Program-made: the position numbers and the translations under genes
Notes under the pieces: model-generated
The model's input: the letters and a program-made list of their open reading frames with translations, nothing else
Told to the model about the DNA's origin: nothing
Database searches by the model: none
Part shown: positions 1 through 64,000 of the stretch, one piece after another
How the letters are laid out: each line of letters begins with the position of its first letter
Numbering within the stretch: the stretch's first letter is position 1
Assembly (NCBI GenBank): GCA_965200225.1
Contig: CBDATM010000001.1
Coordinates: forward strand, 1,681,182 to 1,745,181
DNA length: 64,000 nucleotides
Origin: Gammaproteobacteria bacterium
Lineage (GTDB): Bacteria; Pseudomonadota; Gammaproteobacteria; Steroidobacterales; Foliamicaceae
Direction: 5' to 3'

Positions 1-1826
1 TTTGCGACCATATTGAGAAAAACGCGCCCCATATCCTGGGTGACCAGATTCATGGGCTTGAGGTCGTCTGCCAGTTCCTGCTCGATGGTGACGTTGAAGT
101 CCTTGTTTGTCGCTCGCGCGCTGTGATAGGCGAGGCGCATGTGCTCGTCCAGCAAGAGATTGAGGTCGGTGGCCTGAGATTCCCCGCTGCCGCTTCCCAT
201 TTTCAGCATGTCACGCACAATCCTGTCGGCACGTCCGCCGTGATGTCCGATCCGTTCCAGATTGGACTCGAGATCGCCCAATATTTCCTCGATCAGACTG
301 CGTTGATCTTCATCGAACTTGTCCGTTTCCTCCTCCAGAGTTTCCTGCAACTCCTCCACAAGCTCCCCGGAGGCCTCCGAAAAGTTTTTCACGAAATTCA
401 AGGGATTGCGGATCTCGTGCGCCACACCCGCCGTAAGCTCGCCCAACTCGGCCAGCTTTTCGCGCATGATGATCTGATCCTGGGCCTTATGCAATTCCTG
501 CAAGACCTTTTCCAGTTCGTCGTTCTTGTTCTGTACCTCCATGGCCATTTGTTCCACCAGGTCCACGCGTTGCGCCTTGAGCGAGGCATCGCGGAACACT
601 TCCAGCGCTGCCGCCATATCAGCCACCTCGTCACGGCCATGCACTTCCACTTTGGTTTGCAGGTCGCCGGCAGCCATTCTGCGCATTTGCTGCACAAGGT
701 CTCCCAGACGGCGCAGCAGATTGCCGACAAACAGCCACCCTGCCAGGATCCCGGAGGCGATCGCTATCAAGGTAACCCCCAGCAACAAGGTGCGCCCGAA
801 TTCCATTGTGGCGGTGGCGGTGTTGCGGGATATCTCGGCAGCGTTACGGGCGCTGTTCACCACGATGTCCGCGGCGGCAACCAGTGCTACTCCCAGGCGG
901 CTGTTATCCGCCAGCAACTGCCTTTCTTCCGCGGCCAGGTCCAGTTCGCGGCGACGTAGAGCGAATCCGGATTCCGGCCCGCTGCCGAGCACTTGCAGAC
1001 GGTCGGTGATTTCCACCAATTCGTATCGAGAGGGGAGTTCGGGAAGCGCCGCAAGGCTGCGGCCGATTGCGGAACTGGCCGTCTCATGGCGTTCCACAAG
1101 GGGTTCCAGCAGTTGCGCGTCCCCCATGGTGAAGGCGCTGAGAAGAAGCTGCCCGGCCGTATCCCCATTGACCTCCAGCTTGCTCAGATGCCGGTACCGC
1201 TTAAGTTCCTCTGCTGACAGGTGATCGGCCTGGGGCACTCTCTCGGAATCCAGGCCCTGGTAGCCGGTAATGGCGTAAAAATACTGATTGTCGATGATCG
1301 GTCCGAGAATGCGCTTGAGACGTTCGCTCAGCAGCGTGATCTCCAGCCGCAATTCCTGGATTCTATTCGCCAGCACGAAACGTTGCTCCACTGATCGGTC
1401 CAGTTGTTCGATGTTGGCAATCAAGGCGTCCGCCTGCTCCTGCACGCGCTTGACTTCGGCAGGGTCTGCGCCAGCGTCCTGCTCCAGGGCCCCGATTCGG
1501 TGCACGAAAGCCTCCTGGTTTTCCTGGATCGATTTGCGCACCTCTTCCAGTTCCGCTGGCGTGGACGCAGAGGCCAGCCGCGGCGCGGCGGCCACCAGGG
1601 CTCCGCTTTGTTCCGCTACCTCAAACGCTCCGGTAATCTGGGGAAAGCTTTGGTCGACGACCTCGCGCTGAGTGTTCGCTATGGTGTTGAAGGAAAACAG
1701 GCTGCTTGCGCTGGCCAGCAGGATCAGCACCATAGCGGTGCCGATTCCGGCGTACATCCGCCATGAAATCTTGTGCCGGGCCTTCAGGGATTTCGAGAAC
1801 AAATGCGAGAAGAGCTGATTCTTCAT
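1..1826 (-). CDS. Sensor histidine kinase (N-terminus present, C-terminus runs off the left edge)
   Basis: Absent from the ORF track because no stop lies in the window. The reverse complement from 1826 reads ATG AAG AAT CAG CTC TTC TCG = MKNQLFSHLFSKSLKARHKISW (N-terminal TM). The same frame, spot-checked at 1260-1320, gives LKRILGPIIDNQYFYAITGY. It contains the H-box MREKLAELGELTAGVAHEIRNPLNFV (rc of 390-467). The plus-strand ORF 123..959 is its antisense shadow. Confidence 0.8.
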   Translation of the reverse strand, partial: MKNQLFSHLFSKSLKARHKISWRMYAGIGTAMVLILLASASSLFSFNTIANTQREVVDQSFPQITGAFEVAEQSGALVAAAPRLASASTPAELEEVRKSIQENQEAFVHRIGALEQDAGADPAEVKRVQEQADALIANIEQLDRSVEQRFVLANRIQELRLEITLLSERLKRILGPIIDNQYFYAITGYQGLDSERVPQADHLSAEELKRYRHLSKLEVNGDTAGQLLLSAFTMGDAQLLEPLVERHETASSAIGRSLAALPELPSRYELVEITDRLQVLGSGPESGFALRRRELDLAAEERQLLADNSRLGVALVAAADIVVNSARNAAEISRNTATATMEFGRTLLLGVTLIAIASGILAGWLFVGNLLRRLGDLVQQMRRMAAGDLQTKVEVHGRDEVADMAAALEVFRDASLKAQRVDLVEQMAMEVQNKNDELEKVLQELHKAQDQIIMREKLAELGELTAGVAHEIRNPLNFVKNFSEASGELVEELQETLEEETDKFDEDQRSLIEEILGDLESNLERIGHHGGRADRIVRDMLKMGSGSGESQATDLNLLLDEHMRLAYHSARATNKDFNVTIEQELADDLKPMNLVTQDMGRVFLNMVA

Positions 1827-1833
1827 TCGTTGA

Positions 1834-2970
1834 TTACTTCGTTGTGGCTATCGCACTGTACTGGCCGCGGCGATTCAGGCTGGTAAGAAATACGGTTTCC
1901 GAGCCCTGTAAATCGCCCTCCTGGCTGAAGTCGATCGCATAGCCTCCGATATCGAAGCGCCCCAACTGGCGGAGCACGGGGAGCAACTCCTCGCGCTTGG
2001 GTTCGGGGCCTGCTTCCTGCATTGCGACTACCGCCATGCGACCCGCCAGATAACCTTCCAGTGACACGAATCCGATGTCCGCATCCGGAGACGTAGCTTG
2101 CATGGCGGCACGGTATTCCTTCACCACCGTCGGCGAGTCGCCGTTGGGAAGCGGCACCACCTGGGTAACCAGCACACCCTCGGCAGCCGACCCCAGCCCT
2201 TCGGTAAAAACATTGCCGCCCGCAAAGGAGGTGGTGAAAAACACCGCCCCGAACTCAAGCTTGCGGGCCCACTTTATGAATGCCGCGACCGGTTCCGGCG
2301 CGCCCACGATGATTACCACCTCCGGGTCGCCATCGCGCAGGTCCAGCAAGGCGGTCTTGACTGCCGTGGTGTTGCGGGGATATACGGCGGTAGCCACAAG
2401 CTCCAGCTCGCGGCGCTGCATGGCCAGTTGCGCGCCGCGGAATCCAGCTCTTCCGAACGAATCATCCTGATAGGCCACGGCAACTCGGCTGAGCCCCAGA
2501 GAGGAGGTGAGATGGGCCACCATGGCCTCGGTTTCCTGGTAGTACGAGGCACGCAGGTTGATCACGTTCGGCCACTGTCCATCACGCAGGAAAGGCGCTC
2601 CGGTGAATGGCGCGATATAGGGCAGCCCGGCCTCGGCAGCCACCGGAACGGATGAACGGGCGGTCGGCGTGCCCACGGATCCGATCAATGCGAATACTCC
2701 ATGATCGTTGATCAGCTTGCGAACGTTCTCGATTGCCTCCTCGGGCTCGTAGCCGTCGTCCAGAGAGACCAGTTCCAGCTCGCGCCCGTGCACCCCGCCA
2801 TTTTGATTGGCTTCGTAGAAAGCGGCGCGTATCCCCGCTCGCATCGCTTCGCCCAGACCCTTGGCCGGGCCGCTGAAAGCCGCTGACTGCCCGAACAGAA
2901 CCCGGTCCTCTTCAACTTGCAACTCGGCGCTCGCGCCTGAACAGATCATGAGCGCCAGCAGCCCGCTCAT
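1834..2970 (-). CDS. Periplasmic substrate-binding protein, Leu/Ile/Val-binding (type 1 PBP) family
   Basis: ORF 1834..3084. The likely start is the internal Met at 2970, which gives the signal peptide MSGLLALMICSGASA. Family-typical stretch: LFGQSAAFSGPAKGLGEAMRAGIRAAFYEANQNGGVHGRELELVSLDDGYEPEEAIENVRKLINDHGVFALIGSVGTPT. The stop lies 7 nt upstream of the kinase start. Confidence 0.8.
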   Translation of the reverse strand: MSGLLALMICSGASAELQVEEDRVLFGQSAAFSGPAKGLGEAMRAGIRAAFYEANQNGGVHGRELELVSLDDGYEPEEAIENVRKLINDHGVFALIGSVGTPTARSSVPVAAEAGLPYIAPFTGAPFLRDGQWPNVINLRASYYQETEAMVAHLTSSLGLSRVAVAYQDDSFGRAGFRGAQLAMQRRELELVATAVYPRNTTAVKTALLDLRDGDPEVVIIVGAPEPVAAFIKWARKLEFGAVFFTTSFAGGNVFTEGLGSAAEGVLVTQVVPLPNGDSPTVVKEYRAAMQATSPDADIGFVSLEGYLAGRMAVVAMQEAGPEPKREELLPVLRQLGRFDIGGYAIDFSQEGDLQGSETVFLTSLNRRGQYSAIATTK

Positions 2971-3022
2971 GGCGCCGACGTGTCGGATCGGGCTCCTGCG
3001 GCAGTATGAGCGGGTCACGATC

Positions 3023-3439
3023 CTATCGCCGTTTCCAGAGCGTAAGTTTGTTGAGGTTGTCCACCCTGGCGTAGCTGACTTCATCCATCATCTCCCGCAC
3101 CAGATGAATGCCCAAGCCGCCGATCTGCCGGTCCTCAAGTCCGGCTTCCAGATCCGGTTCCGGCGTGTCGTTGAGGGGATCAAATGGTCTGGCTTCGTCT
3201 ACGAATTGAATGGTTACAACCTCTTCGCCGGACTCCAGGACGATGTCGAACGCCTTGCTTTCGTCATTTGCGTAACCGTGTTCGATGATGTTGATCCCGA
3301 TCTCCTCAATCACCAAATGAATCTTGAAGACAAGATCAACGGGCCAATCTTCGCTGAGAGCGAACGCCTTGATCTTTTGTTCGATAGGCGCCAGATGCTT
3401 GCGGCTGGCCTGGACCCGGAATGTCGCCTTCTCGCTCAT
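3023..3439 (-). CDS. Anti-sigma regulatory factor / Ser-Thr protein kinase (RsbW/SpoIIAB-like HATPase)
   Basis: 138 aa. Motifs IHLVIEEIGINIIEHGY and RQIGGLGIHLVREMMDEVSY are typical of RsbW-type GHKL kinases. The gene sits directly downstream of the PP2C response regulator. Confidence 0.75.
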   Translation of the reverse strand: MSEKATFRVQASRKHLAPIEQKIKAFALSEDWPVDLVFKIHLVIEEIGINIIEHGYANDESKAFDIVLESGEEVVTIQFVDEARPFDPLNDTPEPDLEAGLEDRQIGGLGIHLVREMMDEVSYARVDNLNKLTLWKRR

Positions 3440-3463
3440 TCACTTTGCCCGACACGATGCAGC

Positions 3464-4663
3464 TTACCCGAGACGATGCAGCACAGCGCAAGTAATATCA
3501 TCGGATTGCGGGTGGGTTCGGGCAAATTCCCGCACTGCCTTCAAAACCAGTTGGCTGGCTTCCTTGGAGTTTCCCGGCGGGCTTTCGGCGAACAGTCTGC
3601 GCAAGCGCTCCAGTCCGAATTCTTCCTCTTCCGGGTTTGTCGCTTCGGACACGCCATCCGTATAGAGAAACAGAAATTGACCTGGCTGCAGAGTCACCGT
3701 TTGCGACTCGAATTGCATTCCCGCCATGATACCCAAGGCGATGCCTGTGTCTCCATCAAGGAGTTCGGATGTTCCGTCCGGCCTCAGGATCAATGGGGGG
3801 TTGTGTCCGCCGTTGCTGTAGTTCAGGACGCCGGTGGCCGGGTTATAGACGGTATAGAAGAGGGTCACGAACATGTTGGCGGTGTTTCCGTCTTCCAACT
3901 GTTCGTTCACGACCTTGAGCGCGTCGCCAGGATTCTCCGTGCCAATGGCCGCGCCCTTCAGGGTCGTTCGGCTGGCCATCATGAACAATGCGGCTGGCAC
4001 GCCCTTGTCGGATACGTCTCCGATTGCGAGACCGATCTTGCCATCTTCCAGGGGGAAGAAATCGTAAAAATCCCCGCCTACGTTGCGAGCCGGAACCATG
4101 ATTCCATACAGTTCGTAGTCCGCGGTTTTCGGAAAGCTCTTGGGCAGGACCGACTGCTGCATATTGTGGGCCACCGTCAACTCGCTTTGCAGCGAAACGA
4201 GCTTGCCGCGCGCCTTTTCCGCCTCTCGCCAGTCAGTCAGTTGTTGCAGCCCGCGATTGATCGTCGTTCGCAGGTCCTTGAAGTCGATTGGTTTGGTAAC
4301 GAAGTCAAACGCGCCGCGATTCATGGCCGCGCGAATGTTCTTGATGTCGCCGTAGGCCGAGATCACCACAGCTCGGAGGTCGTCATTGACTTCCGGGATT
4401 TTCTCCAGCAGCGTAAGCCCGTCCATGCGCGGCATGTTGATATCGGACAGCACCAGATCGACGCTTTCGTTTCCCTTGAGCTTTTCCAGCGCGTCCATGC
4501 CATCGTGGGCAAACAGGAAGGCGAACTTGCCGGAGCGAATATCGCGGCGCATCCTCTGACGCACCAGTTGCTCCAGGTCAGGCTCATCGTCCACGACCAG
4601 TATCAGATGTGGAGGGTTGCTGCTCAAGATTTTGCCCTCGCCTCTGGCCGCCACTATACCCAT
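3464..4663 (-). CDS. Response regulator receiver fused to PP2C/SpoIIE phosphatase (RsbU-like)
   Basis: 399 aa. The receiver domain shows LILVVDDEPDLEQL...DLVLSDINMPRMDGLTLLEKI...KPIDFKDL. The C-terminal SpoIIE-type PP2C domain shows VGGDFYDFF...GDVSDKGVPAALFM...LYTDGVSEA. Confidence 0.85.
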   Translation of the reverse strand: MGIVAARGEGKILSSNPPHLILVVDDEPDLEQLVRQRMRRDIRSGKFAFLFAHDGMDALEKLKGNESVDLVLSDINMPRMDGLTLLEKIPEVNDDLRAVVISAYGDIKNIRAAMNRGAFDFVTKPIDFKDLRTTINRGLQQLTDWREAEKARGKLVSLQSELTVAHNMQQSVLPKSFPKTADYELYGIMVPARNVGGDFYDFFPLEDGKIGLAIGDVSDKGVPAALFMMASRTTLKGAAIGTENPGDALKVVNEQLEDGNTANMFVTLFYTVYNPATGVLNYSNGGHNPPLILRPDGTSELLDGDTGIALGIMAGMQFESQTVTLQPGQFLFLYTDGVSEATNPEEEEFGLERLRRLFAESPPGNSKEASQLVLKAVREFARTHPQSDDITCAVLHRLG

Positions 4664-4955
4664 GCGATTATAGCTTCAATTTTACCATCATTCTCCCGAT
4701 TGCGCGGTGTGTGTGTTTGGCGCGAGAGGGGATAATACGCGCCTGCCCGCCTTGCAATTACCGAGATGCTGCCTGCCTGTTTTGGCCGTACGATCCAGAT
4801 CAGGCGCTGTTTCCGCCGCGCCAGTCAAGCCGTAAACGCCCCGTCGGCACGAAGGAACAGGAACAAAGGGCTACCTGCTCAGTGCGCAAGGTCCTAGCTT
4901 CGCGTTTGTGGCAGTCTGGTAATATCCGTATTTTTCGGGCAGAGGATCGCTGACG

Positions 4956-5849
4956 GTGTTCAATAGTCCCTTTCGCGGAGAGGCGCTGGCCAGCCGTGGC
5001 CAGCGGCAACAGATCGACCATCTCCTTCGCACGACGGCGCCGCACGAGCGGCCGCTGCTTGCCAGCGTTGGCGCCTTGCTGCTCGCTTTCCTGGCCTGGG
5101 CGCTGTTTGGCAGCGTCGTGCGCGACGTAACGATAGACGGCGTTCTCGTTGCGCCGGGCGCGCGGCATGACCTCGTCTCCCTGGTGCCGGGCCATCTGCT
5201 GGAGTTCCTGGTCGAGCCGGGCGAACAAGTTGTGGAAGGACAGCTGATCGCGCGACAGAGCGCGCCGGAGCTCGACCGTGAGATCGCAGCGGCGCGCAAC
5301 AGGTTTGAACTGCTTGAAGCGGGAGAGCCGTCGGGCGCTGGCGAAGCCTCGGATAGCAGCGTGGCCGCGGCCCGGATGGCGCTTCGACAACTTGAGGCGC
5401 AGCGTACGGTCCGGGAACAGATCGTCAGCCACGTCGGAGGCGAGGTTACGGCCCTGCGGGTGGCCCCTGGAACGTATCTGGTTCCCGGCACCGCAGTCTT
5501 GCAGGTCCGGGTCCCGGATGCGCAGCCGCCGCGGGCCGTAGTGCAGGCCGCCCCCCATGTCGCGCAGCGCATTCGCGGGGGGATGCAGGCGTCGGTTGAG
5601 GTGGCGGTGCCCGGCGGCACGGTGCGTCAGGTGGCGGGGGAAGTTGCAGCGGTTAGCGCAGCTCCGCTGCCGGACTGGCTGGCGGCGCTGGGGCCGGCGG
5701 CTGCCGAGTCATCCGAGTCATCCGGGCGGGTTGACATCATCCTCCATGACGCGGCCGATCTCGCGGCGATCGACGGAGCGCCGGCGCGGGTACGCATCGT
5801 GCTCGGCCGCGTGCGGCCGGCTGTTCTCCTCTACGCCCAGTCGTCCTGA
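4956..5849 (+). CDS. HlyD-family secretion adaptor of the NHLM bacteriocin export system
   Basis: 297 aa with a GTG start. It begins FNSPFRGEALASRGQRQQIDHLL, followed by a single TM helix (LLASVGALLLAFLAWALFGSV) and a lipoyl-like hairpin. It lies immediately upstream of the C39-ABC gene, in the order typical of NHLM transport triads. Confidence 0.7.
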   Translation: MFNSPFRGEALASRGQRQQIDHLLRTTAPHERPLLASVGALLLAFLAWALFGSVVRDVTIDGVLVAPGARHDLVSLVPGHLLEFLVEPGEQVVEGQLIARQSAPELDREIAAARNRFELLEAGEPSGAGEASDSSVAAARMALRQLEAQRTVREQIVSHVGGEVTALRVAPGTYLVPGTAVLQVRVPDAQPPRAVVQAAPHVAQRIRGGMQASVEVAVPGGTVRQVAGEVAAVSAAPLPDWLAALGPAAAESSESSGRVDIILHDAADLAAIDGAPARVRIVLGRVRPAVLLYAQSS

Positions 5850-5863
5850 TAGCGCCAGCCACT

Positions 5864-8062
5864 ATGCCGAAGACAAAGCGAGCGCGCCGCCCGATCAGGA
5901 ATCGGCAGCGCGTGACCACGCCGCTGCGGATGCAGACCCACGTCACCGAGTGCGCCGCAGCCTGCTTGGGCAGCGTGCTCGCCTATTTTGGGCGCTGGGT
6001 GTCGCTGTCGGAACTGCGCGAGCGGTGCGAGGTCAGCCGCGACGGCTCATCGGCGGCGGGCGTCTTGCGCGCCGCCCGGCACTACGGTCTGGAGTGCAAG
6101 GGTTGGCACGGCGGGGTGCGGCAACTGAAGAAGCTGGAACTGCCGCTCATCCTGTTCTGGGAATTCCGGCACTTTCTGATCCTTGAGGGCTTCGATAAAC
6201 GCCGCTTCTTCCTGAACGATCCGGCAGTCGGCCGCCGCACCGTGTCTGCGGAAGAGTTCGCCAAGGGATTCACGGGCGTTGCATTGCGCTTCCAGCGCGG
6301 ACCGAAGTTCGAGCGCGGCGGCGTTCGGCCGAGTCTGTTGCAGCACCTGCCGCAATGGCTGCATGGCGCCTGGGGCACGCTGGCCTACGCGGCTGCCTGC
6401 GGGCTGTTGCTGGCCGCGCTGGCGCTGGTGACGCCTGCCGCGCTAGCGCTGTTCGTGGATCAGGTGCTGGGAGAGGGCGAGCCGTGGGGCGCGATGCTGG
6501 CTACGGCGATGGCAGGCGGCGCCGCGCTGTCCTATCTGCTCGGCTGGATGAAGCAGCGCTGGCTGCGGCGCCTGTCCATCGGAATGGCCGTGCTGGCTGG
6601 AAACCATTTCATGACCCGACTGCTGCGCCTGCCGATCTCCTACTTCGACCACAGGCTCGTGGGTGACCTTACAACCCGCATCGTGTCCGTCGACCGCATT
6701 GCCCGCGGGTTGGCGGAGCACTTCTCCGGCGTCCTGATCGAGATGGCGATGAGCGCAATTTTCCTGGCCGTCATACTGGCGTATTCGCCGTACCTGGGGC
6801 TTTTTGTCCTCGCGCTGGCGGTGGTGAACGGGGTTCTCGTGCGTGTGATCGCGCGCCTTCGGACCGACCGGAACTACGTGCTGACCACGGAGCAGGGGGC
6901 ATTCATCGGCGTCGGCATGGCTATGCTCCATCAGGGCGACAACTTGCGCATGACCGTCGCCGACGATGGCTTCTTCGACCGCTGGAGCGGACACCAGGCG
7001 CGCGAGCTGGTTGCCCGGCACCGGTTCCTGGAGGCTGGCCACATCATCACGGCTCTGCCGCAACTCTTCCTGGCGCTGGGGAATGCCGCCGTGCTGCTGT
7101 TCGGGGCGGCCCAGGTCATGAGCGGTCAGTTGACCTTGGGGGCGCTGGCAGGGCTCTACCTCGTTGCGGGCATGTTCCTGGGCCCGATCGGACGGTTCGT
7201 CGAACTCGCCGACGAGCGGCAGGCTCTGGAGGCCGATCTGATGCGTCTCGAGGACATCACGTCTACCGCGCAGGATCCTGTGGCTGCGGACCGGCAGGAT
7301 GTGGCGGGGCGCATCGCGACCATCGACAACCGGCTGCGGCTGGTCGGCCGGTTGGAGTTGCGAGGCGTAACCTTCGGTTACAACCGGAACCGGCCTCCGC
7401 TGCTCGACAACTTCAGTCTGATCATCGAACCGGGCCAGCGGATCGCGGTGGTGGGTCCCAGCGGGTCCGGGAAATCGACCCTCGCCAAGCTGGTCGCGGG
7501 CATCCATCAGCCATGGTCCGGCGAGATTCTGCTGGACGGTCATCCGCGCGACAAGATTCCCGAAGAAGTGCTGGCGCGCTCGGTGTCCATGGTTGACCAG
7601 CGGATCATTCTGTTTTCGTCCACGGTGCGCGACAACATTACCCTGTGGAATCCCGCCGTTCCCGAACACGATCTGGTGGCCGCCGCCCGCGACGCCTGCA
7701 TCCACAAAGAAATTCTCGCCAGACCACTGGGCTACAAGACGCCCGTCAGCGAGGGCGGGGTCAACTTCAGCGGTGGTCAGCGGCAGCGGCTGGAGATTGC
7801 CCGCGCTTTGGTGAGCAATCCGACCTTGCTGGTTCTGGACGAGGCCACCAGCGCATTGGACGCCTCCACCGAGGCGGATGTCGAAGACGCGCTGCGCCGC
7901 CGCGGTGCCAGTTGCCTTATCGTCGCGCATCGGCTGAGCACGATTCGGGACTGCGACGAAATCATCTTTCTCGCCGAGGGCAAGACGGTGCAGCGCGGCG
8001 GCCATGAGGAACTGATGGCAGACAGCGAAGGACCGTACTATCAGCTTGTCCGCTCCGGTTGA
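5864..8062 (+). CDS. ABC transporter with N-terminal C39 (double-glycine) peptidase domain, NHLM system peptidase/ATP-binding protein
   Basis: 732 aa. The C39 catalytic-Cys context is QTHVTECAAACLGSVLAYFGRWVSL. It has a six-TM ABC membrane domain, Walker A GPSGSGKST, signature FSGGQRQRLEIARAL and Walker B LLVLDEATSALD. Confidence 0.9.
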   Translation: MPKTKRARRPIRNRQRVTTPLRMQTHVTECAAACLGSVLAYFGRWVSLSELRERCEVSRDGSSAAGVLRAARHYGLECKGWHGGVRQLKKLELPLILFWEFRHFLILEGFDKRRFFLNDPAVGRRTVSAEEFAKGFTGVALRFQRGPKFERGGVRPSLLQHLPQWLHGAWGTLAYAAACGLLLAALALVTPAALALFVDQVLGEGEPWGAMLATAMAGGAALSYLLGWMKQRWLRRLSIGMAVLAGNHFMTRLLRLPISYFDHRLVGDLTTRIVSVDRIARGLAEHFSGVLIEMAMSAIFLAVILAYSPYLGLFVLALAVVNGVLVRVIARLRTDRNYVLTTEQGAFIGVGMAMLHQGDNLRMTVADDGFFDRWSGHQARELVARHRFLEAGHIITALPQLFLALGNAAVLLFGAAQVMSGQLTLGALAGLYLVAGMFLGPIGRFVELADERQALEADLMRLEDITSTAQDPVAADRQDVAGRIATIDNRLRLVGRLELRGVTFGYNRNRPPLLDNFSLIIEPGQRIAVVGPSGSGKSTLAKLVAGIHQPWSGEILLDGHPRDKIPEEVLARSVSMVDQRIILFSSTVRDNITLWNPAVPEHDLVAAARDACIHKEILARPLGYKTPVSEGGVNFSGGQRQRLEIARALVSNPTLLVLDEATSALDASTEADVEDALRRRGASCLIVAHRLSTIRDCDEIIFLAEGKTVQRGGHEELMADSEGPYYQLVRSG

Positions 8063-11060
8063 ACTCATGGGATGCGCCGCCAGCCAGCTTGCCGATCTGG
8101 TCGCAGATTGGGGAACTGCCGTGTCCTGTGCCGGGAATCAGCCAGTTGACCTCGGCGACCCGCAGTGGGTCTGGTTTGTTGAGAAAGGCGCCGTGGACCT
8201 GTTCCTGATCGAGCGTCAGGACGGGGTAGAGCGGGCGGCGCGCCAACACGCGCTGCGCGCCAGACCCGGGCAGCTCCTGCCAGGCGTTGCGCCGCAGGCA
8301 GGTCCCACCACCCTTGGCCTGATCGCCAAGGGCAGCCCGGAAACAGTATTGTGGCGCCTGCCTGCCGACCGCCTCACCGATATCGAACCGGCGACGGTGG
8401 CGGCGCGGACCGACGAGTGGCTGACAGGCATCTCCGAAATGCTGGTCCGGGACGTGCAGTACGCGCCGCGGGCGGACGCGCTCGTCGATCCGGGACAGTT
8501 CGTCGAGCGTAGCGAGGGCACGGTGTCGGCGCGGCGCGGAGTTGCCTGGGTGTCGGCGCCGCCAGCGGGCTCGGGACTGTTTCTGGGCGTAACGGACCCG
8601 GTCGCTGAGATGCCTAGGGCCAGACCCGGCGCACAGCGTCCGTCCGCCGCCGGAGACCCGCAGGAGAGCGCGCCGCAGTCCGAAGTCGCCGGAAGATTCG
8701 TGGCGCTCACGCCGTCCAGTTGGCTGACCCTGACTGGTCCGGTACGGCTATCAGCCTGCTCCACCGAGACCCTGGCGAAAGAAGGCCGCCTGCTGGCCGC
8801 CTTGGCGGATTTCTACGCCGTGGCATTGTCCGCGGAACGGCTCAATCGAATGCTGGCGGTAGTCGATCAGACAAATGAGGAACGAGCCAGAGTCAGCAGC
8901 CGGCGGACTGCGGAGGATAGTGCCCGCCGTCGGCTGCTCGGCGTGGGCGGGCGCTCGCAGGAATGGGATGCGACCGCGGGGGACTCCGTCCTCCTGGAAG
9001 CGCTGCGGATCGTCGGGCGTCACGCAGGCATTTCTTTCAGGATGTCCGAAGCAACGGAACTCACCAACCCCGTCGCTCTCCTGCGTTATATTCTGGATGT
9101 GTCCGGGGTGCGCGGCCGCCGGGTGCGACTGGTTGCCGAAGACCGCTGGTGGCTTGGCGACAGCGGTGCCATGCTGGCTTTCCGGGCCGGTGACGAGCAG
9201 CCCGTTGCGTTGCTGCCGGGCCCGCTGGGACGCTATCGGGAAGTTGACCCCGTAACGGGGCGTTGCAGGCCGATCTCAGCCGCGCGCGCGGCTGAGATCG
9301 GAGCCAGCGCGTGGGCGTTCCACCGCCCCCTGCCTGCAGGCCGCGTCGGCCTGTGGAAGCTGCTCCGGTTTGCAGGGCAAGGAATGCTCGGCGATGTTGC
9401 GCGATTCGTAGCCCCCGGGGTGCTCGGCGGACTCCTGATGGTGTTGCCGGCCGTGATGCTGGGCTTCGTAGTTGCCGACGTCATCCCTGCCGGCTCCAAC
9501 GGCCTGCTGCACACGGCGGCCGCCATGGTGGCGGCAGGCGCGATCATCGGGGGGTTGCTCCATCTTCTCCAGCAGATGGCGCTGATGCGCCTGGAAGGAC
9601 GAGCCACGTCGCGCGTTGAAGCCGCATTCTGGGACCGTCTGCTACGGTTGCCCGGGCGTCTGCTGCGCCGCTATCCGACTGGAGACTTGGCCATGCGCGG
9701 CATGACCTTCCAGCAACTCCGCGACGTTCTGCAAAACGTGGTGGGCAATGCGTTTCTGTCGGTGGTCTTTCTGCTGCCGGCCTATCTCGTCATCTATCTC
9801 TACGATGCCGCGCTCGGCGGCGTATCCCTGGCCTTCGGCATACTGTCGCTGTCGGTTACGCTGATCTTCGGGCTGCGGCAGTTCGCCCCTCAGGCTCGCG
9901 TGTTGCGGGCCACTCACCGAGTGGCTGCCGGGCTGTTCCAGCTTTTGAACGGCGTATCCAAGCTGCGCGCCGAGGGCGCGGAAGGTTCGGCGTTCGCGGC
10001 CTGGGCGCAAGATTACCGAAAGCAGAAAGAGGCCGAACTGGAGGTCGGCGCCTTGGAGGCGCACCTGCACGGGCTCGGAGCGGCCCTGCCTCTGCTGGCT
10101 GGAGCGGTCCTGTTGACGGAGGCGACGTTGACGGGCGCCGGAACGGTAACGATCTCCGACTTCCTGGTTGTTTTCGCAGCGTTCCTGGGGTTTCAGGCGG
10201 CGGCGACCCGCTTGAATGCATCGTTCACCTCGCTGGCCGCCCTCCGCCCGGCCTTGGAGCGAGTGCGGCCGTTCCTTGAGGAATCCGCCGCCGAAGACGC
10301 CGAGGGCGAACCCGTAGAACGCCTGGGCGGGGAGATTCTGTTCGACCACATCAGTTTCAGCTACGACCCGGACGGTCCGCTGGTTCTCGACGACGTTTCG
10401 ATGCGCGTCCAGCCTGGCGAGTTCGTCGCCATCGCGGGCGAATCGGGCGCAGGCAAGAGCACCCTTCTGCGGCTCGCGCTGGGCCTGGACCAGCCATCTG
10501 CCGGAGTGGTGTACTACGATGGCCGCGATCTGAGACAACTCAACGCGAGGCAGCTACGTCGGCAGCTCGGCGTTGTGCCGCAGGACGTGCGGCTCCAGCC
10601 GGTGGATATCCTGGACAATATTGCCGGAGCGCAGGAAGAGGAAGGCGCGAAGGATGTCTGGCAGAGCGCTTGGCAGGCGGCGCGGGTGGCGAACGTGGAC
10701 CGTACGATAGCAACGATGCCGATGGGGATGCTGACGGCGGTCGGGATCAGCGGCGCCGAGGCCTCGGGGGGCGAGAGCCAGCGCATCACCATCGCTGGCG
10801 CGCTGGCGCGCAACCCCCGCATCCTGCTGCTGGACGAAGCGACCAACTGGCTCGACAACGATAGCCAAGCCGCGGTAATGCGCAACCTTGCCGACCTGTC
10901 CGCCACGCGGATCATCATCGCCCACCGCCTCTCCACCTTGCGTCTGGTGGATCGCATCTACGTGATGCAGGCGGGGAAGGTGGTTCAGGCCGGAACATTC
11001 AAGGAACTGGAGGCAACCGAGGGAGCTTTCCGCGACCTTGTGCGCCGCCAGATGGCCTGA
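8046..11060 (+). CDS. Second NHLM-system ABC transporter (no peptidase; N-terminal cNMP-binding-like domain)
   Basis: 1004 aa from TTG 8046. An alternative ATG at 8067 lies 5 nt after the upstream stop. The long N-terminal extension is followed by a TM domain, Walker A GESGAGKST, signature ASGGESQRITIAGAL and Walker B ILLLDEATNWLD. Confidence 0.85.
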   Translation: MSAPVELMGCAASQLADLVADWGTAVSCAGNQPVDLGDPQWVWFVEKGAVDLFLIERQDGVERAARQHALRARPGQLLPGVAPQAGPTTLGLIAKGSPETVLWRLPADRLTDIEPATVAARTDEWLTGISEMLVRDVQYAPRADALVDPGQFVERSEGTVSARRGVAWVSAPPAGSGLFLGVTDPVAEMPRARPGAQRPSAAGDPQESAPQSEVAGRFVALTPSSWLTLTGPVRLSACSTETLAKEGRLLAALADFYAVALSAERLNRMLAVVDQTNEERARVSSRRTAEDSARRRLLGVGGRSQEWDATAGDSVLLEALRIVGRHAGISFRMSEATELTNPVALLRYILDVSGVRGRRVRLVAEDRWWLGDSGAMLAFRAGDEQPVALLPGPLGRYREVDPVTGRCRPISAARAAEIGASAWAFHRPLPAGRVGLWKLLRFAGQGMLGDVARFVAPGVLGGLLMVLPAVMLGFVVADVIPAGSNGLLHTAAAMVAAGAIIGGLLHLLQQMALMRLEGRATSRVEAAFWDRLLRLPGRLLRRYPTGDLAMRGMTFQQLRDVLQNVVGNAFLSVVFLLPAYLVIYLYDAALGGVSLAFGILSLSVTLIFGLRQFAPQARVLRATHRVAAGLFQLLNGVSKLRAEGAEGSAFAAWAQDYRKQKEAELEVGALEAHLHGLGAALPLLAGAVLLTEATLTGAGTVTISDFLVVFAAFLGFQAAATRLNASFTSLAALRPALERVRPFLEESAAEDAEGEPVERLGGEILFDHISFSYDPDGPLVLDDVSMRVQPGEFVAIAGESGAGKSTLLRLALGLDQPSAGVVYYDGRDLRQLNARQLRRQLGVVPQDVRLQPVDILDNIAGAQEEEGAKDVWQSAWQAARVANVDRTIATMPMGMLTAVGISGAEASGGESQRITIAGALARNPRILLLDEATNWLDNDSQAAVMRNLADLSATRIIIAHRLSTLRLVDRIYVMQAGKVVQAGTFKELEATEGAFRDLVRRQMA

Positions 11061-11094
11061 TCGGCCGCTGGCGGGGATCAGGAAGAATCAGGCC

Positions 11095-12240
11095 GTGGAC
11101 CAATGTGAGCGGTTGGACCTTGCCGAAGAGCGTCTTGTCCGCGAGGCAAATTCGCTGGGCGCGCTGCTCGACGGTCTGCGACAGCGCTGGTCTCCCGCAC
11201 TCATCAATGACACCGAATGGGCGCGGCTGATGGAGCGGGCGCGGGCGTTTCCCGCGACCATGGCCTCCTGCCTGTTCGGGTTCGAGTTGCCGCTCCATGA
11301 CGCTCGGCCGCGAGCGGACCTGGGCGTCGGTCTCAACAGCGGGAGTCGTTCGGCTGCATCGTTCTGCGGCGCGGCGCGGCCGGAAGACGAAGACGCGGAA
11401 CCTTGCAAGAGGCGTCTGGCCGCCCTGCTGGCCACGGCGCAACAGCCGGATTCCGCTCTCTGTCGAGTCGGCGGGCGGCGACCCCATTTCATGCTGGAGT
11501 ACGACATCGGGTCGGCTCAAGGCGCCGCCCCGGACCCGGGCATCTTCTTCTACCCGATGCAGGATCGCGTGACTGCGGGCGGTCCGGCAGGCGAGTGGCC
11601 ACAGGACCTCGGGGCGGCGGCCCGCTCCGTCGCTGCGGCTGTCGGCAGACCCATGGACGACCGTGCCGGTCGCCGGATTGAGCAGCTTTGCCTGACGATG
11701 CCGCCCGGCGCATCCATTGGCTCGGTGGGGGCCTTTCCGGTGCGCGGCGCCGACGTACGGTTGGCCGTGATGGGATTCCGGCGCGCAGACAAACTTGCCG
11801 CCTTCCTCGACCGCGCCGGATGGACAGGGCAGCGCGCGGTGGTTGCCGACACGGCATCATCAATGGCGCTGCTTGGCGCCCACGGACGCGTGGGGCTCAA
11901 CATTGATGTGCTTGCCGACGGCTTGGGGGCGCGGCTGGGACTGAGCTTTTACGTCGATCCGTGGCCTTGGGCCCGCCGCCAGTGGCGCGGGCTGCTTGAT
12001 TACGCGCGCCACACCGGCTTGGCGGTTCCGGCGAAACTGGACGCGCTCGGCGATGCACTGCCACCGATGGACATGCTCTTGGGTCGCAGCGGCTCCTTTC
12101 AACTCCTGCACGGCATCCACCACGTCAAATTCGTGGTGGATGCCGAACGCATCACCGAGATCAAGGCCTATGACCTCCTGATGCTGCGTCCTTTTCTTGA
12201 CCGGGCGGCGCAGCCGCCCGGTCAAGACCCCGTGCCCTAA
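11095..12240 (+). CDS. Hypothetical protein of the RiPP locus (no family recognised)
   Basis: The ORF is open from 11038. GTG 11095 is preceded by AGGAAG with a 9-nt spacer. No motif I can assign with confidence. Its stop codon overlaps the stop of the convergent precursor A (CTAA at 12237-12240). Confidence 0.5.
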   Translation: MDQCERLDLAEERLVREANSLGALLDGLRQRWSPALINDTEWARLMERARAFPATMASCLFGFELPLHDARPRADLGVGLNSGSRSAASFCGAARPEDEDAEPCKRRLAALLATAQQPDSALCRVGGRRPHFMLEYDIGSAQGAAPDPGIFFYPMQDRVTAGGPAGEWPQDLGAAARSVAAAVGRPMDDRAGRRIEQLCLTMPPGASIGSVGAFPVRGADVRLAVMGFRRADKLAAFLDRAGWTGQRAVVADTASSMALLGAHGRVGLNIDVLADGLGARLGLSFYVDPWPWARRQWRGLLDYARHTGLAVPAKLDALGDALPPMDMLLGRSGSFQLLHGIHHVKFVVDAERITEIKAYDLLMLRPFLDRAAQPPGQDPVP

Positions 12241-12509
12241 GAGCAGCCGCTAAAATAGCTGCCGGAGACGCTCTCGAGTTGTTCCTCGTCGAGGTCGGGC
12301 AGCGGCGGCAGGGCGAGATGGGCGTTTTGCATGTCGCCCTCATGCACATGCACATTCATGCCTTCGGGCACGTCAACGCCGAATTCGCGGCTGATCACGG
12401 CCTTGGGGTCGGCCACCAACTCCGCGCGGAATTCAACGCTCTCGATTGACTTCTCGACGATCTGCTTGTAGAGATTCTCCGTCGTGGTCATCATGCTTTC
12501 GATGCTCAT
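12237..12509 (-). CDS. NHLP-leader RiPP precursor A (core YFSGCS)
   Basis: 90 aa. The NHLP-type leader is SVEFRAELVADPKAVISREFGVDVPEGMNVHVHEGDMQNAHLALPPLPDLDEEQLESVSG, followed by S-YFSGCS-stop. The RBS is AAGGAG, 8 nt before the ATG. The gene is divergent from the cyclodehydratase. Confidence 0.9.
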   Translation of the reverse strand: MSIESMMTTTENLYKQIVEKSIESVEFRAELVADPKAVISREFGVDVPEGMNVHVHEGDMQNAHLALPPLPDLDEEQLESVSGSYFSGCS

Positions 12510-12796
12510 AATTTTTCTCCTTTATTCAGTATGTCAAATAAACAAGGCTCGGATTAACAAGCGCATGTCGCTTGCCAACATGCCTCGCGCCAAACCTCTG
12601 CCGCCTATCATACTCCATTCCACTCCTCCCCCGATGCTTGGCAATATCAACAAGGATCGCGCGGCAACGTGCTGAACGCAGGCGAACGCAGCGGACACTA
12701 TGCCGGGCATGTAATTAGGTGAGATAATCGGGTTGCGAGGAACCAAGGATTGGGGCCAGCAAGCGTCGCGCGCCAGACGGCGTGGAGGAGGAACCG

Positions 12797-15118
12797 ATGC
12801 AAAGACAGGTGTCAGAGGCGGGCTGGGGCGCAGGGCGGGGGATTCTGAAGCGGACCACCGCGGCCGACCGCGGGCTTGTGGAGACGCCGTCGCTGACCCC
12901 GCACCTTGATTTCTTTGCGGTTGAAGCAGGGCGGACGCTGCTGGTTTCCGAGAGCTTCAACACGTTGATCCGCGGGCAGGTCCACCAGGACCTGCTGCCG
13001 CTGCTCGACGGCCGCTCCCGGCAGGCCGTGGCGGCCGCGCTCGCCGGCCGCCACGCGGCCGCGGACGTGGCGTCGGCGCTGGCGTCGCTGGCGTCGCGCG
13101 GCTACGTTGTCTCGGGCGACTACGCCATGGACCGGGGCCGGGCGGCGTTCTGGTCGGCGCTGGGCGCCTCGCCGCGCTGGGCGGAGCAGCGCCTGCGGAA
13201 TGCGCGGGTGGCCGCGCTCGGCGACGAAGGGCGCCTTGCCCGGCGCCTCGGGGACCTGGGGGCGCCGGCCGCCGCCGACGGCCGGACTTTGCGGGTCACG
13301 GTCTGCGGCGACTATCTGGACAGCTGTCACGCCGGCCTCAACCGGCGCCGGATCGCGTCCGGCGAGCCGTGGATGCTGCTGGCGCCGGAAGGCGGCCGTC
13401 CGCTGTTTGGGCCGGTTTTCCAGCCAGCCGGGCAAGGACCGTGCTGGGCCTGCCTCGCCCATCGCCTGCGGGGGCATCGCGAAGTTCACGAGTTCGCGCG
13501 CCGGATTGCCGGCAGCGGCTGTGTTCCGGCGCCGAAGGCGTCCGAGCCGGTCGTGGTGGAAGCGGTGTACGATCTGGCCGCCGCCGAGATCGCCAAGTGG
13601 CTGGTCTTCGACTCGCTGGCGCCGCTGCACGAGAACGTCATCTCGCTGGACGTGCTCGGCTTGCAAAGCGCGCGGCATTTTCTGGCGCGCCGCCCGCAGT
13701 GCCGCGTTTGCGGGGACGCGGCGCTGTATCGCCCCGACCGTCCGCCAGCGCCCGTGCGGCTGCGGCCAAGTCCCAAGCGCGCGCGCAGCAGCGGCGGCGC
13801 GCGCTCGGTTCCTCCTGAAGCGACCCTGGCGCGTTACCGGCATCTGATCAGCCCGGTAACCGGCGTGGTTTCCTGGCTTGAGCGGGCGACCGGCGAGACC
13901 GATCCGTGGTCGCATGTGTACTACGCCCGGGGCACCTTGGCGCCGCAGGGCGTCAGCGACCTGGGAATGCTGCGCCGCCGCCTGGGGATGACCAGCGCAG
14001 GCAAGGGCAGCACCGCGAGGCAATCCCGGGCGAGCGCCCTGGGCGAGGCGGTCGAGCGCTGCAGCGGAGTCTTTCATGGCGACGAAATCCGCTGCCGCCG
14101 CAGTTACTCGGACTTTGTGGCGGCGGGCGGGTCCGAAGCCATTCACCCCAACGAAGTGCAGTTGTTCAGCGATCGGCAGTTCGACGAACGCGAACGCCGC
14201 AACGCCGCCGCCCGGCAGCACAACCTGATTCCGGAGCGCCTCGACCCCGACGCGAAAATCGACTGGTCGCCGGTCTGGTCGCTGACGCAGGAGCGCCACC
14301 GGTACCTGCCAACGTCGCTCTTGTACTACTTCGGAGCGCCGGCGAGCGCGTTCCAGTTTCGGGCTGATTCGAACGGTTGCGCGGCGGGCAACACCCTGGA
14401 AGAGGCGATTCTCCAGGGATTCTTCGAGCTGGCGGAACGCGACGCCTTCGCGATCTGGTGGTATAACCGGTTGCGCCTGCCCGGCGTGGACCTGGAGAGC
14501 TTCGCGGACGACTTCCTGTCGTCGGCAGCGGAATACTACCGCGGCCGCCGGCGCAGCCTCTGGGCGCTGGACGCGACCAGCGACCTCGGCATTCCGGTGT
14601 TCGTCGCCCTCTCCCGGCGCGCTGATCGCAAAACGGCCGGCCACGACGAGATCATGTACGGGATAGGGGCGCACGCCGAACCGCGCATCGCGATTCTGCG
14701 CGCCGTATGCGAACTGAATCAGATGATCTCCTTTTTCGACATCAGCGCCCCCAGGAGCGATGGCCGGTGGCGGCCCTGGGACCGGCCGGTCAAGCTGGCG
14801 GACAACCCGTGGCTGACGCCGGCTCCCGGCGTCGCCCTGCGCGGCCGCTGGGATCACGCCGTTGCCGCCGAAGATGACGCGCGGGAAGACATTGAGCGCT
14901 GCCGGGCGCTGGTCGAAGCCAAGGGGCTGGAGTTGCTGGTCCTCGACCAGACCCGGCCCGACATCGGCATGCCGGTGGCGCGGGTCATTGTGCCCGGCCT
15001 CCGTCACTTCTGGCGGCGGTTAGCGCCGGGCCGCCTGTACGATGTGCCGGTCAGGACGGGGCAGCGCCCCGCCCCGAGCTCGGAGGGCGATCTCAACCCC
15101 CTTCCGGTCCTGGTCTGA
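12797..15118 (+). CDS. Fused TOMM cyclodehydratase, copy 1 (E1/ThiF-like SagC-type N-terminus + YcaO/SagD domain)
   Basis: The ORF is open from 12782. ATG 12797 follows GGAGGAGGAA. The N-terminal half shows GPCWACLAHRLRGHREVHEF and RRPQCRVCGD. The YcaO half shows SAGKGSTARQSRASALGEAVERCSG and NGCAAGNTLEEAILQGFFELAERDAFAIWWYN. Confidence 0.9.
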   Translation: MQRQVSEAGWGAGRGILKRTTAADRGLVETPSLTPHLDFFAVEAGRTLLVSESFNTLIRGQVHQDLLPLLDGRSRQAVAAALAGRHAAADVASALASLASRGYVVSGDYAMDRGRAAFWSALGASPRWAEQRLRNARVAALGDEGRLARRLGDLGAPAAADGRTLRVTVCGDYLDSCHAGLNRRRIASGEPWMLLAPEGGRPLFGPVFQPAGQGPCWACLAHRLRGHREVHEFARRIAGSGCVPAPKASEPVVVEAVYDLAAAEIAKWLVFDSLAPLHENVISLDVLGLQSARHFLARRPQCRVCGDAALYRPDRPPAPVRLRPSPKRARSSGGARSVPPEATLARYRHLISPVTGVVSWLERATGETDPWSHVYYARGTLAPQGVSDLGMLRRRLGMTSAGKGSTARQSRASALGEAVERCSGVFHGDEIRCRRSYSDFVAAGGSEAIHPNEVQLFSDRQFDERERRNAAARQHNLIPERLDPDAKIDWSPVWSLTQERHRYLPTSLLYYFGAPASAFQFRADSNGCAAGNTLEEAILQGFFELAERDAFAIWWYNRLRLPGVDLESFADDFLSSAAEYYRGRRRSLWALDATSDLGIPVFVALSRRADRKTAGHDEIMYGIGAHAEPRIAILRAVCELNQMISFFDISAPRSDGRWRPWDRPVKLADNPWLTPAPGVALRGRWDHAVAAEDDAREDIERCRALVEAKGLELLVLDQTRPDIGMPVARVIVPGLRHFWRRLAPGRLYDVPVRTGQRPAPSSEGDLNPLPVLV

Positions 15119-15132
15119 AGGACGTTCTGCCG

Positions 15133-16515
15133 ATGCCCCTCAGCGACCTGCTTCACGAGCCGTCAATCCATGTTCGCACATGGGGCCGATCGGCGATCAG
15201 CCATTCTCGCTACAGCTCCTCGTTCGTAGGCTCGATCCGGAATAACCCGGTGCGGCTGGGTCCGTACGGCCGCGATTTCGAGGCGGCCCACAACCTGCTT
15301 GTGGCGGGCGCACCGCTTGCCGAACTCCACGCTGCCGTCGTCGAGGGGGGCAGCGTGGAGCGCGCCGCCGAGTACCTGGTTTGGCTGGAGCGGTTCAATC
15401 GGTTCGGGGGCATTGAGTTCCCGCTGGTCGACGAGACGGGCGAACGCGCCGTCATCCTCCCGCAGCAGGACACGTTCGTGCCTACCATGGCGCCGGACGC
15501 TCCGGCCGCCAGTACCTCGCTCGAACGCTTTGCCTTTTTGCGGCGCGGGAACGACGCGTGGCTGCTGGAGTCGCCCCTGGTTGGCGCGCAAGTTCAGCTT
15601 GTCGACCTCGCCGCGCTTGATAGCGATGTCGTCCGTCGCGCGCTTAACGGGATGGGCTTTCTCGATGCGGCCCGGCCGGACAGCGATGCGCGTCGTATTG
15701 CGCTCGCCCAGTGGGAGTTCCACGATCTGCTGTTCCACACCCGTGAGCGGCGCGGGTGGAATCGTGAACCGGCTGGCGCCGCGTTCCCGTTCATCGACCA
15801 GATCGAGCCGCTGCCTGCAGTGCGGCCGGCCTGGCCCGGCAAGCGCATCGCCCTGCCTCGCGCTCCGGATGCCGTCGCGGGGGAGCCCTTCGCGGCGGTG
15901 CTCGCACGGCGTTGCTCCGAGCGGGCGTACGATGCAGCCCACCCGATCACGCTGGCCGATCTCGGCGCGCTGCTCGACCGCGCCGCGCGCATCCGCTCGT
16001 CCATGGCGCATCCGGTACGCGACATCAAGGGTCGAACCGCCGAATTCGAAATCACTTTTCGTCCCTATCCTACGGGCGGCGCGAGCCACGAGCTGGAGAT
16101 CTATCCGATTGTGGACTTTTGCGTCGGACTCAAATCCGGTTGCTATCACTACGATGCGTCCGCCCACGAGTTGGTGCGGATCTCGGAGCGTACCCGGGAG
16201 ATCGACAAACTTCTGCGGTTTGCGCGGAGCGCAACGGCTGATCTGGCCCGGCCGCAGATTCTGCTGGGCGTAACGGCGCGCTTCGCTCGCGTCATGTGGA
16301 AGTACCGGGCGTTCTGTTACGCCATGATCCTGCGCGACACCGGGGCACTCTACCAGACGCTGTATCTCGCAGCCACCGAACTCGGCTTGTCGCCTTGCGC
16401 CATCGGCAGCGGCAACAGCCTCCTGTTCTCGCAAGTCACCGGTCTCGACCCGCTGATCGAGGGCAATGTCGGCGAGTTCATTCTCGGCGGCCGACCTGCA
16501 GCGTCCGCATCCTGA
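15133..16515 (+). CDS. SagB-type FMN-dependent azoline dehydrogenase, copy 1
   Basis: 460 aa. The nitroreductase-fold C-terminal half shows RRCSERAYD...FRPYPTGGASHELEIYP...LYLAATELGLSPCAIGSG. It starts 14 nt after the cyclodehydratase stop. Confidence 0.9.
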   Translation: MPLSDLLHEPSIHVRTWGRSAISHSRYSSSFVGSIRNNPVRLGPYGRDFEAAHNLLVAGAPLAELHAAVVEGGSVERAAEYLVWLERFNRFGGIEFPLVDETGERAVILPQQDTFVPTMAPDAPAASTSLERFAFLRRGNDAWLLESPLVGAQVQLVDLAALDSDVVRRALNGMGFLDAARPDSDARRIALAQWEFHDLLFHTRERRGWNREPAGAAFPFIDQIEPLPAVRPAWPGKRIALPRAPDAVAGEPFAAVLARRCSERAYDAAHPITLADLGALLDRAARIRSSMAHPVRDIKGRTAEFEITFRPYPTGGASHELEIYPIVDFCVGLKSGCYHYDASAHELVRISERTREIDKLLRFARSATADLARPQILLGVTARFARVMWKYRAFCYAMILRDTGALYQTLYLAATELGLSPCAIGSGNSLLFSQVTGLDPLIEGNVGEFILGGRPAASAS

Positions 16516-16604
16516 CACGCGGAACTGCCCGCAGAGCCGCAAGGATTCCAGGTTGCGGGCATTTCTACCTTGCGTTGACACTTCCCCCCGCAACCCGTAC
16601 AAAA

Positions 16605-16641
16605 ATCCGGCGGCCAACGCAAACGCTGCGGGCCGCCGGAT
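16605..16641. terminator. GC-rich hairpin, bidirectional terminator-like (copy 1 of a duplicated element)
   Basis: Perfect 11-bp stem ATCCGGCGGCC (16605-16615) / GGCCGCCGGAT (16631-16641). An A5 run lies on the left and TGATTT on the right. Confidence 0.6.
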
Positions 16642-16666
16642 TGATTTGGGAGTTGAAATAGGCGGA

Positions 16667-16713
16667 TTAGAACGCCGGCCGCCAAGTTGCCCGGAAGTAG
16701 TAGAAGCCGCCAT
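16667..16713 (-). pseudogene. 47-bp relic of the 3' end of the TonB-dependent receptor gene
   Basis: Identical to 21335-21381 (stop codon plus the last 15 codons of the receptor). Homology stops abruptly at 16713/16714. Confidence 0.85.
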
Positions 16714-16875
16714 ATTGTGCCCGGCCTCCGTCACTTCTGGCGGCGGTTAGCGCCGGGCCGCCTGTACGATGTGCCGGTCAGGACGGGGCAGCGCCCCGCC
16801 CCGAACTCGGAGGGCGATCTCAACCCCCTTCCGGTCCTGATCTGAAGGACGGCCTCCCGATAGCCTTCAGCGACC
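16714..16875 (+). pseudogene. 162-bp relic of the cyclodehydratase 3' end plus the sagB 5' end
   Basis: Colinear with 14987-15148. The first ~135 nt have 2 mismatches. The last ~25 nt (intergenic spacer and the first sagB codons) have 6 mismatches. There is no upstream coding context. Confidence 0.85.
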
Positions 16876-16901
16876 GATGAGAAACGCCCTGATTCTGCGA
16901 T

Positions 16902-17177
16902 CTAGCAGGAGCCGCAATGAATATAGCCGCCGGAGACGCTCTCGAGTTGTTCCTCGTCGAGGTCGGGCAGCGGCGGCAGGGCGAGATGGGCGTTTTGCAT
17001 GTCGCCCTCATGCACATGCACATTCATGCCTTCGGGCACGTCAACGCCGAATTCGCGGCTGATCACGGCCTTGGGGTCGGCCACCAACTCCGCGCGGAAT
17101 TCAACGCTCTCGATTGACTTCTCGACGATCTGCTTGTAGAGATTCTCCGTCGTGGTCATCATGCTTTCGATGCTCAT
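16902..17177 (-). CDS. NHLP-leader RiPP precursor B (core YIHCGSC)
   Basis: 91 aa. The leader is identical to precursor A up to LESVSG, followed by G-YIHCGSC-stop. Confidence 0.9.
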   Translation of the reverse strand: MSIESMMTTTENLYKQIVEKSIESVEFRAELVADPKAVISREFGVDVPEGMNVHVHEGDMQNAHLALPPLPDLDEEQLESVSGGYIHCGSC

Positions 17178-17464
17178 AATTTTTCTCCTTTATTCAGTAT
17201 GTCAAATAAACAAGGCTCGGATTAACAAGCGCATGTCGCTTGCCAACATGCCTCGCGCCAAACCTCTGCCGCCTATCATACTCCATTCCACTCCTCCCCC
17301 GATGCTTGGCAATATCAACAAGGATCGCGCGGCAACGTGCTGAACGCAGGCGAACGCAGCGGACACTATGCCGGGCATGTAATTAGGTGAGATAATCGGG
17401 TTGCGAGGAACCAAGGATTGGGGCCAGCAAGCGTCGCGCGCCAGACGGCGTGGAGGAGGAACCG

Positions 17465-19786
17465 ATGCAAAGACAGGTGTCAGAGGCGGGCTGGGGCGCA
17501 GGGCGGGGGATTCTGAAGCGGACCACCGCGGCCGACCGCGGGCTTGTGGAGACGCCGTCGCTGACCCCGCACCTTGATTTCTTTGCGGTTGAAGCAGGGC
17601 GGACGCTGCTGGTTTCCGAGAGCTTCAACACGTTGATCCGCGGGCAGGTCCACCAGGACCTGCTGCCGCTGCTCGACGGCCGCTCCCGGCAGGCCGTGGC
17701 GGCCGCGCTCGCCGGCCGCCACGCGGCCGCGGACGTGGCGTCGGCGCTGGCGTCGCTGGCGTCGCGCGGCTACGTTGTCTCGGGCGACTACGCCATGGAC
17801 CGGGGCCGGGCGGCGTTCTGGTCGGCGCTGGGCGCCTCGCCGCGCTGGGCGGAACAGCGCCTGCGGAATGCGCGGGTGGCCGCGCTCGGCGACGAAGGGC
17901 GCCTTGCCCGGCGCCTCGGGGACCTGGGGGCGCCGGCCGCCGCCGACGGCCGGACTTTGCGGGTCACGGTCTGCGGCGACTATCTGGACAGCTGTCACGC
18001 CGGCCTCAACCGGCGCCGGATCGCGTCCGGCGAGCCGTGGATGCTGCTGGCGCCGGAAGGCGGCCGTCCGCTGTTTGGGCCGGTTTTCCAGCCAGCCGGG
18101 CAAGGACCGTGCTGGGCCTGCCTCGCCCATCGCCTGCGGGGGCATCGCGAAGTTCACGAGTTCGCGCGCCGGATTGCCGGCAGCGGCTGTGTTCCGGCGC
18201 CGAAGGCGTCCGAGCCGGTCGTGGTGGAAGCGGTGTACGATCTGGCCGCCGCCGAGATCGCCAAGTGGCTGGTCTTCGACTCGCTGGCGCCGCTGCACGA
18301 GAACGTCATCTCGCTGGACGTGCTCGGCTTGCAAAGCGCGCGGCATTTTCTGGCGCGCCGCCCGCAGTGCCGCGTTTGCGGGGACGCGGCGCTGTATCGC
18401 CCCGACCGTCCGCCGGCGCCCGTGCGGCTGCGGCCAAGTCCCAAGCGCGCGCGCAGCAGCGGCGGCGCGCGCTCGGTTCCTCCTGAAGCGACCCTGGCGC
18501 GTTACCGGCATCTGATCAGCCCGGTAACCGGCGTGGTTTCCTGGCTTGAGCGGGCGACCGGCGAGACCGATCCGTGGTCGCATGTGTACTACGCCCGGGG
18601 CACCTTGGCGCCGCAGGGCGTCAGCGACCTGGGAATGCTGCGCCGCCTCCTGGGGATGATCAGCGCAGGCAAGGGCAGCACCGCGAGGCAATCCCGGGCG
18701 AGCGCCCTGGGCGAGGCGGTCGAGCGCTGCAGCGGAGTCTTTCATGGCGACGAAATCCGCTGCCGCCGCAGTTACTCGGACTTTGTGGCGGCGGGCGGGT
18801 CCGAAGCCATTCACCCCAACGAAGTGCAGTTGTTCAGCGATCGGCAGTTCGACGAACGCGAACGCCGCAACGCCGCCGCCCGGCAGCACAACCTGATTCC
18901 GGAGCGCCTCGACCCCGACGCGAAAATCGACTGGTCGCCGGTCTGGTCGCTGACGCAGGAGCGCCACCGGTACCTGCCAACGTCGCTCTTGTACTACTAC
19001 ACAGCGTCAGAGAGCGCGTCTCATTTTCAGGCCGATCCCAACGGTTGCGCGGCGGGCAACACCCTGGAAGAGGCGATTCTCCAGGGATTCTTCGAGCTGG
19101 CGGAACGCGACGCCTTCGCGATCTGGTGGTATAACCGGTTGCGCCTGCCCGGCGTGGACCTGGAGAGCTTCGCGGACGACTTCCTGTCGTCGGCAGCGGA
19201 ATACTACCGCGGCCGCCGGCGCAGCCTCTGGGCGCTGGACGCGACCAGCGACCTCGGCATTCCGGTGTTCGTCGCCCTCTCCCGGCGCGCTGATCGCAAA
19301 ACGGCCGGCCACGACGAGATCATGTACGGGATAGGGGCGCACGCCGAACCGCGCATCGCGATTCTGCGCGCCGTATGCGAACTGAATCAGATGATCTCCT
19401 TTTTCGACATCAGCGCCCCCAGGAGCGATGGCCGGTGGCGGCCCTGGGACCGGCCGGTCAAGCTGGCGGACAACCCGTGGCTGACGCCGGCTCCCGGCGT
19501 CGCCCTGCGCGGCCGCTGGGATCACGCCGTTGCCGCCGAAGATGACGCGCGGGAAGACATTGAGCGCTGCCGGGCGCTGGTCGAAGCCAAGGGGCTGGAG
19601 TTGCTGGTCCTCGACCAGACCCGGCCCGACATCGGCATGCCGGTGGCGCGGGTCATTGTGCCCGGCCTCCGTCACTTCTGGCGGCGGTTAGCGCCGGGCC
19701 GCCTGTACGATGTGCCGGTCAGGACGGGGCAGCGCCCCGCCCCGAGCTCGGAGGGCGATCTCAACCCCCTTCCGGTCCTGGTCTGA
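17465..19786 (+). CDS. Fused TOMM cyclodehydratase, copy 2
   Basis: Offset by exactly 4,668 bp from copy 1. The protein is identical except RRRLGMT>RRLLGMI and the patch FGAPASAFQFRADS>YTASESASHFQADP. Confidence 0.9.
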   Translation: MQRQVSEAGWGAGRGILKRTTAADRGLVETPSLTPHLDFFAVEAGRTLLVSESFNTLIRGQVHQDLLPLLDGRSRQAVAAALAGRHAAADVASALASLASRGYVVSGDYAMDRGRAAFWSALGASPRWAEQRLRNARVAALGDEGRLARRLGDLGAPAAADGRTLRVTVCGDYLDSCHAGLNRRRIASGEPWMLLAPEGGRPLFGPVFQPAGQGPCWACLAHRLRGHREVHEFARRIAGSGCVPAPKASEPVVVEAVYDLAAAEIAKWLVFDSLAPLHENVISLDVLGLQSARHFLARRPQCRVCGDAALYRPDRPPAPVRLRPSPKRARSSGGARSVPPEATLARYRHLISPVTGVVSWLERATGETDPWSHVYYARGTLAPQGVSDLGMLRRLLGMISAGKGSTARQSRASALGEAVERCSGVFHGDEIRCRRSYSDFVAAGGSEAIHPNEVQLFSDRQFDERERRNAAARQHNLIPERLDPDAKIDWSPVWSLTQERHRYLPTSLLYYYTASESASHFQADPNGCAAGNTLEEAILQGFFELAERDAFAIWWYNRLRLPGVDLESFADDFLSSAAEYYRGRRRSLWALDATSDLGIPVFVALSRRADRKTAGHDEIMYGIGAHAEPRIAILRAVCELNQMISFFDISAPRSDGRWRPWDRPVKLADNPWLTPAPGVALRGRWDHAVAAEDDAREDIERCRALVEAKGLELLVLDQTRPDIGMPVARVIVPGLRHFWRRLAPGRLYDVPVRTGQRPAPSSEGDLNPLPVLV

Positions 19787-19800
19787 AGGACGTTCTGCCG

Positions 19801-21183
19801 ATGCCCCTCAGCGACCTGCTTCACGAGCCGTCAATCCATGTTCGCACATGGGGCCGATCGGCGATCAGCCATTCTCGCTACAGCTCCTCGTTCGTAGGCT
19901 CGATCCGGAATAACCCGGTGCGGCTGGGTCCGTACGGCCGCGATTTCGAGGCGGCCCACAACCTGCTTGTGGCGGGCGCACCGCTTGCCGAACTCCACGC
20001 TGCCGTCGTCGAGGGGGGCAGCGTGGAGCGCGCCGCCGAGTACCTGGTTTGGCTGGAGCGGTTCAATCGGTTCGGGGGCATTGAGTTCCCGCTGGTCGAC
20101 GAGACGGGCGAACGCGCCGTCATCCTCCCGCAGCAGGACACGTTCGTGCCTACCATGGCGCCGGACGCTCCGGCCGCCAGTACCTCGCTCGAACGCTTTG
20201 CCTTTTTGCGGCGCGGGAACGACGCGTGGCTGCTGGAGTCGCCCCTGGTTGGCGCGCAAGTTCAGCTTGTCGACCTCGCCGCGCTTGATAGCGATGTCGT
20301 CCGTCGCGCGCTTAACGGGATGGGCTTTCTCGATGCGGCCCGGCCGGACAGCGATGCGCGTCGTATTGCGCTCGCCCAGTGGGAGTTCCACGATCTGCTG
20401 TTCCACACCCGTGAGCGGCGCGGGTGGAATCGTGAACCGGCTGGCGCCGCGTTCCCGTTCATCGACCAGATCGAGCCGCTGCCTGCAGTGCGGCCGGCCT
20501 GGCCCGGCAAGCGCATCGCCCTGCCTCGCGCTCCGGATGCCGTCGCGGGGGAGCCCTTCGCGGCGGTGCTCGCACGGCGTTGCTCCGAGCGGGCGTACGA
20601 TGCAGCCCACCCGATCACGCTGGCCGATCTCGGCGCGCTGCTCGACCGCGCCGCGCGCATCCGCTCGTCCATGGCGCATCCGGTACGCGACATCAAGGGT
20701 CGAACCGCCGAATTCGAAATCACTTTTCGTCCCTATCCTACGGGCGGCGCGAGCCACGAGCTGGATATCTATCCGATTGTGGACTTTTGCGTCGGACTCA
20801 AATCCGGTTGCTATCACTACGATGCGTCCGCCCACGAGTTGGTGCGGATCTCGGAGCGTACCCGGGAGATCGACAAACTTCTGCGGTTTGCGCGGAGCGC
20901 AACGGCTGATCTGGCCCGGCCGCAGATTCTGCTGGGCGTAACGGCGCGCTTCGCTCGCGTCATGTGGAAGTACCGGGCGTTCTGTTACGCCATGATCCTG
21001 CGCGACACCGGGGCACTCTACCAGACGCTGTATCTCGCAGCCACCGAACTCGGCTTGTCGCCTTGCGCCATCGGCAGCGGCAACAGCCTCCTGTTCTCGC
21101 AATTCACCGGTCTCGACCCGCTGATCGAGGGCAATGTCGGCGAGTTCATTCTCGGCGGCCGACCTGCAGCGTCCGCATCCTGA
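19801..21183 (+). CDS. SagB-type dehydrogenase, copy 2
   Basis: Offset by 4,668 bp from copy 1. There are two substitutions (ELEIYP>ELDIYP, SQVTGL>SQFTGL). Confidence 0.9.
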   Translation: MPLSDLLHEPSIHVRTWGRSAISHSRYSSSFVGSIRNNPVRLGPYGRDFEAAHNLLVAGAPLAELHAAVVEGGSVERAAEYLVWLERFNRFGGIEFPLVDETGERAVILPQQDTFVPTMAPDAPAASTSLERFAFLRRGNDAWLLESPLVGAQVQLVDLAALDSDVVRRALNGMGFLDAARPDSDARRIALAQWEFHDLLFHTRERRGWNREPAGAAFPFIDQIEPLPAVRPAWPGKRIALPRAPDAVAGEPFAAVLARRCSERAYDAAHPITLADLGALLDRAARIRSSMAHPVRDIKGRTAEFEITFRPYPTGGASHELDIYPIVDFCVGLKSGCYHYDASAHELVRISERTREIDKLLRFARSATADLARPQILLGVTARFARVMWKYRAFCYAMILRDTGALYQTLYLAATELGLSPCAIGSGNSLLFSQFTGLDPLIEGNVGEFILGGRPAASAS

Positions 21184-21272
21184 CACGCGGAACTGCCCGC
21201 AGAGCCGCAAGGATTCCAGGTTGCGGGCATTTCTACCTTGCGTTGACACTTCCCCCCGCAACCCGTACAAAA

Positions 21273-21309
21273 ATCCGGCGGCCAACGCAAACGCTGCGGG
21301 CCGCCGGAT
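21273..21309. terminator. Bidirectional hairpin between sagB-2 and the convergent TonB receptor
   Basis: Same 11-bp stem as 16605-16641. On the minus strand the hairpin is followed by TTTTTGT. Confidence 0.65.
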
Positions 21310-21334
21310 TGATTTGGGAGTTGAAATAGGCGGA

Positions 21335-23899
21335 TTAGAACGCCGGCCGCCAAGTTGCCCGGAAGTAGTAGAAGCCGCCATTAAACCCGAACGGCGATTG
21401 CTCCGGGTAGATCAGACCGGCTACTTCGCCGTTGGGGTTGGTGCTGGGGTACTCGTCAAAGGCGTTTTGCAGGCCCACCAGAAGCGAGAGGGATTCGTTC
21501 ACTTCGTAAGACACCTCCAGATCGACCAGAACGCTCGGATCCGGCTCGAACGCTACCGAACCGTCGTTGGTGGGAGCATCGTAGTAGGCCCCGTAATACC
21601 GCGCACGCGCCATGAAGCGCCACGGCCCCATCAAGTGCGTCCAGGTTCCCGTCAGGCGGAAATCCGGGCGCCCTTCTTCGATTTGCCGCCGACGGTTTTC
21701 CGACGTGAAGTCGGGGTTGTACTTGGTGAGATCAATATTCGACCAGTTACCCACCACGGTGATGTTGGAAGAACCGCTACCCAGGTCAAACGGCCAGCTG
21801 GCGACCAGATCGATGCCGGAGGCCTCCACGGTCTGCAGATTCGAGAAGAATCGCACCGAGGTAAAGCTGCTTGCGTCGGACACGCCGGCAGCCAGCAATG
21901 TCTGAATGTCGGATTCGGTAAGAGTGAAGCGACTGGTGAAGGAGATCCGGTCCTCAATCTCGATGTTGTAATAGTCCAGCGTTACGTTCAGGTCACCGGT
22001 AGTAAACACTAGGCCCAGGGTTACGTTCACCGACTCCTCGGGGGTTAGGGGCTGGGCACCCTTCTGCTGCGCCACCGGATTGGTGGGCGGCAAGGTGGCG
22101 ATGTCGGCCAAGGCCCCCATGTTGAACTCCGTGGTTACATTGCGCAGGTTCGCCTGCCCCGAAGTGGGAACCCGAAAGCCGGTGCTCACTGCGCCGCGTA
22201 CCGCTACCGCGTCGGAAATCTGGAAGCGCGCCGCCAGCTTTCCATCCAGGGTGTCGCCGAACTCCGAATAATTCTCGAATCGCACGGCGGCGCCCAGCAG
22301 CAACTGCTCGCTTACGTTCGACTCAAGGTCAACATAGGCGGCGTAAGCGCTGATCGTGCTCTCGCCGGCATCGCCCGGCTGGAATCCGGGAAATCCGTTG
22401 GAGCCAACGCCAAAGCCCTGCGAGGCCAGACCGTATTCGAGGTTGGGATCGATATAGAAAGAGTTGGGATCGCCGTTTTCGATCTTGAAGGTTTCATCAC
22501 GAGCTTCCAGTCCCATGGCCACATTCACCGGTTCCGACATGCCGATATCCAGCGGTTTGGACAGATCAATGTTGACCACCCGGTCGATTTCCGTATAGGC
22601 GCCGGCGTTGTAGTAGACGGGAATGTCATTGCGCAGCGCCAGCAATTGCGGGTTGATCGTGTTGTAGATGTAGAACTGGGCATAGCTGCGCCCGGCTGTC
22701 ACGCTGAGGTCATAGAACCAACCGTTGTCCATTTCGCCGCGCAGCCCGCCCGCCGCTGCCAGATCATGAATATAGCCGCCGAACTGAGGAGTGAATCCGC
22801 CGGGGAATTTTTCGATCAGCGAATAGCAGTTCGGGTCGGTGCGAATGGCAGCCAGAGCGGCGGCATCCGGCACGTTGTTCACGATCCGCACCACCGGGCA
22901 GTTGCCGGTTCCGTCGCCGGAGAGATCCGCCACCTTGACCGTGGACGTTCCGTCGGGCAACACCGGCCCCTTGAACACGCCGCCTCGAGTGTGCGGATTC
23001 CGAAAGTAGAAGCCGCCTTCCACCTGGCGCTTGGACCAGTTTCCGAAAGCGTAGAACTCCTGACTGTTGCTCATATCCGCTCCGAGATTGGCCATGAACT
23101 TGAAATCGTCGGAAATTTCCGGAGCGCCCCAGATCTGCGCCGGAACGCGCACATGGGTATTGCCTGCGTCAATCAGCGCTTGAGCATCTGCGCGCTGCGC
23201 GCTGCGGCTGGTGGGGTCGGACTCCTTCCATTCGAAGCTCAGGTTGGCGAAGCCGCGATCGGTAAGCGGCAGGCCCAGGTTGCCGGCCAGTGTCAATGCG
23301 TCTCCGTCTCCCTCGAAGTGCGTGCCCCACTTGGCGTCCAGGACTGCGCCTTCGGCATCCTCCTTCAATACGAAATTCATGATGCCGGCAATGGCGTCGG
23401 AGCCGTATTGCGCCGATGCGCCGTCGCGCAGCACCTCAAGCCGGTCCAGGGCGATGGCGGGAATGGCGGACAGGTCAGGGCCTTGCGAACCGCCGGATAT
23501 GCCTGCGCCCAGCAGCGCGATAACCGCCGCACGGTGCCGCCGCTTTCCATTCACCAGCACCAGCGTGGCGTCCGGCGGGAGCGAGCGAAGAGTGGCCGGA
23601 CGCACCAGCGTGGCCGCGTCGCTGATCGGTTCCTGGCTGACGCCATAGGAAGGAACCAGCGCGGAAATCAGGTTGTCCATGTCGGAATCGCCATGGGCGA
23701 GGAACTCGTCCCCGCCGATCACGTCCACCGGCACCGGCGAGTCGGCCGCCGAGCGGTCGCGGCGCCTGGAGCCTACAACCACGATTTCTTCCAGGGCTTC
23801 GGCGGATTGCTGGCTCTGGGAAAGCGCAGGCGCGGCTGGGATTGTTGCGAGAACAAGAACAATCGGCAGGGTGGCTAATCTATTTATATTGAAAAACAT
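21335..23899 (-). CDS. TonB-dependent outer-membrane receptor
   Basis: 854 aa with a signal peptide (MFFNINRLATLPIVLVLATIPAAPALS). The plug domain shows EEIVVVGSRRR...DSPVPVDVI...LEVLRDGASAQYGSDAIAGIMNFVLK. The C-terminus is YFRATWRPAF, ending in a terminal Phe. Confidence 0.9.
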   Translation of the reverse strand: MFFNINRLATLPIVLVLATIPAAPALSQSQQSAEALEEIVVVGSRRRDRSAADSPVPVDVIGGDEFLAHGDSDMDNLISALVPSYGVSQEPISDAATLVRPATLRSLPPDATLVLVNGKRRHRAAVIALLGAGISGGSQGPDLSAIPAIALDRLEVLRDGASAQYGSDAIAGIMNFVLKEDAEGAVLDAKWGTHFEGDGDALTLAGNLGLPLTDRGFANLSFEWKESDPTSRSAQRADAQALIDAGNTHVRVPAQIWGAPEISDDFKFMANLGADMSNSQEFYAFGNWSKRQVEGGFYFRNPHTRGGVFKGPVLPDGTSTVKVADLSGDGTGNCPVVRIVNNVPDAAALAAIRTDPNCYSLIEKFPGGFTPQFGGYIHDLAAAGGLRGEMDNGWFYDLSVTAGRSYAQFYIYNTINPQLLALRNDIPVYYNAGAYTEIDRVVNIDLSKPLDIGMSEPVNVAMGLEARDETFKIENGDPNSFYIDPNLEYGLASQGFGVGSNGFPGFQPGDAGESTISAYAAYVDLESNVSEQLLLGAAVRFENYSEFGDTLDGKLAARFQISDAVAVRGAVSTGFRVPTSGQANLRNVTTEFNMGALADIATLPPTNPVAQQKGAQPLTPEESVNVTLGLVFTTGDLNVTLDYYNIEIEDRISFTSRFTLTESDIQTLLAAGVSDASSFTSVRFFSNLQTVEASGIDLVASWPFDLGSGSSNITVVGNWSNIDLTKYNPDFTSENRRRQIEEGRPDFRLTGTWTHLMGPWRFMARARYYGAYYDAPTNDGSVAFEPDPSVLVDLEVSYEVNESLSLLVGLQNAFDEYPSTNPNGEVAGLIYPEQSPFGFNGGFYYFRATWRPAF

Positions 23900-23966
23900 G
23901 AGTCGTTCTCCGATTTCGAAGTAATGGGAATAAAGCCAACTTCCATGAAAGGCACATAGATAAGGG

Positions 23967-23996
23967 AAAAAAATTATAGCCGCAAATATATGCGGC
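23967..23996 (-). terminator. Rho-independent terminator of the CDF gene
   Basis: The minus-strand reading is GCCGCA-TATATT-TGCGGC followed by TATAATTTTTTT. The stem is at 23979-23984 / 23991-23996 and the A-run on the plus strand at 23967-23973. Confidence 0.7.
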
Positions 23997-24014
23997 TTGG
24001 GCTGTCAGAGTCTG

Positions 24015-25022
24015 TCAGCCCGCGCTGGGGCTGCTGAAGTGGTGATTTTCGGTGCAGCCGTTGTGCGAGTGTTCCAACTGAATGGTGATGTGATGGATGT
24101 TGAAATCGCGGCAAACGATTTCCCGCAGTTGCGCCAGCAGCGAATCGAACGGGCTGCCGTAACCCGGCTCCACCGACACATGCGCAGTCAATGCGTCGTT
24201 GCCGGGTGAAAGGGTCCACACATGAATGTCATGCACCCGCCCCACGCCGTCCACCGCTTCCATTCGCCTGCCCAGATCGTGGACATCCACATGGTCCGGC
24301 ACGCCTTCCAGCAGCACGTGAATCACCTTGGTCAGCAGCCGACAGGTGCTCGCCAGGATCAGGCCGCCCACCAGTATGCTCACGATGGGATCGGCCAGAT
24401 TCCATCCGAACCCCCACACCAGGGCGCCGGAAACGATCACGCTTGCCGACCCTGCCAGGTCGGCGAGGATGTGCATGAAGGCGGCCTGCACGTTCACATT
24501 GTGCTTCGCCGAACCGTGCAGGATCCGGGCGGCCGCCAGATTCACCAGCAGGCCGATCAGGCCGATGGCCAGCACGGTCAGCCCCTGCACCTCGGTGGGG
24601 TTGGAAAAGCGCTCGATCGCTTCGCGAATCACCCCGCCGGCGATCAGCCACAGAAACAGCACGTTCAGCAGCGCCGCAAGGATTTCGAGGCGGTAATAAC
24701 CGTAGGTCCGCCGCGCCGTGTGGGCCTTGCGTGAAAGAACCATGGCGCCCAGCGCCAGCCCGATGGCCGCGCCATCGGCCAGCATATGCCCCGCGTCGGC
24801 CAGCAGCGCCAGACTGCCGGAGAGGATGCCGCCCGCCACCTCGACCAGCATGAAGCCCAAGATCAAGACCAGGGCGATTGTCAGGCTCTTGCGGCTGGCG
24901 GAGTGCAGTGCTTCCGAATGGTCGTGCGCGTGATGCTCGTGGTGCTCGCGATGCTGGTGATGTTCGCGATGCTGCTGGTGCTCGCGATGCTCGTGGTGCG
25001 CGTTTCGAACTGTGCGGGACAC
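24015..25022 (-). CDS. Cation diffusion facilitator (CzcD/ZitB-like Zn/Co/Cd efflux protein) with His-rich N-terminus
   Basis: This is the C-terminal 335 codons of the composite ORF 24015..25742. GTG 25022 is preceded by GGAAGG. The N-terminus is VSRTVRNAHHEHREHQQHREHHQHREHHEHHAHDH. CDF motifs present: SGSLALLADAGHMLADG, FMHILADLAGS and VHDIHVWTLSPG. Confidence 0.8.
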   Translation of the reverse strand: MSRTVRNAHHEHREHQQHREHHQHREHHEHHAHDHSEALHSASRKSLTIALVLILGFMLVEVAGGILSGSLALLADAGHMLADGAAIGLALGAMVLSRKAHTARRTYGYYRLEILAALLNVLFLWLIAGGVIREAIERFSNPTEVQGLTVLAIGLIGLLVNLAAARILHGSAKHNVNVQAAFMHILADLAGSASVIVSGALVWGFGWNLADPIVSILVGGLILASTCRLLTKVIHVLLEGVPDHVDVHDLGRRMEAVDGVGRVHDIHVWTLSPGNDALTAHVSVEPGYGSPFDSLLAQLREIVCRDFNIHHITIQLEHSHNGCTENHHFSSPSAG

Positions 25023-25027
25023 AGGCG

Positions 25028-25825
25028 TCAACCCTTCCTGCCTCGCAAGGCCGATCCCGCGTAGGAGAGGGCGAACAGCAGCGCTGCCAGCGTCACGATG
25101 GTCGGGCCGGTGGGAGTGTCCCAGTACCAGGATGCCGTCAGACCGGCAACCACCGAGACCGTTCCCAGCAGCGCCGCGCTTACCGCCATGGTCTCCGGCG
25201 TGCGCGAGAACGGGCGCGCCGCTGCCGCGGGAATAATCAGCATGGCGGTAATCAGCAGGGCGCCGATCACCTTGATGGACACCGCCACCACGATCGCCAG
25301 CGCCGCCATCAGGATCAGTTGTTCCCGTTTCGGGGAAATGCCCGAGCCGTGAGCCAGCGCAGCGCTGAGTGTTGTCGTAAGCAGCGCTTCCCAGCGCCAC
25401 GCCAGCAGACCCAGCACCAGCGCCGCGCCTCCCCAGATCACGGCGAGATCGCCGCGGGTAACGGCCAGCAACTCGCCGAACAGCCAGGCTTCCACATTGA
25501 CCGCCCGCGGCGCTGCCAGCGATACCGCCACCAGGCCGATAGCCAGGCCGGCATGGGACGCCACGCCGAGCAGGGTGTCCATGGCGAAGCCGCGTCCCGC
25601 GAGCGAAGATACGCCCACCGCCACTGCCGCGGCCACTACCAGCACCCCCAGCATGAGGGATACCTGGAAAACCAGCGCCAGAGCGATACCCAGAATTGCC
25701 GCGTGGGCAGTTGCATCGCCGAAGTAAGCAATGCGGCGCCACACCACGAAACAGCCGAGCGGGCCGGCGGCGAGCGCCACGCCGATGCCGGCAAGACAGG
25801 CCCGAACCAGAAAGTCGTCGAGCAT
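25028..25825 (-). CDS. znuB: Zinc ABC transporter permease
   Basis: The start is at the internal Met (MLDDFLVRACLAGIGVALAAGPLGCFVVWRRIAYFGDATAHAAILG). Its ATG overlaps the znuC stop (TAATG). Confidence 0.85.
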   Translation of the reverse strand: MLDDFLVRACLAGIGVALAAGPLGCFVVWRRIAYFGDATAHAAILGIALALVFQVSLMLGVLVVAAAVAVGVSSLAGRGFAMDTLLGVASHAGLAIGLVAVSLAAPRAVNVEAWLFGELLAVTRGDLAVIWGGAALVLGLLAWRWEALLTTTLSAALAHGSGISPKREQLILMAALAIVVAVSIKVIGALLITAMLIIPAAAARPFSRTPETMAVSAALLGTVSVVAGLTASWYWDTPTGPTIVTLAALLFALSYAGSALRGRKG

Positions 25826-26547
25826 TACCCGGGTCGCTTCATGAGTTCGTCTTCCTCCTGGAAGCGGTGGAATGTCAGCACATCCTGCTCCAGTTCCCCG
25901 AACAGGGCGCGATATTCCATGCCGGACGACACCACGGTGGGCGGTCCTTCGCACCATATGATGCCGTTCAGCCCGATCACGCGGTCGGTGGCGCGCATCA
26001 CCACATGCAGATCGTGGCTGATCATCAACACTCCGCAGTTCAGCCGGGTGCGGAAATCCTCAACCAGCCCGTAGAGCGCTGCAATTCCCGGCTGGTCCAG
26101 CCCCTGCGCCGGTTCGTCCAGCATCAGCAGATGCGGTTTGGCCAGCAATGCGCGCGCCAGCAGCACGCGTTGAAACTGTCCGCCGGAAAGCTCCGTCATC
26201 TGCTGTTCGGCAACGTCGGGCACGCCTGTTTCGGCGAGCGTGTGCTCGATTTCGGCCTGATTGCGCCGGGCGCCAAGACGCAGAAAGCGACGGACCGTGA
26301 GCGGCAATGTGGTGTCCAGATGCAGACGCTGCGGCACATAGCCGATGCGCAGGCCATGCGCTCGTTCGACGCGGCCCTGCTGCACCGCTATGGCGCCGAT
26401 CATCGCGCGCAGCAGCGTGGTCTTGCCGGCGCCGTTCGGGCCCACCACCGTTACGATTTCTCCGCGCTCGACGCGCAGATCGATGTCGAACAGCACCAGA
26501 CGCTCGTTCAGGCGCACCGACAGCGAGTGAGCGGCAATCAGGCTCAT
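25825..26547 (-). CDS. znuC: Zinc ABC transporter ATP-binding protein
   Basis: 240 aa. Walker A GPNGAGKTT, signature LSGGQFQRVLLARAL, Walker B LLMLDEPAQGLD. The gene is divergent from znuA. Confidence 0.85.
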   Translation of the reverse strand: MSLIAAHSLSVRLNERLVLFDIDLRVERGEIVTVVGPNGAGKTTLLRAMIGAIAVQQGRVERAHGLRIGYVPQRLHLDTTLPLTVRRFLRLGARRNQAEIEHTLAETGVPDVAEQQMTELSGGQFQRVLLARALLAKPHLLMLDEPAQGLDQPGIAALYGLVEDFRTRLNCGVLMISHDLHVVMRATDRVIGLNGIIWCEGPPTVVSSGMEYRALFGELEQDVLTFHRFQEEDELMKRPG

Positions 26548-26621
26548 GAAGCGGAATGATAGGGGAAACGCCGGGTGATACTATCCGTGCTTCCTGCTTA
26601 CGGTTCTCTGTCAGATTCTCC

Positions 26622-27563
26622 ATGCGTCTTCGTTTCTCGGCAATCCTCTCCTGCATGCTTGTCCTCACGTTGGCTACGCCTGCTCATGCCGTGCGGGTGG
26701 TTACCGATTTCCCCCCGGTCCATTCGCTGGTTGCACGTGTGATGAAGGATCTCGGCACGCCGGAGTTCATTGTGCCTCCGGGCGTTTCTCCGCACCATTA
26801 CGCCATGCGGCCGTCTCAGGCGCGCACCCTTGCCAGAGCCGAAGTCATCTTCTGGGTGGGCGAGTCGCTGGCGCCGTGGTTTGGAAGGGCGATTGAAGGT
26901 TTGGCCGAAGACGCTCGCAGCGTGGAACTCATGGACGCGCCCGGAGTGATGCTGCTGGATTTTCCCGAGCGCGGCGGCAGGACGGGGCGCGAGGATCGGC
27001 ATGGGGATTCGCACTCGCATTCGCACTCGCATTCGCACGAAGGAGCGGACCCGCATATCTGGCTCGATCCTGAAAACGCCAAGGCAATATTGCTTGTCGT
27101 GGCGGAAACGCTGGCTCAGGCTGATCCTGAAAACAAGGCTGCTTATCTCGCCAACGCGGCAGCCGGCACCGCCGAACTGGATGCGCTCATGCGCCAGACC
27201 GAGGAAATTCTGGCGCCGGCGCGCGGCGGAGCCTTCGTTACCGCGCATGATGCCTATCAGTATTTCGAGCGCCGTTTTGCGTTTTCTTCTGCCGGCGCAG
27301 TGGCGAGTGGAGATGCGGAATCGCCGACGCCGGCCAGAATGGCGCGTATTCAGCGGACGATTCGCGAACAGAATGTGCAGTGCGCATTCATCGAACCGCA
27401 ACTGGATGACAGGCTGCTTCGGGCTGCTGCCGAAGGATCCAGCGCCCGCATCGGCGTGCTGGACCCGACCGGCGAAAGGCTGGAGCCCGGGCTTTCCCTC
27501 TATCCCGCGCTGATCAAGGGGCTGGCCCGCGATCTGGCAAGCTGCCTCTCCGTTGCCGAGTGA
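26622..27563 (+). CDS. znuA: Periplasmic zinc-binding protein with His-rich loop
   Basis: The ORF is open from 26556. Met at 26622 gives the signal peptide MRLRFSAILSCMLVLTLATPAHA. The His-rich loop is GREDRHGDSHSHSHSHSHEGADPHIWLDP. The cluster-9 SBP motif AHDAYQYFERRF is present. Confidence 0.85.
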   Translation: MRLRFSAILSCMLVLTLATPAHAVRVVTDFPPVHSLVARVMKDLGTPEFIVPPGVSPHHYAMRPSQARTLARAEVIFWVGESLAPWFGRAIEGLAEDARSVELMDAPGVMLLDFPERGGRTGREDRHGDSHSHSHSHSHEGADPHIWLDPENAKAILLVVAETLAQADPENKAAYLANAAAGTAELDALMRQTEEILAPARGGAFVTAHDAYQYFERRFAFSSAGAVASGDAESPTPARMARIQRTIREQNVQCAFIEPQLDDRLLRAAAEGSSARIGVLDPTGERLEPGLSLYPALIKGLARDLASCLSVAE

Positions 27564-27566
27564 GCC

Positions 27567-27615
27567 TGCAAGCCGGCGCGCGAATGACCTTGCATGCTGG
27601 CGCGCGAATGACCTT
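27567..27615. repeat. 24-bp tandem duplication in the znuA-receptor intergenic region
   Basis: TGCA(A/T)GC(C/T)GGCGCGCGAATGACCTT occurs twice. The 17-nt core GGCGCGCGAATGACCTT lies at 27575-27591 and 27599-27615. The repeat ends 19 nt before ATG 27634. Confidence 0.8.
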
Positions 27616-27633
27616 CTGATTCTCTATCAGTTC

Positions 27634-30330
27634 ATGACCAGAGTGCTTGTCCTGGGCGCCGCGGCGCTGGTGGCCGTCTTCGCTGATGCCGTCTTCGCTG
27701 ATGCCTCTGTCGGCGTCGCGGCTGCGGCCGAACCCGACGTGATCGAAGAGATCGTGGTAACGGCTGGCACTGGCAGCCGTATCGTGCGCCAGGAAGATTC
27801 GCCTTCGCCACTTTCGGTCTACGACAGCCAGAACTTGCAGGATTCGGGGCTGAAGGACATTCGGGACCTCGTAGGCGCCCTGGCGATCAATGCCGGCGCC
27901 GAAAACAACTCCGACAACCTGACCCAGAACTTCACCGTCGGCACCGCCAATATCAACTTGCGCGGGCTCGGCGTGGCGTCCACGCTGGTATTGCTGAATG
28001 GCAGAAGGCAGGTTGTGTCTGCCGCGCAAACCGACGACGGCTCCAGTTTTGTGGACCTCGCGGCCCTGGTGCCCATGCTCGCGGTTGAGCGGGTGGAAAT
28101 ACTCCGGGCCGGCGCCGCTGCGATTTACGGCTCGGAAGCCGTCGCGGGAGTGGCTAACTTCATCACCCGGCGCGGCTTTCAAGGACTGGAGTTTCAGGCG
28201 GAATACCGCAGCCGCGCGGGTAATGGCTCGCAGAACGACGTTACGCTGGATGGCGTGGTCGGTGGGCAGTTCGGCGGTGGCGCCGGCGAGTTCCTGGCGG
28301 CCGCAAGCTATCTGGACCGCAGCAGCCTGGTGTTGATCGAAGTAGATTGGCTGCGGCCGGCCACCAGCGGTTTTGGCCATCCGGGCAGCTTCAATGTGCC
28401 CTCGCTAGCGCGCACCCTGGCCGACCCCGGTTGCGAGGATTACGAGGGCTTGTTGCAGGAATTGCCGGGCGACAGCACCATCTGCCGCTTCGATTACGGC
28501 CCGCAATTGACAGCGGTGCCCAACGAAAAACGTTTGCAGACCTGGGGGCGCGTGGATTGGCGTATCGGCGAGACAGGGAGTTTCTGGGCCGAACTCGGCT
28601 ACGCGAGCAACGACATCAACCGCGACGTGTCGCCGAGCTTTCCGGTTTTGAGCACGCCGCTGATTCCGGCCTACCACCCGGGCAATCCGTTTGGCGAAGA
28701 CGTTTTCTTTCAGGGCCGTCCCTATGGTTACGGGGAACCGCCGGAAATCAATTTCTACCAGCACGACACCGTTCGTCTGGCCGTGGGCGTGGAGGGCCGG
28801 TTTTCGCCCGCTGTCGCATGGAATGTTTCCGCGGTGCGCGCGGGGAACGATGCGCTGCTCAACCCGCGGGATGTGATTGCCGACAACTTTCAGGCCGCCC
28901 TGTCGGGATTTGGCGGCGGCGCCTGCAATGCGGGGACGGCTGCGCCGGAGAACGCCGGCAGGGACGGGTGCCTGTTCTTCAATCCTTTCAGTTCGAGCTT
29001 CAGCGCACAGCCGGGCGAGCCCCTTCACAACGCCGCGGAACTGCGCGACTTCATCATCGGCGACTACCTGGGCGATGGGAAGTCGCGGCTCACGACGCTG
29101 GAGGCCAATGTGACGGGCGTGCTGCCCTGGCGCAGCGCGAGCTATGCGGTGGGCGTGCAGTATCGGGACCGCTCTCTGAATTACAGCTACGACGACATTA
29201 CCCGCCGGGATGGCTTCGCCTTCCTGATCGGCAACCCGGACTTCACGGCGGATGACGACGTACGCGCCGCCTACGGCGAGCTCTGGCTGCCCCTTTCCGG
29301 GCGCCTGGAGATGACCGCCGCCATGCGTTACGAAGATTATCGAGGCAGCGCCAGGGACACCCTCGATCCCAAGCTCGCCTTGCTGTTTCGTGCCACCGAT
29401 TCGATTGCGCTGCGCGGCTCCTTCAGCACATCGTTTCGCTCGCCGTCCCCCTTCCAGACACTCGGGGCGCAAACCAACTTTTCGAACATCATCGATTACG
29501 ACGGGTCGAGGACCTTTGCGGGTCGGCGTACCCTGGGCGATCCGAATCTGAAACCGGAGACATCCCGCGCGTTCAATATCGGAGTGACCTGGCAGCGCGG
29601 CGACGACCTTGCATTCAATGCCGACTACTGGCGCTATTCGTTCGAGGATGTGCTGCGCAAGGAAAACGCCCAGGCCATCGTGAACGCGGACCCCTTCGAC
29701 CCGCGCATCGAACGAACCGCCGCGGGTACGATTTCCATCGTAAACGTTGCGTTCATCAACGCCGACCGGATCGAAACCAGCGGCCTGGACCTGTCGGTTC
29801 GCGCTCGCGTGAACATGCGCGGCGGGCTTCTTGAAGTGTGGGGAGAAGCAACTTGGCTGAGCCGCTACGACGTGACCAACGCCGGAGTGTCCGTCGACGC
29901 GCTGGGCAAGCTCAACCGCGCCAACCTTGGCGTGCCGAACCAGCGCTTCAGGGCTACCGGCGGCGCTTCCTGGTCCCGCAACGCGATGCAGCTTACCGGG
30001 CTTGTCACGCACGTAGGACGCTATGAGGACGATGCCGGCGGCGCCATCAACAGCTTTACCACGCTGGACCTGAATCTCCGCTGGACGCTGGACGCACTTG
30101 TGCGCGGCAGCAGCGGCAGCCGCATCGGCACTGGCATTCGCAGCAACAGCGCCATCGGCAGCAACAGCAACAGCAACGGCCGTATCGACAGCGGCATTTT
30201 CCTTACCTTGGGCGTGGCCAACCTGCTGGCCGAAGACCCGCCCTTCGTGAATATCGCCGGCAGCTACGATCCACGCTCCGCCGACCCGCGCGGCCGGCGA
30301 GTGTTTCTGTCGCTCCGATTCACGCGGTAG
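27634..30330 (+). CDS. TonB-dependent outer-membrane receptor (next to znuA; ZnuD-like by context only)
   Basis: The ORF is open from 27553. Met at 27634 gives the signal peptide MTRVLVLGAAALVAVFADA. The plug domain shows IEEIVVTAGTGSRI...LSVYDSQNL...VEILRAGAAAIYGSEAVAGVANFITR. The C-terminus is FLSLRFTR. Confidence 0.85.
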   Translation: MTRVLVLGAAALVAVFADAVFADASVGVAAAAEPDVIEEIVVTAGTGSRIVRQEDSPSPLSVYDSQNLQDSGLKDIRDLVGALAINAGAENNSDNLTQNFTVGTANINLRGLGVASTLVLLNGRRQVVSAAQTDDGSSFVDLAALVPMLAVERVEILRAGAAAIYGSEAVAGVANFITRRGFQGLEFQAEYRSRAGNGSQNDVTLDGVVGGQFGGGAGEFLAAASYLDRSSLVLIEVDWLRPATSGFGHPGSFNVPSLARTLADPGCEDYEGLLQELPGDSTICRFDYGPQLTAVPNEKRLQTWGRVDWRIGETGSFWAELGYASNDINRDVSPSFPVLSTPLIPAYHPGNPFGEDVFFQGRPYGYGEPPEINFYQHDTVRLAVGVEGRFSPAVAWNVSAVRAGNDALLNPRDVIADNFQAALSGFGGGACNAGTAAPENAGRDGCLFFNPFSSSFSAQPGEPLHNAAELRDFIIGDYLGDGKSRLTTLEANVTGVLPWRSASYAVGVQYRDRSLNYSYDDITRRDGFAFLIGNPDFTADDDVRAAYGELWLPLSGRLEMTAAMRYEDYRGSARDTLDPKLALLFRATDSIALRGSFSTSFRSPSPFQTLGAQTNFSNIIDYDGSRTFAGRRTLGDPNLKPETSRAFNIGVTWQRGDDLAFNADYWRYSFEDVLRKENAQAIVNADPFDPRIERTAAGTISIVNVAFINADRIETSGLDLSVRARVNMRGGLLEVWGEATWLSRYDVTNAGVSVDALGKLNRANLGVPNQRFRATGGASWSRNAMQLTGLVTHVGRYEDDAGGAINSFTTLDLNLRWTLDALVRGSSGSRIGTGIRSNSAIGSNSNSNGRIDSGIFLTLGVANLLAEDPPFVNIAGSYDPRSADPRGRRVFLSLRFTR

Positions 30331-30517
30331 CGTTATGTGGCTTGCAGCCAAGCCGCTGCCTTGAGTCGCAGTTTCCACGGATAGCAGATGGCATACGCAT
30401 GATGACTGCCCACGATTTTGATCGAAGTCTTGCCCATCGGGCGTAGAGCCAGCAGACACGTAGCAACGCGGGATTCAGCCGCAGGCACATCGGCGGCAAA
30501 CGAAAATCCCCAACCGT

Positions 30518-32473
30518 TCATCGGTACCCCGCCTCCCAGCACAGCCCGTCAATCGCGATGTCGTAGTCCATACGCTCCCCGCCCCAGCCGCAGCGAGCCG
30601 TGCCGGCATCAATGTCCAGCCCCCGCGCCGCGTTGAACGCCGCCAGCGCCTCTCCGCCAGGGGAGGGCACCCTGTCTTCGACCTCGCTCTCGACTTTGCC
30701 TTTATCTTTGCCCTGGTATTCGCCTTTCGCTTTCTCTTTTCCCTCGCTCTCACCCACGCCTCTGTCTTCTCCTGTACATTTCCTCTCACCCCCGCCTTCG
30801 CCCTTACATTTCCTCTCGCTCTCGCCCCCGCCTCCACAGAGACGTTTCCGCGGAAACGCCCCGGAACTGCGCAGAAACATCCCGGACCTCCGCGGAAATG
30901 CCCCAAGCGCCGTGCCCGCAGGCGGCAGAACCCGTCCATCCGGGCGCAAGAACTCGATCTCTCCCCCACGCACGCGAACCCCATAACCCCCTTCATGCAC
31001 CTGGCGATGATGAAACGAACACAAGGTCACCAGGTTGCCCAAGGCCGTCTCGCCCCCATCCGCCCAATGCCGGATGTGATGCGCATGCACATAGCGGGAA
31101 CGGTCACACCCCGGAAACCGACAGCCTCCATCGCGAACACGCAAAGCACGTCGGATCGCCGGCGGCACGGCCCGGGTACGCCGACCCACCGCCAGCGGTT
31201 CACCCTTGGCGCCTTTAACCACACCGACCAAGGCCCCATCGCAACTCAAACGCCGGGCCGTCTCCACCGCCACGCAGCCGCCGTGCTCGAATGACGCTCC
31301 GCTGCTCTCGGGCACATCGCACAACGCATCATGGGCGATATGCACCACCACCTCATGAGCGCCGTTGGCCGAGCCCGAGCACTTCCCGGCCAGGAACCCC
31401 TCAAGGATATGCCCCAGCGCATCCGCGCGCCTCTGGCTCACGCTGATACGAGGCGTTTCCGCGGAAACGCCTGACGCTGCCTTTCCACTACGTTGAGATT
31501 GTGCCGATTGCATTCCGTACGTTTCCGCGGAAACGTCGGCAGTCTCCGCATTCGAATTCGCCGCGCAGGCCTCGGCGGAAGTCCCAGCGTGCTCCGCGTC
31601 CCCAGAGCATTCGCCTCGTTCATCGCGTTCATCGCGCTCGTCACGTTTTCCCCGTCCGTCTCGTTCGTCCTGTTGGTCCCGTTCATCCAGTTCCGCCTGG
31701 GCCGCATCCAGCGCCTTGAGCAACATCTCCCCCAACTCAGCCGGCAAGCAAGCTTCCAACTTCACGCTGCCATCCGCTTCACGGCGACAGTCCAGATAGC
31801 GCCGCTCGTGCAACTCCCGGGCTTCGTTGCGCTCCAACTCGCGCTGCACCCGGCGAAAACCCCGTACCGTACGCTCCACATGCGCCGCCGTGCCATGCAA
31901 GGCAATGTTCAACAGAGAATCTTCTGTTTCTGCCGTGGCTACCCGGGTCACTGCCCGCACCTTGGAATAAGACAGCCGCCCTGCACTGAAGGCTTTCCTG
32001 ATCTTGGGCAGCGATTCCAAGGCCCTTGCCGTTCGCACCTTTTCCCGGGCTGCTCCCGAGCTGATGCCGCATTGCCAGTTCAGCCAGTGCGCGCAACTGG
32101 CCACGCCATGCTGAGCCCAGCCTTCCTTGCGGTCGAACTCCGCCAGCAGCGCCAGGAACTGCGCCGTGGCGGCGTTGATGGGCCCCCACAACTCGGTGAT
32201 CCGCGCTTCCAGCTTGTCGAGTTCGGCCTTTTCGCGAGTCCGTTCGGCCATCCACTCCTCGCTGCCCGGGCGGAACTGCCGCGCTTTGGGCGGTGAGGGA
32301 AGCGGGACTGGGGATGAGGCAGACGCGACAGGGGGTAAGACAGGTTCGACGGGCGGAAAATGAGGCTCCACAGCCCCAGCTACAGTTGAAGAAAGCTCGA
32401 CCGAATTCGGTTCAAGCGCCGGGCGCTGGGCATCGCAAACGGAGGCGTTGGGAGCGGTGCAATGAAGGTCCAT
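30518..32473 (-). CDS. DUF222 / HNH endonuclease family protein
   Basis: The start at MDLHCTAPN (32473) is preceded by AAAGGAG. The HNH motif is CRFPGCDRSRYVHAHHIRHWADGGETALGNLVTLCSFHHRQVHEGG. The DUF222-type N-terminal half shows LLAEFDRKEGWAQHGVASCAHWLNWQCGIS. There are acidic and basic low-complexity inserts. Confidence 0.8.
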   Translation of the reverse strand: MDLHCTAPNASVCDAQRPALEPNSVELSSTVAGAVEPHFPPVEPVLPPVASASSPVPLPSPPKARQFRPGSEEWMAERTREKAELDKLEARITELWGPINAATAQFLALLAEFDRKEGWAQHGVASCAHWLNWQCGISSGAAREKVRTARALESLPKIRKAFSAGRLSYSKVRAVTRVATAETEDSLLNIALHGTAAHVERTVRGFRRVQRELERNEARELHERRYLDCRREADGSVKLEACLPAELGEMLLKALDAAQAELDERDQQDERDGRGKRDERDERDERGECSGDAEHAGTSAEACAANSNAETADVSAETYGMQSAQSQRSGKAASGVSAETPRISVSQRRADALGHILEGFLAGKCSGSANGAHEVVVHIAHDALCDVPESSGASFEHGGCVAVETARRLSCDGALVGVVKGAKGEPLAVGRRTRAVPPAIRRALRVRDGGCRFPGCDRSRYVHAHHIRHWADGGETALGNLVTLCSFHHRQVHEGGYGVRVRGGEIEFLRPDGRVLPPAGTALGAFPRRSGMFLRSSGAFPRKRLCGGGGESERKCKGEGGGERKCTGEDRGVGESEGKEKAKGEYQGKDKGKVESEVEDRVPSPGGEALAAFNAARGLDIDAGTARCGWGGERMDYDIAIDGLCWEAGYR

Positions 32474-32994
32474 ATCGGGGCTCCTTTCAGTCCCTTGACA
32501 GAGTTTGAAATATAGCATGAATAGATAATAAAATCAATCTATTATGTGCTATTTTGCACTCTATTTTGATGCTGTTTTAGCGCTTTTTCCTTGTGCTTTT
32601 TGACGTGCTCTTTCACATGCTCATTCAGCGCACTTCCACGCGCATTTCCACGCGCACTTCCACGCGCACTTCGACGCGCATTCATGGTCCTTTTCTTGTG
32701 CCACTAACCGCTACCGAAGAGTGCCTCCAAGCAACTGGGGACTTTTACTTCGGCACAACTGGGGAAATTTACTTCGGCATTGACAGCAGCCGTTGCCGGG
32801 ACCAAATGCGAAGCCCCGCTACCGCTTGCCAAGTGCCATTTGGAGCCTTGTTCAGGCCAGCCGAATCCGGTCAGGCCCACATGTCCTGACCTGCACAGAC
32901 CCCGCACAAAGCCCGCACAGCAGGCGGCCTTCGGTGGTAGAATGGCGGCTGTTTGAAACGTGTTGCGCCGCCTGAGTCGCGGCGCATTTTCTGC

Positions 32995-35520
32995 ATGGCC
33001 CGGCCCGTTCCTGAAATCGTACCGGTAAAGCTCGAAGAAGAGATGCGCCGGTCCTATCTGGACTATGCGATGTCTGTCATCGTGGGGCGCGCCCTCCCCG
33101 ACGTTCGCGACGGCCTCAAACCCGTTCACCGGCGCATTCTCCACGCGATGCGGGAACTCGGGAACCTCCACGACCGCCCGTACAAGAAATCGGCCCGAAT
33201 TGTCGGCGACGTGATCGGCCGCTTCCACCCGCACGGTGACACGGCGGTGTACGACGCCATCGTTCGCATGGCGCAGGATTTTTCGCTTCGCTACCCGCTG
33301 GTGGACGGCCAGGGCAACTTCGGTTCCATGGACGGGGACTCGCCGGCCGCCATGCGCTACACCGAGATTCGCATGGCGCCCATCGCTGCCCTCATGCTCG
33401 CCGACATCGACCGCGAGACGGTGGATTTCGTCGACAACTACGACGGCGTGGAGCGCGAACCCACGGTATTGCCGGCCCGGCTTCCCAACCTGCTCGTTAA
33501 CGGCGCCTCGGGCATTGCCGTAGGCATGGCGACCAATATTCCGCCTCACAACCTGCGCGAAGTGATCGATGCGGCCCTGGCGCTCAGCCGTGACCCGGAG
33601 ATCAGCATCATGGAGTTGATGGAGATCCTTCCCGGGCCCGATTTTCCAACCGCCGCGCAGATCGTCGATGATGCCGGAGCCGCGTCCGCCTACGCGACCG
33701 GGCGCGGAACCATCCTGCTCCGGGCGCGGTCGGAAATCGAGGAGGGGCCGTCCCGAAGCGCGATTGTCTTTTCCGAGCTTCCCTACCGGGTCAACAAGGC
33801 GCGCTGCGTGGAGAAGATCGCGGAGTTGGCGCGCAAGAAGGTCATCGCCGGCATCCAGGAGGTGCGCGACGAATCGGACAAGGACGGACTTCGCGTGGTG
33901 GTGGATCTGCGGCGCGACGCCAGCCCTGAAATCGTGCTGAACAACCTGTATCGCCGCACGCCGCTGGAGTCCAGCTTCGGCATCAATATGGTGGCGCTGT
34001 GCGGCGGCCGTCCGCAGTTGCTCAACCTCAAGGAACTGCTCGGGTATTTCCTCGATCATCGCCGCGACGTGGTGACCCGCCGCAGCGTCCATGATCTGCG
34101 TCAGGCCAAGGCGCGCGCCCATGTTCTGGAGGGATTGACGGTAGCGCTGGCCAACATCGACGAAGTGGTGGCGCTGATCAGGGCCTCGAAGAACGCCCAG
34201 GAAGCGCGCGAGGCGCTGACCGGCAGGATATGGCACCCCGGCGCCGTCCGCGGGCTGCTGGAACGCACTCCCGGCGCGCCCACGGAGCTGCCGAACCTCG
34301 GCGAGCGGGGTTACCGGCTTTCGGATCGTCAGGCCCGGGCCATCCTGGCCTTGCGCCTGCAGCGGCTAACCGGGCTGGAGCAGAATGCCATTCTGGAGGA
34401 ATACGGCAATCTGCTTGCCAGAATGCAGCAACTGGCGGAAATTCTTCGCGATCCCGACCGGTTGCTGGAGGTGATACGCAGCGAACTGGCGGAATTGCGG
34501 GAGGAATTCGGAGACGCGCGCCGAACCGAGATCATTACCGATTACAGCCAGGTGGCCGACGAAGACCTCATCCCGCGCCGGGACCTGCTGGTTACCCTGT
34601 CCTGGCGCGGCTACGTCAAGACCCAGGAACTGGAGACCTTCCGGACCCAGGGACGCGGGGGCAGAGGCAAACGAGGCGCTTCGGTGGGCGAGGAGGACTT
34701 CATTGACCAGCTCCTGGTCACGAATTCTCATTCCACCTTGCTGTGTTTCACCGACCGGGCGCGGGTCTATCAGCTCCGGCCCTTCGAGATTCCCACGCAA
34801 AGCCGCGAAACCCGCGGTTTGCCGATCGCCAACCTGCTGCCCGGCCTGGAAGAAGGCGAGCGGGTCAATTCCGTGCTTCCGGTGGAATCTTTCGACGACG
34901 GCCGTTTCGTGTTCATGGCCACTAGCCGCGGACGGGTCAAGAAAACCCGCCTGGATGCCTTCGCCAGGATTCGCCGCACCGGAATCTACGCATTGAGCCT
35001 CAAGGGCGAGGATCGTCTCGTGGAGGCTGCGATAACCGATGGCCACAGCGACGTGATCCTGTTGGCGAGCAACGGGCGGGCGGCGCGATTCTCGGAAACT
35101 GCAGTGCGCCCCATGGGAAGGACGGCCGCCGGGGTGATCGGCCAGCGTCTGAAGAAGAAGCATGCGGTGGTGGCGGCGCTGATCGTGGACGCGGACGATG
35201 CCGTCAACGAGGATGTCTGGGTTCTTCAGGCAACCAACAAGGGCTTTGGCAAGCGGACGGCGGTATCGGAGTTTCCCCGCAAGGGCAGGGCGAGCCAGGG
35301 CGTCATTTCGATTCGCACGGAAGGGCGCAACGGCAAGTTGATCGGCGCCGCGCGCGTTCGTCCCGGCGACGAGGCGATGCTGATGACGGCTGGCGGCACG
35401 CTGCTTCGCACCGCTGTGGACGATGTATCCGCGCAGGGCCGCTATTCGCACGGCGTGCGCCTCATGCGTCCGGACAAGGGCGACCGGGTTGCGGTGTTCT
35501 GCACCCTCGCCGGCGACTAG
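32995..35520 (+). CDS. gyrA: DNA gyrase subunit A
   Basis: Starts [49 protein letters not shown]. The active-site region is [10 protein letters not shown]. Confidence 0.95.
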
Positions 35521-35585
35521 GACCCGGGGGAAGATAAAATTCATAATCGGGATTTGTCTTTTGATTTATGAAAGAGGTGCGGGTT

Positions 35586-36005
35586 ATGTCTCAGTTATAT
35601 GACAGTGATTTTTATTTATGGCCTGATAATCCTAGCGTAGATAGTTGGGTTCTTAATATTACGGCTTCACGCTACGAAATCGCTGATTTGCTTTCCGACA
35701 GCCCTAGCCTTAAGAGCCACTTTAAAGACCTTATGAAAAACTCGAAAAGAGGGTCGCTAGCGAGGTTGTCTCGCAAAAGCCTATCTTTTGAGAATAAAAG
35801 TATTTCTGAAGCGAGGGAAGAAGTTAGAAAATACACTCCAACCGCATGGTCAACAGAAGAGGCTCTTGGATTTAGTCTACGAGATATATGGTCAGGGGTT
35901 TCTCCGACGGTTGAAATAACGCTACCAGTCAAACTGCATAGGAAGGTCAGTAAGGTCAATCCAGAGGAAATAGAGAACTCTATACCTTATGTGTCTAAAA
36001 AGTAG
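35586..36005 (+). CDS. DUF29-like protein, apparently internally deleted (AT-rich insert)
   Basis: MSQLYDSDFYLW matches the DUF29 N-terminus. It then jumps to ...RYEIADLLSDSPSLKSHF, a DUF29 C-terminal-type motif. The RBS is AGAGGTG. The segment is far more AT-rich than its flanks. Confidence 0.5.
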   Translation: MSQLYDSDFYLWPDNPSVDSWVLNITASRYEIADLLSDSPSLKSHFKDLMKNSKRGSLARLSRKSLSFENKSISEAREEVRKYTPTAWSTEEALGFSLRDIWSGVSPTVEITLPVKLHRKVSKVNPEEIENSIPYVSKK

Positions 36006-36023
36006 AGGCGGAAGGCGAGAAGA

Positions 36024-37103
36024 ATGTCACGGGTGGTTAACTTCAGCGCCGGGCCGGCGGGTCTGCCGCTTCCCGTGCTGGAGCAGGCGCGCGACGAGTT
36101 GCTGAGCTGGCAGGGACGCGGGCTTTCGGTCATGGAGGACAGCCACCGGGGGCGTCCCTTCGTGGAACTGGCCGAGCGGTCCGAGCAGGACTTGCGAGCA
36201 CTGCTTTCGATTCCGGACGATTATTCCGTGCTGTTCATGCAGGGCGGCGCCACGCTGCAATTCGCCACCGTGCCGATGACGCTGGCCAGGGCGGGGCAGG
36301 GCGTTGATTATCTGATTACCGGGCACTGGGGCAAAAAGGCCGCCTCCGAAGCCGCCAAGCTGCGCCCCTTGCGCGTCATTGCCGATGGCGCGGCTCTCGG
36401 CTACCGATCGGTTCCCGCTCCGGAGGACTGGGACACGGGGGCGGATGCCGCCTTTCTGCACTACACCGCCAACGAGACTCTTCACGGGCTGGAAATCGAC
36501 CCGCCGCCAAGCGTGGACTACGCGCCGCTGGTGTGTGACATGTCATCCACGCTGCTTTCGCGGCCGGTCCCGGTGGAACGTTTCGGCCTGATCTACGCCT
36601 GCGCCCAGAAGAACATCGGCCCGGCCGGCGTAACCGTGGTGATCATCAGCCCGGAACTGCTCGACCGGATCCCGGAGGGCACGCCGCTGGCGCTGAATTA
36701 CCGCAAGATCGCGGCGGCGGGCTCCATGCTGAACACGCCCGCGACCTTTCCCTGGTATGTGGCGTCGCTGGTGTTCCGCTGGGTGGCCGGGCAGGGCGGC
36801 CTGGAAGGCCTTGCCGAACGCAACCGGCGCAAGGCCAAACTCCTGTATGACTACATCGATGGTTCGGATTTCTATGCCAACCGGGTCGACGCCCGCTGGC
36901 GCTCCTGGATGAACGTGCCGTTCACGCTGGCCGACTCCTCGCTGGACGGGCGGTTTCTGGAGGCGGCCGAACAGCAGGGGCTGTATGGACTTAAGGGCCA
37001 TCGCGCGGTAGGCGGGATGCGCGCGTCAATCTACAATGCGATGCCCGAAGAGGGCGTGCGGGCGCTGGTGAGCTTCATGCAGGAATTCGAGCGCAACGCC
37101 TGA
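36024..37103 (+). CDS. serC: Phosphoserine aminotransferase
   Basis: 359 aa. Starts MSRVVNFSAGPAGLPLPVLEQARDELLSWQGRGLSVME and contains YACAQKNIGPAGVTVVII (PLP-Lys context). Confidence 0.9.
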   Translation: MSRVVNFSAGPAGLPLPVLEQARDELLSWQGRGLSVMEDSHRGRPFVELAERSEQDLRALLSIPDDYSVLFMQGGATLQFATVPMTLARAGQGVDYLITGHWGKKAASEAAKLRPLRVIADGAALGYRSVPAPEDWDTGADAAFLHYTANETLHGLEIDPPPSVDYAPLVCDMSSTLLSRPVPVERFGLIYACAQKNIGPAGVTVVIISPELLDRIPEGTPLALNYRKIAAAGSMLNTPATFPWYVASLVFRWVAGQGGLEGLAERNRRKAKLLYDYIDGSDFYANRVDARWRSWMNVPFTLADSSLDGRFLEAAEQQGLYGLKGHRAVGGMRASIYNAMPEEGVRALVSFMQEFERNA

Positions 37104-37138
37104 AGCCCGCAGCGTTTCGCATCGGCACGGTACCACTC

Positions 37139-38314
37139 ATGTTCAACATCCGGATCTATAACAACATCGCCAGCGAGGGTCTTGCGCGCCTGCCGTCCGA
37201 GCGCTACGCGGCGCCGTCCGGCCATGAGGCGCCGGACGGCATACTGCTGCGCTCCCAGGACCTGCATTCCATTGAGATTCCGCAAAGCGTGCAGGTGGTG
37301 GCGCGGGCGGGGGCCGGCGTCAACAACATTCCGGTGGATACCCTCGCCGGGCGTGGCGTCCCGGTGCTCAATGCGCCCGGGGCCAACGCCAATGCCGTCA
37401 AGGAGGTGGTGATGGCCGGCATGCTGCTGGCGGCGCGCAACATTCTTCCGGCATGGGACCATCTGCGCGTCCTGGACCTTCCGGCCGAGCAACTTCACAA
37501 GGCCGTTGAGTCTCAGAAGAAGCAGTTCGCCGGCCGGGAACTGTCGGGGCGGATCATGGGCGTGGTCGGGCTGGGTGCGGTAGGCGTGAAGGTGGCCAAC
37601 GCAATGGTCGGGCTGGGAATGAAGGTGTCCGGCTACGATCCCGCGCTGGCGCTGGACCGGGCCTGGGAATTGTCGGCGCGGGTCGGCAAGGGGCGCAGCC
37701 TCGAGCACGTGTTCGCCGGCGCCGACTTTGTGAGCGTCCATGTGCCGCTGATGGACTCCACCCGCGGCCTGGTGTCCGGCGACTTGATCCGCAGCATGCG
37801 CAAGGGCGGCGTGCTGCTGAATTTCGCCCGCGGCGGCATCGTGAATTTGGAGGCGGTGATCGAAGCGCTGGATTCGGACTGGCTTTCCGCCTATGTTTGC
37901 GATTTCCCCGAACCTGAGCTGCTGCGTCATCCCAGGGCGATCCTGCTGCCGCATCTGGGGGCGTCCACTTCCGAGGCCGAAGTCAATTGCGCGGTGACGG
38001 CCGCTGAGAACTTGCGGGCCTACCTGGAGGACGGCAACGTGCGAGGCTCGGTCAACTTTCCGGTGATCGACCTTCCCCGGCGGGACGGTTATCGGCTCAC
38101 GATCGCCAATGCCAACGTTCCCTGGATCGTGGCCAAGGTATCCGCCTTGCTTGCGGAAGAGAACCTCAATATCGAGTACATGATGAACATGTCGCGCGGC
38201 CGGCTGGCCTACACCATGCTGGACCTCAACGTTCAGGCTCCCGACAGGGTCATCCGGCGGCTGGGCGAGATGGATGGCATTCTTCGAGTGAGGGATCTCG
38301 GGCGGGCGGCCTAG
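37139..38314 (+). CDS. serA: D-3-phosphoglycerate dehydrogenase-like 2-hydroxyacid dehydrogenase with C-terminal ACT domain
   Basis: 391 aa. NAD-binding motif GVVGLGAVGVKVA. Catalytic region LLNFARGGIV...PHLGASTSEAE. The ACT-like tail is YRLTIANANVPWIVAKVSALLAEENLNIEYM. Confidence 0.75.
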   Translation: MFNIRIYNNIASEGLARLPSERYAAPSGHEAPDGILLRSQDLHSIEIPQSVQVVARAGAGVNNIPVDTLAGRGVPVLNAPGANANAVKEVVMAGMLLAARNILPAWDHLRVLDLPAEQLHKAVESQKKQFAGRELSGRIMGVVGLGAVGVKVANAMVGLGMKVSGYDPALALDRAWELSARVGKGRSLEHVFAGADFVSVHVPLMDSTRGLVSGDLIRSMRKGGVLLNFARGGIVNLEAVIEALDSDWLSAYVCDFPEPELLRHPRAILLPHLGASTSEAEVNCAVTAAENLRAYLEDGNVRGSVNFPVIDLPRRDGYRLTIANANVPWIVAKVSALLAEENLNIEYMMNMSRGRLAYTMLDLNVQAPDRVIRRLGEMDGILRVRDLGRAA

Positions 38315-38474
38315 CGCCGCGGCCGTCTGCACCCGCGCTGATGCGACTGCATGAGCCGGTTACGGCATCAGGGGGCTGTCCCGCAAGGGCAATCTCAAGG
38401 GTAATCTTCTGAATTCCTGGCGCGTAAGCCGCACCGGCGCTTCTTCAGCTCATTCAGCTTCTTCAGCGCCACCA

Positions 38475-39752
38475 GTGCCGCGGACCTTGCTTGTGCCGGG
38501 CGACAAGTCGATCTCGCATCGCGCGGTCATGCTCGCCGCGCTGGCCGAGGGGGAAAGCGAAATCGTCAACTTCCTTCCGGGAAGCGACTGTATGGCGACC
38601 GTGGCGGCCCTTGAGAAGCTCGGAGTCGGCGTTGCGTGGCAGGCCCGCGATCATCTTCTGGTTCGAGGCGCGCCGCGGCTGCGCTCGCCCGCCGAGCCGC
38701 TCGACTGCGGTAATTCCGGCACCGCGATGCGCCTTCTGGCGGGTCTTGTTGCGGGCCGGAACATTTCGGCGCAATTGCGGGGCGATGACTCGCTGAGTAG
38801 CCGGCCGATGCGCCGGGTGGTGGAGCCCCTGCGCCGCATGGGCGCCCGTATCGAAGCACTGGGGCGGGACGGCCGTCCTCCCTTGCGGATCGATGCAGGA
38901 GAAGGGTTGCATGGCATCTCCTTTGCGCCGTCCGTACCCAGCGCGCAGGTGAAATCGGCCGTGCTGCTGGCTGGTCTGGGCGCGCAGGGAGACACCTGTG
39001 TGAGTGAATCCACTCCTACCCGGGATCACACGGAGCGAATGCTGCCCAGCTTCGGGGTCTCGTTGCAGCGCGGCAAGGGATTGGTCTGCCTGACCGGCGG
39101 CCAGCCGCTGCGCGCGTCGAGAATCCAGGTGCCTGGAGATTTTTCCTCGGCGGCGTTTCTCCTTCTTGCGGGCGTGATCGGGCGGATTGAAGTTCGCGTC
39201 GATTCCGTGGGGGTGAATCCGGGGCGCACCGGATTTTTGCGAATTCTGGAGCGGATGGGTGCCCGGTTTCGGATCCTGGCGGACCGCGAGGCGGGCGCCA
39301 AAACGGATGGCGAGCCTGTGGCGGATCTGGTGGCGGTCCCCGCGCCCCTGCAAGGCGCCCGGCTACCTGCTTCGCTGGTTCCGTCGGCGATTGACGAGAT
39401 GCCGGCAATCTTTGCGGCGGCGGCCTGCGCCCGGGGCCGGACCGTGATCGAGGGCGCTGCGGAACTGCGGGTTAAGGAGAGCGACCGTATCGCCGTGATG
39501 GTGGCCGGTCTCAGAGCGCTGGGCGTGGCCTGCGAAGAGAGCGTCGATGGAGCCAGCATACGCGGAGGGCCGGTGCGCGGCGGCGAGGTGGACGCGCAAG
39601 GCGACCACCGTGTGGCCATGGCCTTCTCGATCCTCGCTCTCGCCGCCACGGCCCCCATCATCGTGCACGGCGTGGAGTTGGTGGATTCGTCGTTTCCGGG
39701 GTTCGCGGAGGCCGCGCGGCAAGTGGGGCTGACCATTGAACCGATCGACTGA
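38475..39752 (+). CDS. aroA: 3-phosphoshikimate 1-carboxyvinyltransferase (EPSP synthase, class II-like)
   Basis: VPGDKSISHRAVMLAALAEGESEIVNFLPGSDC... The annotated GTG start leaves only 6 residues before PGDKS. No canonical in-frame start lies upstream (only a CTG at 38409), so the start is uncertain. Confidence 0.85.
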   Translation: MPRTLLVPGDKSISHRAVMLAALAEGESEIVNFLPGSDCMATVAALEKLGVGVAWQARDHLLVRGAPRLRSPAEPLDCGNSGTAMRLLAGLVAGRNISAQLRGDDSLSSRPMRRVVEPLRRMGARIEALGRDGRPPLRIDAGEGLHGISFAPSVPSAQVKSAVLLAGLGAQGDTCVSESTPTRDHTERMLPSFGVSLQRGKGLVCLTGGQPLRASRIQVPGDFSSAAFLLLAGVIGRIEVRVDSVGVNPGRTGFLRILERMGARFRILADREAGAKTDGEPVADLVAVPAPLQGARLPASLVPSAIDEMPAIFAAAACARGRTVIEGAAELRVKESDRIAVMVAGLRALGVACEESVDGASIRGGPVRGGEVDAQGDHRVAMAFSILALAATAPIIVHGVELVDSSFPGFAEAARQVGLTIEPID

Positions 39753-39778
39753 ACGTCCGTTGACTGAACATCCGTCGC

Positions 39779-40507
39779 GTGAGCTCCCGTCAACTGAACG
39801 TCCAGCGGCCTTGGCCCGTGTCTGAAGCGCCCGTAATCGCGATTGACGGGCCGGCCGGCGCCGGCAAGGGTGTGGTGGCGCGCTATCTCGCCAGGCGGCT
39901 GGGTTGGCGCCGGCTCGACAGCGGGGCCTTGTACCGGGCGGTGGCGCTTGCCCTGCTGCGGGAGGGGCTGGCGGACGCGGATGAAACGCGAATCGCCGCG
40001 TATCTGAATGCTTGCCGCTTTGCATTCGAAGCGGCCCCGGATGGCGAGCGCGTGCTCCTGAATGACGAAGACGTAAGCGCGGAAATCCGCAGCGAGAAGG
40101 TGGGCGTGGCGGCTTCTCGCGTAGCCCCTCTTGCCGTAGTGCGCCGGTTTCTGCTTTCCCGGCAACGCCGTTTTCGCCAGGCGCCGGGCCTGGTGGCGGA
40201 GGGGCGCGACATGGCGTCGGTGGTGTTTCCGGATGCGCTACTCAGCATCTATCTTCAAGCGAGTCCCCAAAAGCGCGCCGAACGCCGTCATAAGCAATTG
40301 AAGAAAAAGGGAATCAATGCTAATATGGCGGATCTGATTCGTGATCTGGCGGAACGTGACCGTCGGGACTCGGACCGGCCGCTGGCGCCGCTGAAGCAGG
40401 TGCGTCAGGCCGAGGTGCTGGACACCACCGCGCTGAATGTTCAGGAAACAAAAAATGCGGCGTGGCGCCTGGTAACGCAGAGCTTGCCGGAGGCAGCCGC
40501 CGGATAA
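39779..40507 (+). CDS. cmk: Cytidylate kinase
   Basis: VIAIDGPAGAGKGVVARYLARRLGWRRLDSGALYR. The true start may lie slightly downstream of 39779. Confidence 0.9.
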   Translation: MSSRQLNVQRPWPVSEAPVIAIDGPAGAGKGVVARYLARRLGWRRLDSGALYRAVALALLREGLADADETRIAAYLNACRFAFEAAPDGERVLLNDEDVSAEIRSEKVGVAASRVAPLAVVRRFLLSRQRRFRQAPGLVAEGRDMASVVFPDALLSIYLQASPQKRAERRHKQLKKKGINANMADLIRDLAERDRRDSDRPLAPLKQVRQAEVLDTTALNVQETKNAAWRLVTQSLPEAAAG

Positions 40508-40612
40508 CGGATCAGTATTGACATGGGCGTCCACCGGGAAGGCGGGCGCGTTGCAAGGCAACCGCGAGCGCAACGGGAAAGGGCGCACGCGATTCTCCGA
40601 GGCCCTTAATTA

Positions 40613-42307
40613 ATGGCAGAAAGTTTCGCAGAGTTGGTTGAGGCCAATCTCGCCACCAAGAATTTCCGTCCGGGAGAGATACTCTCGGCTCAGGTAATCG
40701 ATATCAGTCCTGAAATCGTTACGGTCAGCGCCGGGCTGAAGTCCGAGGCGCTGATCCCCGCCAGCCAGTTCCTGGACGAGACTGGCGAACTGGAAGTGGA
40801 TATCGGCGACGAAGTGGAAGTGGTCCTGGACTGGATGGAGGACGGGTTCGGCGAAACCCGCCTGTCGAGGGAGCGGGCCAAGCGAACGCGCGTCTGGGAG
40901 AGCCTGGAAACCGCGTTCGAGCAGCAGGAGATCGTGCATGGCGCCATCAGCGGGCGTGTCAAGGGCGGCTTCACCGTGGACGTTTCCAGCGTGCGCGCGT
41001 TTCTGCCGGGTTCGCTGGTGGACATGCATCCGATCCGCGACACCACCCACCTCGAGGGACGCAAGCTCGATTTCAAGGTCATCAAACTCGACCGCAGGCG
41101 CAACAACGTGGTGGTGTCGCGGCGGGCCGTGATTGAAGAGTTGCACAGCGCCGAGCGCGCTGCCCTGCTGGCCAGCCTGGAAGAAGGACAGGTGGTCAAT
41201 GGGACCGTCAAGAACCTCACCGATTACGGCGCGTTCGTGGGTCTGGGCGGCATCGACGGCCTGCTGCACGTGACCGACATGGCCTGGAGGCGCGTCAAGC
41301 ACCCGTCCGAAGTGGTCCAGGTGGGACAGGAGCTTCAAGTGAAGATTCTCCGCTTCGACAGCGAGCGCAATCGTGTTTCGCTGGGGCTGAAGCAGTTGGG
41401 CGAGGATCCCTGGGTGGACATCGGCCGGCGCTATCCGCGCCACACGCGGCTGTTCGGGACCGTTACCAACGTGGCCGATTACGGCTGCTTCGTGCAGATC
41501 GAGGAAGGCGTGGAAGGGCTGGTGCACGTATCGGAGATGGATTGGACCAGCAAGAACGTCAACCCGGGCAAGATCGTGCACGTCGGCCAGGAAGTCGAGG
41601 TCATGGTGCTGGACATCAGCGAAGAGCGGCGCCGCGTTTCCCTGGGCCTCAAGCAGTGCATGGAGAACCCATGGCAGGACTTCGCCAACAACTACAAGCG
41701 GGACGACCGCGTTACCGGCAAGGTCCGCTCCATGACCGATTTCGGCATATTCATCGGGCTTGAGGGCAATATCGACGGCCTGGTTCACCTTTCCGATTTG
41801 TCCTGGGACGTTCCTGGCGAGGAGGCGGTGCGCAACTATCGCAAGGGCCAGGAAGTGGAAGCCGTGGTGCTTTCGGTCGATCCGGACCGGGAGCGCATCT
41901 CGTTGGGCATCCGGCAGTTGCAGGGCGACCCGCTGGCCACTTTCCTCCGCAAGCATCCCAAGGGCAGCATTGTGACCGCCGTTGTGCAGAATGTGGAGCA
42001 ACGCCGGCTGGAGTTGGAGTTGGAGGAAGGCGTGACGGGCAGAATGCGGGCCGCGGAGTTGTCGCGCGAGCATGTGGACGATGCGCGGCTGCGGGTCAAG
42101 CAGGGCCAGTCCATCCAGGCCCGGATTGTTGGCGTGGACCGCAAGGCCAGAGTGGTTTCACTTTCGGTGCGCGCCATGGAAGAGCAGGCCGAAGCCGAGG
42201 CTTTGCGCGACTACGAGGCGGAAGTCGGCGACCGGATCAAGGGCGCCACTCTCGGTGAATTGTTGCGAAGCCAGCAGGAGCGGGACGCCAGGGAGGCGGA
42301 GGAATGA
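40613..42307 (+). CDS. rpsA: 30S ribosomal protein S1
   Basis: 564 aa. Starts [13 protein letters not shown] and has six S1 repeats (for example [27 protein letters not shown]). Confidence 0.95.
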
Positions 42308-42368
42308 GTTCGGCGAAGAGCAGCCGAGTCCACTCCATTGACTGAAATTCCAGGGGGTAGAAGGCATC

Positions 42369-42740
42369 ATGAGTTCATCCTTGCCAGCGGCATCCCGTGA
42401 TGCCATTACCCGGTCCGAGTTGATTCGGATCGTCATACGCAGGCTGCTCAAGGACGAGCGGTTCAGCTATTTTTCCGCCGCCGACCTCGAAGCCTCGGTC
42501 AAACACGTCGTCGAGCTGATGGCGCAGACGCTGGCCTCCGGCGGCGGCATCGAGATCCGCGGGTTCGGCAGTTTCAAACTGAGCTACCGGCGGGCGCGCA
42601 TCGGACGCAATCCGCGAACCGGCGAGGCCGTGGCCATTGCCAGCAAGTACGTGCCCAAGTTCCGGCCGGGCAAGCGGTTGCGCGAGCGCGTGAACACTTC
42701 GGCCAAGCATTTGGCCGACGGCTCCACGGCGCGGCGTTAG
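42369..42740 (+). CDS. ihfB: Integration host factor subunit beta
   Basis: ITRSELIRIV...IEIRGFGSFKLSYRRARIGRNPRTGEAVAIASKYVPKFRPGKRLRERVN. Confidence 0.9.
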   Translation: MSSSLPAASRDAITRSELIRIVIRRLLKDERFSYFSAADLEASVKHVVELMAQTLASGGGIEIRGFGSFKLSYRRARIGRNPRTGEAVAIASKYVPKFRPGKRLRERVNTSAKHLADGSTARR

Positions 42741-42782
42741 GCGGCGTCAGGTGGCGCTTGGCGGCTGCGGACAGTTGTCAGT

Positions 42783-43064
42783 ATGGCGACGACCGCGATA
42801 GCACGCTGGGCAAAGCGCATCGCTTACACGCTGTTGCTGCTCCTCATCGTTGCGCCGGCCGCGGTCCTGGCGCTTCTGAACCCCGGGCTGATCGTCGTGG
42901 ACCTGGCGTTCGCGGAATTCGCGCTTTCCAGGCCCCTCGCGTTCACCGTCGTTTTCGGCCTCGGCTGGCTGTTCGGCCTGCTATGCGCCACCGGGGCGCG
43001 GCTCAGGCGGCGCGCCCGGAGCGGCAGCGTGGCGGAAAGCGCGGAAAACCGCAAGAACGACTAG
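42783..43064 (+). CDS. lapA: Lipopolysaccharide assembly protein A (DUF1049, YciS-like)
   Basis: 93 aa with two TM segments. It sits immediately upstream of lapB, as in other proteobacteria. Confidence 0.7.
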   Translation: MATTAIARWAKRIAYTLLLLLIVAPAAVLALLNPGLIVVDLAFAEFALSRPLAFTVVFGLGWLFGLLCATGARLRRRARSGSVAESAENRKND

Positions 43065-43203
43065 AAGAACGGCGAGAACAACGGCTGTAAGATCGGCGAG
43101 AACAACGGCGGGAAGAACGACTGGTAAGCGGTGAGCAGAGCGACGGAAGAATGACCGGAGCGCCGCCGCGCCCGATTGGCTGAATCCAGGGCCTGTTAGC
43201 ACT

Positions 43204-44322
43204 ATGCCTTCCGATTTAACGGTTACGCTGGCCGCAATCATTATCGTCGTTGCGATTCTGGGCTATTGGTTCGGGCGCTCGGGAGAGAACTCCGACCGGC
43301 TGAACTGGCGCTTCCGGAAATTTGCCGAAGGACTGCCGAGGCGTTCGGAGAAGGCGGTCGACGCCTATTTGCGCGAAGCGGAAAAGGAGCAGAGGCAGCC
43401 CGACGCCGCTTTCGAGCTGGCCGCCTATTTCCGATCGGCCGGAGATTGGCGGCGCGCTCTCCAGATCCATGAATCGCTTGCCGCCCGGACAGACCTTGAC
43501 CCGGGCGCCAGGGCTCAGGCAGGACTGGAAATCGGAGACGATTACCGCTCCGCCGGTATGCTGGACCGCGCCGAGAAGGCGTATGCCACAACGGCCGAGT
43601 ATGCCCCTCTGAGGCTCGAAGCCTTGCGGCGCAGGTTGCGTATCTGCGAGCAACTTCAGGACTGGGAACGGGCGTTGCGGGTGGCGGAGCCCGTGGTCCG
43701 CGAGGACCGGGAGTTGGGCCGCCGTCTCCGCTGCCACTACTTGTGCCAGCTTGCGGCGGATCAGGCGCAGGCGGGGAATGTCCGGCAGGCTCGGAAGTTG
43801 TGGAAGCGGGCGGCGAGGGAGTCGCAGGCTTGTCCGCGGCCCGCCGTGGACCGGGCGCTGCTGGGTGACGATCCCTTCGGCAGGCGCTTTGCGGCAGCCT
43901 CCAGTCATCCCGAGTTCGCCGAATGGATACTGGCGGGATTGGGGCAAAAGAGCGGTTTGGCGTCCGAGGCGCTGGACCGGGAACTTTCCCGGCTGCTGCG
44001 GAAAGTTCCCGGCCTGGGTTCGCGTGTGGCCACGGCGCTGCTGCTGGCGCCTGATCTCCTCTGCCGCAGCTCAGCGGAATGCCTGTTCAGCGCCCTGCGC
44101 GAAACCTACCCGGCCTACGGCAGGATCTATGCGACAGGTTCGCCCTCGGCGTTTACTTCCCGGTCCCTCAACGAACTTCGCGATGAGCTTCGCAAGGCGG
44201 TAAGCGGCATGTCGCGCTGGCGCTGCGCTGACTGCGGCCATGAAGACGAAAACCACGCATGGCTCTGCGTGGAATGCGGAGGCTGGGAAACAGCGCGTTT
44301 AATTTCGCCATTTTCGGTCTGA
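43204..44322 (+). CDS. lapB: Lipopolysaccharide assembly protein B (TPR + C-terminal rubredoxin-like zinc finger)
   Basis: 372 aa with an N-terminal TM helix and TPR repeats. The C-terminus is WRCADCGHEDENHAWLCVECGGWETARL. Confidence 0.85.
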   Translation: MPSDLTVTLAAIIIVVAILGYWFGRSGENSDRLNWRFRKFAEGLPRRSEKAVDAYLREAEKEQRQPDAAFELAAYFRSAGDWRRALQIHESLAARTDLDPGARAQAGLEIGDDYRSAGMLDRAEKAYATTAEYAPLRLEALRRRLRICEQLQDWERALRVAEPVVREDRELGRRLRCHYLCQLAADQAQAGNVRQARKLWKRAARESQACPRPAVDRALLGDDPFGRRFAAASSHPEFAEWILAGLGQKSGLASEALDRELSRLLRKVPGLGSRVATALLLAPDLLCRSSAECLFSALRETYPAYGRIYATGSPSAFTSRSLNELRDELRKAVSGMSRWRCADCGHEDENHAWLCVECGGWETARLISPFSV

Positions 44323-44454
44323 ATGGCTTCAGGGGCTATTTTTCGCGAAACGCGTCGTTTTTCGATCTTCATTTCACGGCTTCGCCCGGTCACACTGCCT
44401 GCCTGTATCCGCTCCACAACGGAGCGGAGCTCAGCGCCACAAGGAGAGCCCAGA

Positions 44455-44745
44455 ATGAACAGATGGATAGCCGCCGCCGTGATCATGGCCCTGGCCCCCT
44501 GCCTGCTTTTTGCAGGCCCGGTGAACGTCAACAAGGCCGATGCGGAAACGATTGCCCGCGAACTGCAGGGAATAGGACCCGCCAAGGCCAGAGCCATCGT
44601 GGATTACCGTAAGAGCAACGGACCATTTGAAGCCGTTGAAGATCTTATGAAAGTTAAAGGTATTGGTCGTAAAGTATTGGAAGATAACAGGAAGAATATA
44701 CTCTTGGAGGATAAGAACAACGACTCCTCCGAAACCGTTCTCTGA
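44455..44745 (+). CDS. comEA: ComEA-type helix-hairpin-helix DNA-binding protein
   Basis: Met at 44455 follows AAGGAG and gives the signal peptide MNRWIAAAVIMALAPCLLFA. It continues VNVNKADAETIARELQGIGPAKARAIVDYRKSNGPFEAVEDLMKVKGIG. Confidence 0.75.
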   Translation: MNRWIAAAVIMALAPCLLFAGPVNVNKADAETIARELQGIGPAKARAIVDYRKSNGPFEAVEDLMKVKGIGRKVLEDNRKNILLEDKNNDSSETVL

Positions 44746-44813
44746 ATTTGACGCGGACCCCGATATTTCCCGTCTCCCGGATTAACCCTACACCCCCTCC
44801 CTTGACAGGGCTA

Positions 44814-44843
44814 GCGGCAGGCTCATCCCTGCCGCTTTTTTTT
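44814..44843 (+). terminator. Rho-independent terminator of comEA
   Basis: GCGGCAGG (44814-44821), loop CTCATC, CCTGCCGC (44828-44835), then T8 (44836-44843). Confidence 0.85.
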
Positions 44844-44852
44844 CGCTGGCGT

Positions 44853-44996
44853 CCGGCGTCCTGGTTTGCGCGCTATCGCCTTCCGTCTCTGTGGGGACAC
44901 GCTACGAGCACATCCTTGTGGGCTCTGCTCGGGCATCCTGCCCTCGCAAGGTCCCCACAGAGACGGAAGGCGATAGCGCGCAAACCAGGACGCCGG
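44853..44996. repeat. 144-bp element with perfect 45-bp inverted-repeat arms
   Basis: Left arm 44853-44897 is CCGGCGTCCTGGTTTGCGCGCTATCGCCTTCCGTCTCTGTGGGGA. Right arm 44952-44996 is its exact reverse complement. The spacer is 54 nt and has its own partial hairpin. Confidence 0.9.
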
Positions 44997-45016
44997 TGCA
45001 AAATTCGGCGCGATGG

Positions 45017-46324
45017 TTACGGCTCCTGGTGAGAAATGTGGTCCAGGTCGCCGGTTTTGATGTGCAGGTCTCGCTGCGGATACGGGATTTCCACGCCATG
45101 CTCGCGGAACAGCCGCCACAGCTCCAGCATGACTTCGCTCTTGACGTTGGATACGCCGCCGCTGGCATCCTGGATCCAGAAGCGGATTTCCAGTTCGATG
45201 GCCGAGTCGCCGAATGCCTTGACCAGGCAGCGGGGCGCCGGGTCGTCAAGCACGCGGCGTTGCCCGCGCGCCGCCTGTCTTCCCAGGCGGGTGGCCAATT
45301 CGAGATCGGTTTTGTAGTGTACGCCCACCGACACCCTAAGGCGGCTGTTGGCGTCCGTGTGGGTCCAGTTGGACACCGGCTGGGTAATCAGCGTTTCATT
45401 GGGTATCAGGTGCTCGATGCCGTCGCGCGTGATGATCGAAACATAGCGCGCGCCCAGCTTGTTGACCCAGCCGTAGGTGTTCTCCACGGTCACGACGTCG
45501 CCGGGTTTGATCGACTTGTCCATGAGGAGAATTACGCCGCTGATCAGATTGGACACGATCTTCTGCAGCCCGAAACCCACGCCGAAGCCGACGGCGCCGC
45601 CGATTACCGCCAGGGCCGTGAGATCGATGCCCGCCGCGCTTACGGTGATCAGTATCGCCAGTACGTAGAGTCCGACCCGCAGCGCCTTGTTCATCAGCAC
45701 CCGGCCGGCCGGGGTTACCCAATCGGCGTCCTGGAGTTGGCGTTCCGTAAGCCGGGAAATGAAAGCCGCCAGACTCAGGAACAAACCCAGCAGAAGGGCG
45801 ACGGCGAGGACCTGGTAGAGATTGAGTTGGAAGGTTTCACCCAGAGCGAAGGCGAACGGCGGGTTCTTGAGTGCTTCGATGGTGGGGTCCAGCAAGCCCC
45901 CGATACTGAGCACTGCCATTCCGTAGGCAATGACCGCCGTTATCCGGGACAGCATGGGGTTGCGGATCAGGCGCGACACCAGGCGCACAATGATCCATGC
46001 CGACACCAATGTCGTAAGGATGTTCAGCATCCATGCGTTGACGCCCGCTGCCATGTAGATCCCCAACAGAACGCTGAGAAGGCCAAGCCATAACAACGGC
46101 CAGAGGAGGGGCTCCAGAATGCGCCGCGCGCTTTCCAGGCCCGGGCGGTTCCGGCAACGATCCAGAATTTTCGGGTGGGCCCGCCAGCTGATGAAAAAAG
46201 CGCTGGCGCACAATAGTCCGGCGAGTGCTGCCTGCCACAGGCTTACGGCAATGGGAACATCCGGGGGGATTATTCCGAGAATCGCATCCCGGACGCGATT
46301 CAGCAGTGGCATCAGTTCTTCCAT
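45017..46324 (-). CDS. Mechanosensitive ion channel family protein (MscS-like)
   Basis: 435 aa with multiple TM helices. The conserved MscS core is ISGVILLMDKSIKPGDVVTVENTYGWVNKLGARYVSIITRDGIEHLIPNETL. Confidence 0.85.
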   Translation of the reverse strand: MEELMPLLNRVRDAILGIIPPDVPIAVSLWQAALAGLLCASAFFISWRAHPKILDRCRNRPGLESARRILEPLLWPLLWLGLLSVLLGIYMAAGVNAWMLNILTTLVSAWIIVRLVSRLIRNPMLSRITAVIAYGMAVLSIGGLLDPTIEALKNPPFAFALGETFQLNLYQVLAVALLLGLFLSLAAFISRLTERQLQDADWVTPAGRVLMNKALRVGLYVLAILITVSAAGIDLTALAVIGGAVGFGVGFGLQKIVSNLISGVILLMDKSIKPGDVVTVENTYGWVNKLGARYVSIITRDGIEHLIPNETLITQPVSNWTHTDANSRLRVSVGVHYKTDLELATRLGRQAARGQRRVLDDPAPRCLVKAFGDSAIELEIRFWIQDASGGVSNVKSEVMLELWRLFREHGVEIPYPQRDLHIKTGDLDHISHQEP

Positions 46325-46387
46325 GGGCTGGCCTGCAGGGGCCTCCTTTTGCTTCTATCGGCGGTTGTCCGCGGTGAATGCGGTAGT

Positions 46388-46463
46388 TGGCTCCCCGGGC
46401 CGGACTCGAACCAGCGACCAATTGGTTAACAGCCAACCGCTCTACCTACTGAGCTACCGGGGA
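46388..46463 (-). tRNA. tRNA-Asn (anticodon GUU), CCA encoded
   Basis: The reverse complement folds as TCCCCGG-TA-GCTC-AGTAGGTA-GAGC-G-GTTGG-CTGTTAA-CCAAT-TGGTC-GCTGG-TTCGAGT-CCGGC-CCGGGGA-G-CCA. Confidence 0.9.
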
Positions 46464-46606
46464 AGCGCAGCGATCAACGAAGGGAACAACGCAACAGAAC
46501 GACGGCGAAAGCTTGTGGGGCGTGGCGTGTTGAAGCGCATGGTGGTGTTGGGTGTAACGCTGGGGTGGTTTCAGTAGTGTGCTCGACGGTTTGTGGGGGG
46601 AGGGGG

Positions 46607-47791
46607 TCAGGAGAGGAGGTGGTTGAGGCGGCGCATGGCTTCGCGCAGGTCGTCCATGCTGCAGGCGAACGAGAATCGGATGTGTCCGGTAGCGCCAAAC
46701 GCGGCGCCGGGGACCAGTGCCACCTCGGCTTCCGAGAGGATCCATTCGGCCAGCTCGGTGTCGTTGCTCAGCCCCTGCTGCCGAATGGCTTCCTGGGCGT
46801 CGGCGAACATGTAGAACGCGCCTTGCGCCGGGGCGCAGCGCATGCCGGGCAAGGCGTTGACCGACTCGTAGGTGTATTCGTAGCGCTCCTTGAAGGCGTC
46901 GCGCATGGTGGACAGCATCGACTGATCGCCTCCCAGCGCTGCGGCGGCGGCCGCCTGCGAGATGCTGCTGGGGTTGGCCGTGGTCTGGCTGCAGAGCTTG
47001 CGCATGGCGCTGACCAGATCCGCGTTGGCGCCCGCATAGCCGATGCGCCAGCCGGTCATGGCGTAGGCTTTGGAAACGCCGTTCACCGTAACGATGCGAT
47101 CCCGCATTCCGGTCCAAACCTGGGCGGGCGTCAGCCAGGGCGTGTCGCCCCAGTAAATGTGCTCGTAAATGTCGTCGGACACGACGACGATGCGCTCGTG
47201 CGCGCTCAGCACTTCGCCCAGGGTCTCCAGTTCCGGCCGGGTGTAGCTGATCCCGGTTGGGTTGCCCGGGGTATTGAAGAAAATCATCCGGGTGCGCTCG
47301 GTGATAGCTGCTTCCACTTGTTCGGGCGCCACCTTGTAGCCGGTTTCGATGCCGGCGGACACGATGACCGGCGTTCCGTCGCACAATTTGACGATGTCGG
47401 GGTAGGAGACCCAGTAGGGCGCAAGGATGATTGCTTCATCGCCAGGGTTGAGCAGGGCCGCGGAGGTGTTGAAGAGGACCTGCTTGGCGCCGGCGCCGAC
47501 GGAAATCTGCGACGGCTCGAATTCAAGCCCGTTGTCGCGCGCGAACTTGTTGCAGATGGCGCGCTTGAGCGCCGGCGTGCCGTCGGCCGCGGTGTAGCGC
47601 GTGTCGCCGGCCTCCATCGCCGCTGCTGCCGCGGCGCGAACGTGCTGCGGGGTGTCGAAGTCCGGCTCGCCCGCGCTGAGGCTGAGAACGTCGCGGCCCG
47701 CAGCGCGCATCTCGCGGGCCAGGGTGGAAACGGCGATTGTGGCCGAGGGCTTGACCCGCTGGACCCGCTCGGATAGCTGAATGGAACTCAT
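46607..47791 (-). CDS. Class I/II pyridoxal-phosphate aminotransferase (aspartate aminotransferase-like)
   Basis: The internal Met at 47791 gives [48 protein letters not shown]. The PLP-Lys context is [17 protein letters not shown]. Confidence 0.85.
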
Positions 47792-47853
47792 GACAATGCC
47801 CAATGGTTCTGCTGGCAACCGGTATTTTACGGGCACGGCGGGGTCGTGGCGGG

Positions 47854-47993
47854 ATGATGATGAGCCTTCTCCGGACGCAGCCTTCTCCGGACGCAGCTTT
47901 GGTCGGACGCAGCTTTCTCGGGACGCTGCCTTTTCCAGACGCAGCCTTCTCCGGCCTTCTCCGGATGCAGCCTTCTCCAATGATGATGAGCCT
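47854..47993. repeat. Degenerate 16-bp tandem array (about 7 units) bracketed by a 14-bp direct repeat
   Basis: The units CCTTCTCCGGACGCAG and variants run from 47865 to about 47980. ATGATGATGAGCCT occurs at 47854-47867 and again at 47980-47993. The array lies in the divergent aspC/uvrB promoter region. Confidence 0.85.
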
Positions 47994-48035
47994 GAATGCG
48001 CCCTTCTCGCTGCTTGCGGATGCTACAGTGCCGCC

Positions 48036-50072
48036 ATGGAGGCGGATCGGTTCGAACTGCAGGCGGATTTCCAGTTGTCCGGCGATCAGCCCGGCGCGGT
48101 GGATGCGCTTTGCGAGGGCCTGGGCCTCGGTCTTGCCCGGCAGACTCTTCTCGGAGTGACCGGCTCGGGGAAGACCTATACCCTGGCCAGCGTGGTGGCC
48201 CGTCAGCAGCGCCCGGCGCTGGTGCTGGCGCCCAACAAGACGCTGGCAGCGCAGCTCTACGGGGAATTCCGGGATTTCTTCCCGGGTAACCGGGTGGAGT
48301 ATTTCGTCTCGTACTACGACTACTATCAACCCGAGGCCTATGTGCCGTCCACCGATACCTATATCGAGAAGGACGCCTCCATCAACAGCCATATCGAGCA
48401 GATGCGGCTGTCGGCCACCAAGGCGCTGATGGAGCGCAAGGACACCATCGTGGTGGCGACCGTATCGGCGATTTACGGGCTGGGCGATCCCGACGCCTAC
48501 TTTCAGATGATTCTGCACCTGGTGCGGGGCGACCGGGTCGATCAGCGCGACCTGCTGCGCCGGCTCGCCGATCTGCAGTACACCCGCAACGAAGCGGAAC
48601 TGAGGCAGGGCACGTTCCGGGTGCGGGGCGACATTCTGGACGTATTCCCGGCCGAATCGGAGCGCGAAGCGGTGCGGGTCCAGCTTTTCGACGACGAAGT
48701 GGAGGACATCCGCTACTTCGATCCCCTGACCGGCGAAATGAGCCGGCGCGTGCCGCGAGTCACGATCTACCCCAAAACCCACTATGTGACGCCCCGGGAG
48801 ACGCTGGAAGGCGCGGTGGGCAAGATCCGCCGGGAGCTGCGCAGCCGCCTGAACGTATTGCGCGCCGATCAGCGCCTGGTGGAAGCGCAACGCCTGGAGC
48901 AGCGCACCCTGTTCGATATCGAGATGATGCTGGAGGTGGGCTACTGCACCGGGATCGAGAACTACAGCCGCTATCTGTCCGGACGCGAGGTCGGCGAGCC
49001 GCCGCCGTGCCTGTTCGACTACGTTCCGGCCGACGCGCTGCTGTTCGTGGACGAGAGTCATGTGACGCTGCCGCAGCTCGGCGGCATGTTCCGAGGCGAC
49101 CGTTCACGCAAGGAAACGCTGGTCCGCTACGGCTTCCGCCTGCCTTCGGCGCTGGACAACCGGCCGCTGCGCTTCCAGGAGTTCGAGCGGATTTCGCCGC
49201 AAACGATCTACGTTTCGGCCACGCCCGGACCGTTCGAGCACGAGCATTCCGACGCATTGGTGGAGCAGGTGGTTCGTCCTACCGGGCTGGTTGACCCGTC
49301 GGTGGAGCTACGCCCCGCGTCGCGCCAGGTGGACGATGTGCTTTCCGAAATCGCGCTGCGCGTGGAGCGCAACGAGCGCGTTCTCATTACGACGCTGACC
49401 AAGCGCATGGCCGAGGACCTTACGGAATTCCTGGACGAGCACGGCGTGCGCGTGCGCTACCTGCATTCCGACATCGACACGGTGGAACGGGTGGAGATCA
49501 TCCGCGACCTGCGCCTGGGAGCTTTCGACGTGCTGGTGGGCATCAACCTGTTGCGCGAGGGCCTGGACATGCCGGAAGTGTCGCTGGTGGCGATCTTCGA
49601 CGCCGACAAGGAGGGTTTTCTGCGCTCCGAGCGCTCGCTGATTCAGACCATCGGCCGGGCCGCGCGCAACCTCAACGGAATGGCCATCCTGTATGCGGAC
49701 AAGCGCACCGGCGCAATTCGCGGCGCCCTGGAGGAAACCGACCGCCGCCGCGCCCGACAAATCGAATTCAACCGCGAACACGGCATCGAACCGCGTGGCA
49801 TCCAAAAGGAAGTGCCCGACATTATGGAAGGCGCGGTGGTGCGGGGCCGCCGCCGCCGAGGCAGCGCCCGAAAGGTAGCGGAACGAGTATCCGAATATCG
49901 CACCATGACCCCCGAGCAAGTCATGAAAAAGATCAAGCAACTCGAAAAGCGAATGTACCGCCACGCCCAGGATCTCGAATTCGAGGAAGCCGCCGCGCTG
50001 CGCGACGAAATCCACCTCCTGCGCCGCGACGGCCTCGGCATCCCCGAATCAAGCGATCCGCTGGCGTCCTGA
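48036..50072 (+). CDS. uvrB: Excinuclease ABC subunit B
   Basis: The internal Met at 48036 gives [29 protein letters not shown]...[12 protein letters not shown]. The C-terminal UVR domain is [15 protein letters not shown]. Confidence 0.95.
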
Positions 50073-50264
50073 CGCCACCGCGCGCCGGGCCTCAATACGC
50101 GCCGCGGCCCGTTCCGCCTGCTGTCGAGGATTGTCCGCCGGCACCAGCCGCGCGACAGGCTTGCCATATCGCGTAATCGTCACGCTTTCGCCGCGCGCAA
50201 CCCGGTCAAGCAGTTTTGGCAGATGAGTCCTGTCCGCACAGGCGCCGATATGATCCATGAGCAT
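50049..50264 (-). CDS. Phd/YefM-family type II antitoxin (orphan)
   Basis: 71 aa. [29 protein letters not shown] is the Phd/YefM core. Its last 8 codons are antisense to the uvrB 3' end, and there is no room for a downstream toxin. Confidence 0.65.
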
Positions 50265-50492
50265 TCCCTCTTCGGAGTCAGTCCAGGACGAACTATACGA
50301 CTATCGGACCGGGGTACGTGTTCTTGATCTCTGAGGCTTTGCATCTCGTGCATCGCGCAGCCCGCTCACGATTCGCCGGTGTTGTGCGTGCCGTACCGCG
50401 GACACTGGCTGCCGGCGCGCGGCGCTGGTCTGCAACCCCTTTCAGCCATGAGGCACGGTGCTCAAACTTCGTGGCGAACTGGGACCAGATAA

Positions 50493-51122
50493 CTATCCCG
50501 AAAAATAACTGCGCCGAAACAACCTGTCTGTCCGCCTTTTCCAGGTAATTCGGCACTCCACTGCACTGGCTGCAGCCGTTGTGGGAGGTCGAGCCTTGCT
50601 AACCGCTACGCCTTCGTGGCCTCCCCAGATTTTTGCGACCTGTTTGCCGTTCGTGTCTTCCTGCAATTCGACCCGGGTAACACAGCCGCCAAAGATCATC
50701 ATTCCATAGCGCAAGCTTTCGGTCTCCTTCGCATCTGTGGAGACATGCCACCATGCTTCGCAATAAATGACCGGGAACTCTTTGCTTGTGTTGGCCCTTC
50801 TGACCACCTTTTGCGCCAATCCCTCGTCGTCGAGCACGCGGAATCCGCAGGAAGCGCCGTAATGGCCGTCGTCTTCCCGCATGACGAAGAGATGCTCGCC
50901 TTCACCCTCGTTAAAATCCAGAAGCTGATTGCCTGCTTCATAGCGGTTCCGTTGCATTGTCACCGTGAACGGGACCGTGGAATAGCAGCGTCGTAAGGTA
51001 TCTTTTCTCTCGGTATCAAGCGGCCATTCCACGCGGACAAAACTGCTTGTCGGCGGTGGGCGCGCGTCTTTGTCCTTCTGCGCCTCAAGCCGTTCGCGTA
51101 GTTCCGCTGATACCTGCCTCAT
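50493..51122 (-). CDS. Hypothetical protein
   Basis: ORF 50493..51158. ATG 51122 gives MRQVSAELRERLEAQKDKD. No recognisable motif. It lies in the AT-richer island. Confidence 0.4.
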   Translation of the reverse strand: MRQVSAELRERLEAQKDKDARPPPTSSFVRVEWPLDTERKDTLRRCYSTVPFTVTMQRNRYEAGNQLLDFNEGEGEHLFVMREDDGHYGASCGFRVLDDEGLAQKVVRRANTSKEFPVIYCEAWWHVSTDAKETESLRYGMMIFGGCVTRVELQEDTNGKQVAKIWGGHEGVAVSKARPPTTAAASAVECRITWKRRTDRLFRRSYFSG

Positions 51123-51266
51123 GATGTTAGATGTAGATGATCTCGGCAATGTCCCCAAGCGGCCCTATAGACACACAAATCTCTTTCAAATTACGCCGTG
51201 GTGCCCGTGGCAACCACACGAACCGATACTCACTCTGATAGGCGTGCCGAAAGTGCTTGAGGAAAG

Positions 51267-52343
51267 CTAGGGCACCGCCTCGCCTTCATCGAAGCGGGAG
51301 AAGAAGGCTTTCCGGTCCACCCGATCAAGTGCGGCAGCCGTCCAATCCAGCACTTCGACCAGGTCTAGCGATTGCAGGCGCCCGGGACCGGAGAGTTGCT
51401 GAAACAGTGCTCGCAGCACCGGCGCGCGCAAATGCCAGACTGCTTCGTGCCAATTGAACTTTTCTTCGGGAGTTGGTGCTTTCCTTGCCCATAGCACCCA
51501 TGCAGAAAACACGCCGTAGAACAGGGTTTGCACCAGCGTCGAGCGGAAGAAGCGCGAGCCACTATCCCCCTTGAAGCGGATACCCAGCGCCTCCTCCAGC
51601 GCTGAACTCAGAGCATCGAGTTGTGGTGCGTCCCCCGCCGCCTCGACCCGCGCAAGCCCGTCGCGCGCGTAGGAGGCGAGTAGCCATGCCAGATCATTGG
51701 GCTCCGCCAGCGCTGCCCGATGCGACAACACACGCAACAGGTACTCGCCGAAACTCCTGGCGATTGTTGGGGCATCATCGCGCCCTTTGTTGGGAAGAAG
51801 GTCTTCGCCCGCACGATATTCGGCGGTGTCCTGACGAACTCTGCCGGCGAAGGCGCGCGGCTTTGCCAGATGCTCAAGAAATTCGCTTTCGCTTTCGGCC
51901 AACCGGAAGGATTCCAGCTTTACGGGTTGTCCGCTATCGTCTTCACCTATCAGCACGAAATCGCGCATGTTTGTTACCAGCACCTGACGATAGCGCTGCC
52001 AGTAGCGACTGACCTGATCGCCCTGGGCAGTGAGCCAAGCGTCGTTGCTCACCGACTTTATTTCCACCACGCCTCGCTCCGGCGTCTGCCCCTTTCGCGG
52101 CTCACGTCGTTGCAGTTGTTTCGCCGCGTATAGGCCGATATCAGGACGTCCCGCGCCTTGGTTGGCCAATTCTCGAACGCAGAAGACCTTCGGCTTGAGT
52201 ATCGCTCCAACTGCATTCAGCAAGTTCACCAGCGGAGCGGATAGCGACCCCTCCGCCGTCGCACCCCCTGATGCGCGGATTATTCGCAGGTCGTCAAGAT
52301 AGGTTGTGACCGCCTGAACAAGTTTTGATTCGGTTGCCGCCAT
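51267..52343 (-). pseudogene. N-terminal fragment of a type IIG/MmeI-like restriction-modification enzyme (nuclease + helical domains, methyltransferase missing)
   Basis: The PD-(D/E)xK-like motif is GRPDIGLY...GVVEIKSV. STLVQTLFYGVFSAWVLWAR resembles the conserved QT-x-YGLF helix. The ORF stops at ...FFSRFDEGEAVP, just before the point where the FYE-FL / SAM-binding module normally follows. Confidence 0.55.
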
Positions 52344-52408
52344 GCCCGCTTTATCGCCAATACTTCCGCATTATGCATTTGCGAGTGCTTGAGCGTGGCA
52401 CGCGATCT

Positions 52409-53234
52409 TCAGAAAAGCCTGTCCTGTGGGCTGATGGCCAACTCTCCGCCTTCTTGGTCTTGGATCAGCTGTTTCATTTTCAAATCGCGGATAGATTGGT
52501 TCAGGTGTTTGGGTAACCACGGTAGCGGAAGAAGAGCTTTTTGGAGATTTTCCTTTTTCGCTGCTCCTGATCCCAACTGCTCAAGCACCCAACTTCGCAG
52601 TTGTCCGAGGTCGGGCTCTCTTTCGATCAGGGCGAGTTGGTTTGGATTGTAGGAATTGAGGATGTAGAAGTCTCCGTCTGGACACGCTTTCCAGACGCAC
52701 TTCTTCATCAAGTCGCGCCCCTGCTTATGATTGGTCAGGTGAAGAAGAAAGCAACGCACTGCCTTGTTTCCGCGCATCATGCGAATATGTGTGCGCCATT
52801 TTGCGCCCACTCGTTCCATGAGCAAGCGTGCCGCCTCGTCGGCTCTTTCAACCGGGGAATCGAGCTTGGCGAGACCTTGCCAGTCTTCGCATCCGAATAT
52901 CTCATCCAAGTTGGATGCCTGACCATGATCCGCAGCGGGTCCCTGGCATATTGCCATGTCCAACTCCCTCCACATCACATTGACGAAGAGTTCCACATGT
53001 GAAAATTTCATCAACTTCTTCAGAAGCGACCAGGGTATATTGAATCCGTAGGGGTCTACGAAAATGAAAGCCGGTGCCATCTGCTTGTTTTGGCTTCTCA
53101 GGCGCTCAACCAACTTCTGAAGATATGTGAAAGCGTCCTCTGTTCAAGTAATCCCGAATGAGCTTGTGCTTGATACGCTGAAAGGGGCCGTAGTCTTCCC
53201 AGTAATGCGGCGTTGGGTCCTTGTAAGGTGCCAT
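52409..53234 (-). pseudogene. Three-Cys-motif partner protein TcmP, internally deleted and frameshifted
   Basis: ATG 53234 (RBS GGGAGCAAGG) gives MAPYKDPTPHYWEDYGPFQRIKHKLIRDYLN and then a stop at 53106. A second frame continues EDAFTYLQKLVERLRSQNKQMAPAFIFVDPYGFNIPW... to 52409. The central DxFAGxG-type region expected between the two parts is absent. Confidence 0.6.
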
Positions 53235-53247
53235 CCTTGCTCCCATT

Positions 53248-53973
53248 TCAGTGCGGCGGGAACTCGTCGTAGGTCCTGCCGTTCAGCGTGCGGCCGTTTT
53301 TGTGCTTGCGAACTCCGCCCCATTGCTTGAAGAAAAAAGGCACGCCGTCGCGTCGGCATTGTTCCAGGATTCTCAGCACCCAGCTTTCCCGCATGGGCCG
53401 AGCGCGGGGGCCGCTTTCTCCGCCCACGATGGCCCAATCAATGCCTCGAAGGTCGATTTCGCCAAGGTCTTCCAGAAGAGGTTCAATCGACAGGAAGCGC
53501 ACAGCAGCAGGCGTATCGCGCAAGGCTTCCAGGCGCGGGAGCCCCTGGTGCTGATTTTCCACGCTCACGCCGAACCACGCATTCGGCAGTTCCCCCATCC
53601 ACGAAAGCTTTCCGGTGAGTAACTCGCGCATGCGCTGGTGCCGTTTGGTCAGCACCTGATAGGTGTGGTGCGGAGTGCCTTGCATTACGCGCCCCACCTT
53701 GCCGATGTAGGCGTGCGGCACATCGGGATGAAACAGGTCGCTCATGGAGTTCACGAACACCCGGCGCGGCTTCCTCCAGCGATAAGGTTCTTCCAGCTTT
53801 GATGGGACGAGGAGAAGATCGAAGCCCTGTTCGAACGGGTGTCCCGCAACGCCCCGGAATCGCTCGGCGAACCGGTGGGCGTAGCAAAGCGCGCATCCTG
53901 CGCTGATCTTGGTGCAGCCTCGGACGGGATTCCAGGTTGCGTCCGTCCACTCGATTCTGCTGCCGTCAGCCAT
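53248..53973 (-). CDS. Phage Gp37/Gp68 family (DUF5131) three-Cys-motif protein
   Basis: 241 aa. Starts MADGSRIEWTDATWNPVRGCTKISAGCALCYA and contains FVNSMSDLFH...FLSIEPLLEDLG...DWAIVGGESGP...FFFKQWGG. Confidence 0.8.
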   Translation of the reverse strand: MADGSRIEWTDATWNPVRGCTKISAGCALCYAHRFAERFRGVAGHPFEQGFDLLLVPSKLEEPYRWRKPRRVFVNSMSDLFHPDVPHAYIGKVGRVMQGTPHHTYQVLTKRHQRMRELLTGKLSWMGELPNAWFGVSVENQHQGLPRLEALRDTPAAVRFLSIEPLLEDLGEIDLRGIDWAIVGGESGPRARPMRESWVLRILEQCRRDGVPFFFKQWGGVRKHKNGRTLNGRTYDEFPPH

Positions 53974-54086
53974 GCGCGTCCTCCTGGGCCAGTGGCGACT
54001 GCGCGCAGAATATGCCAGGAGCGCGATGGTCAGGAGTCATCACGGCACGTGAGGAAATCAGGCGGGTCAGGCAAGCCCTGCGTTCG

Positions 54087-54476
54087 TTATAACTTGATCA
54101 GCAGGGTAACAAGAAAGACGATCTGGGCAATGAGATCCCCGGTCCCGAACACTATGATGTTGCTCTGCAGTCGGTCAAGAGTGGCACCAAGCCGAGGGAA
54201 GCCTTTATCCAACCGATCGCAGCGCTCATGAAAGTACTTCCGATACCGATCGAAACATGCACCGACCTGCCGCCCAACTTGGCCGGAATGACTTCCGGTG
54301 GATTTCTCAAGACGATTGAGTCGTTCGCCGGTAGACTTCTCAAGCCGTTCAATATCCGCCCTGGTTGCGAGCTGCTTGCCTTGTTGATGAATGGTCCGGG
54401 CTATGACTTCGGCGGGTTTGCGCTCGAGACCGGCGGCTTCGATATCGTGCGATGTCAGCAAGATATCGAGTTCCAT
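54087..54476 (-). CDS. DUF1640-like tail-anchored coiled-coil protein, paralog 1
   Basis: 129 aa. MELDILLTSHDIEAAGLERKPAEVIARTIHQQGKQLATRADIERLEKSTGERLNRLEKSTG..., ending in the C-terminal hydrophobic anchor IIVFGTGDLIAQIVFLVTLLIKL. Confidence 0.7.
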   Translation of the reverse strand: MELDILLTSHDIEAAGLERKPAEVIARTIHQQGKQLATRADIERLEKSTGERLNRLEKSTGSHSGQVGRQVGACFDRYRKYFHERCDRLDKGFPRLGATLDRLQSNIIVFGTGDLIAQIVFLVTLLIKL

Positions 54477-54551
54477 GGCAACCTCCCTATAACGTTGTCA
54501 CCTGTAATGCGGCAGCAGCAGGATTGCCACTGCCATATGCTGCGCATTATA
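54477..54551 (-). promoter_or_regulatory. Conserved leader of DUF1640 paralog 1 (TATAAT block, 10-bp hairpin, RBS)
   Basis: The minus-sense reading is TATAAT GCGCAGCATAT GGCAGTGGCA-ATCC-TGCTGCTGCC GCATTACAGGTGACAACGTTATAGGGAGGTTGCC ATG. The hairpin arms are at 54511-54520 / 54525-54534 and the TATAAT at 54546-54551. Confidence 0.55.
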
Positions 54552-54820
54552 GCGCCCTCGCTAAATCCGGCCAGACAATTGACGTGGATGTAACTACAGG
54601 CGATATTGAAGCGGTGGGGGAGTTTGTGGGAGGCACAATGCTCTTCGCGGAAGGTGATGCCAGCCCGCTTCCCGGAGTGGCGGTCTTGGAATCCCCGGGC
54701 ATCGGAGTCGATCCCATGAACCGGTGGCTGAAAAATTTGCCTGCCGTGCGCCTCAAGTGGCAGCAGTAAAAGGCCGGCCAGCCCCGCGATTTTGGCGACA
54801 AACAATGAGGAGATCTCGAA

Positions 54821-55081
54821 ATGACCCAGAACGACAGCAACAAAAACAGCGAATCCCAGGTGCAGCAAGACATCCGCAAAAGCAAGGTGCGCGTATGCGT
54901 AACCTACCTGATGAGCCTGACTTACGCGGTAGCATCTCTTGGGCTTATTGCATCGCTGATGTGGCTGGAGAAATACGACTTGACTTTGGGCGTATTCTCT
55001 GGAGTAGCCTCTACAACAGCGGCGATATTCTCGTTCTGGTTTGGTTCACGAGGCGCTTCCTCGAAGAGCAATAGTCAATAG
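54821..55081 (+). CDS. Small two-TM membrane protein
   Basis: 86 aa. The RBS GAGGAG lies 8 nt upstream. Hydrophobic segments are VCVTYLMSLTYAVASLGLIASLMW and LGVFSGVASTTAAIFSFWF. It sits directly upstream of the KAP NTPase. Confidence 0.55.
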   Translation: MTQNDSNKNSESQVQQDIRKSKVRVCVTYLMSLTYAVASLGLIASLMWLEKYDLTLGVFSGVASTTAAIFSFWFGSRGASSKSNSQ

Positions 55082-55179
55082 TCGGACTCCTGCTAAACAA
55101 GACAAAACTTGAGGAAGGGTCGACCGGGAGCAATGGCAATGACACGTCCATACAAGTACAACGCCAAAGGAGCTATGCA

Positions 55180-56556
55180 GTGAGACTGGCCCCCAAACCC
55201 TTGGAGATAGGCGAAGAGGCTGGTTTTAAGGATACGGACCTGTTTGGTTACAAGGAGTTTGGCAAGCGGCTCGCCAACTTGGTTGAATCCCTGGAAGGAT
55301 CTTCGGTTGTTGCTTTTGACGGGCCTTGGGGAAGCGGCAAAACCACTTTCATTCTTCAGTGGGCAGGGTTGCTGCGAAAAAGAGGGGCCGCAGTGATTCG
55401 CTTCGATGCGTTCGAGAACGACCACCAGCATGACGCCTTCTTTTCACTGGCAGGCGAGTTTTTTGCATACGCTGACCAATCGGCAAACATAGGCGATGAG
55501 AGGAAAAAGGCCTTTGTCGAAAAAGCAGCGGCGGTCGGGAAGACTATAGGACTTGCAGGAATCCAGGCTGGAATCAATTGGGCCTCGGGAGGATTGCTGA
55601 ATCCAGACCTTGCAAAAATCACCGAGGATATCCGCAAGGCCTCACTTGACCGGATTAAAGAGTGAACTAAGGGGGCCGAGAAAGAGCGTAAGCTGGTAAG
55701 GGATTTTCGAGATAGTCTTTCGACCCTCGCGCAGGCCACGCAATCTCACGGAAGCCAATCTGAGGATGGGCAACAAAATGTGAGCAAGCCTCTCGTTTTC
55801 ATTATTGACGAGTTGGACCGGTGCAAACCGACCTTCGCCTTGAATCTGATTGAGCGCATCAAGCACCTGTTTTCCGTGGATGGGATCTGCTTCGTTCTGG
55901 TGGCCAATTTCAAGGCGCTGGAAGAGTCCATTTCAAGGACATACGGCCTGCATGACGCAAGAACTTGCCTGGAAAAATTCTGGCAGATTCGCGTTTGCTT
56001 GCCGGATGCACAGTCTTCGCATTTTTCTGACACCAACCGTGCTCGTTATATTGGGTATCTTCGCGAACATCTGAGTGAAATGCTCGGCCCATCTCCTTTC
56101 GAGACGCTGGAAGAATTGTCTAGAATCCAGGGTTGTTCTCTCCGAACCATGGAGCGAATATTTCTAAATCTCGCACTTGCTTACAACTCGGTTAACGTAC
56201 AAAAAAGAGAGTCGCGCTATCTCACGGAAATTGCTGTCGGGTTATGCGTGATGAAAACAATCGATCCAGAGCTGTACGAAAGGGCACGAACAGGCGCTAT
56301 TACACTCGCCGAAGCACGGAGTTTCATGAAATTTGAATCTTGGCGGGGGAGTCGGCAAGAGGATGTGGAGAATCTCTGGTTCTGTGCCGCGGCTACCGAC
56401 GACGAACTTTCTGCAGAGCCAGAACGTCTGGAGCGCTTCAAAACCGGGACCGAGACGTATCAAGACGGCGTAATCAGCAGAGACATTGAACAGCGCAGAC
56501 GTGATTTAATCCCGAAGACCTGTGGGCACATTGACGAGTTTTCCCAATACGATTAA
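55180..56556 (+). pseudogene. KAP-family P-loop NTPase interrupted by one in-frame TGA (55663-55665)
   Basis: The GTG start is preceded by AAAGGAG. Walker A is FDGPWGSGKTTF. The stop falls after ...LDRIKE, and the same frame continues TKGAEKERKLV...SKPLVFIIDELDRCKP (Walker B) to 56556. ORFs 55180..55665 and 55780..56556 share one reading frame. Confidence 0.7.
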
Positions 56557-56638
56557 GCACAGTCGGACACGCAATGAGGGACGCGCGGAGCGGCGCTGGC
56601 TGCCAGGATCAAAGGGCTATCGCCGCCTCGTTTCGGTT

Positions 56639-56932
56639 TTACTTGGAGATATGCAGCGTGATCTGCAGATCGCCGTCGAGCGCTGCGATCATCTTCATAA
56701 GGCGATCCAGCGTGATCCGTCCAAGCTCGGCATTTCGGATGCGTGAAAAGTCCTCTGCGGCGAAGCGGGTCCGGGCAACTGCTTTCGGCACCGAAAGCCC
56801 GCGGTCGTCCAGCGTCGCGATGATCCGCGCGGCAAGGACCGCCTTGGCCTGTTTCAGGTCTGCTTCGGGATCACCCATGTCGCGAAACACATTGCCGCTT
56901 CCTTCCAGCAGTTCGGAATCGTTCTCGTTCAT
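56639..56932 (-). CDS. XRE-family HTH antitoxin (HigA-2-like), orphan
   Basis: 97 aa. GSGNVFRDMGDPEADLKQAKAVLAARIIATLDDRGLSVPKAVARTRFAAEDFSRIRN...LDRLMKMIAALDGDLQITL matches the GNVFxDLG-type antitoxin pattern. Confidence 0.65.
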   Translation of the reverse strand: MNENDSELLEGSGNVFRDMGDPEADLKQAKAVLAARIIATLDDRGLSVPKAVARTRFAAEDFSRIRNAELGRITLDRLMKMIAALDGDLQITLHISK

Positions 56933-56970
56933 TGCAACAACTCCCGTTTCAATCGCGCCAACCGGCTTGC
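56929..56970 (-). pseudogene. 13-codon C-terminal stub of the cognate RelE/HigB-type toxin
   Basis: The minus-sense reading ...ASRLARLKRELLQ-TGA overlaps the antitoxin ATG (ATGA). Upstream of 56970 the sequence switches to the conserved 3' tail of DUF1640 unit 2. Confidence 0.5.
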
Positions 56971-57014
56971 GAGGAAATCAGGCGGGCCAGGTGGGCAGGC
57001 AAGCCCCGCGTTCG

Positions 57015-57404
57015 TTATAACTTGATCAGCAGAGTAAAGAGAAAGAGGATCTGGGCAATGAGTATTCCGGTCCCGAACAGTATGATGTTGGTCTGCAGTC
57101 GGTCAAGAGTGGCATCAAGCCGAGCGAAGCTTTTGTCCAACTGATCGGAGCGCTCACAAAAGCTCTTCTCAAACCGATCGAAACACGCACCGATCTGTCG
57201 TCCAACTTGGTCGGAATGACCTCCGGTGGATCTCTCAAGACGATGTAGTCGTTCGCCGGTAGACTTCTCAAGTCGTTCAATATCCGCCCCGGTTGCAAGC
57301 TGCTTGCGTTGTTCATGAATGGCCCGGGCTATGACTTCGGCGGGTTTGCGCTCGAGACCGGCGGCTTCAATGTCGTGCGATGTCTGCCAGATATCGAGTT
57401 CCAT
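57015..57404 (-). CDS. DUF1640-like tail-anchored coiled-coil protein, paralog 2
   Basis: 129 aa. MELDIWQTSHDIEAAGLERKPAEVIARAIHEQRKQLATGADIERLEKSTGERLHRLERSTG...IILFGTGILIAQILFLFTLLIKL. Confidence 0.7.
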   Translation of the reverse strand: MELDIWQTSHDIEAAGLERKPAEVIARAIHEQRKQLATGADIERLEKSTGERLHRLERSTGGHSDQVGRQIGACFDRFEKSFCERSDQLDKSFARLDATLDRLQTNIILFGTGILIAQILFLFTLLIKL

Positions 57405-57479
57405 GGCAACCTCCCTATAACGTTGTCACCTGTAATCCGGCAACAGCAGGATCGCTACCGCCGTGTGCTGTGGATTATA
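57405..57479 (-). promoter_or_regulatory. Conserved leader of DUF1640 paralog 2
   Basis: Same architecture as paralog 1. The hairpin is GGCGGTAGCG-ATCC-TGCTGTTGCC (arms 57439-57448 / 57453-57462) and the TATAAT is at 57474-57479. Confidence 0.55.
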
Positions 57480-57494
57480 GGGCCTTCGCAAAAT

Positions 57495-57791
57495 GAGGCG
57501 CTTGGGGACTGGCGAGGTGGTTGTTTGACGCAGGATCAGGCGGCGGCCTTGCTGGGGGTGAGCGCGCGGACGTTTCGGCGGTGGATGGTTCGGTATGGCG
57601 AGGACGGCATGGAGGGTTTGCGGGATCGCCGGGTGTCGCGGGCCTCGCACCGCGCGGCGCCGGTGGACGAGGTGATGCGGATGGTCAACCGGTATCGCAC
57701 GCCCCACGAGGGCTGGAACATTCGCCACTACTATTCCTGGTATCGGCGCGAGCGGGAAATTGAAATATGCAGGCCGTTGATTCAAAATTGA
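57495..57791 (+). mobile_element. N-terminal HTH fragment of an ISNCY-type (integrase-fold) transposase
   Basis: LTQDQAAALLGVSARTFRRWMVRYGEDGMEGLRDRRVSRASHRAAPVDEVMRMVNRYRTPHEGWNIRHYYSWYRRE is followed by a stop. There is no DDE catalytic domain and I saw no terminal repeats. Confidence 0.5.
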
Positions 57792-57816
57792 ACAGTCGCA
57801 TCCGGGAGCATGTCCA

Positions 57817-58509
57817 GTGACCAGAACTCGAACGCGCACGATCGACCCCCGAGACCTGCCCGCCTACACAATCTCGGAAGCCGCGCACTACTTGGCCGTG
57901 CCCGCGATGACCATTCGCTATTGGTCGGTGGGACGCGGCCACTACGAGCCGCTGATCGAAGCACCCGAAGGCAAGCCGCAGCTGCTCTCGTTTCTCAATC
58001 TCGCGGAACTTCATATCCTCGCCGCCATTCGGCGCAAGCACGGGGTGAAGATGCCGAGCATTCGACGGGCGATCCAGTACCTGGCGGAGGACACCTGGCA
58101 GGGCTTTCACACGCGCCACCCGTTGATCAGCCTCCAGCTGGAAACGGATGGCCTTGACCTGTTCACCGAGCGATACGGGCAGCTGGTCAATATCAGCCGG
58201 GAGGGCCAGATGGCCATGCGGCAGATTATCAGCGTGGCGCTCCGCCGGATCAGCCGCGACGCCGCCGGCGTCCCGATCAAGCTCTATCCGTTCACGCGGG
58301 CCGCCATGGACGACACGCCCACGACGGTCGTCATCGACCCGCGGCTCTCCGCCGGACGCCCCGTCATCAACGGCACCGGGCTTGCCACTGAAATCATCGC
58401 CGAACGCTACAAGGCGGGTGAATCCATCAGCGATCTGGCGCGTGACTACGAGCGCGGAAATGAGGAAATTGAAGAAGCGGTCCGGTGCGAACTCCAGGCC
58501 GCAGCTTGA
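57817..58509 (+). CDS. DUF433 antitoxin-like protein with N-terminal MerR-like HTH extension
   Basis: 230 aa. The N-terminus shows YTISEAAHYLAVPAMTIRYW. The C-terminal DUF433 core is DPRLSAGRPVINGTGLATEIIAERYKAGESISDLARDYERGNEEIEEAV. Confidence 0.7.
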   Translation: MTRTRTRTIDPRDLPAYTISEAAHYLAVPAMTIRYWSVGRGHYEPLIEAPEGKPQLLSFLNLAELHILAAIRRKHGVKMPSIRRAIQYLAEDTWQGFHTRHPLISLQLETDGLDLFTERYGQLVNISREGQMAMRQIISVALRRISRDAAGVPIKLYPFTRAAMDDTPTTVVIDPRLSAGRPVINGTGLATEIIAERYKAGESISDLARDYERGNEEIEEAVRCELQAAA

Positions 58510-58920
58510 ACCGACGCTTTTTCTTGATCGCAATCTCGGCAAGCGCTTAGTCGCGGATCGACTTCGCTCGGAGGGGATACCGGCGAGGTGCATGACGACC
58601 ACCTGCCGCTGGACGCGCCGGACGAGGATTGGATCGCGCTTGTCGGATCCAAGAGCTGGATTGCGATTACGAAGGACAAAAACGTTCGTTATCGATCCGC
58701 CGAGCACGAGTCGATACGCATCCATTCGGCGCGGGTTATCGTAATTCGCATGAAAAACGCAACCGGGTCAGACAACGCCGAACTGCTCGTGAAAGGATGG
58801 CGGAGAATCGTCCGGTTCGCGGCAAAGACGCCCCCTCCGTTCGTAGCCCGAATCAATCGGAGCGGCACAGTCAAACCATACGACATTCTGAAGCCTGCCG
58901 CCATCACAGACTCTAGCTGA
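58460..58920 (+). pseudogene. DUF5615 (PIN-like, Mut7-C-like) toxin candidate, frameshifted
   Basis: One frame reads ...LEPTLFLDRNLGKRLVADRLRSEGIPA up to about 58585. The rest of the domain, VHDDHLPLDAPDEDWIALVGSKSWIAITKDKNVRYR..., is in another frame from 58588. A 1-nt deletion in CCGGCG(G)AGGTG would explain the shift. Confidence 0.6.
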
Positions 58921-58956
58921 CAAAATCACCCCGCTTAATTTGTCACGCCCGGCCCC

Positions 58957-59085
58957 AAAGTATTTCCGATACTGATCGAAACACGCACCGATCTGTCGTC
59001 CAACTTGGTCGGAATGACCTCCGGTGGATTTCTCAAGACGATGTAGTCGTTCGCCGGTCGACTTCTCAAGTCGTTCAATATCTGC
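58957..59085 (-). pseudogene. Internal fragment (~43 codons) of a fourth DUF1640-like gene
   Basis: It encodes ...ADIERLEKSTGERLHRLEKSTGGHSDQVGRQIGACFDQYRKYF. It lacks both the start and the membrane anchor. The sequence is a mosaic of paralog-2-like and paralog-1-like stretches, and it abuts the stop of the AAA ATPase gene. Confidence 0.75.
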
Positions 59086-59090
59086 GCGGG

Positions 59091-60263
59091 TTATTCGCAT
59101 GGAGTGCGCAGGTCGATTTCGTGGATTCTGCGTAATGGAAGTGCGGTGATGTGGTCGGTTAGCGGATACTCTCGCTCTCCCGGATAGACCACCCAGAGAT
59201 GCTCGAGTCTCAGGTCGTCCATGACGATGTGCATGGACCGGGTAGTGCGGGGCGCGTCCGTGCATTTGAATTCGAATCCCCAACGCCGGCCGCGCCTGTG
59301 CAGCATGAGATCCAGTTCGGCGCCGCGCTGCGTTCGGTAGAACCAGGCGTCGCGCTCCCCGTGGGCGATCAGCGTTTGCTCCAGCGAGAATCCTTCCCAA
59401 CTGGCTCCGTAGCGGGGATGCAGGGGCAGCTCCTGCGCGGACCGGATGCCGAGCAGAAAGTGGAGGATGCCGCTGTCTCTGATGTACGTCTTGGGGGACT
59501 TGACCAGGCGTTTGCCCAGATTCTCGAACCACGGGGGCAGGATTCGCGCCATGAAGGTGCCAGCCAGGAGGTCGCGATAATGGTTCACGGCGGTTTCGCT
59601 CACGTCCATGGATCGAGCCAGCTCCGAGGCGTTCCAGGTTTGTCCGTGAAAGTGGGCCAGCATTCTCCAGAAGTGCGCCAGGGCTGTCGGGGAAACGCGC
59701 GATCCCAGTCCGGGAATGTCTCTTTCGAGAAACGTGCGGGAAAACCCGTCCATCCACCTTGTCCACGCGTTGCCGGACGGTGCCAGGAACGCGCGCGGAA
59801 AGCCGCCGCGCATCCACAACTGCTGCTGATTGCCGACCTCCGTTTCAGCGATGGAAAAACCGCCCGCTTCCACAAACTGAATTCTTCCCGCCAGCGTTTC
59901 CGACACGCCCCGGATCCGATCCAACGATGCGCTTCCCAGCAGAAGAAACACGGCCTTTCGTTGCGGATCGTCGCAAATCGGCCGCAAGAGCTCGAACAGT
60001 TGAGGCAACCGTTGCACTTCGTCCACCACCACCAGCCCCTCGCTGGCTCGCAACACCGTTTCCGGGATCGTGGAAAGGGCTTCCCGGGCGGCGGCTGTTT
60101 CGAGGTCGTAGAGCGTGGACGGCCCTTCCCAGGAAGCCATCACCTGTTGCGCGAGCGTCGTCTTGCCCACCTGTCGAGCGCCCAGGATCGCTACCACCGG
60201 CGCTTCATCAAGACCTCGCCGTATCGCTTCCAAAAGCCTGGGACGTTGAACAAGCCGCTTCAT
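59091..60263 (-). CDS. AAA+ ATPase with C-terminal DUF4143 domain
   Basis: 390 aa. Walker A is ILGARQVGKTTL and Walker B is LVVVDEVQRLP. The DUF4143-type region shows YIRDSGILHFLLG...RGAELDLML. Confidence 0.8.
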   Translation of the reverse strand: MKRLVQRPRLLEAIRRGLDEAPVVAILGARQVGKTTLAQQVMASWEGPSTLYDLETAAAREALSTIPETVLRASEGLVVVDEVQRLPQLFELLRPICDDPQRKAVFLLLGSASLDRIRGVSETLAGRIQFVEAGGFSIAETEVGNQQQLWMRGGFPRAFLAPSGNAWTRWMDGFSRTFLERDIPGLGSRVSPTALAHFWRMLAHFHGQTWNASELARSMDVSETAVNHYRDLLAGTFMARILPPWFENLGKRLVKSPKTYIRDSGILHFLLGIRSAQELPLHPRYGASWEGFSLEQTLIAHGERDAWFYRTQRGAELDLMLHRRGRRWGFEFKCTDAPRTTRSMHIVMDDLRLEHLWVVYPGEREYPLTDHITALPLRRIHEIDLRTPCE

Positions 60264-60456
60264 AATTGTCGTATATTCTACTTCTTGAAATGAATATTCA
60301 ACAATTATTTCGGTATATTATTTCGGTGCATTCTCGCTGAAAGGTGCATTCTGGCTGAAATATGAAAAACGACGCGAAAAGGTGCCATTACCCTGGGGCC
60401 GGCGCGAAATTTAATAAAACTTGAATCTTGGCGCGGGCCAGAAAGCCCTATGTTCG

Positions 60457-61056
60457 TTACGTATTCATGTTCATCAGCAGGGTAACCACCGCGGCGATCA
60501 GAGTAAGGATGAACGCGCTCCCGAATCCTATGATGGTCATAATCGTCTGGTTGAACCGGGTCTCAAGCCGGGCGTCAAGGCGTTCGACGGATTTCTCAAG
60601 CCGTCCGATATCCTGGTCAACCCGATCGAAGCGCTCTCCGGTCTCCCGGCGAAGTTGTTCGACATCCGCCTTGGTTGCTTTGCCAAGCTGTTCGACATCC
60701 GCCTTGGTTGCTTTGCCAAGCTGTTCGAGGTCCGCCTTGGTTGCTTTGCCGAGCTGTTCGAGGTCCGCCTTGGTTGCTTTGCCGAGCTGTTCGACATCCG
60801 CCTTGGTTGCTTTGCCGAGCTGTTCGACATCCGCCTTGGTTGCTTTGCCGAGCTGTTCGACATCCGCCTTGGTTGCTTTGCCGAGCTGTTCGACATCCGC
60901 CTTGGTTGCTTTGCCCAGTTGTTCGAGGTCCGCCTTGGTGGCGAGCGGTCTGCGGTGTTCGTGAATGGCCCGGGATATGGCTTCCGCGGGTTTGCGCTCC
61001 AGGCCGGCGGCTTCGATGTCGTGCGCCGTCTGCAAGGTATCTTGATCCAGTTCCAT
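60457..61056 (-). CDS. DUF1640-like tail-anchored coiled-coil protein, paralog 3, with expanded 11-residue repeats
   Basis: The start is at the internal Met 61056 (MELDQDTLQTAHDIEAAGLERKPAEAISRAIHEHRRPLAT). Nine KAD(V/L)EQLGKAT repeats follow. The C-terminal anchor is IMTIIGFGSAFILTLIAAVVTLLM. Confidence 0.75.
   Translation of the reverse strand: MELDQDTLQTAHDIEAAGLERKPAEAISRAIHEHRRPLATKADLEQLGKATKADVEQLGKATKADVEQLGKATKADVEQLGKATKADVEQLGKATKADLEQLGKATKADLEQLGKATKADVEQLGKATKADVEQLRRETGERFDRVDQDIGRLEKSVERLDARLETRFNQTIMTIIGFGSAFILTLIAAVVTLLMNMNT
60657..60942. repeat. 33-bp tandem repeat, 8 full units plus a partial one (coding)
   Basis: The unit GTTCGA(C/G)(A/G)TCCGCCTTGGTTGCTTTGCC(A/G)AGCT starts at 60657, 60690, 60723, 60756, 60789, 60822, 60855 and 60888, with a partial unit at 60921. 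Confidence 0.9.
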
Positions 61057-61128
61057 GGCAACCTCCTTATGTTGTCGCCTGTAATCTGGCAGCCGCAGGC
61101 TTGCTGCTGCCCAATGCCGCGCATTATA
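61057..61128 (-). promoter_or_regulatory. Conserved leader of DUF1640 paralog 3
   Basis: The hairpin is GGCAGCAGCA-AGCC-TGCGGCTGCC (arms 61088-61097 / 61102-61111, one mismatch). The TATAAT is at 61123-61128 and the RBS is AAGGAGG. Confidence 0.5.
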
Positions 61129-61214
61129 GCGGCCTCGCAAAATCCTGGCACTCTATAATTCAACGCAAGTTCCCACATATTTGAACGCAGGCTCCAACGG
61201 TTACGGTACCCAGT

Positions 61215-61961
61215 ATGAAATTCTTGCGGCTGATCCCACCAGCGCTATTGCTGCTGGCGCCCCTTGCGCTTTATTCCGACGAAGGTACGGATACGGAAGC
61301 TGATATTGTCAGGCTGAAGGAAAAATACGCCAATGCGGACGAAGTGCGGGTTACGCCGATTACGGGCCTTTACGAATTGCGTTTCGGATATCGGCTGGCC
61401 TACGTGGATGCCGAAGGCCGTTTCGGTTTCCTGGGGTCTGGCGACCTGGAGGACGTGGTAACCGGCGAGAACCTTTCCGAGCAGAGACGCGCCGCGGTGC
61501 GCCGCGAACTCATGGCAAGCCTGGACGAGTGGGACACGCTCGATTTCCTGCCGGATGAAACCACCCATCAACTTTTGGTGTTCACCGACGTGGATTGCGG
61601 ATACTGCCGCCGCCTGCATCAGCAGATGGCGGAATATCACCGCCTCGGCATTGGCGTGCGCTATGCGGCCTTCCCGCGTTCGGGTCCGGCCACGGACACC
61701 TGGACCGCCATGCAGTCGATCTGGTGCTCCGATAATCGCTCCGAGGCGTTGACCCGCGCGAAGACGGGTGGTTTCGTGCCGGAGCGCCAATGCGACTCGA
61801 TATCGGTGGAGCGCCACTACGAACTCGGTCGGCAGATCGGCCTCAGCGGGACTCCGGCGTTGCTTACCTCGGACGGGCGGCTTATTCCCGGTTATATCCC
61901 GCCAGCCCGTCTGGCGGCGATGCTCTCCGACAACGAAACCGGTAACGACCCTTCGGAATAG
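61215..61961 (+). CDS. dsbC: Thiol:disulfide interchange protein DsbC/DsbG family
   Basis: 248 aa with a signal peptide. The thioredoxin motif is VFTDVDCGYCRRLHQQM, followed by GTPALLTSDGRLIPGY. Confidence 0.85.
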   Translation: MKFLRLIPPALLLLAPLALYSDEGTDTEADIVRLKEKYANADEVRVTPITGLYELRFGYRLAYVDAEGRFGFLGSGDLEDVVTGENLSEQRRAAVRRELMASLDEWDTLDFLPDETTHQLLVFTDVDCGYCRRLHQQMAEYHRLGIGVRYAAFPRSGPATDTWTAMQSIWCSDNRSEALTRAKTGGFVPERQCDSISVERHYELGRQIGLSGTPALLTSDGRLIPGYIPPARLAAMLSDNETGNDPSE

Positions 61962-62114
61962 CTCGCGGGGTCGGTCCGGCGCGGCTCGGGGTCGGTCCGG
62001 CGCGGCTCAGGGATCCAGGTAGGCGCTCAGCGGCGAGCGGTGCGCTGACTGGCCAGCGCCCGCCATGCGGGGTTCAGCGTTCCCGGCAGGGGGTCAGCGT
62101 CCGGCAAGCGGGAC

Positions 62115-62438
62115 TCAGCGTTCCAGGTACTGGAGCTTGTCGGGGACTTTGCGCCAGTCGTCGGCGTCCGGCGGGGGTTCGCCGGCTTCGGTGATGACCG
62201 GCCATTGCTGCGAGAGTTCCGCGTTCAGCTCCAGAAAGTCTTCCTGGTCTGGCGGAATCTCGTCTTCGGAAACGATGGCGTCCACCGGGCATTCCGGCTC
62301 GCAAAGCGTGCAATCGATGCATTCTTCGGGATCGATCACAAGCATGTTCGGACCTTCGTGGAAGCAGTCCACCGGACAGACTTCCACACAGTCCATCAAC
62401 TTGCACTTGATGCAGCTTTCCAGAACCAGAAAAGTCAT
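62115..62438 (-). CDS. fdxA: 7Fe ferredoxin (Azotobacter FdxA type)
   Basis: [55 protein letters not shown]...KLQYLER. Confidence 0.9.
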
Positions 62439-62511
62439 TGCCCTGAGTTTCCGCTTGGATTTTCCATCGTTTTCGCGCCCATTTTTTCCGCGCCCGGCCG
62501 GGTAATGATAA

Positions 62512-63060
62512 TCAATCCCGGGAGAGCGGGGGAACCGTGTCCATGCTCAACCGGTTGCTCTCGCCGTCGAGATAGCGGCGCAGTGCGATCACTCCGCTTC
62601 GAAAGGCGATGTCGTCGAAAGGGATTTCGTCCGGCGCGAACAAGCCTGTCTCCAGCGATTCCACGCCCGCGGCAAATTTTCCGTCAAGCAACTCGCCACG
62701 AAAGAAAAAATGCACTTGTCCGGCCCCCGGCAGGTCCACAATGGAGAACAACTCGCCCAGGCGCACTTCGGCGCAGGCTTCCTCGCGCGTTTCCCTCTGC
62801 GCCGCTTCCGCAAGCGTCTCGTTCAGTTCCATGAAACCGGCCGGCACGGTCCAGTAGCCCAAGCGCGGCTCGATCGCTCGCCGGCAAAGCAGAATGCGCC
62901 CTTCATGCTCGGCGACGCAACCCACTACGGGTATGGGATTGCGGTAATGCACGAAGTGGCAGACTGGGCAGACTTCCCGCTCGCGGTCCTCGCCGGGAGG
63001 GATGCGGCGCTGTACGGCAGCGCCGCACTGGCCGCAGAACTTGTGGGGGGGCGCAGGCAC
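62512..63060 (-). CDS. NUDIX hydrolase with N-terminal zinc-ribbon
   Basis: CGQCGAAV...[12 protein letters not shown] is followed by the Nudix box [28 protein letters not shown]. The start is uncertain (GTG 63060 has no good RBS). The 354-aa ORF in the track runs through the tRNA-Leu gene and is not credible. Confidence 0.65.
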
Positions 63061-63138
63061 GAGGAGGGTGCTGGGTAGAGTGGCTGGGTAGAGTCGCTGA
63101 AAAAGGGCAGGAGCCGTCAATGGAGCGTTCGGGGACGG

Positions 63139-63222
63139 TGCCGGGAGCGAGACTCGAACTCGCACGGGTTTCACCCCGCCGGATTTTGAGTCCGGTGCGT
63201 CTACCAATTCCGCCATCCCGGC
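63139..63222 (-). tRNA. tRNA-Leu (anticodon CAA)
   Basis: The reverse complement reads GCCGGGA-TG-GCGGAATTGGTAGACGC-A-CCGGA-CTCAAAA-TCCGG-(long variable arm CGGGGTGAAACCCGTG)-CGAGT... with T-arm GCGAG-TTCGAGT-CTCGC and acceptor 3' strand TCCCGGC-A. CCA is not encoded. Confidence 0.85.
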
Positions 63223-63281
63223 GCCGGATGGCAAGGATACACCACACCACGAGCCTGCTGAAGGAAACTGGAGCGCTCTTG

Positions 63282-63418
63282 GCAACCAGCGTCTGGCGCA
63301 ACAGGCTTCGGGCGCAACCAGCTTTCGGTGCAGCAAGCGTCTGGCGCACCAAGCTTCGGGTGCAACGAGTTCTGGCACAACAGGCGTCTGGCGCAACGGG
63401 CTTCTGGTGTAATGTGGC
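63282..63418. repeat. Degenerate 16-bp tandem array (about 8.5 units; alternating units give a 32-bp super-period)
   Basis: The units are GCAACCAGCGTCTGGC / GCAACAGGCTTCGGGC / GCAACCAGCTTTCGGT / GCAGCAAGCGTCTGGC / GCACCAAGCTTCGGGT / GCAACGAGTTCTGGCA / CAACAGGCGTCTGGC / GCAACGGGCTTCTGGT. Confidence 0.85.
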
Positions 63419-63460
63419 GCAATTCGCGTTGCCGGCATGCGACACACCACACCGCCGCGC

Positions 63461-63487
63461 AACCTTTGATGCAGTAGTCGCATCTGT
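63461..63487 (+). promoter_or_regulatory. Candidate ECF-type (sigmaE-like) promoter upstream of the ECF sigma gene
   Basis: AACCTT - 16 nt - TCTGT resembles the GGAACTT-N16-TCTGA class. However, it lies only ~7 nt before the ATG, which is awkward for a normal leader. Confidence 0.25.
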
Positions 63488-63493
63488 GAGGAT

Positions 63494-64000
63494 ATGTCGG
63501 GGTTTGCCAACAAGACCATTGATCCCGCGTTTGTTCGCAGCGCCCAGCGCGGCGATATGAAAGCGCATGAAATCATTTACCGGCAGTTTTCCGGTCCGGT
63601 CTACACCCTTGCTTTGCGGATGACCGGGTCGCCGGCGGTGGCCGAAGATATGCTCCAGGAGACTTTCGTGGAAGTGTTGCGAGGAATTGCCAAGTTTCGG
63701 GGCGAAGCGTCCCTGGCCACGTGGATACGGCGCATTGCCGTGTCCCGCTGCCTCATGCACCTGCGCGCCGCCTGGACCCGCCGACGCCTGCTTTTCTCCG
63801 AAATCGTGAAAGACGGCGGGACCTACGAAATCCCCGCCAACCAGGAGACGCCGGAACTGGCCGTGGACCTGGAGGCGGCGCTGGATACACTCAGCCCTAC
63901 GGCGCGCGCCGTTGTGTGGCTGCACGACGTGGAGGGCTATACCCACGCCGAAATCGCCGACATGATGGATCGGACCCGCAGTTTTTCCAAGTCTCAGTTG
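63494..64000 (+). CDS. ECF-family RNA polymerase sigma factor (3' end beyond the window)
   Basis: Not in the ORF track because there is no stop in the window. ATG 63494 gives MSGFANKTIDPAFVRSAQRGDMKAHEIIYRQFSGPVYTLALRMTGSPAVAEDMLQETFVEVLRGIAKFRGEASLATWIRRIAVSRCL...ARAVVWLHDVEGYTHAEIADMM. Confidence 0.85.
   Translation, partial: MSGFANKTIDPAFVRSAQRGDMKAHEIIYRQFSGPVYTLALRMTGSPAVAEDMLQETFVEVLRGIAKFRGEASLATWIRRIAVSRCLMHLRAAWTRRRLLFSEIVKDGGTYEIPANQETPELAVDLEAALDTLSPTARAVVWLHDVEGYTHAEIADMMDRTRSFSKSQL

Follow-up and report, generated by a model that had tools for sequence, protein, structure and literature searches.

The 381-aa protein encoded at 11095–12240 of the analyzed stretch of DNA (64 kb in full, here called the window) is predicted to adopt the ABBA (PT-barrel) prenyltransferase fold, and on balance we slightly favor the view that it acts as a leader-dependent peptide prenyltransferase, i.e. 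as a lipidating tailoring enzyme of an NHLP-leader TOMM/proteusin pathway. The existence of the gene, the predicted fold of its product, the protein family, and the accompanying genes are results of the analysis. The large unannotated family to which the protein belongs resides in thiazole-peptide clusters of sponge-associated bacteria. In the window, the gene is accompanied by the following features.

4956–5849, plus strand: HlyD-type adaptor of NHLP bacteriocin export (partial TIGR03794 match)
5864–8062, plus strand: NHLM ABC1 with C39 peptidase, permease, and ATPase (TIGR03796, 847 bits)
8046–11060, plus strand: NHLM ABC2 with permease and ATPase (TIGR03797, 658 bits)
11080–11085, plus strand: Shine-Dalgarno-like site AGGAAG, 9 nt 5′ of the GTG at 11095 (read from the sequence)
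11095–12240, plus strand: gene of the 381-aa protein (open reading frame with translation, homologues, AF2 model, Foldseek)
12237–12509, minus strand: NHLP-leader precursor A, 90 aa (TIGR03793, E=1.3e-18; translation)
12782–15118, plus strand: fused E1-like (leader-binding, TIGR03882)/YcaO cyclodehydratase, copy 1 (TIGR03882 and TIGR03604)
15133–16515, plus strand: SagB-type azoline dehydrogenase, copy 1 (TIGR03605)
16902–17177, minus strand: NHLP-leader precursor B (family-model match; translation)
17450–19786, plus strand: fused E1-like/YcaO cyclodehydratase, copy 2 (98.7% identical to copy 1)
19801–21183, plus strand: SagB-type dehydrogenase, copy 2 (99.6% identical to copy 1)

With precursor, E1-like/YcaO protein, SagB, and NHLM export triad all matched, the window cluster belongs to the TOMM/linear azol(in)e clusters with NHLP leader. 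The predicted core of precursor A is YFSGCS (after ...ESVSG-S) and that of precursor B is YIHCGSC (after ...ESVSG-G), and both carry the N-terminal Tyr reported earlier, provided that cleavage follows the G-S or G-G site. NHLM ABC1 should remove the leader by cutting at G-G or G-S and export the product; its C39 domain is the sole protease of the window cluster, in which PatA/PatG-like genes were not found. ABC2 carries an N-terminal extension of about 315 aa outside the TIGR03797 model. The cassette of precursor, YcaO, and SagB is duplicated (12241–16908 versus 16909–21576, about 99–100% identical), and eight of the ten differences between the two YcaO copies fall within residues 517–530.

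The open reading frame at 11095–12240 is a real gene. Its frame is open over 11038–12240, and the GTG at 11095, 35 nt past the ABC2 stop codon (11058–11060), was taken as start codon; this start brings the N-terminus of the protein level with the N-termini of 66 homologues. The position after the second ABC gene given in the sequence-only reading is thus correct, and the reported overlap with the stop codon of the convergent precursor A amounts to 2 nt (TAA at 12238–12240 versus the minus-strand stop at 12237–12239). The GC content by codon position is 0.75/0.53/0.76. A chance open reading frame in GC-rich DNA was rejected because homologues exist and the AF2 model is confident. By tblastn the gene is single-copy next to the duplicated cassette, as had been noticed before, and a second, degraded copy within the cassette was not found.

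At the level of sequence families the protein was described as unassigned, and this is correct, since HMMER searches against Pfam and PDB came back empty. There were no matches in Pfam or NCBIfam, and PDB sequences searched with the single sequence and with a profile gave nothing meaningful and no prenyltransferase. The best PDB sequence match, ATP synthase alpha (E about 0.04), was taken as chance. When 67 family members were compared with Pfam at E≤10, none matched a prenyltransferase family; scattered weak matches occurred in the same scan, with DUF7639 in four members (best E 0.0034). Ten remote family members had no Pfam domain either. For a profile-profile comparison, the NphB query sequence was identical to 1ZB6_A and the alignment of PF11468 (PTase_Orf2, NphB/CloQ family) was built from NphB; hhalign of the target-family alignment against this NphB-family alignment gave a probability of 0.8%, i.e. 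no detectable link. Cluster look-ups for the relatives never returned a protein name beyond 'hypothetical protein'. A match to an unrelated housekeeping family, named beforehand as a refutation, was likewise not found in these searches. As candidate YcaO partners, TfuA-like and Ocin-ThiF-like proteins were rejected (no similarity, different fold).

The assignment to a fold comes from structure prediction. In the AF2 model (pLDDT 92, pTM 0.90), five alpha-alpha-beta-beta repeats build an antiparallel barrel of ten strands with helices around it. According to DSSP, the strand pairs are 61–66/75–81, 131–136/149–153, 207–213/221–228, 265–273/276–286, and (325–330)333–349/352–366, each preceded by two helices. 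All seven motifs that had been picked out as strand-like lie on predicted strands of the model: FMLEYDI on 131–136, IFFYPM on 149–153, RLAVMGF on 221–228, RVGLNIDV on 265–273, RLGLSFYVDP on 276–286, HVKFVV on 333–349, and EIKAYDLL on 352–366. In a Foldseek search against PDB, the best 50 matches were all ABBA/DMATS aromatic prenyltransferases, among them the RiPP enzymes PagF, PirF, and DciF. The best match was 8db1 (E=1.8e-5) and 25 of the best 50 had E≤1e-3; TM scores over the best 50 were 0.34–0.53. With TM about 0.5, rmsd values of 7–10 Å, and identities of 8–15%, the fold similarity is moderate. The model together with these 50 matches supports, at the level of the fold, what had been a speculative link to ABBA prenyltransferases.

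In the homologue alignment, E64, D75, E135, D137, R222, D271, H343, K345, K357, and Y359 are invariant or nearly so, and R339 is 87% conserved. The invariant polar residues occupy alternate strand positions (E-x-D, R-x-A, H-x-K, K-x-Y) with small residues between them, as expected of a wide functional lumen, and this alternation in the model suggests that the ten residues and R339 line the barrel. By their alternate strand positions, the conserved basic and Tyr residues recall the K/R-x-Y strands that bind the diphosphate in ABBA/DMATS enzymes. Five invariant acidic residues are more than known ABBA enzymes have.

Another explanation is a catalytic PT-barrel protein that does not alkylate the peptide. 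Its acceptor would be a small molecule, or its donor a phosphorylated compound other than an isoprenoid, and the resulting product would act alongside the peptide or be attached to it at a later stage. Most solved ABBA enzymes in the match list use small aromatic substrates, the unusually acidic inferred barrel lining could suit a cationic or metal-bound substrate, and many cores of the family's clusters are without the usual acceptors. We regard this explanation as improbable: the family occurs almost only beside NHLP precursors and dedicated exporters, its clades follow the core sequence, and the window cluster has no genes for the biosynthesis of a small-molecule acceptor.

The family comprises 2,184 clusters at 50% identity in 433 GTDB species, and 88 homologue clusters at 35–50% identity are spread across many phyla. 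The relatives' loci stem from MAGs that span many phyla and often have a sponge name or sponge source. Among 80 loci examined from other species, an NHLP precursor was nearby in 76, a fused E1-YcaO in 72, NHLM ABC genes in 50–58, and SagB in only 6; remote relatives likewise have an NHLP/NHLM context. A check for co-occurrence with NHLM transport in other genomes had been proposed. Both in the 80-locus survey and among the remote relatives, the association with NHLM transport genes and NHLP precursors is strong, and the gene, whose absence from related clusters had been named as contrary evidence, is near-constant there.

In 60 of the 80 loci the family gene lies close behind YcaO on the same strand, the median gap being about 10 nt. 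This coupling is the first argument for the main rival explanation, which we consider doubtful: a PT-barrel fold without prenyl transfer, with the protein assisting the E1-YcaO cyclodehydratase as a scaffold or accessory subunit. Such a protein could hold the structured NHLP leader or the Cys-rich core in place for YcaO, or control the choice of Cys residues to be cyclized. Inactive PT-fold proteins do occur in RiPP clusters, e.g. PatF of the cyanobactins, and the 381-aa protein has no sequence similarity to catalytic prenyltransferase families. An accessory role would also fit many cores that offer no aromatic nucleophile, and the finding that the srp YcaO SrpC by itself was poorly active, could not be purified, and left the peptide only partially modified in E. 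coli (PMC10286304). On the other side, about a dozen invariant charged, His, and Tyr residues on the inferred barrel face point to ligand binding or catalysis rather than docking. In the window the gene is uncoupled from YcaO, stands after the ABC genes, and is present in one copy versus two of YcaO. Moreover, the locus of a remote relative (L090) has an NHLP-like precursor whose core is without Cys and no YcaO within 10 kb, and therefore the protein is not dependent on YcaO chemistry.

Some features of the relatives' loci fit a tailoring enzyme better. The cores include LCCCW, LCCCG, LCCCL, LCCC, and RCCC, of which LCCCL, LCCCG, and LCCC are without an aromatic residue, as is the case in many relatives. 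The clades of the protein track the core type, and loci with RCCC core hold two paralogues with one YcaO; both observations fit the behavior of tailoring enzymes. An MMPL/sterol-sensing exporter was found in 44 of the 80 loci, a desaturase-GlnE fusion in 57, and an MpaB/Lcp-type oxygenase between two paralogues in 8. A protein of about 435 aa, encoded in 16 loci, combines an N-terminal NHLP-like domain with a second domain whose 17 best Foldseek matches are class II terpene cyclases (drimenol synthase, MstE); its model is of medium confidence (pLDDT 64.5), and it carries an invariant D-L-D-S-T-T motif. The cores found in these 16 loci have an aromatic residue in the last or next to last position. 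The terpene-cyclase-like and Lcp-like neighbors and the paralogue pairs argue against the accessory role described above. The lipid-type neighbor genes of these loci have no counterpart in the window. This absence counts against a peptide prenyltransferase, as do the many cores without an aromatic acceptor, the high number of invariant acidic residues, the merely moderate fold similarity, the missing sequence link to known prenyltransferases, and the usual coupling to YcaO.

A further explanation is a role in immunity or product binding, with the protein keeping the mature peptide sequestered in the producer cell. The gene has one copy per cluster and in the window adjoins the export genes, and the barrel could hold a small hydrophobic peptide. 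This explanation is very improbable in view of a fold that is cytoplasmic and enzyme-like, has invariant polar residues along the inferred barrel face, and shows no membrane or secretion features in the model, of the usual position inside the biosynthetic operon directly after YcaO, and of a paralogue duplication that tracks the core type.

For a peptide prenyltransferase, we infer ligand, acceptor, order of steps, and leader dependence as follows. A prenyl diphosphate would occupy the barrel lumen of the soluble enzyme, with its diphosphate held by the basic/Tyr cluster R222, R339, H343, K345, K357, and Y359 and Mg2+ probably bound by the invariant acidic residues E64, D75, E135, D137, and D271. 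Ionization would yield an allylic cation that alkylates a nucleophile in the very short core while the NHLP leader is still attached. A precedent is MppC, an ABBA enzyme for which leader-dependent prenylation has been shown on a RiPP whose leader is of the Nif11 type (PMC12715784). The prenyl step would take place in the cytoplasm before or after azol(in)e formation by YcaO/SagB, and the C39-ABC exporter would then cut at G-G or G-S and secrete the prenylated peptide of 6–7 residues. In the window, the conserved first Tyr of each core would be the most likely acceptor, prenylated on O or C, with a single enzyme for precursors A and B.

The family is also of interest for the srp-type proteusin clusters, which rank with the most widely distributed and most strongly transcribed biosynthetic clusters of sponge microbiomes and whose final products and ecological role are not yet known (PMC12426817; bioRxiv 10.1101/2023.06.09.544420). 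Nearly every such cluster contains a 'hypothetical' gene whose product has a predicted prenyltransferase fold. Together with a lipid exporter, an oxygenase of isoprenoid-cleaving type, and a terpene-cyclase-like protein encoded in related loci, this fold leads to the testable prediction that the products are lipidated, and the cryptic thiazole peptides may thus be lipid-tagged; the prediction tells chemists which masses and extraction conditions to look for. For the window, two small thiazole/oxazole peptides prenylated by a single enzyme are predicted. The family would also form a third, sequence-distinct class of peptide prenyltransferases, which may be guided by the leader and accept non-aromatic residues and would be of use in the biocatalytic lipidation of peptides. 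A wider proposal, which we judge unlikely as a whole, is that this sequence-orphan PT-barrel family, with more than 2,000 clusters and without a Pfam model, is the missing lipidating enzyme of the ubiquitous srp proteusin clusters of sponge symbionts. It would prenylate very short thiazol(in)e peptides, many of them lacking an aromatic residue, and the acceptor would then be Cys/azoline, Arg, or a peptide terminus, a chemistry new to ABBA enzymes. In the LCCCW clade, the polyprenyl chain would next be cyclized by a class II terpene cyclase fused to an NHLP-like domain, giving the first hybrids of ribosomal peptide and cyclic terpenoid.

Compared with known systems, the ABBA/DMATS enzymes (NphB 1ZB6, CloQ, EpzP, PriB, IptA, 5-DMATS, FgaPT2) have the architecture predicted for the 381-aa protein, but there is no detectable sequence similarity, with the profile-profile comparison covering the NphB family only. 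They also have fewer invariant acidic residues and act in small-molecule pathways, whereas the gene studied here belongs to a ribosomal-peptide cluster. RiPP clusters also encode soluble PT-barrel enzymes, as predicted here, namely PagF, PirF, TruF, LynF, and DciF of the cyanobactins and MppC of a lanthipeptide. Their targets for lipidation are Tyr, Trp, Ser/Thr, His, Arg, or peptide termini. The long Nif11-type leader on which MppC depends is of a class related to NHLP leaders (PMC12715784). These enzymes are of another sequence family, and the 381-aa protein has no NCBIfam or Pfam match. The cyanobactin prenyltransferases, encoded next to PatA/PatG-type proteases and a macrocyclase, act after leader removal and macrocyclization, whereas the window cluster is without macrocyclase and separate protease; unlike in the cyanobactin clusters, cores have 3–7 residues and the partners are E1-YcaO and NHLM exporters.

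In meroterpenoid pathways, a prenyltransferase is followed by a single-domain class II terpene cyclase such as MstE, which cyclizes a prenylated aromatic compound and is among the best structural matches of the partner of about 435 aa. A cyclase-like partner of this kind is encoded in 16 related loci and is absent from the window; its N-terminal NHLP-like domain is not seen in known cyclases. A RiPP with a cyclized terpene is not described in the literature searched.

Another related system is the srp clusters (Nguyen/Agarwal), with precursor SrpE (LCCCW core), YcaO SrpC, and brominase SrpI. These three proteins are the only ones described in the srp literature searched. Also, a prenyltransferase-like gene in NHLP/YcaO clusters is not mentioned in the srp, proteusin, and peptide-prenylation literature searched, which extended to neither the JACS 2021 srp nor the ACS Chem Biol 2022 mpr paper. 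The relatives of the 381-aa protein sit with LCCCW, LCCCG, LCCCL, or RCCC precursors, a fused YcaO, and NHLM exporters, in some cases along with a Trp halogenase, and the proteins encoded right after YcaO in LCCCW, LCCCG, and LCCCL loci share 35–50% identity with it over 90–100% of its length. The order YcaO, family gene, precursor, HlyD, ABC, ABC matches the lettering srpC...srpH, and by this comparison the family is probably the srp gene following srpC. The window cluster itself is outside a strict srp definition (Cys-triplet LCCCW-type core, Trp brominase in many members): its cores YFSGCS and YIHCGSC have one or two Cys and neither CCC nor a terminal Trp, SagB is present, and a halogenase homologue, MMPL protein, desaturase, or methyltransferase was not found in it. 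By these differences and by the place of its gene after the ABC genes and not after YcaO, it represents an atypical branch.

The target gene lies in a thiazole/oxazole-peptide (TOMM) cluster that is complete by Pfam and NCBIfam models and whose precursors have nitrile-hydratase-like leader peptides (NHLP). The genes of the cluster and those downstream of it are:

4956-5849, plus strand: HlyD-type adaptor
5864-8062, plus strand: NHLM ABC1 with C39 peptidase domain
8046-11060, plus strand: NHLM ABC2
11095-12240, plus strand: target gene, between ABC2 and precursor A
12237-12509, minus strand: precursor A, 90 aa, NHLP leader, core YFSGCS after ...ESVSG-S
12782-15118, plus strand: fused leader-binding/YcaO cyclodehydratase, copy 1
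15133-16515, plus strand: SagB dehydrogenase, copy 1
after 16515: precursor B, core YIHCGSC after ...ESVSG-G, then second YcaO and SagB copies
21335-23899, minus strand: TonB-dependent receptor, directly downstream of the cluster
24015-25742, minus strand: cation-efflux protein
26556-27563: ZnuA zinc-binding protein
27553-30330, plus strand: TonB-dependent receptor

The open frame containing the target spans 11038-12240 in a region of ~67% GC (0.75, 0.53 and 0.76 at codon positions 1, 2 and 3 of the target). The start proposed by the sequence-only reading, GTG at 11095, lies 35 nt past the ABC2 stop (11058-11060) and is backed by an AGGAAG 9 nt upstream and by the family alignment, in which the N-terminus of the 381-aa product is level with those of its homologues. 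The TAA stop (12238-12240) overlaps the stop of the convergent precursor A by 2 nt. The target is present once in the window, whereas the precursor-YcaO-SagB cassette is present twice in tandem (12241-16908 and 16909-21576; ~99-100% nucleotide identity). All features listed in the sequence-only reading, including this overlap and the single gene beside a duplicated cassette, were confirmed.

According to their translations, precursors A and B have their leader in common and differ only in the core. The other notable difference between the cassettes is found in YcaO, where 8 of the 10 amino-acid differences (F517Y, G518T, P520S, A521E, F524S, Q525H, R527Q, S530P) fall within a 14-residue patch (residues 517-530; 14330-14371 vs 18998-19039), which may be a specificity patch altered in step with the cores. 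Between SagB copy 1 and precursor B, the spacer holds at 16714-16875 a third, 95% identical copy of the 162-nt junction where YcaO ends and SagB begins (14987-15148, 19655-19816); the tandem duplication has probably left it behind as a scar. Residues 1 to ~315 of ABC2 (8046-8990) form an extension outside the NHLM ABC2 model with no Pfam match; ABC2 homologues in other loci are comparably long (954-1005 aa). The cluster is flanked by unrelated genes, upstream by those for a periplasmic binding protein and a response-regulator phosphatase. Because of the TonB receptors, cation-efflux protein and ZnuA downstream (21335-30330), the small azole peptides are possibly metal-related.

In line with its "unassigned" label in the sequence-only reading, the target matched no family in Pfam or NCBIfam, and PDB sequences yielded nothing, whether queried by the sequence itself or by a profile of 67 members. 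No Pfam prenyltransferase model was matched by any of the 67 family members even at E<=10. In a collection of 5.8 billion proteins, 88 homologue clusters were found at 35-50% identity; none carries a Pfam domain, and their only label, if any, is "hypothetical". An exhaustive profile search yielded 2,184 clusters (50% identity) at E<=1e-3 and 1,088 at E<=1e-10, and relatives occur in 433 GTDB species representatives. The family alignment has 29 invariant columns, including E64, D75, E135, D137, R217, R222, D271, K314, H342, H343, K345 and K357; Y136 and Y359 are near-invariant. When the family profile was compared by hhalign with an NphB-family (PF11468) profile, built from an NphB sequence identical to 1ZB6_A, the probability was 0.8%. 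The ABBA assignment is therefore based solely on predicted structure. Nor are the ABBA subfamilies described so far known to detect one another in sequence comparisons, so that a missing link of this kind is typical of the superfamily.

AlphaFold2, run on the target with the 67-sequence alignment, gave a confident model (mean pLDDT 92.1, pTM 0.90) with five consecutive helix-helix-strand-strand units, and each of the seven motifs that had been described as strand-like falls on a predicted beta-strand. A Foldseek search of the PDB gave 25 matches at E<=1e-3, and the best 50 were exclusively ABBA/DMATS aromatic prenyltransferases, among them DMATS1, PriB, 5- and 6-DMATS, IptA, EpzP, AmbP1, CloQ, FgaPT2, AnaPT and CymD as well as the peptide enzymes PagF, PirF and DciF. 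With TM-scores of 0.34-0.53 and identities of 8-15%, the kinship is distant, yet points to one kind of protein. The predicted fold shows the features by which the ABBA/PT-barrel superfamily is defined, whereas by sequence the target belongs to no described prenyltransferase family. The earlier guess of an ABBA-like fold is supported by each of the proposed computational tests capable of a positive answer.

Conservation along the predicted strands alternates strictly between an aliphatic face and a polar, small or aromatic face. The latter comprises G62, E64 and D75, G77, S79 on strands 1-2, followed by E135, D137; F151, Y153; R222, A224, T226, F228; G267, H269, D271; G282, S284, Y286; R339, H343, K345; and K357, Y359, F361. 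Since this face is rich in small residues and carries a basic/Tyr cluster and aromatics, we infer that it lines the lumen of a wide ligand-binding barrel. The H-x-K and K-x-Y strands are reminiscent of the diphosphate-binding strands of NphB and DMATS enzymes. Five invariant acidic residues, an unusual number for the ABBA superfamily, may hold Mg2+ or a positively charged substrate. That the barrel is catalytic but works on a small molecule, or with another donor, seems improbable to us, and an immunity or product-binding protein, also named in the sequence-only reading, highly improbable.

The 80 best relative loci, all from MAGs, were annotated by BLAST with the proteins of the window. The target family was present in all 80, an NHLP precursor in 76 and a fused E1-YcaO in 72. 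Co-occurrence with NHLM transport genes was borne out (ABC2 in 58, ABC1 in 50 and HlyD in 46 loci), and SagB was found in only 6. Many of the MAGs are sponge-named or -sourced (Ca. Porisulfidus, Ca. Poriferihabitaceae, a "lac_sponge" assembly), and the relatives as a whole belong to Nitrospirales, Gemmatimonadota, Binatia, Acidobacteriota, Acidimicrobiia, Alpha- and Gammaproteobacteria. The nearby cores (LCCCW, LCCCL, LCCCG(I/V/L), WCCCGN, RCCC, LSCCL, LCCC) are the signature of the sponge-derived proteusin clusters termed srp, where characterisation has been limited to the YcaO SrpC (three thiazolines) and the Trp-6 brominase SrpI. The usual gene order, YcaO, target homologue, precursor, HlyD, ABC, ABC, suggests that, in the srp lettering, the target family comes next after srpC. 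In a neighbour-joining tree of 94 members, grouping follows core type and not host phylum, and RCCC-core loci invariably carry two paralogues, one from each of two distinct clades. The window protein falls in a small atypical branch with L010 (cores GRWGFCG, GNMGCW, VAGNCW), L034 (core SCVSTF), both with SagB, and L062. Remote relatives (E ~1e-40 to 1e-54) likewise adjoin NHLM exporters and NHLP-type precursors, such as L091 with YcaO, a SagB-like gene and the core NCGGEGTCWW.

In 60 of the 80 loci YcaO ends 0-141 nt (median ~10 nt) upstream of the target homologue on the same strand. Such tight coupling would suit a protein that assists YcaO as a subunit or scaffold and performs no prenylation, as would the many cores lacking an aromatic residue and the poor activity of SrpC alone, which gives partial products (PMC10286304). 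However, a scaffold would not be expected to conserve invariant polar residues that probably line a barrel, and in the window the target is uncoupled and single-copy beside two YcaO genes. Moreover, the remote relative at L090 has no YcaO within 10 kb; its NHLP-like precursor (11188-11502, minus strand) has a 25-residue core, SGEGEEESWAEQAAAAVEEKLGSSE, with no Cys, and its surroundings include a flavin reductase and a 723-aa protein without recognised domain. We regard the scaffold explanation as unlikely, but as the main rival to prenyl transfer.

Several lipid- or isoprenoid-type genes accompany the relatives. In addition to the ABC exporters, 44 of the 80 loci encode an MMPL transporter with sterol-sensing domain (e.g. 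L047:14400-16739), and 57 a membrane fatty-acid-desaturase-type domain fused to a GlnE-like nucleotidyltransferase (~800 aa; L047:5112-7538, L039:4746-7229, L066:5310-7640), which in most srp-type loci immediately precedes YcaO. A SAM methyltransferase (37/80), a VAO-type flavoprotein weakly matching the cytokinin-dehydrogenase binding domain (24/80) and a Trp halogenase (12/80) were also found. Between the two PT-fold paralogues of RCCC loci lies an MpaB/Lcp-type oxygenase (8/80; e.g. L039:11162-12388), a family that includes enzymes cleaving isoprenoid double bonds. None of these six gene types is found in the window.

The most telling neighbour, a ~435-aa terpene-cyclase-like protein, is encoded in 16 loci (including L005:8695-10011, L066:3890-5233, L077:8554-9867 and L089:3842-5152), in some of which its gene overlaps the 5' end of the PT-fold gene. 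In those loci with an identified precursor, an aromatic residue is at or beside the core end (LCCCW, LSCCW, LCCCGW, LCCCGF). The protein is extremely conserved: of >1,100 clusters, the 120 best show at least 72% identity and come from different phyla. Its N-terminal domain resembles an NHLP leader (TIGR03793, E 1e-9 to 1e-13), and squalene-hopene cyclase repeats are matched below threshold. For its AlphaFold2 model, of medium quality (pLDDT 64.5), the 17 best Foldseek matches were class II terpene cyclases, comprising drimenol synthase, the single-domain meroterpenoid cyclase MstE and small SHC-like cyclases. An invariant D-L-D-S-T-T motif resembles the DxDD/DxDTT acid motif. In meroterpenoid pathways a prenyltransferase is, as standard, followed by a class II cyclase, and the cyclase-like neighbour, which fits this scheme, may be taken as independent circumstantial support for a PT-fold protein that handles prenyl diphosphates. 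In one database protein, P0299 (449 aa, partial; NCBI MGI9311175.1), a terpene-cyclase-like C-terminal piece (faint SQHop_cyclase_C match, residues 2-39) appears joined to a full PT-fold domain (residues 90-446); this could be a natural fusion, or else a frameshift or gene-calling artefact, and with a partial entry it counts as weak evidence.

With moderate confidence, we favour a leader-dependent peptide prenyltransferase as the function of the target. The analysis establishes the gene, its predicted fold, its family and its context; for donor, acceptor, step order and leader dependence we infer the following scheme. A prenyl diphosphate would be bound in the barrel and ionised to an allylic cation, which would alkylate the short core while the NHLP leader is still attached. 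Azoles would be made by YcaO and SagB, and the C39-ABC exporter would cut at G-G or G-S and secrete the product. The most plausible acceptor in the window is the conserved Tyr at core position 1, and a single enzyme could serve both precursors, the leader being identical in both. A simple model of aromatic prenylation does not account for the cores without aromatic residue (LCCCL, LCCCG, LCCC); if the family prenylates these, the acceptor would have to be Cys or azoline, a peptide terminus or, for RCCC, Arg.

A published precedent for the proposed leader dependence is the ABBA enzyme MppC, which geranylates a lanthipeptide only with the long Nif11-type leader attached (PMC12715784). The gene context that defines cyanobactin prenyltransferases is missing around the target. 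The srp, proteusin and peptide-prenylation papers covered do not mention any prenyltransferase-like gene for NHLP/YcaO clusters or for srp clusters. The cluster of the window is related to the srp clusters, but atypical in its different cores, the presence of SagB and the lack of a halogenase. We see the target family as a large family with predicted PT-barrel fold, distinct in sequence from known ones and placed in a RiPP context that is new for such proteins.

Follow-up and report, generated by a model that had tools for sequence, protein, structure and literature searches.

Two near-identical heterocyclase/oxidase units with diverged core codons and a diverged enzyme loop in an srp-like proteusin cluster

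Introduction

The srp clusters, in the accounts of Nguyen et al. (2021) given by PMC10858898, PMC10286304 and bioRxiv 10.1101/2023.06.09.544420, are sponge-derived RiPP proteusin clusters in which a SrpE precursor is accompanied by a SrpC YcaO heterocyclase. Leader and core can be told apart in such precursors by an LxxxxL recognition motif at positions -12 to -7 and a double-glycine boundary (PMC10858898), and strict selectivity for the substrate has been reported for heterocyclases of the SrpC type (PMC10286304). In the mpr system a single heterocyclase, MprC, and a single oxidase, MprD, serve ten substrates, MprE1-E10 (PMC12455567). The pat and tru pathways of Prochloron have hypervariable core cassettes in DNA that is otherwise >99% identical, and they bear recombination scars (PMC3062557).

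Here we consider a window of 64,000 nucleotides from a Gammaproteobacteria bacterium, for which the original prediction was a near-identical tandem duplication of a precursor/cyclodehydratase/dehydrogenase cassette. Our analysis shows that the two-copy array is real and that the cluster around it is of the srp-like proteusin type (NHLP leader, azol(in)e peptide); how it arose is a less simple matter than a single tandem duplication.

The cluster and its relatives

The cluster (Table 1) is of the srp-like azol(in)e peptide type, which is common in sponge symbionts. Precursor 1 scored 66.6 bits against the NHLP model TIGR03793 (cut-off 50.9), and the NHLP precursor also passed Pfam NHase_alpha (29.4 vs a cut-off of 27.2). 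Heterocyclase 1 matched LynD (4V1T) with E = 2e-161, Pfam YcaO with 323 bits, TIGR03604 with 258 bits (cut-off 219) and TIGR03882 with 148.7 (cut-off 36.9), and it aligns over its full length to LynD, TruD and MusD. Azoline oxidase 1 scored 154.9 bits against TIGR03605 (cut-off 78.4). By these profile scores the locus has both hallmarks of azol(in)e-forming (TOMM / LAP-like) systems, a fused YcaO and E1-like/RRE protein and a SagB-type dehydrogenase, and the predicted gene content is thereby borne out by Pfam, NCBIfam and LynD matches alike. The exporter subunits scored 846.6 bits against TIGR03796 (cut-off 853.3) and 658 bits against TIGR03797 (cut-off 709), while the match of the upstream protein to Pfam HlyD_D23 was weak (22 bits, under the cut-off). 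The C39 exporter is predicted to cleave after the GG/GS boundary and to export the peptide.

Table 1. Features of the cluster and of the repeat array (positions in the window)
Feature	Position	Strand	Remarks
Probable HlyD-type membrane-fusion protein	4956..5849	+	Left edge of cluster; directly upstream of exporter genes
Peptidase-C39 ABC exporter, NHLM_micro_ABC1 type	5864..8062	+	Pfam Peptidase_C39, ABC_membrane, ABC_tran
Second ABC exporter subunit, NHLM_micro_ABC2 type	8046..11060	+	Pfam ABC_tran, ABC_membrane
Conserved protein, 400 aa, ABBA prenyltransferase-like predicted fold	11038..12240	+	Stop overlaps precursor 1 stop
Precursor 1	12237..12509	-	NHLP leader, LDEEQL motif, boundary ..VSGS, core YFSGCS; core codons 12240-12257
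Repeat unit 1	12263..16713		4451 nt; 19 mismatches, 0 gaps vs 16931-21381
Divergent intergenic/regulatory region, precursor 1/heterocyclase 1	12510..12796		Identical in both units
Heterocyclase 1, fused E1-like/RRE + YcaO, LynD/TruD type	12797..15118	+	Database protein P0121
Hot patch, version 1	14331..14371	+	Codons 517-530 (FGAPASAFQFRADS), loop into DSNG catalytic turn
Azoline oxidase 1, SagB/ThcOx type, FMN-dependent	15133..16515	+	Pfam ThcOx, Nitroreductase
GC-rich hairpin CCGGCGGCC..GGCCGCCGG, probable terminator	16607..16639		Oxidase/TonB-receptor gap; twin at 21275-21307, in both units
Copy of TonB-receptor gene 3' end (stop and last ~15 codons)	16667..16713	-	47 nt; right end of unit 1
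Older-cassette relic	16714..16875	+	162 nt; last 44 heterocyclase codons, intergenic spacer, first 16 nt of oxidase
Unique sequence between relic and precursor 2 stop	16876..16901		26 nt
Precursor 2	16902..17177	-	Identical leader, boundary ..VSGG, core YIHCGSC; core codons 16905-16925
Repeat unit 2	16931..21381		4451 nt; same ungapped comparison
Heterocyclase 2	17465..19786	+	Database protein P0001; derived R400L, T404I, S530P and patch version 2
Hot patch, version 2 (YTASESASHFQADP)	18999..19039	+	Last residue Pro where 118/119 homologues have Ser
Azoline oxidase 2	19801..21183	+	E322D derived; V435F unpolarised
Intact TonB-dependent receptor gene, 854 aa	21335..23899	-	Pfam Plug, TonB_dep_Rec_b-barrel

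The locus resembles the srp type in several respects: an NHLP leader whose LxxxxL motif stands four residues ahead of a boundary of the GG type, a very short Cys-rich C-terminal core, a fused RRE-YcaO heterocyclase (~60% identity), paired NHLM-type ABC exporters and a conserved neighbour protein (~372-381 aa, unannotated). Precursor 2 follows the leader/core rule as LDEEQL-ESVS-GG before YIHCGSC, while the boundary of precursor 1 is GS, not GG. From the ~60% identity to enzymes encoded beside LCCCW precursors, the heterocyclase probably belongs to the wider SrpC family. Searches of Pfam, NCBIfam and PDB sequences with the 400-aa neighbour gave no match, and its AlphaFold2 model (pLDDT 89.6, pTM 0.89) found only aromatic/peptide prenyltransferases among the matches listed by Foldseek against the PDB (50/50, probability 0.97-1.00, TM ~0.35-0.55), suggesting a prenyltransferase-like rather than a halogenase-like fold. 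A protein of this type adjoins the heterocyclase in most related loci.

There are also clear differences from the srp type. The cores here are YFSGCS and YIHCGSC, not LCCCW with its C-terminal Trp; most of 139 related loci encode LCCCW-like cores, 25 precursors ending in the exact 8-mer SAGLCCCW and several others carrying other LCCC-type cores. None of the 30 window ORFs scanned (1834-12240, 21335-39752, 53248-61961) matched a halogenase family, so that the canonical SrpI flavin-dependent brominase has no counterpart among them. The azoline oxidase, found in only 12/139 relatives, is present here, and the heterocyclase/oxidase pair is duplicated. Comparison of the 139 loci revealed no duplication of the enzymes and no relative with two full heterocyclase genes within 10 kb; L001 has three precursors with one enzyme pair, and even the closest relative is only 79% identical.

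The mpr system shares with this locus the NHLP leader, a YcaO heterocyclase that forms thiazoles together with an FMN oxidase, and a set of precursors that differ in their cores, but there one promiscuous pair serves ten precursors, whereas here a near-identical pair of its own adjoins each of two. Cyanobactin pathways share the LynD/TruD/PatD-type heterocyclase and ThcOx-type oxidase; in contrast, this locus has an NHLP leader and a C39 exporter and lacks PatA/PatG proteases and macrocyclisation genes, the scanned ORFs giving no match to Peptidase_S8 or PatG. The Prochloron pathways resemble it further in the confinement of divergence to <30 bp of core codons within near-identical DNA, in crossover scars inside the pathway and in a producer that is a marine-invertebrate symbiont. 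However, the Prochloron variants are strain alleles with identical enzymes, whereas here they are tandem paralogues of a single genome, and the hypervariability extends to an enzyme loop. The two-component lanthipeptides haloduracin and lichenicidin are made by LanA1/LanM1 and LanA2/LanM2, likewise with one dedicated modification enzyme per precursor in one cluster, but by other chemistry and another enzyme family; their pairs are anciently diverged with different leaders, whereas the pairs here are 99.6% identical with identical leaders.

Two near-identical units

Within each copy, the control region, which is the same in both, separates divergently transcribed genes: on one side the leader portion of a precursor, on the other a fused heterocyclase of the LynD type and an oxidase of the SagB/ThcOx type. 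The copy also has a probable terminator, the hairpin of which was read directly from the sequence (the terminator scan left it uncalled, its loop being too long). Compared without gaps at offset 4668, the units are colinear: of 4451 aligned bases 19 differ, and there are no indels, much as the original prediction had it. Its six isolated substitutions proved exact in every position and base (unit 1/unit 2: 13186 G/A, 13747 A/G, 13980 G/T, 13992 C/T, 16098 G/T, 16435 G/T), and the other 13 differences all fall in the 41-nt YcaO patch (14331-14371), the heavy divergence of which is thus upheld. Far from being evenly spread, the divergence is extremely concentrated, the chance of ≥13/19 differences inside any 41-nt window being ~4e-19. 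Isolated differences are about as dense to the left of the patch (4 in 2068 nt) as to its right (2 in 2342 nt), non-coding differences number 0/470 (none at 12510-12781, where promoter-like hexamers on both strands of the control region are consensus matches only), and directly beyond both units identity drops to a background of 0.2-0.35.

Two predicted details need amendment. The period of 4,668 does align both units, but 217 nt (16714-16930) are without counterpart at 12046-12262, leaving that much of each period unrepeated. The core-peptide codons are indeed diverged (6 substitutions and one codon indel, with the amino acid changed in 5/7 aligned codons), but they are found at 12240-12260 and 16905-16928 of the minus strand, just beyond the units. 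Each precursor variant does physically adjoin its own enzyme pair.

The joint between the units

A simple head-to-tail duplication, as first proposed, would have a single novel joint, but here there are two, 16713/16714 and 16875/16876, with the displaced relic between them. To the right the duplication reaches 47 nt into the TonB-receptor gene, and the fragment of that gene at the end of unit 1 (identical to 21335-21381) identifies the flank of unit 2 as the template. The relic is 95% identical to 14987-15148 and 19655-19816, and its oxidase start codon has changed from ATG to ATA. It keeps ancestral states (ATC TGA, CTCCCG, GCC TTC) in common with the outgroup loci L081 and L082 where both units share derived ones; at at least four sites relic and outgroups agree against another base common to the units. 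This means that the relic branched off well before the common ancestor of the two units and that there were at least two rounds of duplication. In place of a simple tandem joint stand remains of an older copy and part of a neighbouring gene. The 26 nt beyond the relic have no match elsewhere in the window, and a CATT microhomology common to both parents can be read at the joint. In the closest relative, L081, 76 nt spanning the heterocyclase-stop/oxidase-start junction are perfectly duplicated (x2) and a 419-nt copy of the heterocyclase 3' end lies inverted, which shows recurrent breakage at the same place as the relic junction.

Could the array instead be an assembly artefact, a tandem made by joining the variants that two strains have of one single-copy cassette? 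The contig is metagenome-derived, related records stem from long-read metagenome assemblies (judging by contig names), and precursor 2 and the joint ORF are absent from the records of independent assemblies. We nevertheless regard this as highly improbable. The joint holds sequence that neither unit has, namely the relic's ancestral bases, the destroyed start codon and the junction of receptor fragment and relic, and an assembler could not have invented these from two single-copy haplotypes. In addition, near-identical repeats usually collapse in assembly and seldom expand, and an independent short-read contig (Logan SRR33991082, 1076 nt) equals window positions 11478-12553 at 100%, supporting the left boundary (the 400-aa protein gene, core 1 and leader). 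Both enzyme variants are on record on one 2.57-Mb contig in public protein data.

Age of the diverged segments

What forces led to such divergence within otherwise identical DNA? The silent sites are informative: pS reaches 0.41 for the patch and 0.24 for the core codons, as against 0.002 (2/1019) elsewhere in the coding sequence (Fisher p = 4e-9), and silent divergence so far above background indicates that the hot patches are old or foreign segments inside recently homogenised DNA, not new selected mutations. The original suggestion of a recent duplication followed by selection, taken as new point mutations focused in core and loop, is therefore very unlikely. It could call on the amino-acid changes in 8/14 loop codons and 5/7 core codons, and on the above-average variability of the loop within the family (mean entropy 1.48 vs 0.86 overall); however, selection on replacements leaves silent changes unraised, whereas here they exceed those elsewhere >100-fold, the patch pN/pS is ~0.7, and even a 9-fold faster loop, as in the closely related enzyme pair P0064/P0119, predicts <1 difference at the 0.13% background. 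Targeted hypermutation by a diversity-generating retroelement or the like might also produce a short hypervariable stretch within otherwise identical repeats, but we hold it to be exceedingly improbable: only 5/13 differences have A in one copy, substitution types are mixed, the cluster-region ORFs scanned include no reverse transcriptase and no template repeat, and the window has no second copy of the patch.

Two readings survive and fit these data alike, import of diverged sequence and homogenisation that spared the patches. On one version of the first, one very recent cassette duplication was followed by short-tract import of a diverged loop and a different core from an unsampled homologue, for instance an srp-type cluster of a co-resident sponge symbiont. 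The patch has flanks of the same young age to its left and right. The motifs that border it are conserved down to the nucleotide in distant homologues, and immediately to its right the sequence has exact matches of 15 nt to three related loci (L001, L024, L082). Homologous clusters occur in many phyla of sponge-associated MAGs, and the Prochloron pathways show such cassette swaps with recombination scars (PMC3062557). We consider it rather unlikely all the same. Neither a donor nor a third paralogue of either patch version appeared in the window, the 139 related loci or the 120 best homologues; both versions, not one alone, depart from the outgroup codons; and the relic attests an earlier copy at this spot, for which a single recent duplication alone is insufficient.

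We somewhat favour a history in which the array came about by repeated duplicative recombination and the core and loop are mosaic segments of deeper or foreign origin. Segments of significantly different age within one alignment are a mark of concerted evolution by gene conversion. Bacterial paralogues such as tufA/tufB and the rRNA operons evolve in concert by RecA-dependent gene conversion and, like the units here, have long near-identical tracts in one genome with islands of retained difference; they differ in that our units are adjacent direct repeats, that the islands coincide with substrate-related sequence and that conversion is inferred only. With isolated differences similarly dense to the left and right of the patch, one recent event and long-term conversion fit equally well. 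Within the patch, most synonymous steps are in codons whose amino acid changed as well, and two codon changes are adjacent double substitutions, for which reason a single complex mutational event may have been involved.

Under the favoured history, an older heterocyclase/oxidase copy would once have stood between unit 1 and precursor 2, its 162-nt junction being the sole survivor. Later, a copy of cassette 2 reaching 47 nt into the TonB-receptor gene would have been placed beside the relic at the CATT joint, and since then the units would have been kept or made ~99.9% identical. The core codons and the 14-codon heterocyclase loop, of much deeper or foreign ancestry, would either have been imported by recombination/gene conversion or not have been erased by it: the core would be protected automatically since it lies at the very edge of homology, and in the loop, between two conserved motifs, a mismatch-dense island can block or escape conversion.

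The heterocyclase loop and the fate of copy 2

The 13/41 nucleotide differences of the patch make eight amino-acid changes in a loop flanked by the strongly conserved motifs RYLPTSLLYY and NGCAAGNTLEEA and modelled with pLDDT <50 nearly throughout (segments 507-520 and 522-526, 773-residue numbering). At position 513 of that numbering the units have GGA and ACA, both of which differ from the outgroup codon AGA by a single step. Copy 1 retains DSNG and the ExxER helices, while copy 2 has DPNG, with Pro at a residue (530) that is Ser in 118/119 homologues and Thr in the other. S530 aligns without gaps to Thr148 of McbD (numbering verified), and processing is strongly slowed in McbD T148A (PMC6395948). 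As for polarity, copy 1 looks conserved, its two derived isolated changes being silent. Of the four isolated replacements three are derived in copy 2, R400L and T404I in the heterocyclase and E322D within the conserved ELEIY motif of the oxidase, and the fourth, V435F, is unpolarised; the asymmetry rests on 5-6 substitutions only (~p = 0.07). With its derived replacements and the Pro at the catalytic-turn Ser, copy 2 is either adapting to core 2 or losing activity.

Does the loop, then, determine specificity? The original prediction called the diverged segments specificity determinants, a label that is unproven. The leaders of the two precursors are 100% identical, and either enzyme should therefore bind either precursor; P0064 and P0119 have 6/20 of their differences in the same loop although both loci encode an LCCCL core, which argues against co-variation of loop and core. 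It is possible, if on balance doubtful, that the duplication is neutral or of value for dosage only, with copy 2 decaying and the loop no more than a tolerant surface loop; such a reading is compatible with the history we propose. It would account for the Pro, the derived changes in copy 2, the low model confidence of the loop and the P0064/P0119 variation, and one enzyme could serve both precursors, as in L001 and with MprC. On the other hand, both copies retain full-length reading frames, and 4.45-kb direct repeats are unstable, so that their persistence suggests selection or extreme recency; the strict selectivity reported for SrpC (PMC10286304) also speaks against it.

Conclusion

By analogy with known families, both precursors would be expressed from identical control regions, and either heterocyclase would bind their identical LDEEQL leaders through its RRE. 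ATP-driven cyclodehydration of Cys/Ser in the 6-7-residue cores would then fall to the YcaO domain, the oxidase would convert azolines to azoles, and the C39 exporter would cleave after GG/GS and send the product out of the cell. The strict selectivity reported for SrpC-type enzymes provides a rationale for a dedicated enzyme per core, and the paired copies of this cluster constitute a tidy natural experiment on enzyme specificity.

Cassette content and setting

The array consists of two colinear cassettes, in each of which the precursor gene is transcribed divergently from two enzyme genes, a fused heterocyclase of 773 aa that matches LynD (E = 2e-161), TruD and MusD, and an oxidase of 460 aa of the SagB/ThcOx type. 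Both precursors score above the cut-off of the NHLP leader model, and their leaders are 100% identical. Their layout, LDEEQL followed by four residues and GS or GG, is the LxxxxL/double-glycine layout of proteusin leaders (PMC10858898). An Rfam scan of the window returned just two tRNAs, both far from the cassette locus, and a scan for promoters and terminators gave consensus matches only, which carry no weight.

Features of the cassette locus and of the rest of the window (window coordinates)
Feature	Position	Strand	Description
Upstream genes			weak HlyD-like gene, C39-peptidase ABC exporter, second NHLM-type ABC exporter, 400-aa family-less protein
Neighbour protein	11038-12240	+	the 400-aa family-less protein of the preceding row, predicted prenyltransferase fold
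Unit 1	12263-16713		cassette, copy 1
Precursor 1	12237-12509	-	RBS-preceded ORF, 90 residues, core YFSGCS
Patch, version 1	14331-14371		heterocyclase 1
Receptor fragment	16667-16713		right end of unit 1
Relic	16714-16875		between the units
Unit 2	16931-21381		cassette, copy 2
Precursor 2	16902-17177	-	RBS-preceded ORF, 91 residues, core YIHCGSC
Patch, version 2	18999-19039		heterocyclase 2
Downstream genes			TonB-dependent receptor, His-rich cation-efflux protein, ZnuA, second TonB receptor
Zinc-type neighbourhood	21335-30330		the downstream genes, directly past cassette 2
9-nt repeats	24919-25008		encode the His-rich N-terminus of the cation-efflux protein
Inverted repeat	44853-44898 / 44951-44996		perfect, 46 nt, spacer 52 nt
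Coiled-coil gene 1	54087-54476	-	small gene, C-terminal hydrophobic tail
Coiled-coil gene 2	57015-57404	-	paralogue of the preceding
Coiled-coil gene 3	60457-61140	-	third paralogue
33-nt tandem repeats	60587-60982		nine, KATKADVEQLG, in coiled-coil gene 3

The three coiled-coil genes each sit within repeated DNA (88-93% identity), and KAP NTPase, AAA/DUF4143 and DUF5131 genes are interspersed among them.

Divergence between the cassettes

The original prediction of two near-identical cassettes held over 4451 positions aligned at an offset of 4668 without a gap, of which only 19 are mismatched; beyond the edges of both units identity falls at once to background. Its six isolated substitutions agree exactly with our alignment. 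The divergence is concentrated, as had been claimed, rather than evenly spread, because the other 13 mismatches lie inside the 41-nt patch of the heterocyclase gene (the chance of at least 13 of 19 within some 41-nt window is about 4e-19). Outside the patch the units differ by only 0.13%, and the two heterocyclases are 98.7% identical; they differ at ten residues, eight of which fall in a single loop ending on the catalytic turn. Of the four isolated replacements that distinguish copy 2 from copy 1, three (at 13980, 16098 and 16435) are G-to-T transversions, a sample too small to interpret.

Did selection produce the variant patches, as had been proposed as one possibility? Silent and replacement changes counted by the Nei-Gojobori method led us to reject this reading for selection on fresh point mutations. 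In the patch (codons 517-530) there are 4.0 synonymous steps over 9.8 sites (pS 0.41) and 9.0 non-synonymous steps over 32.2 sites (pN 0.28), and in the core, aligned with one codon gap, pS is 0.24 and pN 0.30. The remaining heterocyclase, oxidase and leader sequence has two synonymous changes over 1019 sites and four non-synonymous changes, and the non-coding sequence of the units has no difference in 470 nt. Positive selection on such mutations cannot lift silent divergence 100-fold, and the excess of silent changes in the patches is significant (Fisher p = 4e-9). Judged from these counts, the hot patches appear to be old or foreign, not new.

The two patch versions encode FGAPASAFQFRADS and YTASESASHFQADP, and, by outgroup codons, both have moved off the ancestral state. 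At position 513 (773-residue numbering; 518 in the 778 numbering) they read GGA and ACA, each one step off AGA, and further derived positions are found at 512 and 516 in copy 1 and at 519, 520 and 525 in copy 2. This pattern fits two long-separated lineages better than one import, though imports may have occurred. A short-word BLAST for a donor of either patch or core in the window and 82 loci gave only self matches as significant, a 65-aa protein query with patch 2 at its centre gave three candidates of which none has the patch, and no donor turned up in the 119 best homologues. A frameshift pair and an inversion were both rejected as the origin of the patch, since the alignment in register fits better than shifted or reverse-complemented ones; a diversity-generating retroelement was likewise rejected.

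The joint and an older duplication

The predicted tandem duplication stood as regards the two near-identical units, but the array is no clean repeat, a receptor-gene fragment and a 162-nt relic lying at the joint. The 47 nt at the right end of unit 1 match exactly the final codons, with the stop, of the TonB-receptor gene, which is intact only past unit 2, so the right end of unit 1 was copied from the surroundings of unit 2. Of the 217-nt spacer that follows, the first 162 nt are 95% identical to 14987-15148. They comprise the last 44 heterocyclase codons, 14 nt of spacer and 16 nt of the oxidase gene from its start codon, which is changed to ATA. Where receptor fragment and relic meet, both parents read CATT and the joint reads CAT-AT-TGTG, which is typical of illegitimate, microhomology-associated joining.

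When the relic was aligned with both units and with their closest relatives, L081 and L082, it had the base of one or both relatives at at least four of its eight differences. The relic reads ATC TGA at the stop, CTCCCG in the spacer and GCC TTC (Ala-Phe) at oxidase residues 2-3, where both units read GTC, CTGCCG and CCC CTC (Pro-Leu). Since the relic keeps outgroup bases and the units share others, the unit lineage changed by about 2.5% over 162 nt between the departure of the relic and the last common ancestor of the units. This argues for at least two rounds of duplication at the cassette site, well separated in time, with the older copy probably mostly overwritten or deleted.

The closest relative, L081 (heterocyclase 79% identical, N-terminally truncated), has a perfect 76-nt tandem duplication in two copies (L081 11720-11871) exactly over the junction of heterocyclase stop and oxidase start, an inverted 419-nt copy of the heterocyclase 3' end (9564-9982 against 11292-11710, 92%) and precursor fragments. 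Its breakpoint region is that of the relic, suggesting the same fragility at the same place. As to the order of events at the two joints, no scheme that we considered works without at least one additional homogenising step, and none is unambiguous; this applies both to a 4668-bp tandem duplication of the segment from relic to receptor fragment followed by a leader-to-leader deletion, and to a 1727-bp duplication followed by a Campbell-type insertion via the 162-nt homology.

Could the array have been created by the assembly? In exact look-ups no usable match was returned for either heterocyclase, for oxidase 1, for precursor 2 or for the ORF spanning the joint, only precursor 1 being present in an independent assembly. 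An artefact is nevertheless unlikely, because the joint holds bases absent from both units and a junction of receptor fragment and relic that must be backed by reads of its own, both enzyme variants were deposited from a single 2.57-Mb contig, and 11478-12553 is reproduced exactly by an independent short-read contig (SRR33991082). The array is real and well defined.

Related loci

The heterocyclase has 345 relatives among species-representative genomes. The 80 best of them are about 56-71% identical, and their sources are overwhelmingly MAGs associated with sponges, from many phyla. A scan of JGI metagenome contigs added 55 loci (top identity 63%), none of which is a second strain or allele of the cassette. 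Most precursors of the related loci have LCCCW-like C-terminal cores, which typify srp, the proteusin clusters derived from sponges (PMC10858898). The window falls in a small side branch with L001, L081 and L082, in which an oxidase is present and the cores are other short ones, including VAGNCW, GNMGCW, GRWGFCG and GVFASGCC. L001 has three tandem precursor genes (L001 14690-16671) with leaders and flanks about 99% identical and hypervariable cores (the first three of those listed), all served by one heterocyclase/oxidase pair, and a second full heterocyclase gene within 10 kb was seen in none of the 139 related loci. Precursor duplication with core hypervariability is thus normal in this heterocyclase family, whereas enzyme duplication is not.

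A variable loop at the catalytic turn

The patch encodes a loop running from a beta strand to the DSNG turn, with which the long ATP/Mg-binding helix begins; its 14 residues, equivalent to LynD 516-529, lead up to the catalytic Ser/Thr turn in the YcaO domain. In an AlphaFold2 model nearly the whole patch has pLDDT below 50, the low-confidence stretch being 507-526 (773-residue numbering), and the entropy of the loop in the family is 1.48 against an average of 0.86. The loop ends on Ser in 118 of 119 homologues and on Thr in the remaining one, but on Pro in heterocyclase 2. By a gapless motif alignment (D-[ST]-x-G-C ... L..AI ... E..E) this Ser corresponds to McbD Thr148 (McbD numbering checked on PDB 6GOS; ATP-motif numbering from PMC6395948), a position that is Ser or Thr in RiPP YcaOs and at which T148A greatly slows processing (PMC6395948). 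Two related heterocyclases, P0064 (L084 10001-12286) and P0119 (L085 6194-8479), are 97% identical and have six of their 20 differences in the same loop, at residues 512-521 in the numbering of heterocyclase 1. The loop is a general hot spot in the family.

Does the loop determine which core is processed, so that the array is a system of matched loop/core pairs? If so, selection would hold loop 1 with YFSGCS and loop 2, including its Ser-to-Pro change, with YIHCGSC against continual homogenising recombination. That the loop ends on the catalytic turn and is the sole strongly diverged segment of the enzyme speaks for such a role, as does the strict substrate selectivity reported for the srp heterocyclase SrpC (PMC10286304), by contrast with the promiscuous MprC of the mpr proteusin system (PMC12455567). 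However, the leaders are identical, so enzyme and precursor are paired by adjacency only, and Pro at the catalytic Ser may simply damage the enzyme. P0064 and P0119, the only other close enzyme pair in the sample, lend no support to co-variation of loop and core, since their loops differ and both loci encode the same LCCCL core. On balance, we regard the reading of matched loop/core pairs as unlikely.

The copies also differ in how they have changed. By outgroup comparison copy 1 has the derived state at both synonymous changes outside the patch (GAG and CCA against outgroup GAA and CCG), copy 2 has it at R400L, T404I and oxidase E322D, and V435F is of uncertain polarity. The changes in copy 1 resemble those expected under purifying selection and the changes in copy 2 those under relaxed or directional selection, although the numbers are small (about p = 0.07).

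A neighbour with a predicted prenyltransferase fold

The protein encoded next to the array at 11038-12240 has no match in Pfam, NCBIfam or PDB sequences, and homologues of it (~372-381 aa) adjoin the heterocyclase in most of the related loci L001-L140. Its model is a high-confidence prediction (pLDDT 89.6, pTM 0.89) of an ABBA (PT-barrel) fold, and all 50 Foldseek PDB matches listed are aromatic or peptide prenyltransferases, for example DMATS1, CymD, NphB/Orf2, PagF and DciF. We found no mention of a prenyltransferase in srp clusters in the accessible literature. The predicted fold suggests that this neighbour might introduce another modification in the peptide family, one not reported so far, and the sponge-symbiont peptides may be prenylated at core Tyr or Trp.

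Significance of the array

The array does not represent a new type of system. In chemistry and recognition it is like the srp and mpr proteusin azol(in)e pathways and its enzymes work like the heterocyclase/oxidase pairs of cyanobactins, but it departs from canonical srp clusters (gene list from secondary sources) in having no LCCCW core and, among the ORFs scanned, no brominase, and from the cyanobactin pathway in having no PatA/G among those ORFs. Between Prochloron strains, hypervariability of the core within DNA that is otherwise identical is known, together with scars of recombination (PMC3062557). What is new relative to Prochloron is that the pattern is found between tandem paralogues in one genome, that the repeat includes the enzymes and that one enzyme loop is hypervariable too.

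How YcaO enzymes choose residues and cores is still poorly understood, leader binding accounting for recruitment and not for selectivity, and two near-identical heterocyclases, each beside a precursor with the same leader and a different core, are a ready-made experiment on this question. If loop and core were matched, the array would be a natural loop swap that retuned a strictly selective heterocyclase to a new core; if copy 2 is inactive, it is an ordinary young duplicate on its way out. As an evolutionary record the locus is moderately interesting: it is a compact account of the diversification of symbiont peptide clusters by repeated cassette duplication, overwriting and mosaic retention, and it extends the Prochloron pattern from precursors to an enzyme.

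Follow-up and report, generated by a model that had tools for sequence, protein, structure and literature searches.

A short divergent hairpin in two near-identical tandem YcaO cyclodehydratases and its possible link to core-peptide sequence

Two predicted fused YcaO cyclodehydratases encoded in the 64-kb stretch of DNA analysed here (the window) are identical over 768 of 778 residues, with all ten replacements at residues 400, 404 and 517–530. The last of these segments is encoded by a 41-base patch whose divergence between the two copies equals that of this enzyme from its orthologues in other organisms. It is a recombinational mosaic with an older history of its own and not a site of local hypermutation, a conclusion that we regard as well supported. 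A role for the corresponding loop in core specificity is plausible but unproven. YcaO cyclodehydratases are widely used for thiazoline and oxazoline rings and the determinants of their core preference are poorly defined; the locus is a natural experiment that places enzymes differing in one hairpin and two nearby residues beside two different cores, and it narrows the question to a few residues open to direct test.

The duplicated unit and its enzymes

An ungapped comparison at an offset of 4668 brings two units of 4.45 kb each into register (Table 1). Each combines an NHLP precursor and a LynD-type fused YcaO cyclodehydratase with a SagB dehydrogenase, so that a precursor bearing a Cys/Ser-containing core lies beside an FMN-dependent partner in both. 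The leaders of the two precursors are identical, and the repeat has its left edge precisely where the core of precursor 2 lies. Reading frames of the cyclodehydratase and the dehydrogenase are intact in both units (778 and 460 codons); the true start of cyclodehydratase copy 1 is likely the ATG at 12797, behind a Shine–Dalgarno-like GGAGGAGG, and the database proteins have 773 residues. The last 47 bases of unit 1 (16667–16713) are a copy of the 3′ end of a TonB-receptor gene that lies downstream of unit 2. They are followed by a relic in which 8 of 162 bases differ from both intact copies, these matching each other throughout, and then by 33 bases of unassigned origin (16876–16908).

Table 1. 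Coordinates of the features described (positions in the window)
Feature	Position	Strand	Remarks
HlyD-type adaptor	4956–5849	+	Export/accessory block (4956–12240)
NHLP ABC exporter with C39 peptidase domain	5864–8062	+	Export/accessory block
Second ABC subunit	8046–11060	+	Export/accessory block
Conserved 400-aa protein	11038–12240	+	No assigned function; homologues in L002 (48% identity) and L038 (30%)
Repeat unit 1	12261–16713		Versus unit 2 (16929–21381): 99.6% overall, 99.86% without the patch
NHLP precursor 1, 90 aa	12237–12509	-	TIGR03793 1e-18; C-terminus LESVSGS/YFSGCS; core 12240–12257
Cyclodehydratase copy 1, fused E1-like/RRE and YcaO	12782–15118	+	ORF of 778 aa from GTG 12782
Second small difference cluster, R400L and T404I	13979–13993 (copy 2: 18647–18661)	+	Just before the GKGST nucleotide-binding motif
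Patch, copy 1	14331–14371	+	Codons 517–530 (14330–14371); encodes FGAPASAFQFRADS
SagB-type FMN dehydrogenase copy 1	15133–16515	+	TIGR03605 1e-45; PF22767, PF00881
Relic between units	16714–16875	+	Last 132 bases of cyclodehydratase gene, spacer and dehydrogenase gene start, ATG to ATA
NHLP precursor 2, 91 aa	16902–17177	-	TIGR03793 2e-19; C-terminus LESVSGG/YIHCGSC; core 16905–16925
Cyclodehydratase copy 2	17450–19786	+	10 amino acids unlike copy 1
Patch, copy 2	18999–19039	+	Encodes YTASESASHFQADP
SagB-type FMN dehydrogenase copy 2	19801–21183		Versus copy 1: E322D, V435F

Domains, motifs and neighbours predict an azoline-forming fused YcaO cyclodehydratase of the TOMM (LynD/PatD) type. The YcaO domain (PF02624, 2e-96 over residues 406–741; TIGR03604, 258 bits against a cut-off of 219) is accompanied by an N-terminal leader-binding E1-like/RRE domain (TIGR03882, 1.7e-43 over residues 196–363); LynD (4V1T) is matched with an E value of 2e-161 over residues 38–776, and Foldseek aligns 768 columns with LynD-type folds at TM 0.83–0.86. 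Both ATP/Mg-binding motifs are present, and across 122 homologues residues G407, K408, G409, E422, E425, N531, G532, N537, E541, E549, E552, R553 and D554 do not vary. In the AF2 model the patch forms a β-hairpin with strands at 515–517 and 526–528 and a tip (519–524) of pLDDT <50, immediately preceding strand 533–535 and helix 539–561, the region that carries N531, G532, N537, E541, E549, E552 and R553. We know of no structure of a LynD-type enzyme with bound core. McbBCD has an active-site ‘lid’ at McbD residues 275–295, and the alignment of McbD to the present protein is unreliable. The LynD crystal reveals the leader and not the core (PMC6395948).

Extent and history of the patch

Leaving the core-peptide codons aside, the two units differ at 19 positions, 13 of which fall inside 14331–14371. 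The initial annotation of this DNA had counted 12 differences in 41 bases at 14332–14372 versus 19000–19040, which is exact for that interval; an extra difference at 14331 moves the patch to its present limits and raises the count to 13 of 41. Its estimate of about six differences in the remaining ~4.4 kb also holds, as exactly six lie beyond patch and core codons: two synonymous (13186 and 13747), two that give R400L (13980) and T404I (13992), and two in the dehydrogenase gene that give E322D (16098) and V435F (16435). The peptides that it quoted are accurate (FGAPASAFQFRADS versus YTASESASHFQADP, RRRLGMT versus RRLLGMI, GKGST, NGCAAGNTLEEAILQGFFELAERD and, from the minus strand, the cores YFSGCS and YIHCGSC), and it correctly placed the patch N-terminal to the YcaO motif, near the catalytic region as judged along the sequence, the patch running straight into the invariant NGxAxGN of NGxAxGN/EExxxxxxxExxERD. 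Thirteen of 19 differences in 41 of 4453 bases is a clustering far beyond chance, given a Poisson tail of ~9e-17 after scaling by the window count and a largest cluster of 6 in 200,000 uniform simulations. On its left the patch is flanked by 338 bases that are identical between the copies, and on its right by 1726. Compensating frameshifts were rejected as its origin; both versions stay in register throughout, and every difference is a substitution.

Synonymous sites set the patch apart from the genes that surround it. It holds 4.0 synonymous differences over 9.8 sites (dS 0.59) and 9.0 non-synonymous differences over 32.2 sites (dN 0.35), against two synonymous (dS 0.0021) and four non-synonymous (dN 0.0015) differences in the other 1222 codons of both enzymes (Fisher p = 8e-8 for synonymous sites). 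Comparison of this enzyme with its orthologues gives a comparable dS, of 0.40 to L001, the closest relative, and 0.66 to L002. So high a synonymous divergence rules out selection on point mutations as its cause, and a dN/dS of ~0.6 over 14 codons, not above 1, means that the patch carries no signal of positive selection. The earlier proposal of a swapped or selected segment keeps its first half, a separate history (dS 0.59 against 0.002), whose second half finds no such signal behind it.

The substitutions themselves (8 transitions and 5 transversions, with A at 0 of 13 positions in copy 1 and 5 of 13 in copy 2) have an ordinary spectrum. A diversity-generating retroelement was rejected, in agreement with the initial annotation: the window holds no template repeat, its scanned ORFs encode no reverse transcriptase, the differences are not biased towards adenine, and the sole sequence in the window similar to the patch is the other gene copy. 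Programmed mutagenesis, whether by such an element or by another targeted mutator, and an assembly artefact in which two strains were collapsed into a false tandem array are taken together extremely improbable. The array has been observed once, on one metagenome-derived contig of 2.57 Mb, but the units meet at a complex, specific junction made up of a TonB-gene fragment, the relic and 33 unique bases, unlike a collapse, and both proteins lie on the same contig in the database, where a protein cluster look-up returned just the two window copies.

Two accounts of the patch turn on the form of its second version. The copy 1 version resembles those of relatives (AFRADS at its end in L001, QFHADS in L002), and the copy 2 version looks derived: Ser530, which at least 90% of relatives share with LynD, TruD and MusD, is replaced by Pro, and GC3 falls to 0.57 against 0.85 for the gene. 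A recent duplication, after which one copy imported a tract of ~41–60 bases with a foreign orthologue or a genomic paralogue as donor, with or without functional effect, would explain this appearance as well as a patch as diverged as between-organism orthologues, and a family present in many phyla of sponge symbionts makes foreign alleles available in the habitat. We nevertheless consider import distinctly unlikely. Short-word blastn of both versions against the 64-kb window found no match above 13 bases besides the copies themselves, and no third close paralogue was found among 5.8 billion proteins, the nearest other being 79% identical and on a different contig. A foreign donor, with a synonymous flank difference of 30–40%, would have needed crossovers no more than a few bases from either edge of the patch. 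Both versions are equally long and shorter than the loops of L001 and L002, and this shared, lineage-specific length fits divergence inside the lineage, as opposed to a distant family member as donor.

Decay of a redundant copy 2, in which the patch and its Ser530Pro replacement beside the catalytic Asn would mark loss of function, draws on the same near-invariant serine. Decay does occur in the clade, L001 carrying cyclodehydratase pseudogene fragments and a frameshifted precursor, and four of the six scattered differences are non-synonymous. Against this, the intact frames diverge by just 0.13% beyond the patch, decay would scatter changes instead of packing 13 into 41 bases in frame and at the same length, and a synonymous divergence of 0.59 is too high for recent decay; we judge this account highly unlikely.

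The most likely history, in our view, is an array of precursor–cyclodehydratase–dehydrogenase units that would have undergone repeated rearrangement, with gene conversion or unequal exchange keeping them homogeneous. It may once have held a further unit, of which the relic between units 1 and 2 would be the remnant, and three short islands would have escaped homogenisation: the core-peptide codons, the loop, and residues 400 and 404. In a variant of this history the patch would be a short conversion tract donated by an array unit since lost. The relic has diverged at positions where the intact copies are identical, which argues that the array is older than a divergence of 0.2% suggests. Dense islands of difference are few, namely the substrate core and the loop by the second nucleotide-binding motif, and five family segments more variable than the loop (4–17, 649–662, 89–102, 156–169 and 289–302) are identical between the copies. 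Searches of the protein database, a genome collection and metagenomes found no close relative; an exact-flank DNA pattern scan of metagenome contigs gave 0 matches, and a protein-guided metagenome scan gave nothing above 63% identity.

Loop and core across related loci

We compared enzyme pairs at matched overall divergence in ~80 related loci, mostly sponge-symbiont ‘srp’-type clusters, with the window copies excluded and 13-aa windows sampled every six residues; the wider family is large, more than 1000 enzymes scoring better than E 1e-20. At an overall identity of 0.55–0.70, same-core pairs have a loop identity of 0.64 and different-core pairs one of 0.32, a correlation uncorrected for phylogeny in which same-core pairs are dominated by LCCCW enzymes and several different-core pairs share deep branches. 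The most core-associated of the sampled windows are 644–662 and 512–530. The ten columns at which the paralogues differ have a mean core effect of 0.23 against 0.02 elsewhere (Mann–Whitney p = 3e-5; cluster permutation p = 0.0085), and in non-overlapping nearest pairs the excess loop divergence is 0.22 for different cores and 0.05 for the same core (p = 0.0013). A plain mutual-information score of each alignment column against core class follows column entropy too closely to inform, and was therefore replaced by these matched-identity comparisons and the nearest-pair test. Counter-examples with zero excess loop divergence are LCCCGW versus LCCCW and LCCCG versus LCCCL, and the family’s most core-associated segment, 648–655, is identical in both copies. 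The segment before GKGST is an almost invariant LRRSLRSKSA across the family, with class-specific variants for RCCC and RCCCC cores; windows 386–398 and 392–404 rank seventh and ninth in core association among those sampled, and the association of columns 400 and 404 taken singly is weak (effects 0.05 and 0.07).

This association bears on a neutral explanation, in which old duplicates undergo gene conversion and a weakly constrained, indel-prone loop diverged early and persists without selection or a specificity role. A mismatch density of 13 in 41 would by itself halt heteroduplex extension from both sides, so that the island could endure unaided. The loop ranks sixth in variability among the family's 14-aa windows and is of variable length, the hairpin tip is disordered in the AF2 model, dN/dS is ~0.6 with high dS, the island edges fall where variable sequence gives way to invariant, and one enzyme serves several cores in relatives. 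The five more variable segments that are fully identical between copies argue the other way, as do the remaining islands, which are the substrate core and a replacement pair in a normally invariant segment by the first ATP-binding motif. In 36 LCCCW-paired enzymes from several phyla (the first locus set), R521, G522, D525 and L526 are almost invariant, revealing that the loop is not unconstrained, and within the LCCCW group its conservation is about that of the rest of the protein over deep divergences. With the family association holding as well, we take neutral persistence to be a substantial possibility, if on balance an unlikely one; were it right, the locus would still be a clean bacterial case of concerted evolution with an escaped island.

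Our preferred reading joins the two lines of evidence: an old mosaic tract in homogenised tandem RiPP units, with a hairpin that may tune core-context preference. We hold it tentatively, at slightly under even confidence. LynD-type enzymes are dimers, and the two copies probably form mixed dimers too. The patch encodes the tip and second strand of a flexible β-hairpin leading into the NGxAxGN nucleotide-binding strand; this hairpin may line the active-site entrance and tune which core context around the cyclised Cys or Ser is processed efficiently, and conversions erasing the patch difference may have been removed by selection. Local core context can matter, given the strong dependence of LynD and LazDE on which residues occupy −1 and +1 relative to the Cys (bioRxiv 10.1101/2024.10.14.618330).

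What is expected is a bias in efficiency and not an exclusive pairing of one enzyme with one substrate, since both enzymes should bind both precursors and mixed dimers probably form. Leaders are identical and no enzyme replacement precedes residue 400, so each enzyme should bind either precursor; with leaders and leader-binding domains both identical between the units, the two pathways are not insulated from each other. L002 has three precursors with identical leaders and different cores, and both L002 and L038 have, in the sequence retrieved, one cyclodehydratase for three different cores. Fused YcaO enzymes are promiscuous towards the core (PMC12455567; bioRxiv 10.1101/2024.10.14.618330), with MprC processing ten cores (PMC12455567), and together with L002 and L038 this means that a dedicated enzyme variant per core is not required. 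Inside this genome the pairing of patch with core comprises one pair of units. The initially proposed co-variation of patch and core is therefore borne out as a family correlation (64% versus 32%) and not as a strict enzyme–core match, given the identical leaders and the three cores per enzyme in L002 and L038; the specificity-segment reading as a whole is partly supported.

In the family analysis this same hairpin and two other segments stand out as the places where the enzyme changes along with the core. By extension, the hairpin (517–530) and segments ~396–404 and 644–668 could form a modular core-preference determinant of fused YcaO heterocyclases, which micro-recombination would shuffle or protect in concert with the core cassette. 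We think this generalization rather doubtful. If true, enzyme and substrate would diversify as linked short islands within homogenised RiPP units, and a sequence rule would be available for predicting and re-engineering YcaO substrate scope.

Relation to known systems

The cyanobactin heterocyclases LynD, TruD, PatD and MusD (PDB codes 4V1T, 4BS9 and 7U58) have the same length and domain order as the present enzymes, and share the motifs GKG(S/K)T and DSNGxAxGNTLEEAILQGF, an NPxP C terminus and a dehydrogenase partner. Unlike them, the present enzymes are encoded beside NHLP (proteusin-type) precursors with cores of 6–7 residues, with no macrocyclase/protease cassette, and their hairpin is two residues shorter than that of LynD (YPLPPEHRFARGDS region). 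A literature search found no report of paralogous copies differing solely in this hairpin.

Also similar in gene content are the sponge-symbiont srp and multi-precursor mpr proteusin pathways (SrpE/SrpC/SrpB/SrpI; MprE1-10/MprC/MprD; bioRxiv 10.1101/2023.06.09.544420; PMC12455567), which likewise combine an NHLP leader with L(X)4L, a fused YcaO cyclodehydratase and an FMN dehydrogenase. The present enzymes are 60–64% identical to cyclodehydratases of LCCCW loci in sponge-symbiont MAGs. Most related loci, like srp, carry an LCCCW core, whereas YFSGCS and YIHCGSC are without Trp, and the scanned ORFs of the window include no SrpI-like halogenase or flavin-dependent brominase; on identity, core and halogenase, the cluster is a related sister group of srp and not a member. 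The mpr pathway serves many precursors with one promiscuous enzyme, whereas here the whole maturation unit is duplicated. Differing from both, the present locus has an NHLP-type C39 ABC exporter and adjacent metal-uptake genes.

As a process, the locus recalls the concerted evolution of tandem paralogues, in which islands escaping gene conversion are a general phenomenon. The likeness lies in kilobases of near-identity interrupted by short tracts that are older at synonymous and non-synonymous sites alike, and in a decayed relic more diverged than the intact copies. It differs in that a single genome is at hand, without directly observed conversion, and the direction and number of events are not reconstructible; a literature search for YcaO paralogues with gene conversion returned nothing relevant. 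The cyanobactin pat/tru and prochlorosin systems are known for hypervariable core cassettes inside otherwise near-identical RiPP loci, and here, as in L002, a sharply bounded hypervariable island likewise occupies the core codons within near-identical DNA. The second island, within the modifying enzyme, is outside that classic description, and reveals that the hypervariable-island pattern known for RiPP precursors can extend into a modifying enzyme.

The array and its surroundings

The cluster (window G+C 62.6%) consists of export genes and two tandem three-gene units, followed by genes for metal transport.

Features of the RiPP cluster and adjoining genes, in window coordinates
Feature	Position	Strand	Remarks
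HlyD-type adaptor	4956–5849		RiPP cluster
NHLP-type ABC exporter, two subunits	5864–8062 and 8046–11060		one with a C39 peptidase domain
400-aa protein	11038–12240		no family match (Pfam, NCBIfam); adjoins precursor 1
Three-gene unit, two tandem copies	12261–16713 and 16929–21381		NHLP precursor (minus strand), 778-aa cyclodehydratase, 460-aa SagB-type dehydrogenase
Junction: 47-base copy of the TonB-receptor gene 3′ end	from 16667		between units
Junction: 162-base relic			cyclodehydratase 3′ end and dehydrogenase start, ATG changed to ATA
Junction: 33 bases of unknown origin	up to 16908		
TonB-dependent receptor	21335–23899	minus	after unit 2
CDF cation-efflux protein	24015–25742	minus	
ZnuA-type zinc-binding protein	26556–27563		
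Second TonB-dependent receptor	27553–30330		

The 400-aa protein has homologues at the related loci L002 (17313–18446, 48% identity) and L038 (7289–8359, 30%), and seems to be an uncharacterised, conserved component of clusters in this sub-clade. The metal-transport neighbourhood (21335–30330) abuts the RiPP cluster and, taken with small Cys/His/Ser cores such as YIHCGSC, hints that the products might be peptides that bind metal and are imported via a receptor. Beyond it, a DUF222/HNH endonuclease gene (30518–32518, minus strand), of a type that is often mobile, adjoins gyrA (32953–35520). Two sets of repeats lie further downstream: about a dozen 33-base tandem repeats (60587–60982, 83–95% identity between most copies) inside an ORF without family match (60421–61158), predicting an 11-residue peptide repeat; and dispersed repeats (54065–54476, 56993–57404, 58957–59092 and 60904–61049; 88–93% identity, most diverged copy 78%) that span two 129-aa ORFs without family matches. 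The latter sit among a KAP-family NTPase fragment (55780–56556) and an AAA_14/DUF4143 ATPase (59091–60263), a region possibly representing a mobile island or one linked to defence.

Divergence and origin of the patch

The two units align ungapped at an offset of 4668 (about 12261 to 16713 in unit 1), and this comparison confirms the initial annotation, which had described a short hypervariable patch in otherwise almost identical cyclodehydratase genes; the peptides it quoted are all exact, and its count of 12 differences is right for 14332–14372, with one further change at 14331. The patch (14331–14371) thus carries 13 base changes between copies, placing 13 of the 19 unit differences within 41 of 4453 bases (probability about 1e-16); the largest cluster in 200,000 uniform simulations never exceeded 6. 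Elsewhere there are two synonymous differences (13186 and 13747), the replacements R400L (13980) and T404I (13992) that separate the cyclodehydratases, and two replacements between the dehydrogenase copies. The precursor leaders are identical through residue 83, and the core codons differ at the left edge of the units (..SVSGS YFSGCS in precursor 1 versus ..SVSGG YIHCGSC in precursor 2). At the presumed C39 peptidase cleavage site precursor 1 has Gly-Ser and precursor 2 Gly-Gly (12258–12263 versus 16926–16931), so release of the two products, or the N-terminus it leaves, may differ.

Across its 14 codons the patch shows nine non-synonymous and four synonymous steps, three of the latter being 'unnecessary' changes at the third position of codons whose amino acid is replaced as well. 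By the Nei–Gojobori method its dS is 0.59 and dN 0.35, against 0.0021 and 0.0015 in the remaining 1222 codons of both enzymes (p = 8e-8 at synonymous sites). Synonymous divergence from orthologues is 0.40 for the closest relative, L001, 0.66 for L002 and 1.19 for L038; the patch is as diverged as the enzyme is from other organisms' orthologues, and the gene is, with high confidence, a recombinational mosaic. The annotated 'swapped segment' is in this respect well supported.

Other sources of the changes were rejected. Point mutation and selection following a recent duplication cannot account for synonymous divergence on this scale, and a compensating frameshift pair is ruled out. Special mutation mechanisms are excluded by ordinary substitutions (eight transitions, five transversions) with no adenine bias, by the lack of a donor repeat (no patch-like sequence longer than 13 bases elsewhere in the window) and by the lack of a reverse transcriptase in the window ORFs scanned.

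The flanks of the patch are identical between copies for 338 bases to the left and 1726 to the right. A foreign donor would be expected to differ at 30–40% of synonymous flank sites, so the exchange would have needed breakpoints only a few bases from either edge of the patch, which makes import from outside less likely. Both patch versions are equal in length, shorter than L001 by two residues and than L002 by five; copy 1 (..FQFRADS) resembles L001 (..AFRADS) and L002 (..QFHADS), and the copy 2 version (..SHFQADP) looks derived. We favour an array that would have been repeatedly rearranged and homogenised, with a few islands, the patch included, escaping; a short conversion from an array unit since lost is a close variant. 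The inter-unit junction (16667–16908) is complex and indicates two or more rearrangements, or else a third unit of which most has been deleted; the relic there differs at 8 of 162 positions from the intact copies, between which this stretch shows no difference. With the 47-base copy, the diverged relic and the 33 extra bases lying between the units, the array has a longer history than its 0.13% divergence would imply. L001 (79% identity) carries, in inverted orientation, pieces of a second cyclodehydratase gene, along with an NHLP precursor that is frameshifted (8691–9986 and 13263–13538), and its main cyclodehydratase is N-terminally truncated (583 aa called); that cluster seems to be decaying.

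Position of the patch in the enzyme

The window cyclodehydratase is a fused E1-like/RRE and YcaO protein, clearly homologous to LynD (E 2e-161), TruD and MusD, and its AF2 model (mean pLDDT 82) matches 4V1T–4V1V with Foldseek TM scores of 0.83–0.86. Residues are numbered from GTG 12782; the true start is probably ATG 12797, downstream of GGAGGAGG and in agreement with 773-aa database proteins (subtract 5 for that numbering). In an alignment of 122 homologues the patch segment falls between a near-invariant RHRYLPTS.L.Y and the invariant D529 and N531-G-C-A-A-G-N537-T-L-E-E motif, directly N-terminal to the conserved YcaO motif as originally placed; it is variable and indel-prone, the sixth most variable 14-aa window. 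The model forms it into a β-hairpin (strands 515–517 and 526–528) whose tip, residues 519–524, has pLDDT <50, and which continues into a strand (533–535) and helix (539–561) bearing conserved acidic residues of the YcaO nucleotide/Mg site. The published LynD structure has the leader visible and the core absent (PMC6395948). Copy 2 replaces Ser530, directly before the invariant Asn, with Pro; LynD, TruD and MusD share this serine with 90% or more of relatives, and the change may impair the copy 2 enzyme rather than adapt it.

Patch and core across the family

This genome offers just one unit pair, and none of the collections searched (protein database, genomes, metagenomes) yielded another strain, so co-variation was assessed across the family. 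Homologues come mostly from sponge-symbiont metagenome-assembled genomes (MAGs) of many phyla and belong to srp-type 'sponge-derived RiPP proteusin' clusters, in which precursors end in LCCCW (bioRxiv 10.1101/2023.06.09.544420). Sponge-associated MAGs that encode enzymes 55–64% identical (L002–L136) include Alpha- and Gammaproteobacteria, Acidobacteriota, Gemmatimonadota, Nitrospirota, Latescibacterota and others, and the accompanying cores are tiny (LCCCW, LCCCGx, RCCC, LSCCx); such a distribution implies extensive horizontal spread. Further core classes among relatives are LCCCGx, LCCCG, LSCCx, RCCC, RCCCCx and LCCC; the LCCCW clusters are the published srp family, and the remaining classes may have received less attention. 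At four loci (L024, L031, L070 and L130) another precursor, whose core differs (MCCCGI, WCCCGN, LCCCI), lies several kb away from the cyclodehydratase gene, the only such gene in the 6 or 10 kb of flank fetched per side.

About 80 enzyme–core pairs were aligned, with the window copies excluded from the statistics. At matched overall identity (0.55–0.70), loop identity is 0.64 for pairs sharing a core versus 0.32 for pairs with different cores, and non-overlapping nearest-neighbour pairs show an excess loop divergence of 0.22 where cores differ versus 0.05 where they agree (p = 0.0013). Core association, scanned in 13-aa windows every six residues, is strongest at 644–662 and 512–530, then at 242–254 and 386–404. 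The ten positions that differ between the paralogues have a mean effect of 0.23 versus 0.02 for other columns (Mann–Whitney p = 3e-5; cluster-respecting permutation p = 0.0085), a signal mainly from hairpin columns, columns 400 and 404 contributing effects of 0.05 and 0.07. The loop is not drifting freely, since it is well conserved within the LCCCW group (R521, G522, D525 and L526 nearly invariant). In enzymes for L(C/S)CC cores the segment around 400–404 reads LRRSLRSKSA almost without variation; variants specific to a core class occur with RCCC and RCCCC cores, and in the diversified-core clade that includes the window the segment is divergent. These loop–core results are correlations from statistics that ignore kinship, with LCCCW dominating the same-core set and some pairs standing as counter-examples.

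LynD-type enzymes act as dimers in which the core is handed to the partner subunit, which makes mixed dimers of the two copies likely. Each enzyme should bind both precursors, because the leaders are identical, the copies share one amino-acid sequence up to residue 399 and NHLP recognition proceeds through the RRE domain (PMC12455567). In the sequence fetched, L002 and L038 each combine three different cores with one cyclodehydratase. MprC handles ten cores, and LynD is broadly promiscuous while being sensitive to what flanks Cys at positions −1 and +1 (PMC12455567; bioRxiv 10.1101/2024.10.14.618330). The proposal of a specificity segment matched to the core gains independent family-level support; the identical leaders, the single-enzyme relatives, the promiscuity of MprC and LynD, the Pro530 of copy 2, a patch dN/dS of about 0.6 and the potential of a mismatched tract to persist without selection argue against a strict match. 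A core-matched specificity segment is plausible on this evidence, and that the patch is both this and a recombinational mosaic is our tentative reading, held at somewhat below an even chance. Its main rival, which we consider rather unlikely, is a neutral island persisting without selection; the 32% mismatch density in the patch can alone block heteroduplex extension. With ten residues to examine, and with two enzymes and two substrates supplied by nature, the locus lends itself to direct testing. It represents a new relative of known kinds, the LynD-type heterocyclases and the srp/mpr-type proteusin pathways, and its enzyme-internal divergence island paired with a hypervariable core is a new form of the known hypervariable core-cassette pattern.
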